Of a DNA stretch of 64,000 bases, positions 1-64,000 are shown one piece after another (position 1 is the stretch's first letter; every line of letters starts with the position of its first letter). The translations under genes were made by a program, and so were the position numbers. The notes beneath the pieces were generated by a model. It had not been told where the DNA came from. It made no database searches and worked only from the letters and a program-made list of their open reading frames with translations. Source of the DNA: Flaccisagitta enflata (Eukaryota). The stretch lies in assembly GCA_965153355.1 (NCBI GenBank), contig OZ231126.1, positions 48,546,001 through 48,610,000 on the forward strand. Reading direction: 5' to 3'.

Positions 1-276
1 TTTTCAATTTCTCATCAATTTGCCATGTTATTCAATGAAAATTTCACATTTTTTTCATGTGTCATCAATTTTCCATGTTATTCAATGGGAATTTGAAGCT
101 TAAGAAGCTTGTGGGGGGACTAAATGTCACATGTACATAATGGTTCACCCCTGTGTCCTACAGGACATCGGCCCTTTGGGGTCGCTGCCCAAAAAGGAAA
201 GAAAGGAAGAAAAGACGATAGAAAGAAAGGAAAAAAGGAAGAAAGAAAAAAAAGAAGAGTAAATACAGGGCTGGGG

Positions 277-335
<59 letters not shown>

Positions 336-595
336 AGGCAAACAAAAGCTAATCATATTGAAAAAGGCTTACTGAAAGGGTAGCTGAATGTTTCAATCAT
401 TAGAATCAAGATCGATAGAAGATAGCTAAATAACATCAATATAAACGGGCGGATCGACGAGATGGTCGACCTACTCAACCTACCGAAAATGGCTCTTAAT
501 ATTTAGTCACGTTCTATAAATCAAATGTGCCTGCGCATACTCTATCTCTAAGGGTCATTGTAAGTTCGAAAAAAAAATAAACGAATTTTGTCATG

Positions 596-774
596 AACAA
601 GGCCGGATACACGGCTACCCCAGTCGCGTGCGGATGGGCAGGGGCCGTAATTGAGGTCACCAGATCATTTGGGCAGGGGCAGTGAAGCCAAAAACCGCAA
701 AGACTCAAAAAAGTAAAGTGTGACGGACGGACCGACAAAGCAGGGTGTAGAGTCGCGTGACATGCGACTAAAAA
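596..774 (-). mobile_element. Non-autonomous Helentron-like (HINE/DINE-1-like) element, family B
   Basis: T-run + AGTCGCGTGCACGCGACT-type hairpin, GTCC/GTCG microsatellite, inverted subterminal CACGCGACT, 3' stem-loop GCCGTGTATCCGGC, terminal CTTGTT. Near-identical copies at 26144-26347 and 48534-48715. Confidence 0.65.
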
Positions 775-939
775 CATACAAAAACAATGTATCAAACGAT
801 GAACTTTTATTCTATCTAGTTCAAAAGTATCAAGTATACAAGAAAATATTTTCAATGTCAAAGTTTGGTTTTAAATATTCAAAAACATTTCTACTTTACA
901 ACGTGTCCTATTTATGACTTTTATGTGGCATTTCCTCAG

Positions 940-7064
<6,125 letters not shown>

Positions 7065-7065
7065 T

Positions 7066-7183
7066 TAGGGATGTGGAAGCGATTGACCGCTTCCAATTTA
7101 GAGGATGGGATAGCTACTAGTATTTGAACTGTAAAATGGAAGCGGAAGAAGCGGCTTTAAAATTGACCGCTTCCACATCCCTA
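7066..7183. mobile_element. hAT-like MITE
   Basis: TIR TAGGGATGTGGAAGCG / CGCTTCCACATCCCTA; perfect 8-bp TSD GTTATAAT (7058-7065, 7184-7191). Confidence 0.85.
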
Positions 7184-7569
7184 GTTATAATACTCAAAAT
7201 TTAGATTTTCTTTGTAGGAAACTGCCATTCATCTGGTCGTGTTCAACTGAGCCAGTTAAACTTAATTTCGCCTTACTGCTTTTGCAGAATTAAGTACAAT
7301 TTCTATGCTAAAAAAAATATTGTCTTAATTGATAGAGATTGACCTTAGATCCGGAATCTGAGTCCTTATGAATTTTCCGATTTCTCTTTTAAATGCGGCC
7401 GGTCCAGAGGGACTAACGGCATGAGCTTGAGATCTAATTAATCAGCCTTAATTTGGTCCTGAAAGATACCTTGGTGTATGCACATAACTCTGTTGATCTC
7501 ATCAACCAAAATTTTGAATGTCTTAGGGGCCCCCTAAGAGCCCCAAAAAAAGCCCTTAATGAGGATTTT

Positions 7570-7972
7570 TTTCTGAAAAAAAAGTGGGGTGCAATCGATA
7601 GGAAATTGTTTGATTCGCCTAGATCCAAAATCTTGTTTTTTCACTTTTTTCAAAAAAACTTAGAAAATTTTTGTGTCACGCGTTGAGGACTTTGAAAAAA
7701 AATCACAAAATATTTTTTTGAAAAATGTTTTTTAAAAGTGGGGTGCAATCAATAGGAAATTGTCTGATTTGCCTAGATCCAAAATCTTGTATTTTCATTT
7801 TTTTTTTCAAAAAACTTAGAAAATTTTTGTGTCGCGCGTTAGGGACTTTGAAAAAAAATCACAAAATATTTTTTTTAAAAATGGTTTTTAAAAGTAGGGT
7901 GCAATCAATAGGAAATTGTTTGATTTGCCTAGATCCAAAATCCTGTAACTTTACTTTTTTTTCAAAAAACTT
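7570..7972 (+). repeat. ~155-bp tandem repeat, about 2.5 copies
   Basis: GGGGTGCAATCAATAGGAAATTG...CCTAGATCCAAAATC recurs at about 7586, 7740 and 7897. Confidence 0.75.
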
Positions 7973-8616
7973 GGACTCTGTTAAAATTCACTGCCGGCCA
8001 TATTTTCAAAGAAAGTTTAAAGATTCTCCTGGAACTTTTTCAGTTTGATATGGTTCAAACAAATGCTCATAACTTCTTAAGTATTTGAGCCAGAACCTTG
8101 AAATTTGAAACGTGCATTATTGAAAGCGCTGAGCAGGTCCATGCAAAAGATTGAGCTACTGACTGACCTAGGAAAACTTTCGAGTCTAAGTCTATAATTG
8201 AGGGTGACCTTTAATCACGAAAAAATAACGTCTAAATTTTTTTTTCTTTATTTGCTGATTCTCCTGCCCGTTATTTGACCTTTTCGAAACTATTCCGTCC
8301 ACATAACTGATTTATTTGTTTTGTTGAATGGACAACTTGTGCAATTGGCTAAAAGTTCCGTAATTAAAACCTTTCTGTTTTGAGAAGAGTTGGTTTCAAA
8401 GATGTCCGACAACTGGGGAAATCAACTGACTTTCAGGTCATGAGAAGATAGGCTTAAGACCTTGCATAACGTTAGATCTATGTCGCACTGTCGCAGTCAA
8501 GATCAGACGGCTTGATAAAAGCGTGATGAAAGCACGATGAAAGAAAAGCTTCTTAAAAGGTGGAAGTAGAAACCTCAAGTAGTGAACTCAGTGGTTAAAG
8601 AAAAAGAAAGTTCGCT

Positions 8617-11376
8617 ATGCCAGAGGCAGTACAGGTGAGATAGTACTATTCGAGAAATTGCAAGAAAGCCCCAAAGTATAACATACTGAGTTGTTTTCAT
8701 TATTCCTAAGGATAGTGGTGTGGTGTCCGGATTAAACACCATTTAGACATTGAGAGCTCCGGAGGCTTTATTTAGGTTAGGTAGTAAAGTTGTCCATTAT
8801 ACATAAAACGAAACCTGAACAATTTTTTCCGACATCCGAAAAAATCGCATTCCTCATTCTTTAATTAGGCAGCGCCGTGGGTTTTCTACGGATCACTAGC
8901 TTTGATTGTGTTGATCCCATTTATGTTCCGAACGACGGCGGTCTTTGTCGTCAACTTGATAGGTAATTAGTAATATCATACAGAAGCTTATCCTGGCATG
9001 ACATGGTGCTGATGAGAGAGAAAGAGAGAAAGAGAGAAAAAAAGAAAGCGAGAGAAAAGGTCAAGACTAGAAGACCAAAAGTTAAATGTAAATTGTCTTG
9101 AAATAACTTAAAATGACATAAAATTACCTCGAAAAAAAAGCTAAGCATGACGGACCGACGGACAGAGCGGGTCATAGAGTCGCGTGCACGCGACTAAAAA
9201 CACCATTCAGATGGACAGTAACTTCATTGGTCGGGTCCATATAATAACAGGTCGCCCAAGGGCAGTATGTGGCCAGCGATACCCGTTGCCCTGCTTTAAA
9301 TGATTGTGAATTGGAGGGAGAAGAAGCAGGGCAGCGGTCCCGAAGAGGACATAGTCCTGTAGAACACCGGGGGACTTTCGTTCGCCCTGCCTGAAGAAGT
9401 GGACGAGATGCTGTAGAGAGCTGACTGAAGACCTTCAAGAGCCTAAACTGAGGTCTAAGAAGGCTGAAATAAGGCCTGAGAATGCCAATTGGAAGCTTGA
9501 GAGGGCAGACTTGAGGCTTGGGAGAGCTGGATTAAGGCTTGAAATCAGAGGACTGATTTGAAGCCTGAGAGCAATAAATTGAGGCTTAGATGGCTGATCT
9601 GAGAGGCTTAATTTGAGGACTGAGAGGCCAGGTTTGAGGCCTAAGAATTCGGATTTGAGGCCTGAGAGGCCTAATTTGAGGCCTGAGGCCTGATAGGTTG
9701 GATTTGAGGCCTAAGAGGTTGGATTTGAGGCCCGAGAGGTTGGATTTGAGGCCCAAGAGGCGGGATTTGAGGCCTAAGAGGCCAGATTGAAAGCCTGAGG
9801 GGCCTGATGAGGGGTAGACGGACTAACGAACAGATGGACGAACGGACAAACGGAAGTCCCCCTGTGTTCTACAGGACTTTGTCCCCTTTGGGGCCGCTGC
9901 CCAAAAAAGCAGGCCTGTATATAGTTATAGTGGTCAGCGATACCTGTTGCCCTGCTTTGCATGATTTTGAATTGCAGTGAGAGGAAGCAGGGCAGCGGCC
10001 CTAAAGGGGAACGAAGTCCTGTAGAACACAGGGGGACTTTCGTTAGTCCATCTGTCCATCCGTCCACCCCCAGGCCCTCTCAGGCCTGAAATCTGCCCTC
10101 TCAGGCCTGAACTATGCCCTCTCAGCCCTGAAATTTGCCCTCTCAGGACTTGAATCTGAGTATGTGGATTTAAGGCCTGAGAGGACAGATTTCAGGGCCT
10201 GAGAGGTTAGATTTCAGGCCTGAGAAGGCAGATTCAAGGCCTGGGAGGGCAGATATCAGGCCTGAGAGGGCAGATATCAGACCTGAGAGGGCAGATTCAA
10301 GACTTGAGAGGGCAGATTTCAGGGCTGAGAGGGCAATTTCAGGTCTGAGAGAACAGAATGGACGGACGGTTGAACGAAGGTCCCCCTGTGTTCCACAGGA
10401 CTTTGTCCCTTTCGGGGCCGCTGCCCAAAAAGAGAAAAAAAAGAAAATTTTGGGAAAATATAACTTTTGGCAGTACCAAGTCATAAAAACTTAATAGTAA
10501 AACACAATTTTACACTATTTTATTCTTAATTACACTGTTTTATTGCTTTATGGGGATAAAAACCATAGATTTTAAAATGCGACGCTGGGAAGAAAATCAA
10601 AAGGGGGGGGGAATCAAAAGCGACTCAATTGTATACATCCCTGTAAAAATGATAGAAGGAAAAGGAGATAGAAATAACAACTTACTAAGACCATGGGAAT
10701 GAGAGTGAATCGGACTCTCGTCAATCGTCATTTAACCGCGACAAATAACCCCGACTACAGGGTTTATATATCCGACGTTTGCGTCAGCCGTCGCCATCTA
10801 CAAGAATGACGATCCCCTTGTCGGCCAGTGGCTCATTTACTGGATTATTTACGCCATCTTCCTGGTTTTTCAGAGAGCATTTGGTATGTCTAACTTGTCT
10901 ACAGGTTTAGATGAAAAATCAGTGAAATCACGAAAAAAAGTTTAACACATCGCCTCAATTGTGCTCTTAGTACAGAAGTTGTTGTATAAATTTGGAGACG
11001 GGGAGCTCATGTCTACTAAACTAATTATGCAAATGAAATGGTAAATGTGTAAAATTTAGTTATGCTTTTGTTTAAAAGGGTTGACGGTTATAAGATAAAT
11101 AGGGTTCTGTTTGAAATAAGTAGAATAACTTATCACTGGCAAATAGATATTGGGAATTCTGAAAGAAATACTTCGACTGAATTTGTCACTGATTCAGGAA
11201 TCGTTCTCAACAAGATTCCCTTTTTTCCGTTGTTCAACGCGCTTTTCCTCATTGCCCTGATGCATTATCCGATCGGAGGTGACTGAATAGTGTAGATTTG
11301 CATGAGGGATGATGATGATGAATGATTGACTGCTACTGGGATGGTGATGATGAAAGATAAGACTGCTATTACTGCT

Positions 11377-11407
<31 letters not shown>

Positions 11408-11408
11408 T

Positions 11409-11472
<64 letters not shown>

Positions 11473-14400
11473 ACACACACACACATACACACACACACAA
11501 ACACACACACACACACACACACACAGACGCGTAGATCATGGGGTAGCGCCGCGCTACTCGGCAAGTTAGAAGCTTTGTCGGCATCTTACTGTAGAAGAGG
11601 AAGAAAAGAGAAGAAACAAAGAAGAAAGCAGAATGAAGAGAGAAGAAAGAAGAAAAAAAGAATAAATGAATAAATGAATAGATGAATGATTGAAACAACA
11701 AAAGAAAGACACAAAGAACGCTTTTTATCATGCTTTTTATCAGATTAACTCATTGCTCTATGACAACCTTTGAACATATTGCTTGAAAACAAATGGAAGA
11801 TACTAATATAATCTTCTTGCTATTTTCGCAACAATTGACCTGAGTACCTGGGATCGCTTTCAACTGGGCAAATAGAATCTGTAGTTTTAAGTTTTGCCAC
11901 TAAAAATTTGAGAATTATTAATCAAAATCAACCAGGGAATGTAAGCTAATAAAAACAGCTTGAAAAAAACCGTTTTTCTTATCGGGTTTTATTGGGGTTT
12001 TTTTTAAAGAAATTTTGAAAAAACCGACAAAAATGTTTGTTTTTCAAAATTTTGCCCCAAAAGAAGTCCCGCATGTGACCAAAATCTAGGCTTTCATTAA
12101 AAGCTGTAATTCCCACCTTTACAGAACATTCAGAGTAATATTCTTTATCTTCATATCATAATCATACTCAATTTAGCTTTCAAACGCATTCTTACAACAT
12201 TTTAAGAAGAATTATTTTCCAGTGTATATATTGGTCGGTCTGTCTGTTGATGCATCCATACATTGCATATGCCTTGAAATGCTTTTTTTGATGCTGTGAT
12301 GGACAACTAACCAATAACTTTGATCTGACCCTATGACCAACAAGGCCGGATACGCGGCCAATCCGTAGTCGCTGCTGGTGGGCAGGGGCAGTAATGCGGG
12401 TGCGCAGGGGCAGTACGTGAGTGGGCGGGGGCTGTATTGACGCCAGGCAGGAGCTGTGATGGTCAGAAATCCGTTTTTCAGTCGATTTCGCGTCATCGAA
12501 ATTTTAGTGTGACAGACAGACAGACGGACCTACTTAGGGACACACCCTCTAGAGTCGCTAGGCAGCGACTAAAAACTGACAACCGCAGTTGTGGAGTTGT
12601 CTTCCGAACTCCATTGTATTTCCGCCAATAACCTGGGGTGCATGATTTACGTCACGTGCACAACTGTGGTTAATTCAATTTTTTTTTTCAAAATTCAATT
12701 TTTTTAAGATTTATTTTTTTTTTAAATTGGTTTTGTATATATCAAAACTGGTAAAATATCTTGGATCCATATCAATTATTGAAGCTGAGATCTTGGAAAT
12801 CAACTACTTACTAATGAAGTTTTTCATGTCCAATCACTTCTAGAAAATAAAGTTCAGTTTCAGTCAGCAAATAGGCTCAATACCCTCAACAGCTCACAAA
12901 CACCATAACCTCATAGCAATCCTTCAGAATACTTTAAAATAGTATACACACGTACATTAAGGTTAAGAAAGGTTATTTGTAAGTAATGCGCAATTGAGTT
13001 TTGAAAAAGACCAGGCTTTGAAAAAAACCCTGATAAAAGCCAGCTTTTTTAAATAAACCGGTTTTTTTGTTTGTTTTTTTTTTCAAAATTTTGTTTTTTT
13101 TACATTCCCTGAAATCAACCTTTTTGAATTTTTGATGATCATTCGAGACTAATCCCAATGTATTATATCAATTTGTTTGGAAATAACACGCTGACTTGAA
13201 TATTTGCCACCAAAAATTAGGTGTGTAAAATAATTTAACTACTAACATCGTAGATTTGTCAAGTGGCTATATATCTAGCAACAGCCATAGTAGATTTATC
13301 AGCTCAAAACTGAAATTGGGCATTGGAACTAAATAGAAGTCTATCAAAGAAATCTTAAACAGTTTTTGCTGATAATTTTTTCAAGCTATAAAGTTTTACA
13401 ACATTCCAACTTTGGGCGGTAAATGAGTGTATGTGTGTTCGTGTGTCTGTGCCTGCATGCGTGTGCACAGAGGCGTATCAGACGGGGCGTCAGGGGCAGC
13501 AGCTGCTGCCCCTGTCGGACACAAATGCCTGAGCAAAAAATAAGAATTAAAACAAGAATTTCACATATTCATTATCATATTTGTTACAATTTTAGTGTTT
13601 TTTCATCTATTTATATAGTAAACAACGCCATTGAGTTTGATTAGCTAGATTAGTGGCTCAATTACTTATATAAATACCTCATACTTTAATTTGATATAAA
13701 TAAAAGGGAAATCTTACCAATTATTTTGTTGGGACACAAAATTCATTGGAACACATATAAGGGCTTGCGTGTGCATATGTGTTTGATTGTACATGCATGG
13801 GTGCATGTGTGTGCCATAGCAGAAAGTGTGTGCCATAGCAGAAAGGTGATGAAAGCAGATATCAGGGGAAACAAGGCCAACACCTATAAGTCGCGTGCGA
13901 GATTTACAGGGTAAAAATGACTTAGAATGACTTAGAATGACTTAGAATGACTAAGAATGACTTAAAATGACTTAAAATGTCCAAAAAGGACATAAAATGA
14001 CTAGAAAACCTAATGACCAAAAATGACCTAAAATAACTTATAATGACTTAGAATGACTCAAAATGACTTAGAATAACTGTTAATGACTAAAAAAGACCTA
14101 AAATTACCTCAGAGTTGACATTATATTACAAAAAAAGTAAAGTGTGACGGACGGATGGACGGACGGACCGACGGACCGACGGACGGACAAAGCGGGGTGT
14201 AGAGTCGCGTGCACGCGACTAAATATAAGCTAATCGGCCGCTTGGAAGAAAATTCACGCCCGGAGAGAGAAAGAGACACACAAACGCACGGCCAAACAAA
14301 AAGACTGACAAATACACGCATATTCTCAGAGAAAGAGAAAGACACACACACAAACACACACACACACGGATAGTGAGTGAAGCGAGCCGACAAGCCAAAC

Positions 14401-15669
14401 TGCCCTACCCACCATGTTTTTTTTCCACTGTCTCAACAAGAACACTCCACCTTGGCGAAATACTTGTATTGGAAGTTTTTGGCCAAATATTTTGGCAAAG
14501 CGGCGTCGAACGCCAACGATGCTCTAGTCGAGGCTGCCGGCGAAATGAAGAATGACCCTCAAGGTAAGGGCCTGCGCGATTGACATTACTGGCTCAAACG
14601 ATTTTCTCTCGGCCTATGATGAGTTTGATGGTTAATACATGATCGATGGACCCGCTAAAGACGAAAACACGCCTATTAAATTCCGAGAAGTTTGATACAT
14701 CACACTAAATACCTTTTAACATTGTATCATAATGAAATTATAAATCAATAAAACAATTTATTCTTTTAAAAAAGTTTTTAGTGATATATGTCGGACTTCT
14801 CAGTATTTTATCAGAAATAAGAATCTGCTAGTCATACTCTAGTTTGTGAAAGATGAATTTTAACCAATTTTACAAGATCATAGCCAGCAGCACTTCTTAC
14901 AACCAGTTAATGCATACAATATTACTCATTACCAATACCAACATTTGATATTCACACCAATAGTATTTTTTCAGTAAAGTTTTGAATGAATGTGATTTTT
15001 TTCGTAGGATTTGCGGATCAACTTATGAATGGCAACGAAAACAAGTGAGACCGAGTAACGACTAATAAGCATCCATATTCCAATCTAAACTGCGGGGTAT
15101 ATTTGTATGATACTCTTTCGAACAATAAAATTTGCAAATCGATCCACGAAACAAGAATACGCAAATCGCTCAAAAAGCTAATTGTCTCAGACAGGCGACC
15201 AGACCGACCGACTGACATAATTGTACAAACTTCAATTGGTAAGACGTCACTTTTCGTGTCAGAAAAAGGACGACTGAGGATGATACGCGGAACGACAATT
15301 TCCTCGAACGGGGGTCTAATTCAACGAGTGCGACGCTTCAGTCGGCTTTAGACTCGGCAGCCGATGCGGCGGCCGATGCCGCAGCGGCGGCGCAAGCCCC
15401 GTCTGACGTCGTGAGGAGGCTGAATTCGATCGCGGAATCGGCACGGCAAGAACCCGAGAAAGAAGTAGAATCGAAGGAGACGAGTGAAATCATGGAGGAG
15501 CCGTCATCATCTGCAAATCAGCGGGAAAGTGGCAGTGACCTCGAATTCGCGGCGGATCCAAGAAGCAGCGAAACTGTGGACAGTAACAACAACAGTAACG
15601 CCAAGGCCGAGAAAACTACCACCCACGACCAGCCGCACGTGCCATCCTTCGAGTTAGTGCGAGAAAAAT

Positions 15670-15761
<92 letters not shown>

Positions 15762-16032
15762 TAATATTATGTCAATAGACAGAAAACGTAGAGCAAATAG
15801 AGGGACGCAGATAAAGCAAGAGAAGTTGTTTAACGTGCCAATTGGTCTAGTCTATCTCTGCACATTTATCCCTGTTCTCGTCAGACAAATGTCGCGCTTG
15901 AACGTCGACGGCTACAGAAGAAGAGCCGGGGATCAAAACGCCGAAAAGCTGAGATCTAGCCAGGAAGTACTGCATCTCAGTCAATCCGAGGAGGACGTTG
16001 ATGTCGATGTCGAAGACAAAAAGGACATTTAG
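8617..16032 (+). CDS. REEP/DP1/Yop1 (TB2/DP1/HVA22) family membrane-shaping protein, ~337 aa; exons 8617-8634, 8869-8962, 10761-10883, 11198-11278, 14441-14563, 15008-15044, 15263-15652, 15885-16032
   Basis: Spliced translation reads ...FVVNLIG|FIYPTFASAVAIYKNDDPLVGQWLIYWIIYAIFLVFQRAF|GIVLNKIPFFPLFNALFLIALMHYPIG|EHSTLAKYLYWKFLAKYF. This matches the family pattern NLIG-FxYPAYxS...QWLxYWVV...PFY...FL. All 7 intron phases are compatible (1014 nt total). The ATG at 8617 has an in-frame stop just upstream. Confidence 0.82.
9245..10430 (-). mobile_element. Two adjacent family A elements (about 9245-9908 and 9930-10430) in a REEP intron
   Basis: Reverse complement of the family A termini and the 21-bp repeat arrays. 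Confidence 0.6.
11933..13111. mobile_element. Non-autonomous hAT-like element (contains a nested HINE-like copy at about 12338-12575)
   Basis: TIR CAGGGAATGTAA / TTACATTCCCTG; perfect 8-bp TSD AAATCAAC. Confidence 0.85.
13870..14223 (-). mobile_element. HINE-like element, family C, short AATGACTTAG array
   Basis: Same termini as 23459-25269, with ~200 bp of 10-mer repeats. Confidence 0.65.
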
Positions 16033-17462
16033 TCATGAGTATCACCGATCCGTGAAGAAGAAACACTCAATTTGGGGATTCCGACATTTTAACTACGTAG
16101 GGTTCATTTTTTAGATACGTCCTCGCATCTCAGGAAGGAGCTTGGTCCGACGGTCAATCCGTTGGTCTGTGGCTTTTATCTGTGTGGGTAAAATCAAGTA
16201 GGCATAGGATCTCTCTCTCCCACGAGCTCGGTTGGAAAAAAATGATCCTTCTGTAGGTCTTGTTGTGTTTCGTGGTTGACTTGAAATGCTCACAGAAAAA
16301 AAGGAATATACGAGTTTTAAAATGCCTGTTTCTTAGCTCTTAGTATTCTTGGTAAGCCATAGGATTGAGCCCAGTGAGGTTGGACAGGGGCAGCAGTACT
16401 CCAGAGCGCTATTATGACCCATTTTGCGTCATAAAAAATTCCCATGCTTGCAGACAAGCAGATTTACCCACCGACGGACACACCTTTTTTATTGAGTCGG
16501 TTTGCAATTGTCCTAAAAACGCCGATGTTTTGTTGGTCCGTCGGTACCCTTTTAACAATTCAGACCTGTATATTCTGCTTTCCTTTCGAGTAGCAGGATT
16601 TGCCCACTCAAACCTTCCGACTTATCTATAACCATCACTGTTTCCAGAAATGAAAGACTTAAGCCATTCTTTTTTATCACATCAGTAAAGCGTACACCTT
16701 CTTGTGTAATAGTAAATAACAGTATCATATTGACTTTTTTCTTCATCCAATCTGTCCATCTTTTTATCTGTCTGTTTGCCCAACTGTGTCAGTCTATTTC
16801 CCTGTCTTATCTTTTAGTTGTGGACACGCAACTCCATAAGAGGCTTTGTTGGAAAAAATTTCTAAGACGATACAGATCTTTTGTTTCTTTCGGGTTTCCC
16901 CGCTTGGGCGAAGCTTTAATTCAAGTAGATTCGGGTTGAAATGTATAAGACCCAGCCCTCACCTAGCCCTAACGCTAGCCCTAACCCTAACCCTAAAACT
17001 ACCCCCAACTCCAACCTTAACCCTAACCCTACCCCAAACCCTAAATAAAAAAACCGCTTAGAAAGTCAGTAAAACAAAAGACATCACCGACTTCGAAAAC
17101 AGTACCGCTTTGTCTATATGTCTGTCCATCCGTCAGTTTGTCACGCTTGAGTTGAAAACGCAAAAAAACATATATAAAGCTGCAGATGGTATTGTTTTTA
17201 TGTGAGTATGGTGGAGGGGGGTTTGGGGAGTGCTTGGGATGAGGCTGGGGGCCTGTCTGCAACAATATTGTGACCCTGCCTCACTTGTTCCACTTCTCAT
17301 TATTTTTTTTTCTTCTTCTTCCTCTTTGCTGCTTTTTCTTCTTGGCTTTTTCTTCTTGGCTTTTTTCCTTCTTCTTCTTCTTCTTCTTCTTCTTCTTCTT
17401 CTTCTTCTTCTTCTTCTTCTTCTTCTTCTTTTTTCTTTTCTTTTCCTACCTTATCTTTTTGT

Positions 17463-17493
<31 letters not shown>

Positions 17494-20400
17494 TCTTCTT
17501 CTTCTCTCAAAATTTCCGAGATACCTCCTGATCTTCCGAGTAGCGGCGCTACTCGCTACTACAGAATGTACAGGTCTGATTTTCAACATTATTGTTTTTT
17601 TTGTTTGTTTGTTTTTTTTTGCAAGTCAACCAAGGGCTAGAAACTTTTTTAATTTGTTTGAACAAGTGACGCGGGGTCACAATATCCTTGCGAACGGGTG
17701 TGCAGGGGCATCCAACTCCATACCCTAACCCAAACACTCAAACATTCACAAAAAGCTTCCTCAACGCTCGTCTTTCCTCTTTTCAACATGTTGACCCTGG
17801 ACGGACAAAGCCTCTTATAGAGTTGCGTGTCCGCAACTGAAAATGAGAAGAAGCGAGTTAAAATGAGTCAATATGGATGAAAATGGCAGCCTCATTACAA
17901 ATCAAATTTGCTTTCAGCCGCGGATTCACTACTACAGAAGAGGCTTTGTCCATCCGTCCATTGGTCCAACTCTGTCCGGCTATGATGAACGAGTTGAAAC
18001 ATAAAACACCATTGAAAGCCTTGCATTGAAAGCTTGCAAGACTTTCATCCTTTGTAAATTGTAGAATACTGGCCTCCTTTTTTAAGGGCAATGTTTCAAC
18101 TTTCATAAGGCAAAACAGCCAATTCTTTCATTTACCATCTATATCTACTAACTAGACAAGTATTGACTGACTTGACTTTCTAGTTTGATCATTGTAGATT
18201 CAATGATTATTTTATGTCCCTTAATCCTGCAGCACTTCCTTGTGATAGATTTTAAAACTTTTAGGCTAAAGTTCGTTATAACGTACTGATTTAAATTTAC
18301 TATGTAATTGCCACCCCCCACCCTAACATGGAGGGGTGGCCTAGAAATGACGTGAAACCATGGAGTGGCCTGGGTGGCTCTAGGGGTGGCCGGGGTGGCA
18401 CTTGGGGTGGCCAGGGTGGCAATAAGGGCGGGCTGCACCTACTCTCTCTAGCTCAGGTTCGATTCTCTACATGGTCTCTCTTTCCGACGTTCTACTCAAA
18501 TAACCTCATCAATCCTTTCGGCATCAACAATTGAGTACCACACGCCAGCCCAGTGGAGTTGCTCTTTCATTCTGCTTGTAAAGAGTACCTCACCTAGTGC
18601 TAGATCCTAGAATCGTTAATCATGTTTATTGCTATGGCATGATTGCTGTTGTAGATTGCCCCGCGTATGTGACGTTGACTTCGATAACCCGAATTCATTG
18701 GAATTTTATGGTTTACGTGTCAATCTCGCGTTTACTAAGTCTAAGAGGTTTTCTCAGGAAGCTAACTCAGTCCTTCACTCATTCATTCATTCATTCTTTC
18801 ATTCTTTCCTTCATTCCTTCATTCATTCCTTCATTCATTCCTTCATTCATTCATTCCTTCATTCATTCCTTCATTCATTCATCTGTTCTTAATCTGTGAG
18901 GCATTTGTAATAATTCTGTGAAATGCATTAAAGTTTTCAGAAGGATCAACCGTCTGTACTATGTCGCTTCACCTCTCGCGCTCCTCGGTGATACGGACAA
19001 CAACGACGACGCAGATCCTCCGATTCTTTCCTTCAACCCACGAAGAATATTGCCGCCGGCGATTTTGAGGCCGACTGTGCGTCTTACCACCTTACTCAAA
19101 TCGACTTTGATTTTCCAATTCCGTTTGCCGTAGTCGGCAACGTTGGCCTCCGTCGGCAACATCGCGGTCGCTACAAAGTAAGAACACCGAGGCTCCTTAT
19201 AAATCGAAAAGCGAGTAATCCCTCAGTTGACCCTTGTCATCTGTCTCATCCCTTACTTTGTCCTCTGATTAACCAACCGTTAGTTTTGTTGCACCTCATA
19301 AAATTGTGTCTTGTTATTGGCTATCGCTAGTTGCATTGTATTTGCCAATCCTTTATATTCGTTCGCTCACGTTGTCGCTTTGTAGTCACTCCAACCCTCG
19401 TTCATGTCATTATGCATTAGATTCATGAGTTCGATTTGAATTGTATTTTATTTATGTCAGTCGTGCTTGAGTGGTATTCAAGTTTGTCGTTTTAACTTAT
19501 GTTTGTCCCTCGCTTTTCTCTTTTAATCGTTCAGCATCAACGGTGTTTTATGGTTGCAAATACATGCGACCCGCTCCCCGTCGCTCATTCCCCACTTCAT
19601 TTCAACGGCGGCGGCGCCGACGGCAGCTGCCGCGGCGTTGTCAGCGGCGGCATTGTCAGCGGCGGCATTGTCGTTGTTGTTGGTGGCGTCTTCCGCGGCG
19701 TTGGAAGCGGCGGCGTTGTTGCTGTCGTCGTTGTTGTTGCTGGTGGTAGTTGCAGTGGCGTTGACAGCAGCGGCGCCGTCCTCGTCGTTGTTGTAGCTGA
19801 TGTGGTCGCAGCGGTGCCAACGGCGGTGGCTCTTCCGTCTCTTTTGGCAGTCTCGGCTTTGGAATCAGCATATCCAACGGTGACTTATCTGGCATCTCGA
19901 TCGCATAGTGTGATGATGGGTATTCATCGTTGTTGATGTTGGCCCATAAGTCGTCTTCGGTCGCGTAAGTCTTAGCTTCTCGTTTCGGTTTCTTCGTTGT
20001 CGGCATCGTTGTCACTCGCGTCACCATCAGACGGATATCCTTCGAAAACCGGGTCCATCGTCCGGAATTGATTTCTCTCGGCTTTGGCGGCTTCCTTCGT
20101 AGCTCGCAATCGTAAGACTTTTTCCGACATTTCCGTGATTCCGACGCTGTACGTTCCTTCGTCGTACTTCCTTTCCCTTGTTGTCTGTCTCATCCCTTAC
20201 TTTATCCTCTGACTTGCAAACCGTTAGTTTTGTCGTACCTCATAAAATCGTGTACTATTATTGGCTATCGCTAATTGCATTGTATATGCAATTCCTTTGT
20301 GTTCATCATATGTTGTCGCTTTGTAGTCGTCTTCAACCCTCATCCAGGAACAATGGTAAATTATTTGTCATTACAGTCGTATTTGAATTAAATCTGAATC

Positions 20401-20548
20401 GTATTTACGCTGTATTTAAGTCGTGTTTCAGTTGTATTCAAGTTTGCCATTTTAACTTTTATTCGTTCCTTGCTTTTCTCTTTTTATCGTTCAGTAATGA
20501 CGGTGTTCTACGGTTGCAAGTACATTAGTCCAGGTTGTTGAAGAAAGG

Positions 20549-21135
20549 ACTCGGCTTTTCTGGAACAAAGCTTGAAAGTTTGCATACAAGTATTTAAAGT
20601 CATGTAGATCATGATAATGATAGGTGCAGGTCAAAAGAATTTGAGCACCTATCTTAAAAATTCTTTTAAAATTTTTAAAGTCATGCCATCGCCAAACCGC
20701 TAGAGTGAGGGCGATGAAATTTTATGAGCTAAAAAATATGTATTTTGTACATATGCACACCAAATTTCAGCTCTCTAGCTTTATTAGAAGCAGAGATATA
20801 GCCGATTTACTTTTATATATAAAAACTGCATTTTTTTGGAAAACGGGTATTTTTGAGAAAAATACACCCAAAAGTAAATTGGCTATATCTCCGCTTCTGA
20901 TAAAGCTAGAGAGCTGAAATTTGGTATGAACATGTATAAAACACATATTTTTTTGCTCATGAAATTTCATTGCCCTGAGGCAGACGGTTTGGCGGTGGCA
21001 TGGTTTTGAAAATTTTAGATGAATTTTTAGGATAGGTGCTCAAATTTTTTTGACCTGCACCTATTATTATTATGATCTACATAACTTTAAATACTTGTAT
21101 GCAAATTTTCAAGCTTTGTTCCGGAAAAGCCGAGT
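20549..21135. repeat. ~590-bp imperfect palindrome (foldback/MITE-like)
   Basis: ACTCGGCTTTTCTGGAACAAAGCTTGAAA... at the left pairs with ...TTTCAAGCTTTGTTCCGGAAAAGCCGAGT at the right; pairing continues to a short centre near 20820-20870. Confidence 0.85.
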
Positions 21136-21829
21136 TTGCTCAATTTCATGCATCAACATTTCATAGTCAATACATTCCCGCTACCACCGTGAATTAATAC
21201 GTGGACGTTCGAAGAATCTCTTCCCTCAACCATCGTCAAGAGCCAACACCCCCCCCCTCATTCCCCACTTTGTTATGTATTTTGGTGCCCATCAAGGACG
21301 TCCCTTCCCTCGCTTCTTCACTGGCGGCATTTCTGCCGTCTTTGCTTCGCACCGGCCTCCGCCACTATGCGTCGGCTGTCACCGGTTTGCTACGGTGTCA
21401 CCCTTGGGCTGTCATCCTCAAGTTGTCACCCTTTCGGCCTTTGTCTAAAGCTAAGTAAAATGCTTTGTTCACTGCTTAATTACGCTTTAATTACTGCTTT
21501 TTACGATTTGAAGCCTAACGTTCTTTTAAACTTGGTTCATATAAAAAAAAGTGTACGTGGACGACCCGTGGACGTTCGAAGAATCGTTTCCCTCAATAAC
21601 CATCGTCGCGAGCCGCTCCTTGTCGCTCATTCCCCTGTTATGTATTTTGGTGTCAGTCTAAAGCCAATTCGCAAGTTTAGTCAAGATTCATGTTTTCAAT
21701 TTCCTTCCCATACTGAAAACTTGGTTAGCGACGTCAAGGTGATTCCCAATCAAGTCGTCACCTTTTTGTGATATTGTCTTTAAATTGTTATCTACTATGG
21801 TCTCCAAGCCAGGATCTCTACACCACGGT

Positions 21830-21995
21830 TTACGTCACGGGCACTACGTCTCGGGTACTACGTCACGGATACTACGTCTCGGGTACTACGTCAAGGTCTC
21901 TACGTCACAGTCCCAAGGTCTCTACGTCACGGTCTCTACATCACGGTCTCAACGTCACGATCTCTTTAACACGGCGTCTCTGCACGGTCTCTACG
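21830..21995 (+). repeat. ~14-bp tandem repeat (CTACGTCACGGGTA-like)
   Basis: About ten degenerate CTACGTCACGG/CTACGTCTCGG units. Confidence 0.75.
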
Positions 21996-22056
21996 CCACA
22001 ATGTCGACGCCAGAGGAAATCGCTGCCAAGGATGCTGCATTGCTGCTGGGCGATGT

Positions 22057-22440
22057 AAGGGTTAGGGTTAGCGTGAGGTTAGGGTGAGGTTAGGGATAGA
22101 GTGAGGTTAGGGTTAGAGTGAGGTTAGGGTTAGAGTGAGGTTAGGGTTAGTGTGAGGTTAGGGTTAGTGTGAGGTTAGGGTTAGTGTGAGGTTAGGGTTA
22201 GTGTGAGGTTAGGGTTAGTGTGCGGTTAGGGTTAGTGTGAGGTTAGGGTTAGTGTAAAGTTAGGGTTAGTGTGAGGTAAGGGTTAGTGTGAGGTTAAGGG
22301 TTAAGGGTTAGTGTGAGGTTAAGGATTAGTGCGAGGTTAAGGATTAGTGTGAGGTTAAGGGTTAGTGTAAGGTTAGGGTTAGTGTGAGGTTAGGGTTAGT
22401 GTGAGGTTAGGGTTAGTGTGAGGTTAGGGCTAGGTTTGGG
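22057..22440 (+). repeat. Telomere-like 17-bp minisatellite (GGTTAGGGTTAGTGTGA)n
   Basis: About 20 tandem units, each containing TTAGGG. Confidence 0.9.
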
Positions 22441-23458
22441 TCAGTTTCTCATGTAATTCAATGGGAAATTTGCTTTTTATCAATTTCCCATGTTAATCAA
22501 TGGGAATTTGAGGCTTGAGAAACTTGGGGGGGGGACGGATGGACATACGGACAGACAGATGTATGGAAATTCACCTCTGGGTCCTATAGGACATCGGCCC
22601 TTTGGGGCCGCTGCCCAAAAAGCACCCTGTTGTTAGGGAAGTTAATGAACACTTCTTCACGTATTTCTAATCAGGAAAGATGGCCGACCACGCCGACGCC
22701 GACACCGCCAAAGAGCCAATCATTGAGTTATAAATTGGCATCGGGGATGAGCACAGCGCTGGCAGACACGGCATCATCCTCAATACGAATCTCAACAGGA
22801 TCGACAGAAATACGGCGACGACTGCCGTGACAACATCTACGAAGAAAACTTCATGGCAAAGACCCATGACCCATGGACTCCTTGTTGCAACAGTGGTCGT
22901 CGCACCTTTGGTTGCTGCATCATCGGTTGCTGCAACATTAGTCGCTTCAACATCACTCTGTGCCATTGGTTGCTGCAACATAAACTGCCGCAACTTCGGA
23001 TCTGCGCCATCGGTCGCTGCAACATTAACTGCCGCAACTTCGGATGCTACAAGGCCAGTTACGGCGCAATCTCCTTTGCCTTCTACTTCAACCTTTGTTG
23101 CTGCAAAGTTGTCAGTCCAAAGTCCAAACGTCAGTCGCGGTTTCATCATCCTCTACCACAAAGATAATGATGACAACAACGATGATGATGACAATGATGA
23201 CAGTGACGGCTTCTAGTTTATCAACATCTTCATCATGAAATTCTACAACGATGACTACTATACTTCTACGCGTAATACAACGAAGATTGCAAAAACCGTA
23301 AAAAGAGGTTAGCACCCCTACCTACAGCTTATGACAAAAGGATCATTTTGTAGCTTGACACAGTACAAATTACGCCACCGAGACGATTTTTTTATTTCGC
23401 TCCCGTTCTTGAGAAATTCTACCCAAAACATTGGCGGCGGACACCCCCTTGGTGGTAA

Positions 23459-25269
23459 AACAAGGCCAACACCTATAAGTCCCGTGCGAGACTTACTTAC
23501 ATAATCGCCTAATTATTTAAGTACGTTATTTCCTGTAATGATGATGATGACTATAATTACCTATTGACCTATAATTGCCTATAATGACCTATAATTACCT
23601 ATAATTACCTATGATTACCTATAATTACCCATAATCAAATAATGCCCTATAAGTACCTATAAAGACCTGTGATTACCTATAATTACATATGGACCTATAA
23701 TTACCTATAATGAGGTATGATTACCCAAAATTACCCACAATTACCTATAATAACATAATGATCTATAATTACCTATAATGACCTATGATTACCTAAAGTT
23801 ACCTATTATTACCTATAATTACCCATAATCAAATAATGACCTATAAGTACCTATAAAGACCTATGATTACCTATAATTACATATGGACCAATAATTACCT
23901 ATTATGACCTATGATTACCCATAACTACCCATAACTACCTTTATTAACATAATGACCTTTAATGACCTATGATTACCTATAATTAACTGTTATTGCATAA
24001 TGACCTATAATTACCTATAATTACCTACGATTAGCTATAATTACCTAAAATTGAATATTGACCTATAATTACCTATAATTGTCTATTTACATATAATTAC
24101 CTGTAATGACCTATGATTACCTATAATTACCTATTATTACATAATGACCTATGATTACCTTTAATGACCTTTGATTACCTATGATTACCCATAATTTCAT
24201 AATGACCTATGATTACCTATAATTATCTAAAATGACCTATAATTACCTATTATTACATAATGACCTAAAATTACCTATAATGATCTATAATTACCTTTAA
24301 TTACCTATGATTATCTATTATTACATAATGACCTATAATTACCAATAATGACCTATAATGACCTATAATGACCTTATAATGACCTGTAATGACCTATAAT
24401 TATACAATGACCTATAATTACCTGTAATTACCGATATTTACCTATAATCACCTATAATTACCTATAATTACCTATTATCACCTATGATTACATACTGACC
24501 TATGATTACCAATAATGACCTATAATTGCATAATAACCTATAATTACCTATAATGACCTATAATTACATAATGACCTATAATTACCTATAATAACCTACA
24601 ATGACCTATGATTACCTATAATGACCTATATTTCCTGTAATTGCATAGTGACCTTTAATGACCTATAATTACCTATTTAACCAAAATTGCATAATGACCT
24701 ATAATTACCTATAATTATGTGAATAAAAAGTGAAATGACTATATTGACTAAAATGACTAAAATGACTGAGAATGACTTAGAATGACTAAAAATGACTTAA
24801 AATGATGTATAATGACTTATAATGACATAAAATGACTTCGAATGACTTAAAATGACTTAAAATGATGAAAAGGATTATATTGACTAAAATGACAATAATG
24901 ACTTAAAATGACTTGGAATGACTTGAAATGCCTTAAAATCACTTAAAATGACTTAAAATCACTTGAAATGACTTAAAATAACTTTAAATGACATAGAATT
25001 ACTTAAAATGATGAAAAGGACTATATTGACTAAAATGACAATAATGACTTTAAATGACTTAAAATGACTTAGAATGACTTAGAATGACTTAGAATGACTA
25101 AAAATGACTTAGAATGACTTAGAAATAGAATGACTAAAAATGACTAAAAATGACTTAAAGAAATAAAATCAATAAAAAAAGTAAAGCGTGACCAACCGAC
25201 CGACCAACCGACTGACCGACCGACCGACGGACAAAGCGGGTTGTAGAGTCGCGTGCACGCGACTAAAAA
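23459..25269 (-). mobile_element. HINE-like element, family C, with ~1.6 kb internal 10-bp satellite (AATGACCTAT/AATTACCTAT, then AATGACTTAR)
   Basis: Termini AACAAGGCCAACACCTATAAGTC... and ...GAGTCGCGTGCACGCGACTAAAAA match the shorter copies at 13870-14223 and 46203-46466. Confidence 0.7.
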
Positions 25270-26143
25270 TCTGGCTTTTGGAGTGAATATCTTTAAAACG
25301 GAGGCGAAACTCAAAATTCGCCTCAGTGGCGTAAATTATATTGAGATAACCTATTCAATGATACCACACTCGACCATGTGGCTATGGTGACATGAGCTGC
25401 AAGAGGGGGTGCAATACCTTTTCGGTCATCTTCACGTTGTATTCAACGTACGTGTGTACTGCATTGAGCAAAGGAAAAGCTTTTCCGGGTGCTCGTCGCA
25501 AGATTAACAGATCTAGGCCCAAAACCAAAACAAAGATTGCCACCAACGCCGGTGGAAGTGCCTTGCACATCTGCTGCTCCATCTGTTGTATGTCATTCAA
25601 TTCTTCCTCCAGCGCACCCATCAAAGACCCGTTGCCGACGCCGCAACATTTGTCTGTGTTACTGTCGCCAACAGTCCTCGTTCTCTCACAAACATATCAA
25701 AGCGCTGTTGCCAACGCCGCCGTCTTCGACTATGTTACCGTCGCCAATCGCCAATGCCATGGCGGCGCTTCAGGGCCACAAAGAAAGAAACAAACCCAGA
25801 GAACAAGGCGTTTGTATGGACTTATGGCTGCATCTATGTTAGCAATAGCGGTGGAAGATAACTCCGCATTTTTCGGGCCGATCCGTACTCGAGACACGCC
25901 GACCGTATAACAGACTTTGCTTCATCCAAATGTACCTGTTCCCATTGTTATTCGCTGTATTGTTCTTGTCATGACCCGCTCACGAAAAACAATATATGTG
26001 ATGAAACTGAAATATATGTGATGAAATTGAAATTCGGTTTTGCAATTCAGATAGTTAAGGAGGTTGATCTACGCAAATTCACAGCTAGCTAAAAGTATGG
26101 AAAGACTTGATTTGATTGGATCAAGATAGATTGAAAACAGAAA

Positions 26144-26347
26144 AACAAGGCCGGATACACGGCTACCCCAGTCGCGTGCGGGTGGGCAGGGGCCGTAATT
26201 GAGGTCCCCAGATCATTTTGGCAGGAGCAGTGAAGCCAAAAATCCCAAAAACCCAAAAAAAGTAAAGTGTGACGGACGGACGGACGGACCGACGGACCAA
26301 CGGACCGACAAAGCGGGGTGTAGAGTCGCGTAGCACGCAACTAAAAA
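26144..26347 (-). mobile_element. HINE/DINE-1-like element, family B
   Basis: AACAAGGCCGGATACACGGC...(GACG/GACC)n...GAGTCGCGTAGCACGCAACTAAAAA, collinear with 596-774. Confidence 0.65.
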
Positions 26348-27287
26348 CCCGACACGCTTGAGGCGGCAACAGAAATCAAATGGATGCAAACGATGATGGA
26401 GGAATGAGCAAATTAGTTGGGTTAATATTTGGATGGCGTCGGTATGAGAGAGAATTACAGACATGGACTTGCAATGGCTTTTTGATTCTCTTTGTATTTA
26501 CCTTAGGGTGGCCGGAGTGGCACAATGGGTGGCCGGGGTGGCACGAGAGATGGCATTTGCCATCTCTCGTGCCATCCCGGCCACCCGTCGATATTTAATA
26601 AGTACGTTATAACGAACTTGATCCAAATTTTATTCTAATTTATGTTCAACGCACAGTAACCAGGAATCCGTTCTTAGTCGAGGACACGCGACTCTACACC
26701 TTGCCGTATCGGTCGGTAGGTCGGTATGTCAGTCAGTAATATTTCTGAATTCCGAGAGGTTTTCGCATTACTACCCCTGCCCAACTGTCCGCGACTGAAT
26801 TGCCGTGTATTTGGCCTTGTTTCAATCGAAATGAGTGGCCTTGTTTCAATCGATATGAGTGTGAAAACGCGTATTTTAAATGTTGCGGTTAAGCAAGGGT
26901 GTGAAATAGGAGGATACGCCTTGTTCTGGATTATAACACGATTATAATTTCCTACAACAGACAATTCGAGATTTTAGAAAATGATATTTGGGGTAGTGGT
27001 GATGATGATAACGGGCGGAACGATATAATCGGGTGGATGTCGTCGTCGTCGCCTTATTTCACTGCCCCTGTCCATCCCCAATCTACAACCAATTGGCCGC
27101 GTATCCGGCCTTGTTAGAGATTACCTCCATTTCGTTGAGAAGTCAAATGAACGACGAATAATTTCGCAAAGCGAAGAAGGTGATTCTAGTTACCGATTTT
27201 AGAGTCATCCGGCGCGGCACTAAACCCAGAAAAACTAAAAAATGTGAAAGAGGAACAACTGTTTCCCCAATCGGCGGAAGTTAGCAG

Positions 27288-29935
27288 ATGAGTACGACAA
27301 TGACGACGACGTCGGTGGGGTCGCCGTTTTTCCCATCTCTTCGAGGTCTCATCGACCATGGAAACCCTAGCGAAGATTGGTCACTCCTTGACGAAATTCT
27401 GTTTGAGACGTCGCAACGGGTAGCAAGGGATGAAGAGCAGCAACAAATAGCCAACAGTCCAGCACTAGTGGCAATACCGACGCTGACCAGCCTAGGGATA
27501 GGCTCCGGCTCCAACAGGTCGTTATCAGGTTGCTCAGTCATGTCGTAAGCGACACCCCATCCATTATGATTATTCAGGTTTATGGGGCAGCGGCCCAGGA
27601 AGGGCTGAGGACCTATTATCCCATGATGATTAATTCTTTGAATTTCCACAGGACTGGTTGAGGTTTGAGATGTTAGCTTTTAGGTCCGAGGCCTGATTCA
27701 AGCTTTAAAAGGCTTGATCGAGTTTTGAGAAGCCTGATTTTAGGTATGAAAGGCCTCAGATCTATAATTAGGCCTCTCAGAATCTCAGGCTTGTCCACGA
27801 GGCCGGGAGGGGGGGTAACATGAAGAAACAAAATGCCCCACCTGGAATTATAGGTCAACGGCTCCTCCGGGCTGCTGCCCAAAAAGAGCATGAAATTGTG
27901 CATGTGCGGAAGAGCTAAATGTCCGGAACTTAAGTTTATTACTACCTTTCCCTCGAAGCGGTAATCTAAAAAGTTTCTTATCGATAGAATACGAAGTACA
28001 GTCGCTCCTTTGGCGTCAGACATCGAAACCGAAACGGTGAAAGAGGGAATCAAATACTTCTTGTACCTAGACAGCCTCGTCGAAGCCGAGATTGGGTAAA
28101 GAATATGCCAACGAACGCCTCAATACATGCCATACCACATAAAGATCGTGGTACTGTGGTTTGGGAGCTTAGAAAAATAATATTAAGCAAAGTTAACCAA
28201 GTCACTTGCAATCCTATTACATAAAGTAGGAGCGGACACTACCAAGCTACCACAGCCTAGGAAATAACCCAATTTGATGACGGCTTATATAGCTAATATT
28301 GTGACTGGAAAAGAGCTCGATTGAGCAACGATGCGCGATGCGTCTCGTGTCTGCGTTTATTGACTGGCACTTATCAAGTGAGACATAGAAAGGAAGTAGA
28401 TATAAAGGAAGTAGAGGGACAGATTTGGGTGCTTCACATAGCAAAAGTTGCTTATTTCTTTTCATCCTCTTTACCTAATGTGGAGTGGGCAATTTTAGGA
28501 CCCTTACCATTTTTTTTTATCAAAAATTGTTCATCTTCCGTTTTTTAGAAAATTGTTTTTGAGAGCCTAATTTGTATATTGTAGTGGGATAAAAAAGTAT
28601 GCTGATCTTCTCTGAATTAGCTTTTATAAACTTCTGCTCTTTAAAGAATTGTTAACCTGCTTTTTCACAAGCTCTTACGTACTTATGCTCTGATATTTTG
28701 ATTCATTTTCACAAAAATCGTGGTTTTCTAAAACTAACAATTATTCCTTTTGTAACAAAACTACACAGGATTTTGCTGGATTCTGGGAAATCTGAGTAAA
28801 CTTTAAGGCCAAAACAAAAACAGAAGATGAAGGAATTTTGAGAAAAGGAAAATGGTCATCTTCATGATTTTTTTCACTCCATATTGGGATAGCGGGAAGA
28901 GAAAAAAATCAAATTTTTTGCTATGCGAAGCACGCAAGGGACAGATGGATGGACGGATAGACGGGCGGACAGGAATAAGTTGGCTCAGTCCCATTTCGCT
29001 TAACAACCGTTACAAGTCGAGCCTGATGTTTTAATCACAAAAATACACGATAATCAGAAGTAAGTCTGATTTAATGATTTTCGTAAACACTTAGTTCCAG
29101 TAACCAGGATAAAGGTGTCGAACAAGACGGTGACCTCGGACGCGAAGACGCATTATCTGACGGCAATCAATCGGATGCGACGATCGCAGCGGAGATGGAC
29201 GATTCTGGTATCAGCTTGGCATTCGTCGACGAAGTAAAGGGCAAAGCGGAGGAGGGGCACTTGGGAATCAACGATGAAGGCGATAACGAAGAAAATGCCG
29301 AAGCAACGAGAGACGAGGCCTTTCATTTTTATACGGTTGGGGATGACGTTGATCCCGTGGCCGTGGACAGCGTCTTGGCAATCTCGACAAGCGTAATGGA
29401 CACCGTAAAAGGAGGATATGAATTGAACCGCAACGACAACAACAACGTCGACACCGGGGGGCGCATGAAGGAAAAGCTGGAGGATCCAAACGACAAATCA
29501 GGCAGTTTCGTTACAAGACATGACTCGGCGCAGATCGAGACGGAAATGGCAAAATTTCTTCCATCCAAAGAAAGTGAAAATTGGAAAGAAATCATCGACG
29601 AAGGCAACGCAAATTTGACGGGGGAGTCTGAATGGGGAAAAGAATCTAGCCAAGGAATAGATGAAGACAATAACGCCAATCGGTGAAACTTAGCTATTTC
29701 CGTCTCATTCATTGATCAATGCCGTCGTAAACACTCGTAAGAACCCGTCAAGTCAGGCGCAGAAACGAAATTATGGCATCTGAATAATAAGTGAATTTTT
29801 ATCCTTACTTGCAGAATTGAGATCGGCGCTGGCGAAGACGCGAAGCTGATCGCGACAGCATCTAACGTTTTGTTGACTGACGATCAGCAATCTCACGGCA
29901 ATCTACTGTGCTGCCTATGCAATTGGTCAGCATGA
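27288..29935 (+). CDS. Uncharacterised acidic, probably disordered protein (~357 aa) with Cys-rich C-terminus; exons 27288-27544, 27988-28095, 29095-29682, 29815-29935
   Basis: Four GC-richer blocks bounded by GT/AG join through three phase-2 introns into one open frame (1074 nt) ending ...HGNLLCCLCNWSA*. The ATG directly follows 'ttagcag', so an upstream exon is possible. No domain recognised. Confidence 0.65.
28425..28937. mobile_element. MITE with 9-bp TSD (Mutator-like by TSD length)
   Basis: TIR TTGGGTGCTTCACATAGCAAAA / TTTTGCTATGCGAAGCACGCAA; perfect 9-bp TSD GGGACAGAT. Confidence 0.8.
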
Positions 29936-30281
29936 TCAGCACAAATGTTCTCAGAAAGTAGACTTGTCGGTCCACCAAAAATTGTCTCCGCGAACCTGTC
30001 ATGGAACATGCTCATAGTTATCCTGGTAAAGACCGGAGATCTCAGTTACCACTCTAAGGCCCGTCTTCAAAGCTGTAACGTTGGAATTTCGCGCACATAA
30101 CGTTTCTTTTGTTTCATTTTCACCGTGATTCGATTGATACTTTGAGCTTCGAGCTTTGATCGCAATCGACATCTTCTAAATTTATGAAAAACAAACGTAT
30201 ATTTAATTCGAAACATCAATTCCACGTCAACTCTCATGAAGTGATGGCAAACTTCTCCATCCATTTGCTGTGCGTTTTATC

Positions 30282-30674
30282 TAGGACTTGCAATAGTTAA
30301 GGTTTTTATTACACCTAGTTAACTAGCTAAAAAAGTTAAAATTTTTCCCTAATAAAAACAAGACTTAAGCAAAACCGTGACTTTTTTGATACAATTCTTG
30401 CAGAAATCAATACTTTAAAATTTGTTCTATAGTTTTTGGCAAGAAATCTTTGAGTTTCTATATTTGTGTGTTACAATTGTTGACATTTTTCTTTGTGACC
30501 AAAAAAAATTTACCAAAAATCATGTCATTTCAGGGGAAAATAAGTGATTTTTCCCCATATTTCCATTGAAAATTTTAACTGTTTTAACTAGTCAATTTCT
30601 ACTAGTTAAGTATAGGGTTTTTTAGAATTTTAACCAGTTAACTAGCTAGTTAAAGTTAATTATTGCGAGTCCTA
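30282..30674. mobile_element. hAT-like MITE
   Basis: TIR TAGGACTTGCAATA / TATTGCGAGTCCTA; 8-bp TSD GTTTTATC/GTTTTATT; internal TAGTTAA repeats. Confidence 0.7.
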
Positions 30675-31477
30675 GTTTTATTACATTAATACCAAACCAG
30701 GCTATTCCTAGCTTCTCAGGCTACCTGGCCTCACCCATGTTCCTACATATGAATTCTGAATTCGTCGATCCGTTCCCACGATTTAACAAATAAGGAAGAA
30801 ACCAAAATCCGAGTTGTTTTGATGGTTTATTAGATACTTAAAACAAAGAATGAGCATCTTTCCGAGGGCTGGTTTATTATTTCGCCAAGGGACAAGGGAC
30901 ATGAGTCGTGACAACATAGAATGATCACGTATCAACAATCATGAGACAATTTAGTTTGGTTTTAGCGGAGTTTATGACGGAACCCAGGCCAGATACATAG
31001 ATTTAACGAAGAATCATCTTATTCAATATCGCCTTTCGAGTAAGAAGCCAACCGGATAAAAGTAGAAAAGTAAAAGGTAAAAGCTAAGCATGAAAAAAAA
31101 CCATGACTCCACGATTAACTGCCAATTGGTAACACATGCAATTACACAAAAACACGATGGACTTCTCAGTCAGGTTTGTTAAATAGGGGTGATGACTGAT
31201 TTTTAGACCATCACGCTGAGTCAAGGAGGGGCCATGGACTTTAAAACGATCACCGTTTTAGTTTTACTTTTCTCAAACGCAAAGTTTCATCAGAGAGTTC
31301 ATAAAGAATCTTTTTTTGGCGATAGAAATCTAATGCAATGACTGCTCTCTAATGGCAAAGCCCAAGGAGCATATTGATTAAACAAAAAAAAACATTTTTC
31401 TGTTTCATTGAACTTAATATGATTGCCCCAGACACTTTTTTGTGAAGCTTAAAACAGGATGGCAGCATGTAAAAGTA

Positions 31478-31651
31478 CAGTGGAGCTTCACTAGAGCGCA
31501 CCCGCTAAAAAGGTATGCCCGCCTATAAGGCATTCAAATTGCAGTCCCATGAGAAATTTTATAGTTAGTTTTATATTGGTAATAAGGCAGCTTCACTATA
31601 AGGCATAATTTAGCCCAGTCCCCTGAAATGCGCTCTAGTGAAGCCTAACTG
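31478..31651. mobile_element. pogo/Tigger-like MITE
   Basis: TA-CAGTGGAGCTTCACTAGAGCGCA ... TGCGCTCTAGTGAAGCCTAACTG-TA. Confidence 0.7.
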
Positions 31652-32003
31652 TAATTGAAATACAAGAGAAGAAGGATGAAAAGTCGATAACATGGTTACT
31701 ACATTATGCAAATTAGGAGCTAAAGTGGGCTTTTGAAAAAATACGGATGATGACCAAAATTTAAAAAAAAAGAAAAACGGTGTAGAAGAAGAACTTTAAA
31801 ATGAGTGCTAGCGTGACATTCTCGGAGATGAATACTTTGCATAATTGCACAACCAAACTTCTCAGTAATCACTTTCGTTAGCTATGAAGAATGGATCGGA
31901 GTATGGGATGAAATAAAATACAGTAGTTGTTAAAGAATGTAATGTAATACAGCAGAATGAAATTTTGAGAGGGGGGATGGGAGTCCATCGTCGATTTATA
32001 TTT

Positions 32004-34050
32004 TCACCAAGGGGGATTGGGACTAGGATTAAACTTGATCCAAAATGGAAGGAGGCAGTTACCCTCGTGAGCCACACAATCAGCGAGGGCGAAGAATGTC
32101 ACGAGGACGAACCACAAAAAGACGAACGACAGAAAGGCTGCGAGACACAAACAAGTGTAGAGACCACGGAGATGAGATCGTCCGGAGATAAGTGGGCGAG
32201 TAAAAGGGAGATCTGCGGTCGTTCAAAGAGAGAGGATGAAAACAAGTGACGCGAGGTCACAATATCGTTGCGGACGGGTGGGCAGTACGTTGATTGCTCC
32301 GCCTGATTTTGCGGAATCGTCCCTGTGCGACCTCTCCATAATGTGAAACTTAAGATTTCATTACGAACAAGCTTATATGCGCGGCATTCTAACTTGATGG
32401 GAACCCTTTTTGGTCACGTTCGCAATGACAATCCGTGTCTTTTGTTTTTAAGTGTTTTTAAGCAGGTAATGTTTTAGGGTTAGGGGTAGGGATGGGGTGG
32501 GTTTTAGGGTTAGGGATAGAGTAGGGATTAGGGATAGGGTGAGGGTTAGGTGTGGGTTTGGTTTTATATGTTTGAGCTCGAGTAAGCTTGAATTATAGAT
32601 TTGTCCTTGTGGGGAAAAACAAGTGCACCGGATTGAATTACCTAACATGACCCCTTTTTCAGGGTTGATTTGAAGTGAACAAAAGAAATTAAAGGAAAAT
32701 CTTAAGGGGCTCCTTAAGGGGATTCTTTCCAATAAATTTTTATGTATACTTTAGATGGGTCCTAAAAAAGGTTCCCATCAATCTACAGAAGGAACCATCA
32801 TAAGAGGTGTGGAAGTTGGGTGCTTCACATAGCAAAAGTTATGAGTATCCCTTCACCCTACTTGAGTAATGTGGAGAAGCAAAAATCATAAAGATGACCA
32901 TTTTTCTTTTTTCAAAATTCCTTCATCTTTCGTTTTTGTTTTAGCTCTAAAATTTTCACAGATTTTCCTGAATTCAGCAAAATCCTGTGTAATTTTGTTA
33001 CAAAAAGGGCAATTATTTGTTTAAGAAAATCATGATATATGTAAAAAATAAACTAAAATATAAACTATGAAAGAGCTCATGAAAAAGCAGATTAACAACT
33101 TTATCAAGAGTAAAAATTTATAATAGTTAATTCAAAAATATCAGCCTATTGTTTTATCCCACTGCATTATGCAAATTAGGTCCTCAAAAACAATTTTCTA
33201 AAAAATGGAAGATAAATGATTTTTGATAAAAAAAAAAATGGTAAGAGTCCTAAATTTAGCCACTCCATATTTGGTAAAGAGGGTGAAAAGAAGTAACCAA
33301 CTTTTGCTATGTGAAGCACCCAAGTGTGGAGGGTCCAAAAGTTATAGCCCCCCCCTACAGCCCAAGCTAATACTACTATTCTTTTACTTTAGGCAGCAGT
33401 TTATATCTTAGGTAAAAACAATTTTTTTCATCCGAGCTTTGTTTGAGATTACTCCCAGAATCACTACAATTGATTTTTTTATGCTAAAATTTGAGTATTT
33501 TCAAAACCCCCTCAAAAATAAGAAAAATTAAAGATTTAAAAAGGTTCAAAAATCGCCTTGATGAAAAAATTTTTATTCACCTGAAATATAAACCATTACC
33601 TTATTGAAAAATATAAGCAGTGGTGTGAGTGGGGTGCTATAATTTTGGTCCCTCCTCTTATAATGGTTCCTTCTGTATAAAGTTGCGCATAGGCTCATTT
33701 GACAAAAAATCATAAGGGTCACACTATGAAGAGGTCGCATGAGGACAATTCAGCAAAGTCAGGCGGAGCAACCAACGTGGTGGGCGGGGGCGTGTAACCT
33801 CCCCATTCCATACTCATCCACGATACACACAGACATTCGCAAATGTTGCAGCACAAATGCGATTTTCGCACTTTTCAACTCATTCATCGCCGACCAATGG
33901 ATGGACAGACGGACGGACAGACGGACGGACAGACGGACGGACAAAGCCTCTTATAGTTAAAGAGTAGCATGTCCGGAACATAACGTAAGATAGAAAAGAA
34001 ACTCGGTCGATCAGGCAGGTAATTTCAGCAAGAGAGAGAGAGAGAGAGAC

Positions 34051-34098
<48 letters not shown>

Positions 34099-37000
34099 AC
34101 ACACACACACAGACACACACACTTTGAACAAACTCACGTGTGCTCACACACGCACACACAGTCAGACACAGGAAGATAGAAAGGAAATAATGCCAGATAC
34201 AGGGCCACCCAAGCCGCTGACGGGCAGAGGTAAATCGCCCATTTATGCCTACCGACCGACCAACCGAGAGACAAAGGGGGGAAGAAAGGAAGAGGGCTGG
34301 GGAAATAAACGATCGCTCACCGATTATTCCATCCGTCTGGGAGTGACTGTCCTTTAATGGAAGTCGAGATTGATCCATCTTGGCAATTGGAGAGGGCAAT
34401 TCCAAAGAGGCATCGATGGACATGTCGACGGAACCACGCGCGGGCGATCCGGCATTGATGCCAGCTCGTTTCAACGGTGAACTGATCGATGACGCCGAAC
34501 CCGCGGCTTCCAACGCCGCCGTATCATCGAAGAACTCGACAAGCGGCTGGACGCCAGGGAAACCGCCTTCCGTACCGGTCATGGACAACTCTTCTCGGCC
34601 GTCTCTGCCTTTTCCATTGCTCAAGTCTACATATTCTTGGAAGAAAGCGGCGTCAGATCGGTTAGAACCTTTTGGCGACGATGCGGCCCCGTCCGAGGCT
34701 GCAGGGTCAATCAAGGGACTGAAAGGAGTTCAGATCAAGGATATGAGGGTGGGTACTGATTATTTAATGCCTTAGTGTTGTCTTTCGTCAATCGGTTTCC
34801 CTCGATGAAAAAGAAGAAAGAACAATTTCAGCATTGAATGCAGTGTCGAAGGTCATGGTTTTTTTTCACTCGCACAAGATCGAAATTTCAAGTTAGCCAA
34901 ACGTGGAAAATTTGGCATATTTAGAAATGGGACTTCGACCGCTCACGTTATTTATCGCCGGCTGAGCGACTCTGTAAGCGGCTGTGTCGGTAGGTAGGTA
35001 AGTATGTTATACGAAATTTTAGACGGCGCGAAATCGGCCAGCCCACCTGGATACTGCCCACCTGGATACTACCCCTGTCAACCTGTATCACTACCCCTGC
35101 CCACCCGCCAGCGATAGATATCAACATGGTATTGAGCCATTATGTTTGGCAATAGTTAAGCATTTTGAATACTGACCGACTTATTTTAGGATGATAACTG
35201 ATTACTGTATTTATTGCCTTTGGGTTAGATTGAGAAGAAATGTTTTTCAAATTCTGTTATATGGAAAACTAGGAGTGGTGCGCGTATAAACTAGTCAGTG
35301 AGGGTTCACAAGGCCCTCTTCCATTAATTTCAGTTTGGGTATAGTGAAGGATATCGTTCCACTTTTCATAACAAACCATTTCAATATGACAGAAATTGTT
35401 AAAACTTTCGAGCCAGAGCTAGACCTTTCTGTCCCGATTGACCCTCGCTTCCATGGAGTTTGTTTCCTCGTAGCGATTACTCCCGGCTTCGGTAAGTTGG
35501 CCCCGCTCTTGTTGTAATTCGATAGGTGACTGTCATTATTATTCTCGTCATCAGCGTCGCCATTGACCGAGGATTCGCAAGTCGAATAGCTAAATTTCTT
35601 CTCGCGATAGTTATTCCCAAAAGTTGTTAACCTACATCCAGAGAAGAAATAAAGAGGGCGTGTCCCTTGGTGGGTTTGTCCGTCCGTCACGTGAAAAACT
35701 TAGGTTAAAGCAAAATCGGCTGAGCATATCGAGCCCCTGCCCAGTCACATTACAGCCCCCGCCCACCTAGATACTACCCATGCCTACCTTCCTAACTACC
35801 CCTACCCACCCGCAAGCAACTACTTATAGGCCATTTATCCGATCTTGTTCAGTTACATACCACTTGCAGTTTGTTCCTTGTTCAGCTCAGGAAGGATCTA
35901 AACATATCAGCTTATTAGTTGCGGACACGCAACTCTATAAAATGCTTTGTCCGTCCATCTTTCAGTAGGTCATCCGTGATGATCAAGTCTTATAGTGAAA
36001 AAACGCGCATTTATGATGCTGCAGTTTTAATTGTCTGTGTGTGTAAGTAAGAATGTGATGAGGGAGGGTGTGGCATGACTGTTTGCCCCTGCCCAGTGCC
36101 CCTCCGCATCCGTCCCCAATAATATTGTGACCCCGCGTCACTTGTTAAATGCCCGTTAGAATACCTTTTCAACGTTTATCCGAGAACAAGCCAAAATTTC
36201 AACGCTAGCCATAAAACTAATCAAAAGGAAGGAATGAGTTACCTGCACATCCAAATCGGTTAGCGGACTTGGTGCATCAAACTGCAACAGCACCCTCACC
36301 TTTGCAATTCGTTGTTGACAAGAGGAGATTCGGGTGCCACATCTGTGCCGTAAAGCGACGCAATTCGAGACTTCGACTGACGCCTCTCTTTACTCTCATC
36401 TGACCACTTGACAGAGAGTTCGGTAGATTCATCTGTATGCCGACTTCTGTCATCTGGTTTGCTCGAATCAATTTCGGACACGTCAAGATGTCGACAGTCT
36501 GAAGATTCTCCGTTGCCATTGACGCAGCTGGTTGAATTACTGGTGCCGCCACTGCCGCTGAAGGAGCTGAAGCGAAGCCTTTGTCTGACCAACGAAGTGC
36601 TAGTATCCGCACCCTCGAGTGAGGGTACAGATGCTAGACCGGGTAAATGCAGGCAAAAATTAATGTGAAAACCACAATAAGTGAATCAAGACTGACCATA
36701 GCGTCAATAATTCTGTCCTTTTTCTGGTTCTTACTTAAACGCCTTTGCTTGAGAAAACTACCTTGACATGAGAAAAATTGATTGAAATTGGTGTTGTTTG
36801 GAAAGCTCATCGAAAGATTTTTCATTTGAGTTGTGTCTGGAATATTTCGCTAAAACGGTTTGAAAGTTAAAGCATTCAAACAGAGAATGTAAAAAACCCA
36901 AAATTTTGAAAAAACCTGAAAAAACCCGGTTTTTTGAAAAAACCCGTTTTTTTTAAAAAAACCCGGGTTTTATCAGGGTTTTTTTTAAAAGTTACTTGTG

Positions 37001-40000
37001 CTACTGTAAAGACATTCTAAACTGGGATATATTTATGTTCAATAAAGTAATCATAAAATAGGGATACTTAAATAATGTAATAGGCAAACTCATGTATGAA
37101 TAATATCTACTACTACCAGCCATATTTTCTTGATCTTATTGAATCAAAGTGTAACTGGAGAAAAACAAAGACAATGCAATCATGTAAAAAACAAACTTGG
37201 TGCCAAGTATAGAGCTGATGAATTGTTTCAATTGGTGAATTTCACAGATTGTATTAAGCTAGTAGGATGAGAATTCTTTAGAAACATTAAGTGTCCTATC
37301 AGGTTGAACTAAACATTGAAGGAATTGAGCCACATGTATGAGTCCTGGTTGCCAAAACTTTGCTGAGGTCCCAATCCTGAGCATGAGAAAAGAGACATCA
37401 TCAGTTTGATCTATAAAATGTCAGAATCAGTCAATTCATCAACAATTTGCTGATTAAGTAATAAGAAATGAATAGATTAAATTGAGAGAAACTTTATTTT
37501 ATGAAGATAAATGTTTTTAAGCAGCACACAATCATAAAAATACATTTTTAGTCGCGTAAACGCGACTCTAGAAGCCGCTATGTCGGTCGGTCGGTCGGTC
37601 CGTAACAAAAACAAATTAAAGCCTTTTTATCTATCTTTATGGTCATTTTAATCATTTAAAATGTAAAATAAATCATTTAAAAATAATTCCAGTCATTTTA
37701 AGTCACTTTAGTCACCTCTAACTTGTTTTAGTATTTTGCATCCTGTAGGTCAGAAAAGTTGTCTGGGACTATAATTGTTGTTACATCAAGTGATCACTGC
37801 CTGTGCTGTATTCCGTGGTCGCTGCCTTCTAATTGAGAGCAGGCATACCTGGATTATGAAGATAACTATTATGAAGATATGAAAGATAAGTAGTATGAAG
37901 ATAGGTAAATTTAGACAGATATAAATATAAGCATTGTTAGGTAACTATTATTTATCATGTAGTTAGTTTAATTACCTTAATTACATTTATTACCCTAATT
38001 ACCACGCGACTAAGGTTTGTTGACCTTGTTTTTGAAAAAACCCGGGTTTTTTTCAAATTTCTTTGAAAAAGCCCAATAAAACCCGGTAATAAAACCCGGG
38101 TTTTTTCAAGCAGGTTTTATTGCCTTACATTCCCTGCATTCAAAGTAGTTTAGTTTAAGTTTTGATAAGCCGATAACGGCCAGATTTATTGACGCTATAG
38201 TTACCTTGAAAAGTATCAAAATCAAATTCTTTTTGCTTAGGTCTGAGTATAGCGATTGATAATCATTAATTTTAATCTATCTTTTAGTGAGATAAAAGTG
38301 AAATTAACAATTATCCCGTAGTGCCTTACCAGTAGACGGGCTGAGTTTCACACGATTCCTCGTGGTTTCATCGATTAAGTCCTTCACAAAATCTCTGATG
38401 AGGCGAAACGCGGAGACGCAATGACGGAACGTGTCATCTAAACCGGTATTTCCGTTTGGAAGCGCCGAAGGTGAATGCGCGGAGTCATTTGCCGCCACAA
38501 CGTCCTCAGTAGGCGCCTCAGAAGCCTCAGCGGTGGTGAGATTCTCGACATCCTCCGCGTGTTTGGAGGCGTCCCGATGCGCAGACGATTCGAGAGCGTC
38601 GTCAAAGTCAAGGTCAAGAAGACGAGACAGATCAGATTGAGTTGAAATTTTGTGGTCGTAATTATCGTTATTGTTGTTGCGTAAGTCCGCGATGACGTTG
38701 GCAAGCAGATCCACTCCACGCACAAGACTGAAGTACTTCCGCTCTAGGGACTTCTTGCGTCTTAGTATTACGATGAAACGGTTCTGTATAAAGTCGAAAT
38801 GAGAAATGATAAAATAAAAATATAGACAAAAAATGTTTTTTTTTGGCTTAATCAAGCGTGTCTGGCTATGTAACGGAGTAAATTGAACGAGTTGGCACCT
38901 TGATATCGTCGATTTTGACGTCCGCGATCTCGCTGAAAATAGAGTTAACGAAAAACGAGGGACTGTCTTCGACTCCAGTGGTGTCATCCCCGGTCAAGTT
39001 GCCGGGAAACTCCTCCGTCAGATCGCCGGCCGAAACGTCCGTCCGATCGATCTCGTAAACCCAATCCGCCATGTCGGTCAGGTTTCGTTTAAAGGCGCGC
39101 TTCTCTATCGTGCTTTGGTTATCGCCGCTGATGTGACTGTCGTTACGACTGTCGTCTTCGACTTCGTCATGATGAATTTCGCCGGCGGTTAGAGAAAGTC
39201 TGCCGGAGGAAAAACACTGAAGGTGAAGGGGAAAGGGGATTAGGCAATTACAACGATGCAACGGATTTAAAGCTGAATCAAAACATTTTCGCAATAAGCG
39301 TGATGAGATTCATGCCCGAAAGACTTTTGTTTCTGCAAGAATTAGGGCGAGCCTTTTGTTTTATCAGGACGCACTTCATAAATCCGAAAAAAAGTTGGAA
39401 GACGTTGCTTAAAGCCGATGGTAGATTTTGAGTTCGTAATTAAGTGTATTTACCTAAATTTTTACCGGAGTTTCTCAGTAATAGTTGGTTTATTCCGCAA
39501 AACTTTCCCCTGATGAAAAAGAGGCTCGTCCGTCCCTCAGTTGGAACAGTCTTACAATTCAAACGGGAAGTTGTACATTATACAGGCTAGGGAAGTGAAA
39601 ACGATCTCCCAAAGCAGTCTCTCGTTTTATTACAATCATCATTGCTTCATGTGGCCATCATCGTGTCATCACCACACCTGGTTTTCTCCAGTCCAAGCAA
39701 CGGAACGTCGGAGCTGGGATCCTCACGGAGACTCCTTCCAACAACTCCACTCAGTTCCTCATGGATGGAATTCCTCATAGACTGCGTGCCAACGCACTCC
39801 GCGGTCGACGAGCCTCTTCGGTCAAACACGACGTCGGCGATGGGCGATGCCACGATACTGCAATCGGCCGACGTCATGCCAATGGAAAAGTCATCATCCA
39901 GCGTAGACAGACCCTCGAAAACGTTCATATGATAACCAAACATGAGCAAATTTCCAACCTCCCAGATTCTCAACAAGAATCAAAAGAACCGATGCCCAGC

Positions 40001-42279
40001 TCGAAAGATCTGCAGTCATTTTCGCGCTTTTTAATGCCTTAGTATTTTACAATGTTTGACATATGATCAGCATTCAGCAACTAAGATTATTTTCTATAAT
40101 TCCAAAAATTTGATTCTGATCTATCCAGGGGTGAATAAAGTTGAGCATTCCCCCCTCCCCCGAGGGGGGGGGGGGAATAAAATCAAAGGGTTCAAAGATG
40201 GGAAGAAAATCAAAGAGGAGAAAGAAAGAAAAAACAAAATTTTTAAAGATTCTACACTTTTGACAGTTCTGAAAGATAGTATTTGACTCTTGCAACACTA
40301 TTTTACACTACTCTGACCATATTTATACTCTATGGGGTAGAAAATCAAACAATTTTTCAGCCCGGCGGTGAAGAAAACCAAAGACCAGGGGGGGGGGGGG
40401 AAAGAAATCAAAGGCCGCTCAACTTTACACACCCCTGGATCTATCATCCCAATTAAGTATCAGATAATGTAATATGTTAATAGCTCAACGTTTGGTCATC
40501 ATGTGATTACAAGAGCAAAGTCGCCGTCATCATCCTCGCCTCCTCTTCCTCGCCTCGTTCCGCAACGCTTCGAATCGTCGAAATACTCATCCAACTCCTT
40601 TGAGAGCGACTCGAGACTCTTGAGAGACGTCAGCTCCATCTTGACGTCGATGAGATCCGCTTCCACACTCGCCTTTTCGCCGACGACGCGACTTAGCTCC
40701 GTCTCCGTCGATTCCAATTTTAAGCGCAGTTCCTCCAAAACGTCTTCGCGTTCCAACGCGTCTGTTCGGCACCGCAGGAAAAAATGTTAACACAACAAAT
40801 TACGTCGAAAACGGCAAGAGAGTAAAAAACATTATTCGAGAAAAAGCCCTAGATTTCATACATCGGTTCTGACTTGCTATAGATCTCCCGGAATAACCCT
40901 AGATATTCCTCAACCTTGAACTTAACACTTCAAAGTAAGCAAAATCATTTTGCCAAACCCCTCATCCTTCAAATTTGCACTTCACCTTTATTCATCTGTT
41001 TCCTGGCGGCTTCCATCTCGGCAATTTCGTCTTCCATCGATTTGCATTCTGACCGCAAATCCTCGAATTCTTCCTTCAACTGTTTCAGCTCTTTTTTTAG
41101 TCCCGTTGCCGTGGCCTCCCATTTCGCCTTCTTCGCCGCTTCCTCGTCACGCTCCTCCTCCGCAACTTTCAAATCCTCCGCTAACATGACCACTTTACGT
41201 TTTGATTCTTCGAATTTGTCCAGATTTTGCAGCAGCGATTGGTTTTTCTCACTTAGTTGCTTCTTCTCCGAGAGCAGGGTTTGGATCAAGTCATCAGCTT
41301 GCTCCAATTGACTGTTACGAGGAATGATCAATTGGTGTGGATGAGGGTGGAGGGGGGAGGGGGGATATACAAGGGAAGGAAATCGAAAATCTTGGGAAAT
41401 CATTTTAGTGTCAGTAACCCGAGCACAAAGCGCCAGTAAATCTGTGAGTTCAAACGCGGGATACACTTTTTTTTATAGGAACGTCATTTTTTTCGAAAGC
41501 TTTATGTTCTTATTTTCAAGGCCAAATGAAGCCTTCAACATTCTTAGAGCATTCTTAACTTCAAATACTATATAGAATATAAGAAAACTTATAATATACT
41601 ATCACTCAATTATACTTAATATATTTCTATTAAATACTGTTAAAACAAATACCAATCATTAAAGTTTAGGGATATTTTCAAGATACTTATTTAAAAATTG
41701 TAGAATATTATCTAAATTATACTAAAATTCAAGTGTTTTCTTAATGTTTTATAAATATCATCGTAAGCAAAATTTTTTTTTCAAGATTTGAACCCTTTAT
41801 ATGTCCTTTGAATATTCTTAATTTTGGGGCTATTTGAAGCCTAGACATTCTTATAAACTAGGTTCTTATAAAAAAAAAAAAAAAAGAGTATTTCCTGCTC
41901 CTCCTTTGTCCATCTGTCCTCCCCCACCCCGACCATTAGGCCCAAATCGCATACACTGGAATCTAGGGTCAATGCAATTTAAGACCATCTTAAGCTTTGG
42001 AGACTTACCCTTTATGGGCAGTGGCCCCAAAGGGAACAAGGTCTGGTAGAACACACTTTCGTTCATTCATTTGTCTGTTTGTCTGTCTGTTTATTCATCC
42101 CCTGTGTTCTACAGGATTTCATCCCCTTCAGAGCCACTACCCTACTTCCTCTCATCCCAACTAATAATCATGCAAAGCAGGGCAACGGGAATCGTTGACC
42201 ACATATCGCCCTTGGGCGACCTGTTAGTATTGCAACTATAAGAGGCTTTGTCCTTCGGTTCGCCGGTCTGTGATGATCT

Positions 42280-42333
<54 letters not shown>

Positions 42334-45014
42334 AGTGAGTGAGTGAGTGAGTGAGTGAGTGAGTGAGTGAGTGAGTGAGTGTGTGTGTAATTTTTGTTAC
42401 TTTAATTTCATTTCTCAAATTTCATTTTTTGTATGTAACTTAATTAAAAGATACTTAATTCCTTGAACATACTCGGCTGTCAAAAACAATAACTCGTGAA
42501 ATCATGCATGAAGACATCACGATGAAGTGTTTTAACCCAGACTATTGGATTCAGCAGAAAGTTTTAACTATACTAGAATAAGAACAGCTCAGTCAGACAA
42601 TCATTTCAGATTTTATAGCCATTTAAAGTTTTTAAGGACAATTGTCTCAAAATAATTTAGGACAATTGTCCTTAAAAACTTTAAATGGCCATAAAATCTG
42701 AAAAAAATTGTCTGACTGAGCTGTTCTTGTAGTCTAGGATAGGTAAAATTTTCTGCTGAATCCAATGGTGTAGGTAAAAACACTCCATGTTGACGTCTTC
42801 ATGCATTTTGACAGCCAAATATGTTCAAGGAATTAAGTTTCTTTTAGTAATGTTAGATACAAGAAAAGAAGTTTGGGAAATGAAATTAAATTGACAAAAA
42901 TTAATCCTCCAGTTTCAGCCGGGTTTGCTCGGAAGGTACTGTATGAGGGTTGTTTTTTGGACAGCGGTCCCGGGAGGGACAGAGACCAAACCACATATGA
43001 ATCCTCCAAGACCACAAACATGCTCTTGACCTATCAGTAGCAGGGCAACGGGTATCGCTCACCACAACTCATTTTGATCTTCATCATGGTTTGAGTAAGG
43101 AAGTACTCCAGATCTAGAATACCATATTTCAGCAAAGAAAATGAGGAGACACCTTTTCAAATTTCCGTTATCCTCTTGCAACGAGTTGATGGCGTGATCC
43201 CTGGCGGCGATTTCGCCCGCGACGCCGCTTCTACCGCCTGCGAAGTTGGCGTCTTCGTCTTCATCATCGTCGATGCCTCCCAAACCCGCGGCTACGAGCG
43301 AGGTGTTGCCGCTGCCCGAGCAGAAGTAAGGAGAATTTACCACAGACTCGTTCAAAACGCCACTACGGCCCAAGATGGAAGAGTTTAATTGTGGACTGCA
43401 AGTCAAATAAAAGAAAAAACAACTAATGAACAGTCACATCTCACCGAAACCAATTTCTTGCGTTTCATTGACGTTAATTTACTGGGCCTATTCAGCGGTG
43501 TACCCAATACACGAGACAGGATAGAAACAAACCTGGTCAAGATACTCTGAGTTAGATCGTGTATGGATTTCCGCCTTTGCTCATCTTTTTTGCGGCACGC
43601 GTCCGTCGTGGTTCGAGTTTTGGACGAATCTTCTTGGATGTCGTTGGCCCAAAGCAGCGCCTCTTGACGAAATCGAGAAGCCTCTACTTCGCAGTCGACT
43701 CCTTTTGGGTCGAGACGACGCTACATAAGGAATCGAGAGGGAAATTAGGGAGAATAAAACGGGGAAAAATGCATATCCAAGGGAAAGAAGGGTGGAGCAG
43801 CGACATGTTAACTGATCAGAAAATAGGAAATCTCTGAGTCACAGCACAATTTATGACGGGTATTTTCAGCAGCAGCAACGTTGCAACAATAAAAGTGCTG
43901 CATTAAAACAACGATAAAACAAGGCAAAGTTAGGGCCAATCTGCGCGCTTCGATGACTAAGAATGAATGAATGACTGGGTAAATGAATGAGAATATACAT
44001 CCCGCTATAACGAACCCGTGAGAAACGGAAATCCGCCAAGAACAGATGAAATCTAAATTCTATCACATTTTGAATTTTATATTAGCATTAACAATAATCC
44101 AATGGCCGACTAAAACGAAGAAATTGCCTGTCTCATGGCGTCCGTTATTGCGGGGTTCAACGGCATGAGGGAAAACTAATGCAAGAAGAAGGAATCGGCC
44201 GTGTTTGGTAATTTAAACATTTGCGTGACCGACCGGCAGACCAACCAACCAACTGACGGACAGACACGACCTTTTGTAAATATGCGACGCACACAAAACA
44301 CCAAACCTGCAATGCGACTAATCCCTCGTAATTTTGCTCGTCAGCATTCGTAATGCCCGTGATATAATTGACAAGCTGCGAGACGCGAACGCGCCCGATG
44401 TCTCCCAAATCACAGGCCGCGAAAACCGCATCGAACAACGAGGCGTCAATCACGCCAGAATTGGCGGCGGGGGCTTGAGATGGGTGTGAGGGCGACGGTG
44501 TTTCGACCGTTTCAAGAGCGACGCCATCTCCGGCATTAGCTTGACTGCAATCGTCTGGGAAGACTGCATCAAAAACTTCCCGACGACCGGAGCTGTTGCT
44601 CCGACTTAACTGATGAGCTTCCACAGGCGCCGCCACTTCATGTCTTCCAACTTCATTGGTCACTCCTCCATCCCGCGAGAATCCTCGCATCGGATCCAGA
44701 TTGAAGCTTCTATCGAGACTCGAAGAGGACGAAGAAACGGAGCTAAAGTGAACGGAGGCGGAAGTTTCCTCCGTGAAACCGGATATGTTAATCAGCTTAC
44801 CAACGGGGAGGTGACTATCGGCGACCGGGAGGCTACCCTCACCACCAGCTCGTTGAAATGAGAGGGTAGAGTTAAAGGGGGCTGTCCGTAAAGCATCTCC
44901 ATCCGTACCGCCTTGGACAGGAGAAGTCGGTGAGGCAATAGACGAATTGTTCAAGTCAGAAATATCGGAGAGATTCAAAAGGTTACCTACCTTCACATTG
45001 TTCGTCGCTGTCAT
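32004..45014 (-). CDS. KASH5 (CCDC155)/LRMP-like outer nuclear membrane protein, ~1284 aa; exons in transcription order 45014-44307, 43720-43533, 43395-43153, 41311-40986, 40761-40511, 39913-39678, 39199-38899, 38783-38330, 36633-36300, 35631-35425, 34718-34321, 32212-32004
   Basis: Twelve exons join in frame (3855 nt). An EF-hand-like segment LFDAVFAACDLGDIGRVRVSQLVNYIT...LVALQ|RRLDPKGVDCEVEASRFRQEALLW resembles the KASH5/LRMP N-terminus. A coiled coil follows (exons 3-5), then a long low-complexity region. The last exon encodes a TM helix (LYTCLCLAAFLSFVFLWFVLVTFFAL) and luminal tail ADCVAHEGNCLLPFWIKFNPSPNPPW*. Confidence 0.8.
32786..33675. mobile_element. Tc1/mariner-like MITE interrupted by the 32816-33323 insertion
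   Basis: TA-CAGAAGGAACCATCATAAGAGG ... CCTCTTATAATGGTTCCTTCTG-TA. Confidence 0.75.
32816..33323. mobile_element. Second copy of the 9-bp-TSD MITE (inverted), nested in a TA-flanked MITE
   Basis: TIR TTGGGTGCTTCACATAGCAAAAG / CTTTTGCTATGTGAAGCACCCAA; TSD GTGTGGAAG/GTGTGGAGG. Confidence 0.8.
36881..38136. mobile_element. Non-autonomous hAT-like element, same family as 11933-13111 in opposite orientation (nested HINE-like copy at about 37545-38030)
   Basis: TIR CAGAGAATGTAA / TTACATTCCCTG; perfect 8-bp TSD CATTCAAA; subterminal AAAAACCCGG repeats. Confidence 0.85.
40126..40437. mobile_element. hAT-like MITE (partial related copy at about 10430-10643)
   Basis: TIR CAGGGGTGAATAAAGTTGAGC / GCTCAACTTTACACACCCCTG; perfect 8-bp TSD GATCTATC. 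Confidence 0.85.
42455..42836. repeat. ~380-bp palindromic element bounded by TTAA
   Basis: TTAATTCCTTGAACATA...GGCTGTCAAAA / TTTTGACAGCC...TATGTTCAAGGAATTAA, with a centre near 42650. Confidence 0.8.
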
Positions 45015-45754
45015 GGTCAATCTAATGCTTAAGGATGAAAAAATGAATAACAGATCTATGGCATCCGTAATATCTAATGATCATTTCAGAAAAATTCACT
45101 TTCACAATCAAAACAAACATGTGTCAAACTGTTAACAGTTACTTGATTAACCTGAAACAATCGGTTGTGTCATATTACAAAAGGTTTTTTGATCGCTTCA
45201 TCAACATCAGGGGGCATGGGGGGACAAATTCTAAGAAACTTAGCGTTTTTATTTTTTTAAATTTCATACGTCTTCCGTTTTTTTAGCAACGAAAACTATA
45301 TTCGCTGTTTATATATTCCTCCCTCGTTTACGTCATCGATGACTTCGTTTTCGAACGTCACCTCCAGTGAATGATCATTGATCGTTTTACGGGTTCATCT
45401 TGGTGCTCAAATATGTTTCGAAATGTTTCCGCTTAAGCTAGTGACAAGAGCAATGCAAGTTGTGTATCAGCGAATTGATACAAGAACGCATAGGCTGTAA
45501 ATGCTCCTGCATTAACAACGCTGCGTTATGCAAATTAAGTATTCAAACAGAAAATTCCGAAGACGTCGCCCGCGAACTTGTGAAGCCTGTTCGTACACGT
45601 TATACGATGAATTGAGCTAAATCGAGTCATGCTTAATATGACGACGGTCAAATGAACCTGTACGAATTGAGGCGCCTCTCTGGAATGGTACAAAGCAGGA
45701 TGAACACGAAGTGAGGGGAAGATGATCGCAGACAACAGTTACATGTTGTTTGAA

Positions 45755-45809
<55 letters not shown>

Positions 45810-46026
45810 GAGGAGAATAAAATCAGTTCGAAAGGCCTTATTTATGGGCTCATCGCCCGGTAATTGTTATATAAACTTGGGCTTATCGCCTGGTGATTGT
45901 TAAATAAACTTTGGATTATTTGACAACTCGATCTTCAATCGATTGACACAGAGTTTTGTAAAAAATGAAACCGGTGATAGTCCTTATGAGAGATGGACCA
46001 CTAAAACTGTAATTGAAAGTCACCTA

Positions 46027-46880
46027 CAGTACGATGGGAGCTACGAAAACCTAGACTGGAGGATGGTTTTTAGGTAATTTAATTCTATTTATATCATAAA
46101 TTATTTAAGATTTAGGTTAATTAAAGGTTAATTAAAGGTATATTTAGTGAATGCATTTGCGTCTCTTAAACTCCAATTTTTTACTTGATCTTAAGACTTC
46201 ATTTTTAGTCGCGTGCACGCGACTCTACAACCCGCTTTGTCGGTCCGTCCGTCTGTCCGTCCGTCCGTCCGTCGGTCCGTCCATCCGTCCGTCCGTCACA
46301 CTTTACTTTTTTGTACTATAACGTCAACTCTTAGGTCATTTTAAGTCATTTCAAGTCATTTATAGTTATTCTAAGTCATTTTAGGTTATTCTAAGTCATT
46401 GAAAGTCATTCTAAGTCACTCTTTGTCTGTAAGTCTCGCACGCAACTTATAGGTGTTGACCTTGTTTAAGTTTTAACCTATTTTATTCGATCGGCCAAAA
46501 CATTCTATGTGATTTTTTTAAAAATCCACCTAATTGGATCATTTCTAAAGGTTTTACGGCTCAGTAAGCTAAAGTTATGCAAATCAATTTTTGGGCAAAA
46601 CTTAAAATGGCCATAAAACCTGTAAAAATAAACTGATTAAGCCAATTTTTTTTCAAAACTATATAAAATTTTTCATCTGATCTATTAAAATAAGTTAGAA
46701 CTTTCAAAAATGAAATCTTGATGAGGTCAAGTCGCAAGTTAAAGTTTAAGAGATGCAAAATTTTCACTGAATATAACAACCTTTAATTATTGTAAATCTC
46801 AAATATTATAAAATATAAATAAAATTAAGATACTTAAAATCTATCCACCAGTCTAGGTCGTAATTGCTCCCATCGTACTG
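46027..46880. mobile_element. TA-flanked palindromic MITE with a family C HINE-like insertion at 46203-46466
   Basis: TA-CAGTACGATGGGAGC...CTAGACTGG / CCAGTCTAGG...GCTCCCATCGTACTG-TA; an uninterrupted sister copy lies at 54254-54810. Confidence 0.8.
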
Positions 46881-47386
46881 TAGTTATATAGTGACACCCT
46901 CACATAAAATCTAAGGTTCTCTTACGCGATCACGATCTCACTCAAATCCCCTACTGCGCCGAAGCTACTCAAAACAAGGCTGGATGCACGGCTACTGAAG
47001 TTGTGGGCAGGGGCAGTGATGAAATATGCTAACTCAAGCATTTGAACAGGAGCAGTAACGCAAAATGCCAAAAACGCTAAAAAAGCTAACAGCAGCCAAC
47101 AGACCAACCGACCAACATAGCGGGTTGTAGTCACGAGCACGCGACTAAAGGTTTCATCGTTCAGATCTCGAAAACTTACGATTTTTATTCGCGTACTACA
47201 CGACTCTACACCCCGCTTTGTCCGTCAGTCGGTCTGTTGGTTGGTTGGTTGGTTGGTTGGTTTGTTCTCAAAGAAAAAAGAGGATGGGGCGCTTTTTGGA
47301 GGGGGGCGCTAAATGGAAAAAATACGGTACGTATGGATTAGACACCTCCGGCAGCCGGACTCTTTAAGTTCGAGAAAATGACAAGT

Positions 47387-47492
<106 letters not shown>

Positions 47493-48533
47493 CGAAGCAA
47501 AACGCGCTTTAAATTGAGATCAAGAAAACATCAATTATTGCAAAATTAGGCTAAAAATATGAAGAGGAGTCAATATTCCGGGTAATTTTTCGAATTTTAA
47601 TCCGGAATTTTTTTAAATAGAAAGTCAGTCTCAATTCTGCATTAATCCATAAAACGTATCTCAACATATTTCGGCAAACCAAACTTTTCCCAACATAATC
47701 AGGGCATATTTCGGTATATCGAAGTTGTTGCTTTTGCAAAATATCAATTCCAACGCCGTTTGTCTTGTTTACGACGCACTGAAATTAAAGCAAGAGGAGT
47801 TTATCCAGAGGACAAAAATACCACTCACTTTACTATTTTTGCTTGTGTGGTTTTTTTTTTACTTAAACTTACTTAAACTTACATGAGAAAACCGATCTGT
47901 TACTGCCAAATGACAAAAATGCAAAAAGTTGAAGGAAATTCGATTTTGATGAGACTAAAAAGTGAAAAAAATACTGACAATTGTTTCAGTAACTGCTCAC
48001 TGAAAATTTCCAATTTGCATCAAAAATCAAAATATCATTAGAATAAGAACAAAGCGCCCTCAGTTTGTGTTTTAGGAATCGCGCTATGTTCTTGTTTTGT
48101 TGATATTTTGATTTTCTCTGCAAATTTAAAATTTTCAATGAGCCATGGTACATTGACAAAATAAGTTTTTTATTGTATTTCATATATTTTTTTCAGCTGT
48201 AAAACAAAGGATTGTATATTAAGACTTGCATATGCATGTCAATTCATGCAAAATATGGCTATTGACAGTTTACTTGAAAACATAAGGACAAAAATTATCT
48301 TTAAATTTCATTTTATAAACTTCATGACTTATCTAGCTCGGGTAGCAAATTCTATGGTAATTTTCAGTGCGTCTTACGGTCTTTATTGACTTTTTACTGA
48401 TTTTTTTCACTTAAACAGGCGTGTATATTGTTGAGTAGTGGGAAGGGGGGGAAATGAAATGACAGGGTTTGGATATGGGAAAAAAATCAAAATCTTGAAA
48501 AAAAAATTTAAAACCCACCCCTAACCCTAATTT

Positions 48534-48715
48534 AACAAGGCCGGATACACGGCTACCTCAGTCGCGTGTGGGTGGGCAGTGGCCATATCTGAGGTCAGTA
48601 GACCATTTGGGCAGGAGCAATGAGGTCAAAGAAAAAAAAAAAATAAAACGTGACCGACCAACCGACGGACGGACCGACAAAGCGGGTTGTAGAGTCGCGT
48701 GCACGCGACTAAAAA
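48534..48715 (-). mobile_element. HINE/DINE-1-like element, family B (further copies in + orientation at about 49090-49279 and 49544-49728)
   Basis: Same termini, hairpins and microsatellite as 596-774. Confidence 0.65.
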
Positions 48716-50479
48716 GTCTGAGAAACGCAAGACTGCATACGACCATTAATTTATACCATAGACGAAAGTCAAAATTCGATGTACCAAAATATGCCCGGAT
48801 AATCAAAATTGCTTTATCTCGTAACATGATGAAATATGGTTATATATGAATGAATGCGGAATTGGGACTGAGCGTTGATGCTTGATGGGATCATAAAGAT
48901 TTCACGTCGTCAAGGTAATCATAGAACTGCTGGCACACGAGCCTTTAGCCTTGCGGCTACCCTGCTAAAATGAAATATTCAAAGACAAAAATTTTGCACG
49001 CTCATTGGCGGATCACTGGCACCGCTACTTATGATTAAAACTATCTGCATATCAGGAAATTTCCTCCTCAAAACCAGAAATAGATTTACTTTTTTTTAGC
49101 CGCGTGCACACGACTTAACACCTCGCTTTGTCCGTCCGTCCATCGGTCGGTTGGTCACATTTTTTTTTTATGTTTTTTATTCTTGGACCTTACTGCTCTT
49201 GCCCAAATGGTCTAGTGATCTCAAATATGGCCCCTACCCACCCGCACGCAACTTAAGTAGCCATTTATCCGGCCTTGTTCATGTAATTTCTTACACCTTG
49301 TCCTAGAAATTCTGCAAATTCTAAAAAAAAATCAACTAGAAATTTTCTGTGTTATTATCTGCCTCTCGCACATCTATAAGTGGTGGTGTCTGTTTGTCGG
49401 TCGGTCAGTTGGTCACAAAATTCTAAAATTGCTCACAATGACTGATCCTAACATCTTTCTTCATAGTAACTAACTCTTATGCCTACCTAATTTTCATTCA
49501 TTCATTCATCTATTCATTCAGTCAAACCATTCATTCACACAGTTTTAGTCGGGTGCATGCAACTCTACAACCCGTTTTGTCCGTCCGTTGGTCAGTTGGT
49601 TACATTTTACTTTTTTTTACAATTTTATTTCTTTGACCTCACTGCTCCTGCCCAAATTGTCTAATGACCTCAAATATTGCCCCTACTCATCCACACGTGA
49701 CTTCGGTAGCCGTGTATCCGGTCTTGTTGATCAGTGAGGCGCACATATTGGTCAAAACTGTGCCATGAATTGTTTTGAATAAACAAGTAACAAGCGACTC
49801 GCGAATACGTGCGCCGGGCCCTGTGGATCGTCGAGAAAATGCCAGTCCAACTATACTAATGAAGCGGCATCCTCTTATCGGTCTGTTTTGGCTCATTAAA
49901 CGTTATGGGTTTTTTTTTTGGGGGGGGGGGGGGGGAAGGGAAGTAAAATTATGAGATTCAACTTTTTAAAATAGCTGGAAATCAGGTTTTTAATTCTGAT
50001 TTATAGTAATCTAAGGAACTACTATCATATTTCTTTGATAATATGACTTTTAAATTTCATAAAAAAATAACTTTTTTAAAATAAGAAATATCAAATATTA
50101 AATTATAAAGGATTAATATCTTAGGAGTTATGAATTTTAAAATCACTTTGTTCAAATGTTGCACGCTTATCAATTAAAAAACAAGGCCAAGTAGGCCAAT
50201 AAGGTGCGACGTGTGGATCGTCGAACGAATGCGTTACCCGACCGACAGACAGACAGACCGACCGACGGACACAGCCAGTTATAGAGGTGCACCTAAAAAT
50301 CAAAACTAAGAATTGACAAAAAATGATCAAAAAATGAATCAAAACAAATAAGAAAATAACCACATTGCGGAACTGATTATTTCATTTAGTTAAGTCATAA
50401 TTCAATTTTAGAAAGTTGGGTCATGATTTTTTAGTATACAGTAGATCTCGTCTAGACTTGAGATAACGGGGGCAAGCAT

Positions 50480-50955
50480 TATAGAGAAATAAATGAAGCT
50501 TAGGGAGTGATATTTGAAACATAGACTAATAATGAGGTGCTTAATTGCCCATGATAGCTGGTTGCCATGGAAACGCATTTCTATGTATTTTCGCTAAAAT
50601 ATCAATATTTTGAGAAATTTTTTGAAGGAATATTTCTTAGAATCAGATTTGCTACAACTTTCCCACAGTATGTTCTGTAAGAATGTCGCTCGTTTAGCGG
50701 TTGCTAGAGGTTGTCACACATGGATACACTCCCTAGCAACCACCAAACAAGCGATATTCTTACAGAACATACTGTGGAAAAGTTGTAGCAAATTGATTTT
50801 AAGCAATGTTCCCTAAAAAAATCTCTCAAAATATTGATATTTTAGTGAGAATACATAGAAATGTGTTTCCATGGCAACCAGCTATCATGGGGAATTAAGC
50901 ATCCTTTGATTAGTCTACGATCCAAATATTGCTCCCCTACCTTCATTTGTTTTTC
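50480..50955. repeat. ~480-bp palindromic element
   Basis: CCCATGATAGCTGGTTGCCATGGAAAC / GTTTCCATGGCAACCAGCTATCATGGG arms, with a centre near 50720. Confidence 0.8.
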
Positions 50956-50981
50956 CACAGGGATCTGTTTTCTTTCATCGA

Positions 50982-51065
<84 letters not shown>

Positions 51066-51070
51066 ACACA

Positions 51071-51173
<103 letters not shown>

Positions 51174-52898
51174 CCGCGCGCGCAAGCAATCAAAGTCTGG
51201 GAACATTACAATGATACTGCAATGCGCAATCATCCTCGTTTTTTGTCCCTCCCTAGAGAGCCGCCTAGATTCTTACCGATATGTCGGAGAGTTGTCTTAT
51301 TAACCACGCATTAACTTTATTTAACCCTATTTGCCATATCACGTGTACAAACGGACTCATGCTCTGGGCGCAGCGTCTTTTGGAAAATATCGCTCAAATG
51401 CCTAATTTGCATGATGCAGCGGCATTATCTCCGCAATCGTGACAGCGTAGTATTTCGTAAATCGTTACGCTGATACAAAACTTACATTACTCTTGTTACT
51501 AGCTTTAGCGAAAACATTATAAAATGCATTTGAGCACCAGCATAAACTCATAAATTTATGAATGTTCATACGCTGGTGGTGATGTTCGAAACCGAAGTCG
51601 AGCTGACGTAAACGAGGGAAGAATATATAAGCAGGGAAAACAGTTTTTGTTGCTAAAAAAACGGAAGATGGACGAAATTCAAAAAAACAAAAACGGTAAG
51701 TGTCTTAGAATTCGTCCCCCTATTTCCCCTGATGTTGATGAAGCGATCTAAAGACCTTTTACATAGTGACACACCCGACTGAAACAATCACATTTATTTC
51801 TTGTAGAAGATATCTTAAAGGTTAATAAGCACAAAACACAAAAAGAAAACTAGTGCTTTTAATTTTTTTAAAAAATAAAAAAAATTTAACTCTATAAAAA
51901 ATTGAAATGATGCAGTTAAAACATTGTAAAGCATTGTTTCAGGGATCAGAAGTTTTCCGCAATGCTTGTTTTGTGCCCAAATCCTAGAAACCAGATGAAA
52001 GGCTCTCACGAACACTCATTTGTTTGACTAGGAACCTTGATTATAGGAACATTGAGGCTCAGCTGAGGAAAAAAAACAGTAACATTGCCAGCCAAAAACT
52101 AGGGGATAAGGGGAATACAAGAACTTCAGAACTTTATTAACTCAAGATTAATTAAGGTTTGTTGTTATAATAGTTATCATAAGTGAAACTTAGCAGTATC
52201 AATGATTATCAATGATGGATTTCATTCAAAACTGCATTTTCAGTATAATTCGATTTGTTTAAAATAAATATTTTTATCAATATTTCTAATCTTGTTTCAA
52301 TTGAAAATCAGAGATAGATTACATAAAAATTCTAATATAAACTAGCTATAAAAAAGAAATAATATCATAACGGTCGTAACGATTTAAGCCTCTAATTTCA
52401 AAACAAGAACACCGAGCCTCAGAAAAAAAATTGCATGTTCTTTTAAAGACAAATGAGTAAACACATGACTTCGTCTCCGACTTTTTTCCAAACAATACTT
52501 CTGATGATACGAAATCAGCGGACAGTTATTTCTGCCCCTGCCCCTGCCAAGCTTCAAGCGATTACTTACTAGTCGTGTATACGACCATTATATATCAGTG
52601 GGGCGGTTTCAGTACATTCTGCAAGAAATTCCAGATACCGCTATCTTATACCATTCAGAAAAATGTAAATCAGTCGTGTAGCGTAGGTAAGTGAAACGGA
52701 CTGCCCGACTTACAAACCAACTTATAAAGTTGTACTGTCACATTCGTCACTATGCTACGGTCCAAGACCTCTAATTTCAAAACATTCTCGGTTCGAAAAA
52801 ATTGAGAGAGTCCAAAGGCTCAATGTATAAATGGCTTGACTCAATGATACGACAGTGCATTACGTCGCCAGCATAGACTGAGACAAAAGCGAATCAAA

Positions 52899-55800
52899 AT
52901 GGCATTCTTGATTTTCGCTTGTGTCGCTTTGATTGTGGTTTCCGCTACTGAGGGTAAGTTGGTTAGTTTGGAAAAAGGTCAAAGAAACGAAGTTTCCTTC
53001 GGCTTATTGCGACCCGCTGAGCTTTTTCGATTTCATTTTTTCTCATGAAGCTTTTGAGGGAGTTGATCAGTTTTTGGGGCCGAATGGTACTACGCATGAA
53101 ATTACTTCAGAAAGAGCGGATTTCTTTTCATTCAGATGGCGCCAAGTAGAATTCTGTGCGATCAAAAGTATTGGAGTTGTGATTTTTTTAAATGTTTATT
53201 TTATTTTCTCGCTATTCTCTAAAAGATAAATATTTTCCATTGATCAACATGTTACGCACATTGACTAACTTTTATGACGCTAGATCTCGAGTCACCCTGC
53301 TTGGCCTGCTTGCTCATAGTTTTTGATGATGAACCAATGGCGCCTTCTCTCTTTCTCTTTGTCTGACTGTCCCTCTGTCTCACAGCATTTACAGTGCGAT
53401 GCATAAAAAAACATGCAAATTTTTTGTTTAAGAAATTATACTCAGAACTGATTTATCAAACTTTTTATCTTGAAGAATCTAAAAAGTTAGAAGAATTAAA
53501 ATTATTCGCACTAATCTCGAACATTTTGGTCAACTTCACGAGAATTTATCATAGGTTAAAAGCAAGGTAAATTGTCAATAGATGCGCGATCTTCAAATAA
53601 CTTAAAATTGTTTTTAATCATATCTAGATTCTTTGAAATGAGATTGAACTAATGAAAATCCATGACATTTGGAAAGCCCTTTAAAATCTCTTCTATTTGA
53701 GTTTTATCTGGCATCTTTCGCTCAATTCGTTTGAGAGTAATATTAATTCAAGTAAAACCATTCCGTTTTAACAATCATTAAAAAAAGTCACAATTTTCAT
53801 TACTGGTTTTCATACCTTATTTTTTTTTATTACAAAAATTGAACAAATTAATCAAACTCGTTAAGCTTGGTGGCAATGTCTTTTTCTTTAATGCTTTTTC
53901 AAACGCTCCTAAGAAAAAATTAAGAAAAAGATTTTTAATCATTAAAACATGTTTATTTCTTATGCATCGCACTATACTTTTCCTACGGCGAGAGCCGCCT
54001 ATATAGTAACATACATACATGTAGATCTTGTAGACGTGCAAAGCTATCATTCTGTCCATGCTAAGAGATAAGCCTCATAATTGACGTCCGGGGCGTTCCA
54101 AAATGTCGGTCCTGAAACTGCTAGTGGGCATCCCATTACATTACGCTGCCGTGAAGCTATGGTTTCACATCAGAGAAAAACTCGTAAACGTTCAGCTTCA
54201 TTTTGCCCGATTTTTGAGGTTAAATCCTTTTCCTTTCTAGCTTGTATTTTGTACAGTACAATGGGAGCAAAGGCGATCTAGACTGGAGGATAGATTTTTG
54301 GTATTTTAATTTCATTCTATGTTAATCAGAGGTTGCTCTATTGCTTGAATGTATAAGCTTTTTTCATTCTTTAACTTGTGACTTAACCTTATCAGGACTT
54401 CATTTCTCAACTGTCTAACCTAGCTAATTGGATCCGGCAAAAAAATTTTTTATAATTTTGAAAAAAAAATCAGCTTAATCGGACTATTTTTACAGGTTTT
54501 ACAGCTATTTTTCAGACCAAATAATTATGTAAATTAAAACAGGCATAAAACCTGTAAAAATGGTCCGATTAAGCTGATTTTTTTTTTAACTTATATAAAA
54601 TTTTTTGCCGGATCAGATAAGCTAGGTTAGAACATTGAAAAATAAAGTCCTGATAAAGTTAAGTTGCAAATTGAGGAATGATAGAAGCATATTCAAGATA
54701 TAAAGCAACCCTTAATTAGCATAAATCTTAATTTTTTATATAAATCAAATAAAATTAAGATACTTAAAATCTATCCTCCAGTCTAGGCCGCTTTTGGTCC
54801 CATAGTACTGTAACAGGAATGAAGAAAATGTCTCAGCATTAATTTGCGGAAATATTCATACTTTCCTCGAAGCTAGGAAACCTTGTTTTTAACGACTAAT
54901 AAAATTTGAGCCTTGTAACTGGATACCACTTGTTTGTTATTGTCATTATCAAGAATTAACGACTGTTTTTCTCTGTTGATATAAAAGCCACTTGGCTTGG
55001 CTCCATTTCATCAGTCATTGTCTCACACATTTCATCAAATCTCACCCTGGCGGGGAATACCCACTTAATGTCACAATATCACACCCAAGCGAATGGCTAT
55101 GTCACTGAAAAGAATCCCTCCGAAATCAATGAATCACTGCTCACTCATACATTTCTTTTTTCCCTCCAACCTCTGAAAAAAAGGCAAAGTGGGACCAAAT
55201 GGATCACCGTCATGCTACCGTCTTGGAGGAAAGGGACATATAAAAAGTAAGAGAAGTAGAGGTGTTACATCATTTCTTCTTTCGCTAACCTCTCATTATA
55301 ATCAAAGCTTTCGGGAAGAAACTTAAACTAATGGTAGTTTCTTTTTATAAAAATGGTATTTTCTTTTTATAAAAATGGTATAATGTGATCGTTTATCAAA
55401 AAAAATAAAGTATCAATGTTAATTATCAAGGTAAATTATCAATGTTAAGTAGCAACTTTAGTATTTGGCATTTTACAAAAAAAACGGACCAAACATTTTT
55501 TTTTCTCCCGATTTACAAATCCCATTTACAGATGAAAATTTGGCAATTCTGAGATAACATTTAGTATTTGCATTTTATTCTATTGGTTACTTGAATTTTA
55601 CCTTTTCTGTGCAAATTTGTTACCACCTAGATAGTAATCATTTAATCGACAAGGCCAACACCTTACAAGTCGCGTGCGGTCTTAAAGACTAAAAGGCCTA
55701 AAGACCAAAAGACAAAACAACTAAAAGCAGAAGCGGTAGTGCAAAAGACGCTCAAAAACGCAAAAAAAAAAAGCTAACAGAGACCGACAGACATACATAG

Positions 55801-58800
55801 CGGTTCATAGAGTCGCGTAGCACGCGACTAAAAACAAATAAATGAAAGATCACTGACGTTGTGTGTATGTTTAAAACTTAATTGCTTGGTGGTTCTTGAT
55901 CTATTTGTAGCACTTCCAGTTAGAGAAAAGTCATGAAATTTGAATGGCGGTTGAAGGATGCACCAAACTACCAGCATTTGAAATGTCACAACAATTGGTT
56001 ATTTCATTGCATCGGTTAAATGACTTTTTTTGAATAAACCTCTTTAAAATCTTCAAAGAATACGTTTCTCCTTGCAGTCACTTTTACCCGTGAGAATGGA
56101 GTGGACCGACCCGGTAACGACATAAAAGGAAAAGCCCCAACCAAAGTACAAAATTTTAAAAGTTGCGTTGCCCTCTGCGAGTCGATTGTTGGTTGCGTAG
56201 GTAAGTTTACGACTACAGATTTATCTAACCACGTAAGTCGCAATTCAAATGAAAGCGGAGACGTGCAATAAACGAGTTAGTAATCCTAACTGATCTTTTC
56301 TCCAGCCATCACCTATGTACAAAATAAAAGGAACTGCTGGCCAAAACACGCCTGGGGAAATCCTGTACCAAAAGCCGGCCATGTCTCCGCGACTTTTGAA
56401 AGAAGTAAGTCGCAATCATTACAGAAAAGACAGTGACCTATATAACAAGGCCGGATACACGGCCACCAGTTGCGGACGGGTGGGCAGGGGCGGAAATGCG
56501 CGTTTTCCCACTTTTCGACTTGATCATTACGGACCAACGGACGGACCGACGGACGGACAAAGCCTCTTATAGAGTTGCGTGTCCGCAACTAAAAACATAT
56601 TTTCAAAATTTTAGATCAAATCATAATCATGTTTCATATAAACAAAGAATCAAAAAAGAATCTTAAAGTTAAGACCATTAGCCTTTCTGCACTACTGTCA
56701 CTTGAAGCGACAGTGACTCACTTCTTTAAATGTAATGATTTTCCCTTCTTCCCACATTTAAAGACGATGGATTTGGTTGTTCATTGTGCCGGGCTAAGGC
56801 TTATATGCTGGATATGGGGGGTTTCGATATTCCCATTCCATCTTGCGAAATCGACACGAGCTTCTCCGCCAAACAATGCCACGATAATAAATGCTGGTGC
56901 GTCGCCAAAAATGGCGAAGAGATAACGAAGAGAGTCGATTCTAAGAAGGCAGTCAACTGCGCCAAAGAGAGAGGTAAAATTACATATGAAAAGCCTTAAG
57001 AAAAGATTATGGATAAGAATATTCTTGAAATCTGTCGTACATAGTGCCAAGAATAAAGGAGACAAGTTCATGTCCTATGATAAATGTCACTTGATTATCC
57101 AATGGTCTAATTATCCAGAAAATTTTAAATGAGAATTGATAACCGCTAGTATTTAACAAGTTGAGGAGCTGATCTAACTTATTGTTCTGACAATTCTCTT
57201 TAATCCTCTTCAATCAAAAAAGCGAAATTGGTGAAGCCAACCAAATGCCAAAAAATGGCCTCCACAAAAGATCCAAAAAAATTCAAGCCTTCTTGTAAGC
57301 CGAATGGAGACTTTCAAGCCAAACAGTGTCTCCCCGCCGTCATCGCTGGTGCTGCGGGAACTCACTGCTGGTGTTCATTGAAGAACGGCAAAATAATTCC
57401 AGACACTATCCATTCAAGCGCCACGTTTCCAAAATACAACTGTGACAGACACGCAGGTAAAACGAGAAAAAAAGCTCACTCAGCTCCACTATTAGCGTGC
57501 AGGTCGTCGGGCACAGTGATAACATGGGCTAAAAGGGCACTGATGCCAAACCACCTGTAAAACGTCCAAAAAGCAAAATGCTATCAACAGACTGATAGAC
57601 CAAACAGCCAATTGTTCATAAGGCACAATACTGACTACCTTAGCAAAAAGTAGATAAAAAACTGCGGCATGATACAGTCATGGATTAAATATTTCTTAAA
57701 TTATAGTTCTAAAAGTGCTTGTACATTACTTTTTCTTTATCTGAACTTCTACAGCTATTCAATCTTTTTTGTCTCATTTATTAAAAAAATAATTTTTAAG
57801 GAAAGTTTTTACAGTTTTGCTTAGGGGGGATGGGGCAAATCTGGTCACTTTTATAAGTTTTTGTTCGGGGAATTTTTCAAATGAATCCCCTGAAGCCATT
57901 GATCTCCATAGATTTAGGGCTGATATAGGGAATTCCAGAATGGGCCACATGGGGCCCATATCTAAGAAAAAACCTGATGTGGCCCGATTTGTCCCAGATT
58001 GGGCAAATCGGGCCACTTTTAAATTCCTTTGCATATTTCTCCAGGGGCTCAAAAAATAACCCAAAATTTTTTGCCAGGATGCCAGGAGCTAAGTTGAGGT
58101 TTGATTTTATTACACAATTGCCAAATTCGTTCTATTTTACAAACCGAAAAAAGAAAATTATTCCTGGGCCAGAAAATGTCGCACTTTAAATACAGCCATG
58201 AAAAATCTGCCTATAAACAAATTAAAGGATTTTCTGGTGGCCCAATTTACCCCACGTTTTGATCATCTTTTCATAGAGCAAGACTAGCTAATTGGTATCA
58301 AAGATTCATGTGATGTGTAAGGTATTGGAGCTAATTACCATATCCAATACCAAAGAGTCACCCAAAATGACAATCGTTGAAGTTGTGATAAAGTTTATCA
58401 CAACCTTTAAGTTATCATATCAATGTAGGTTAGGAATAAAGTTGTGTTGATGCTGCTGTTGCTGCCACAGTTCTGAAGAAACATCACCCTAACAACCCCA
58501 TTGACTGGTGCAACTCATAGCAGGATCATCACAACTTTTCTCCCAATATTTATTTCAGAAGTGACGTTGATTTACACAAGTGGCCCGATTTGCCCCACCC
58601 TCCCCTACCATTTTTAGAAGATCAAAAGCACAGGAACTAGGTTGTTCTCATTTTTAAAATTTTTAAATATAGATTAATTTGTGATATTAATAACTCTTTG
58701 GAAAAGATATCAATTTCTTAATTTTTGCATTCAACTGTCCTCAATATTTTTCTGATTTTCTAAATGAATGTTCTTACTCTTATGCTTACAGTTTCTGAAT

Positions 58801-61485
58801 GATTAAAGATATAGAGAACAGAACTTATTCTAACAATTTTTTTTTCAATTTATATACATTTCTAAAAGCTTGGTAGGTGTATATATACTTTTTCCCTAGA
58901 CAGTATAACGCGGTAAATTTTTTAGGTATTGCCCATTGGTAATGCTTTTCCCAGACTAAGTGGTATCATTACTGTGTTCCCCTTCAATACAGGGTGATGA
59001 GTCTCAGGCTCTCAGCTAGTAATAGGTCTCAAATGCATCAAGAATCATTAACCCGTCAAAAAAAGGTTCAATGCATTTTGAGATGAATCTCGTACTTCTA
59101 AATAACTTGCCAACAGCATCAAACTGAATTAACAAGCCTGATTGGGCAACAATGCGTCCTCAACTTATCTCTATGTAGAAAGAATTCCATGATTTTTGCA
59201 TATTACAGTTCTTATCATCAAGATCGCTTTTCATGGTTAAATGATACATCAAGATCGCTTTTCATGGTTAAATAATACATCATTTCATGAATATACCAAT
59301 CAACAAAAAATGCAGTTCTTGTTCTTTTATGTAATACAGTGGGAACCCGATTTAACGACCCTGAAGGGACTAGGGATTTTTGGTTGTTAAATCCGAATGT
59401 TGTTAAATCGAATTTTTAATTTTTTAAATCATTTTTTATGTAAGCAACTAAGGCATCAGTGCCCAATCAATTGTTACAGTTATTATCAAAGAATTAGAGC
59501 AATTGGGTAGCAAACATATAAATTGACATATAAACAAAGGGACAGAGCTACAAACAAACAAATAGAAAAACAGACAGAAAGACAAAAAAAAACAGACAAA
59601 CAAAAAAGCAAATAAATTAACTTTGTAAAAAATGTTTTTAATATAAAAGAATAGATACAAAATATCACAAATCATTTAAAGGATATAAAATATCTTTGAA
59701 ACAAAAATCAAGTTTCTCTACTGATAAAATTTCATTGTTTTTATTCATAGATTATTTTTATCATTCTTCATCTTGTTCACTTTTATCTGTTTCTGTTATA
59801 ATGTTTTTCATTAATTTCAAATTGTATCAAAGCTTGAATGAAAATTTTAAATGAGAAAAAAATCACATAATTTAGTTGAAATGTCAATGTCAGGGGACCT
59901 AAAAATAATGACTTTAAATCAGGTTTGGCTGTTAAATCAGGTGTCGTTAAATCGGGTAAAATTAACATTAGAAAAGCCTATAAAAATTTGGGACTAAAGA
60001 ATCCTGGATGTTAAATCCGAATTGTCGTTAAATCAGGTGACAAAAAGGCGGTAGTCCACTGTACTTTAATGAAATCAATTCTGGAGGTGGGAGGGATGGG
60101 GGGCAGAATCTAAGCAATCAGAATTATTAATATGAGGGAAGGTTGCTACGTAACTCAAAAGATGCGAGGACGCATTAAAAATGATTGGGAGCAGTGTGGG
60201 AGAGCTTAAATTGGTGATTGATGGATTTTCGAAAAAGGGTAATGGACGGACTGACGGATGGACAGAGACACTTGTAGAGATGCGATGACGCACCTACAAA
60301 TAATTGGGGGTGGTGTGGGAGGGATTGAATTGGTGATTGATGGATTTTTGAGAAGGGTAACCGACGGACCAACAGACAGAAGGACAGACCATCTCATAGA
60401 GATGTAAGGACTCATCTAACAAGGCTGGATACACGGCAATCCAGTCGCAGATAGTTGGGTAGGAGCAGTAATACGTAACTTCAATACCGACGGACAGATG
60501 AACAGACACGCCAAGGTGAAGAGTCGCGTGTTGCCGACTAAAAATGATTTGGAGCGGTGTAGGAGGGATTGAATTGGTGATTAATCGATTTTCGAAAAAA
60601 GGTAACGGATGGACCAACAGACAGACCCTCTTGTAGAGATGCGAGGACGCATCCAAAAAATCAATCGGTCTCTTCCTAACAATTTTTTTTCTCAAATGAT
60701 GTCGTCCTTTAACAGGATGAAGCTGTAGCCAATTAACAAGGCCAGATACACGGGCCAAGACGGTGCGCCGAGCGTTATTAATTCATAGCTATCCCTAGCT
60801 CCATCAGACCTATCCCTAGCTCTATCAGACCATTCCTAGCTCTATCAGACCTATCCCGCCGAGCGTTATTAATCCATAGCTATCCCTAGCTCCATCAGAC
60901 CTAACCCTAGCTCTATCAGACCATTCATAAAGGATCAGCATAAAAACACTTCTATGGAAAAGCTAACTAAACTACATGGTTTCCAAAGTTGCGTGCTGGT
61001 GGGCAGGGGTAGTCATAAAAAGGCTAACCGTGCCTCAGGGCAGGAGCGGTAATACAATAGAAAAAGTAAAGTTTGACGGAGGGGTGGATGTTTGGACAAA
61101 GCAGGTTGAGTCGCATGCACGCTACTAAAAATCTCATAAAAAGTGCATTTGCCGGTTTATCATCCTCATTCTTCGCCTCCAATGGAGAGCAATGTCAAAA
61201 TCCTTTTGCCGCCTATTTTAACTAGAGGTTGACTGTGATCTTTTCTTTCACACGATTCGAAAAAGTAAACTGTCTCCAAACTTACACTATAGTAAAGGAG
61301 AATGATAACTTTTTCCTCTCACAGACCTGACCTATGATGATGTGTGCAAGAAGCCCTTCACAACGGTTGTGCATCCCTTCGACGAACGTCGTTTCGTATA
61401 CTGTGCATACAAGAGAGCATACGCGTGTAGCTGCCCACAGGGACTTAAATTCAGCAAAACCAAACCATTGGTCTGTACAATGTGA
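52899..61485 (+). CDS. Secreted mosaic protein (~293 aa): signal peptide + PAN/apple domain + 2x thyroglobulin type-1 + CBM14/peritrophin-A-like domain; exons 52899-52953, 56078-56200, 56306-56404, 56764-56973, 57223-57456, 61325-61485
   Basis: Signal peptide MAFLIFACVALIVVSATE. PAN-like ENGVDRPGNDI...SCVALCESIVGCVAITY...NCWPK. TY-1 motifs IPSCEIDTSFSAKQCHDNKCWCVAKNG and KPSCKPNGDFQAKQC...HCWCSLKNG. C-terminal VCKKP...HPFDERRFVYCAYKRAYACSCPQGLKFS...VC. All introns are phase 1 and AATAAA lies near 61734. Extra small exons in the long introns cannot be excluded. Confidence 0.78.
53392..53974. mobile_element. Tc1/mariner-like MITE
   Basis: TA-CAGTGCGATGCATAA ... TTATGCATCGCACTA-TA. Confidence 0.65.
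54254..54810. mobile_element. TA-flanked palindromic MITE, same family as 46027-46880
   Basis: TA-CAGTACAATGGGAGCAAA ... TTTGGTCCCATAGTACTG-TA; long imperfect inverted arms. Confidence 0.8.
57824..58605. mobile_element. TA-flanked TIR element
   Basis: TA-GGGGGGATGGGGCAAATCTGGTCACTT ... AAGTGGCCCGATTTGCCCCACCCTCCCC-TA; internal copies of GGCCCGATTTG. Confidence 0.65.
59337..60061. mobile_element. Tigger-like MITE
   Basis: TA-CAGTGGGA ... TCCACTG-TA with repeated subterminal GTTAAATC motifs. Confidence 0.55.
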
Positions 61486-62557
61486 GACCAAACCACGAAG
61501 CGGAACATATGAGCTCAGCGTCTCCCCTAATTACCGACATTGCCGATCTCTTAATCTCTCCGGCGTACAAATGTCATTTTAACAAGATGATAAATAACAT
61601 TGAATTTACTTAATCAACCACCACGTTTGTAGTATAATATATCAGCAAATCGGTATTTTCGTGTTTTGTGTGACGTAATCTGTTGCGATTTGTAAAATGA
61701 ACGCGAACTATTTCTTCATATCTTCTTGTCGAGAATAAAGCTGTTGCTCATTAAGTTAGGCTTGCATTCAGTTTCAGTGATGAGGGCAAAGTTCTGAAAA
61801 CCAGTGACCGATAATATATGGATAATGCATTATCTTGATTGAGTGACTTACTAGTGTAGACATGTTTGATAGCCATTAATCTTATTGAATTCAGGGACTT
61901 TTGGTCATGATCGGGTCAGGTGTGTCAATATGCAAAGGGTCTTTCAAATCATTCTACCTTTATAATCTTTTTTTTTTCCAAATTCTATTTATCGTTTTGT
62001 TTAATAGCGCAAGTATAGATTTATAAATATACGACATCATGAACCATATCTTGACACTCTTGTTCCATCGCTTTTTTGCACCATTTGCTATATGAGCCCA
62101 TTCATACTATCTTGAAGAATCTGTCTTCAAATTGCATGCTTTGTACAGTAAAATGATCTTAAATTGGCAAAATTTTCAAACAAAATCTTAAAAAAGAGTA
62201 AGATTATTTTAAAGAGGTATCTTTATATGTATTTCCATCATTGTTAATGAAGAAATTGAAAGAAAATGTCATGAAGGGACGATAATTTCATATCCGTTAA
62301 GAGGCGGATTTCCGTTTATCTTATAGCGAGATCTAACTACATGTACTTTCAGCCTCTACATCCAGTTTTGCTGAGTAAAGATCAAGATTTCTTTTAATAT
62401 TCTTTCAAGTTTTTAGTTCTAAGAAAAAACTATTCCTAATTTCAAATAAAAATTTCAAAATATCTAAAATATTTTATCCTTGTATAAGTAACTGACTTAT
62501 CAGAAGCAGGCTTAAAATGTTGACTTGATCACATCTCCACCCAGGAATAATCTTCGC

Positions 62558-63142
62558 TTTTTGGGCAGCGGCCCCGAAGGGGGCGAAGTCCTGTAGAACA
62601 CAGGGGGACTTTCGTTCATTCGTCTATTTGTACATGCATCCCCCCCAGGCCCTCTCAGGGCTGAAATCTACCCTCTCAAACTTGAAATCTGCCCTCTCTG
62701 GCCTTGAATATGCCCTCTTAGGCCTGAAATCTGCCCTCTCAAGCCTGAAATTTGCCCTCCAAGACCATAAATCTGTCTTCTTAGATTCATGGTCTGAGAC
62801 GGTAGATCTTAGGCCTGAGAGAGTAGATATCAGGCCTGAGGGCAGATTTCAAGCCTGAGAGGGCCTGGATTTTAGGCCTGAGAGGGCCTAGGAAGGATGG
62901 ACGGACAAATAAAGAACTGATGGACGGACAAATAAAGAACTGATGGACGGACAAATAAAGAACTGATGGACGGACAAATAAAGAACTGATGGACGGACAA
63001 ACAAAAGTCCCCCTGTGTTCTACAGGAATATCCCCTTTGGGGCCGCTGCCCTGCTTCCCTGCTTCCCCTCACTCAAATTCACAATCATTCAAAGCAGGGC
63101 AACGGGTATCGCTGACCACATATTGCCCTTGGGCGACCTGTT
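62558..63142 (+). mobile_element. Family A HINE-like element, complete copy
   Basis: TTTTTGGGCAGCGGCCCCGAAGGGGCGAAGTCCTGTAGAACACAGGGGGACTTT ... AAAGTCCCCCTGTGTTCTACAGGA...GGGGCCGCTGCCC ... TTGCCCTTGGGCGACCTGTT. Contains an internal 21-bp array and a 22-bp repeat (GATGGACGGACAAATAAAGAACT-like). Confidence 0.65.
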
Positions 63143-63359
63143 CTCCAATTCCCAGGCCGCTGAAATTGTGAGAAAGTAAGAAGGGCTAGGGATGGGAGGG
63201 GGGGGGTATCCGTCGGGTGAATACAGCCCGCATCCATGATTGGGCTGTAGAAAGGCAACAACTGAAATGTCCCGAACAGGATGGTCTCCATGATGAGAGC
63301 CCAATGCGGTTCTTAGATAACTATGGCAAAATAAAAAAAGACAGTAATTTTCAAAATGA

Positions 63360-63900
63360 TATTGTGAGCTCATTTTTTGGAGTAGCTTTATAATTTTCTA
63401 GACCAATATAGTTTGTCAAATTTGGAACCTAGCAAAAAAATCAGATCTTGAAAAAGTTGATTTTTGCGCCCATAGCATTGATTTTTGCAAAATTTGTCTA
63501 TTGAACAATCACCGAGTTGGTTTCAGTTTCAGTTTAGATCCAACTTTGAAAACTAACTGTGAGCTCAATTTTTGGAGCAAGATCAGAACTTTTTAGATGG
63601 TGATAGCATGTCAAATTTCTGACATAGTAAAAAAATCAGAACTCAAAAAAGTTTATTTTTGTAGTTGCAACATCAATTTTTGTAAAATCGGTTAAAGTTA
63701 GATGGTCAAAATAAAAAAACATTTATCTAGAGTTGATTTCAAATGTTCATTTTTTTTAATAGCTTCACATTTTTTTTAGGTGGTGACAGTACGGCAAGTT
63801 TTTGACACAGCAAAAAAATCGGAACTCAAAAAAGTGTATTTTTGCATCAGAATCATCAATTTTTGTGAATAGACTTCTTATAAAAAATCTAGTGTTGATA
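63360..63900 (+). repeat. ~185-190-bp degenerate tandem repeat (3 copies), followed by an inverted copy at the window end
   Basis: AGCAAAAAAATCAGA...AAAAAGT..TTTTTG recurs at about 63431, 63626 and 63809; a reverse-complement copy lies near 63950-64000. Confidence 0.65.
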
Positions 63901-64000
63901 TCCAGTTTTGACAGATTTTACAAAAATTGATGTAGAAGGTACAAAAATACACTTTGAATTCTGATTTTTTTGCTGTGTCAGAAATTTGACCTGCTATCAC

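What the first reader, a model, noticed from the sequence alone, without database searches (positions are those of the whole stretch)
32004..45014. Invertebrate KASH5/LRMP-like LINC-complex protein, with its KASH exon missed by the ORF track
Seen: 12 in-phase exons give EF-hand-like + coiled coil + long disordered linker + TM + ~26-aa luminal tail ending PNPPW*. The terminal exon frame is absent from the ORF track. Established: vertebrate KASH5 is the meiotic dynein adaptor with an EF-hand + coiled coil + KASH layout, and LRMP is related. Inference: this is a divergent member from a non-vertebrate genome. It is much longer than KASH5, has a ~190-aa N-terminal extension, and has no MRVI1/LRMP-type coiled-coil motif that I could recognise. 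It could be a nucleus-to-dynein tether in meiosis or pronuclear congression.
Basis: partly seen in the sequence, partly recalled or inferred. Interest (0 to 1): 0.75.

Follow-up and report, generated by a model that had tools for sequence, protein, structure and literature searches.

The report
Probable invertebrate KASH5-like dynein adaptor
A real, spliced gene of a marine invertebrate is built like the vertebrate protein that lets the dynein motor pull on the nucleus in meiosis, which would place that design outside vertebrates, but its nuclear-envelope anchor is unusual and unproven.

Summary
The gene is real: 12 minus-strand exons with GT-AG introns give one 1284-aa frame. Marine RNA contigs show 9 of 11 joints, including the one to the terminal exon.

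Layout: 189-aa extension, EF-hand pair, ~190-aa coiled coil, ~680-aa acidic linker, one membrane helix, 26-aa tail ending NPPW.

For KASH5 likeness: the first EF-hand hits only Pfam EF-hand_9 (E 6e-4, half domain, below cut-off) and has KASH5's Asp at X and Gln at -Z. Coil length matches KASH5.

Against: the tail has no Pfam KASH hit and fails the PPPX pattern, though it keeps the Cys at -23. No homologue was retrieved. Germline expression is untested.

There is no MRVI1 core here; a separate MRVI1 gene lies on another contig.

Best reading (0.6): a KASH5/Fue-type outer-nuclear-membrane dynein adaptor. It works like KASH5; family membership is probable, not shown. If orthologous, the KASH5 layout without LRMP's coil exists outside vertebrates, against the proposed vertebrate-only split.

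The parts
44307..45014 (-). Exon 1: start codon, 189-aa Ser-rich extension, first EF-hand
   Evidence: joint to E2 seen in X1 and X2; an acceptor-like AG lies 7 nt upstream of the ATG, so a further 5' exon is not excluded
44376..44411 (-). EF-hand 1 loop, D202 (X) to Q213 (-Z), degenerate for calcium
   Evidence: EF-hand_9 E 5.9e-4, 20.7 bits, profile 2-34 of 66; loop read-out; KASH5 pattern from PMC10071310
43533..43720 (-). Exon 2: putative second EF-hand (X = D240)
   Evidence: no Pfam hit on its own, so assigned by spacing only
43153..43395 (-). Exon 3: flexible linker and start of the coiled coil
   Evidence: E3-E4 joint in X2 record 11
40580..43214 (-). Coiled coil, about aa 360-549, across exons 3-5
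   Evidence: heptad runs 360-416 and 430-525, Pro-free 322-595; many weak coil families incl. KASH_CCD at E 0.14, rank 20 of 43
40986..41311 (-). Exon 4 (coiled coil)
40511..40761 (-). Exon 5 (end of coil)
   Evidence: the RNA joint has 2 letters between, read as a donor at 40511 with one base difference
39678..39913 (-). Exon 6; holds candidate Spindly motif IHEEL (39752-39766)
   Evidence: motif count not above chance under the published consensus
38899..39199 (-). Exon 7; holds candidate Spindly motif IFSEI (38926-38940)
   Evidence: the E6-E7 joint was not among the RNA rows shown
38330..38783 (-). Exon 8: short second helical run (aa 741-773 spans E7-E8), not an MRVI1 core
36300..36633 (-). 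Exon 9, disordered linker
35425..35631 (-). Exon 10, disordered linker
34321..34718 (-). Exon 11, disordered linker
32004..32212 (-). Exon 12: membrane helix (about 32085-32165), 26-aa luminal tail (32007-32084), stop
   Evidence: joint 34321|32212 in X1; hydropathy
32076..32078 (-). Cys at -23 from the C-terminus, the same place as in nesprin-type KASH tails
   Evidence: Cys at -23 in 3 of 5 distinct classical tails of this genome

Best explanation
A KASH5/Fue-type tail-anchored dynein activating adaptor of the outer nuclear membrane. Shown: gene, transcript joints, domain order, single C-terminal membrane helix. Inferred: the calcium-independent EF-hand pair grips the FF helix of dynein light intermediate chain; the ~190-aa dimeric coil lies along dynactin; a Spindly-type motif after the coil meets the pointed end; the ~680-aa linker is a flexible tether; the divergent tail binds a SUN trimer in the perinuclear space. 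Most likely use, by analogy only: meiotic chromosome movement and/or pronuclear congression (about 0.6 given the rest).
For: EF-hand_9 is the only Pfam family hit by the 53-aa EF segment at E up to 10; the Atlas also returns EF-hand clusters, a lead only. Loop 1 has Asp at X and Gln at -Z, as reported for KASH5 (PMC10071310 section 11). X-to-X spacing is 38 against KASH5's 37 (D44, D81). Coil ~190 aa against KASH5's ~190 (PMC3787381). The tail meets the positional KASH criteria, directly after the membrane helix and 9-40 aa long (PMC4050730), with Cys at -23 and an aromatic at -8; the loop before the terminal prolines is known to vary in length (bioRxiv 2020.06.19.161265). Two-proline ends also occur in this genome's L013 and L015 tails and in 2 of 3 invertebrate MRVI1-protein tails. 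Partners exist in the genome: two SUN1/2-type genes and a light intermediate chain with the FF helix. No paralogue was found, and the other 7 of 7 EF-hand_9 matches looked like calmodulin/centrin or another EF protein.
Against: No Pfam KASH hit for the tail, and the genome-wide KASH search did not list it among 51 matches while 6 other loci passed the cut-off. NPPW fails the animal pattern [PATHQL]PP[QTVFILM] at both ends. Tail similarity to 8 reference tails was not above shuffles (best p 0.07). EF-hand_9 score is 20.7 against a cut-off of 37, on half the domain, and calmodulins score higher on that profile. Exon 2 alone hits nothing. KASH_CCD at E 0.14 is no better than generic coils. Spindly consensus JxxE-phi occurs 2 times after the coil against 1.35 expected (p 0.40). 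No QxxH/Y motif. Cys at -23 is absent from mammalian KASH5 and LRMP. No homologue was retrieved. MAJIN and TERB2 searches gave only low-complexity hits. No tissue or stage data.
Confidence: 0.6

Rival explanations
1. A KASH5-related dynein adaptor whose tail no longer binds SUN, acting as a tail-anchored tether on ER or another organelle.
For: The tail fails PPPX, Pfam KASH and tail-to-tail similarity, while this genome keeps at least 6 canonical KASH tails.
Against: Tail length, terminal PP, Cys at -23 and an aromatic at -8 are all kept; a 26-aa luminal tail is not needed for plain tail anchoring (inference).
Confidence: 0.2
2. Convergence: an EF-hand adaptor of another lineage (FIP3, ninein or CRACR2 type) that gained a membrane anchor and KASH-like tail; it works like KASH5 but is not its orthologue.
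For: No homologue was found. FIP3 and ninein also have degenerate EF-hands. Exon 4 hits Rab11-FIP3 (E 0.011) better than KASH_CCD (E 0.14). C. elegans uses an unrelated Hook protein for the same job.
Against: EF-hand_9 is the only family hit; Gln at -Z, loop spacing and coil length all match KASH5.
Confidence: 0.13
3. A membrane-anchored scaffold with no dynein role; the EF-hand likeness is incidental.
For: The single-sequence fold of the 53-aa half domain gave two helices without an EF loop geometry; motif statistics are weak.
Against: Pfam and Atlas both read the segment as an EF-hand; a half domain folded alone is a poor test.
Confidence: 0.07

Closest known systems
Mammalian KASH5 (CCDC155)
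   Same: Order EF-hand pair, ~190-aa coil, linker, membrane helix, short Pro-ended tail; degenerate EF loop 1 with Gln at -Z; no MRVI1 core (PMC3787381, PMC10071310, PMC9242646; passages read).
   Different: About twice as long (1284 aa against a 63-64 kD protein); 189-aa extension; ~100-aa EF-to-coil linker; ~680-aa post-coil linker; tail ends NPPW and has Cys at -23, which KASH5 lacks.
Zebrafish Fue/Lrmp
   Same: KASH5-like N-terminal module on a long tail-anchored protein; Fue drives pronuclear congression (PMC3787381, PMC3777164; passages read).
   Different: Fue also carries the LRMP part; this protein has no MRVI1 core, which lies in a separate gene at G000:C2 35.61-35.65 Mb.
Mammalian LRMP/JAW1 and invertebrate MRVI1-domain proteins (Pecten, Owenia, Tachypleus)
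   Same: C-terminal membrane helix with a short, non-canonical Pro-ended tail.
   Different: They have the MRVI1 core and showed no EF-hand_9 match; this protein is the reverse.
Nesprin-type KASH proteins
   Same: Tail length and Cys at -23.
   Different: Lacks P-11, L-9, Y-7 and PPPX, which this genome's classical tails mostly keep.
EF-hand dynein adaptors FIP3, ninein, CRACR2A; C. elegans ZYG-12
   Same: LIC-binding module followed by a long coil; FIP3 also has a long loop between EF-hands and coil; ZYG-12 has the same nuclear-envelope job.
   Different: The first three are not described as transmembrane (KASH5 is called the first such adaptor); ZYG-12 uses a Hook domain.

Membership tests
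KASH proteins | Single C-terminal membrane helix followed by a 9-40 aa luminal tail | tested here: met
   criteria from PMC4050730
KASH proteins | Terminal PPPX or [PATHQL]PP[QTVFILM] | tested here: not met
   ends NPPW; L013 (over the KASH cut-off) and L015 of this genome also fail the pattern
KASH proteins | Pfam KASH (PF10541) match | tested here: not met
KASH proteins | Cys at -23 and hydrophobic anchors near -7/-9 | tested here: inconclusive
   Cys -23 present; anchors shifted by one (F-8, I-10); no Pro at -11
KASH proteins | Binds SUN trimers; SUN-dependent nuclear-envelope location | not testable with these tools
KASH5/Fue | EF-hand_9-type degenerate EF-hand pair | tested here: inconclusive
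   sole Pfam hit, E 5.9e-4, 20.7 bits against cut-off 37, half domain only; Asp X and Gln -Z met
KASH5/Fue | ~190-aa coiled coil after the EF-hands | tested here: met
   about aa 360-549 by a simple heptad score
KASH5/Fue | KASH_CCD (PF14662) sequence match | tested here: inconclusive
   E 0.14 on exon 4 alone; locus not among 29 genome matches; the spliced coil was not scanned
KASH5/Fue | Orthology by reciprocal search or tree | not testable with these tools
   no KASH5/Fue sequence or homologue was retrieved
KASH5/Fue | Meiotic or maternal expression | not testable with these tools
   only mixed marine RNA contigs held the gene
LRMP/IRAG (MRVI1) | MRVI1 coiled-coil core | tested here: not met
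Dynein activating adaptors | Spindly motif JxxE-phi after the coil | tested here: inconclusive
   2 candidates in fitting places, 1.35 expected, p 0.40; a post hoc Ser-led pattern gave 3 against 0.15
Dynein activating adaptors | Binds LIC helix 1 and activates motility | not testable with these tools
   LIC with the FF helix is present in the genome; binding untested

The most novel reading that the evidence does not exclude
This is a true KASH5 orthologue outside vertebrates, with the KASH5 module and the LRMP module already on separate genes, and it binds SUN through a non-PPPX tail, perhaps paired with the divergent SUN paralogue L025. The EF-hand meiotic dynein tether would then be an old animal trait like TERB1-TERB2-MAJIN, and the KASH5/LRMP split either predates vertebrates or happened twice.
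Probability: 0.4. Interest if true: 0.68.

Novelty: new variant of a known kind. Interest (0 to 1): 0.48.

Why it matters
The reviews read list KASH5 and LRMP as vertebrate KASH proteins (PMC3777164, PMC13522668; passages). Horn et al. suggested the two genes arose from a fish-type fue/lrmp gene by duplication and loss of opposite ends (PMC3787381). The telomere adaptors are pan-metazoan (PMC7227075), but which KASH protein pulls meiotic chromosomes and pronuclei in invertebrates other than nematodes did not complete in the passages I read. A KASH5-type gene here, with a separate MRVI1 gene, names a candidate and makes the duplication model testable. It would also widen the set of C-termini that KASH screens should accept. 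Limit: from recall, not from any call, automated databases already label some invertebrate proteins LRMP-like or CCDC155-like, so the family's presence in invertebrates may be known though undescribed.

Tried and rejected
Homologue searches with no result: exon 1 aa 170-236 among longer proteins (0 of 101 candidates); exon 4 among longer proteins (0 of 1538); exon 1 in metagenome contigs (0 of 573 pattern matches); tail and EF half against PDB sequences. These are weak negatives, as only single exons were used.

Atlas on exon 4 gave generic coils with low recognition. NCBIfam gave only SMC-like coils.

A by-eye idea that aa 750-790 is a decayed MRVI1 core was rejected: no profile match from 29 of 33 hits (4 dropped as repeats or other families), shuffle p 0.7-1.0, hhalign probability 0.06.

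The idea that the tail follows an LRMP register was not supported by alignment scores.

The tail and any EF-hand of the C2 MRVI1 gene were not found in 200 kb flanking its two exons; the 44 kb between them was read only in part, so its full layout is open.

Folding the 53-aa half EF-hand alone was uninformative; no fold search was run on it.

Run X3 laid only on repeats and is no evidence. The scan's earlier findings returned nothing.

Paper searches for an invertebrate KASH5 listed none describing one. The library lacks most subscription papers, including Lindeman and Pelegri 2012, which I did not see. Supplements were not read; alignments in figures or supplements could hold invertebrate orthologues.
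Full report
Observation. Reading the minus strand gave twelve exons with GT-AG introns that splice to 3855 nt and 1284 aa without an internal stop. Exons are richer in GC than introns, 0.52 against 0.38. Two marine RNA runs hold the gene as assembled contigs. Laying them showed 8 of 11 joints in the joint table and a ninth, E3-E4, in the contig table. E2-E3 and E6-E7 were not among the rows printed. That contig ends before the tail codons, and no listed piece spans the gene, so the full chain is pieced together from overlaps. The five X1 contigs checked are 97-99% like the window, and 6 of 10 printed exonic differences are silent. The third run laid only on repeats.

Anatomy. Residues 1-189 are a Ser-rich extension. 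About 190-262 form a putative EF-hand pair split by intron 1. A ~100-aa linker leads to a coiled coil at about 360-549 (a simple heptad score of my own). Then come ~680 acidic, Ser-rich residues, one hydrophobic segment and a 26-aa tail ending NPPW. In the whole window only this one of 615 frames has a membrane-like segment before a PPx end. The gene appears single-copy.

EF-hand. The 53-aa segment in exon 1 hits one Pfam family at E up to 10, EF-hand_9 (E 5.9e-4; 20.7 bits on profile positions 2-34 of 66; cut-off 37). Calmodulins score higher on that profile, so the hit alone is not diagnostic. More telling, loop 1 has Asp at X and Gln at -Z, the pattern Garner et al. report for KASH5 (PMC10071310, section 11 read), and the two X positions lie 38 residues apart against 37 in KASH5. 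The coil is as long as KASH5's (~190 aa; PMC3787381, passages). Exon 2 alone hits nothing, and KASH_CCD scores no better than generic coils on exon 4. From recall only, the exon 2 start and the E3-E4 junction resemble the matching parts of KASH5; no call tested that.

Tail. It meets the positional rules for a KASH candidate but fails the animal end pattern at both flanks (PMC4050730, passages). It has no Pfam KASH hit. The genome-wide KASH search found 6 loci over the cut-off and did not list this one among 51 matches. It keeps Cys at -23, as do 3 of 5 distinct classical tails here, but has F-8 and I-10 where they have Y-7 and L-9. Structures show that the loop between the aromatic anchor and the prolines tolerates different lengths (bioRxiv 2020.06.19.161265, passages), so a one-residue shift is plausible. 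Alignment scores against 8 reference tails were not above shuffles. Modelling with SUN was not available, so binding is open.

LRMP part. The spliced protein has no MRVI1 core. The genome has two consecutive MRVI1-core exons on contig C2. Their named relatives come from scallop, limpet, an annelid and horseshoe crabs; the named proteins scanned showed no EF-hand_9 match. So the KASH5-like and LRMP-like modules sit on different chromosomes here. I could not find the ends of the C2 gene, so it may have an EF-hand of its own.

Context. The organism is inferred to be a non-vertebrate animal: the named MRVI1 relatives checked are invertebrate, and no named SUN protein exceeds 49% identity to L025. 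The phylum was not determined. The genome encodes two SUN1/2-type proteins, one keeping and one lacking the Cys before the SETY motif, which I take from recall to be the KASH-bonding Cys. It also encodes a light intermediate chain with the FF helix. MAJIN and TERB2 were not found, a weak negative for such divergent, multi-exon genes.

Mechanism. The most likely working, by analogy with KASH5 (PMC9242646 and PMC10071310, passages): the EF pair binds the LIC helix without calcium, the dimeric coil scaffolds dynein-dynactin, a Spindly-type motif binds the pointed end, and the tail holds the complex on SUN in the nuclear envelope. Two JxxE-phi motifs lie where such motifs are expected, in a loop after the coil and at the start of a second helical run (bioRxiv 2026.04.25.720804, passages), but two is not above chance (p 0.40). 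All binding steps are inferred. The germline role has no direct support.

Comparison and novelty. It works like KASH5. It cannot be filed as a KASH protein yet, since two defining sequence tests failed, nor as LRMP, since the core is absent. KASH5 orthology is probable but untested, because no homologue came back. Seven paper searches aimed at this question listed no description of an invertebrate KASH5. I read passages of 14 papers, one full section among them, and no supplements, and the library is incomplete. Other papers consulted in passages and not cited above: PMC10827754, PMC7227075, PMC13522668, PMC6491811, PMC12650740, PMC4284225, PMC3777164, PMC13224763.

Verdict. A real gene and a new variant of a known kind. 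Interest 0.48: it offers a testable candidate for the meiotic dynein tether outside vertebrates and bears on the origin of KASH5 and LRMP, but the design itself is known and the key links are unproven.

Noticed in passing
L008-L013, L015 (G000:C4, C6, C7, C9): At least seven loci end in nesprin-type KASH tails, including two near-identical pairs (L008/L009, L010/L011) and several in long open frames of 900-2000 aa: a large KASH repertoire for an invertebrate.
   Followed up: partly
L025 (G000:C6:58.18 Mb): A divergent second SUN1/2-type gene lacking the Cys before SETY; its closest relatives are three unnamed transcripts at 57-59% identity that also lack it. Candidate specialised or germline SUN.
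   Followed up: partly
L016, L017 (G000:C2:35.61-35.65 Mb): Two consecutive MRVI1-core exons 44 kb apart; the rest of the gene was not located.
   Followed up: partly
window 32063 and 32137, minus strand: A donor-like site inside the luminal tail and an in-frame acceptor-like site before the core of the membrane helix; either could give an alternative C-terminus. Neither is among the RNA joints shown.
   Followed up: no
window 45021, minus strand: An acceptor-like AG with a pyrimidine tract 7 nt before the start codon, and no obvious coding exon by eye in 45100-58500: an upstream non-coding exon or trans-splicing is possible.
   Followed up: no
window 57204-57557 +: Exon with a thyroglobulin type-1 repeat (E 1.8e-10).
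   Followed up: no
window 3172-5192 +: Exon-like frames recalling an M20 peptidase (PM20D1-like; from recall); no Pfam hit at E 0.01.
   Followed up: no
window 29087-29686 +: A 199-aa acidic open frame with no Pfam hit, converging on the 3' end of this gene.
   Followed up: no
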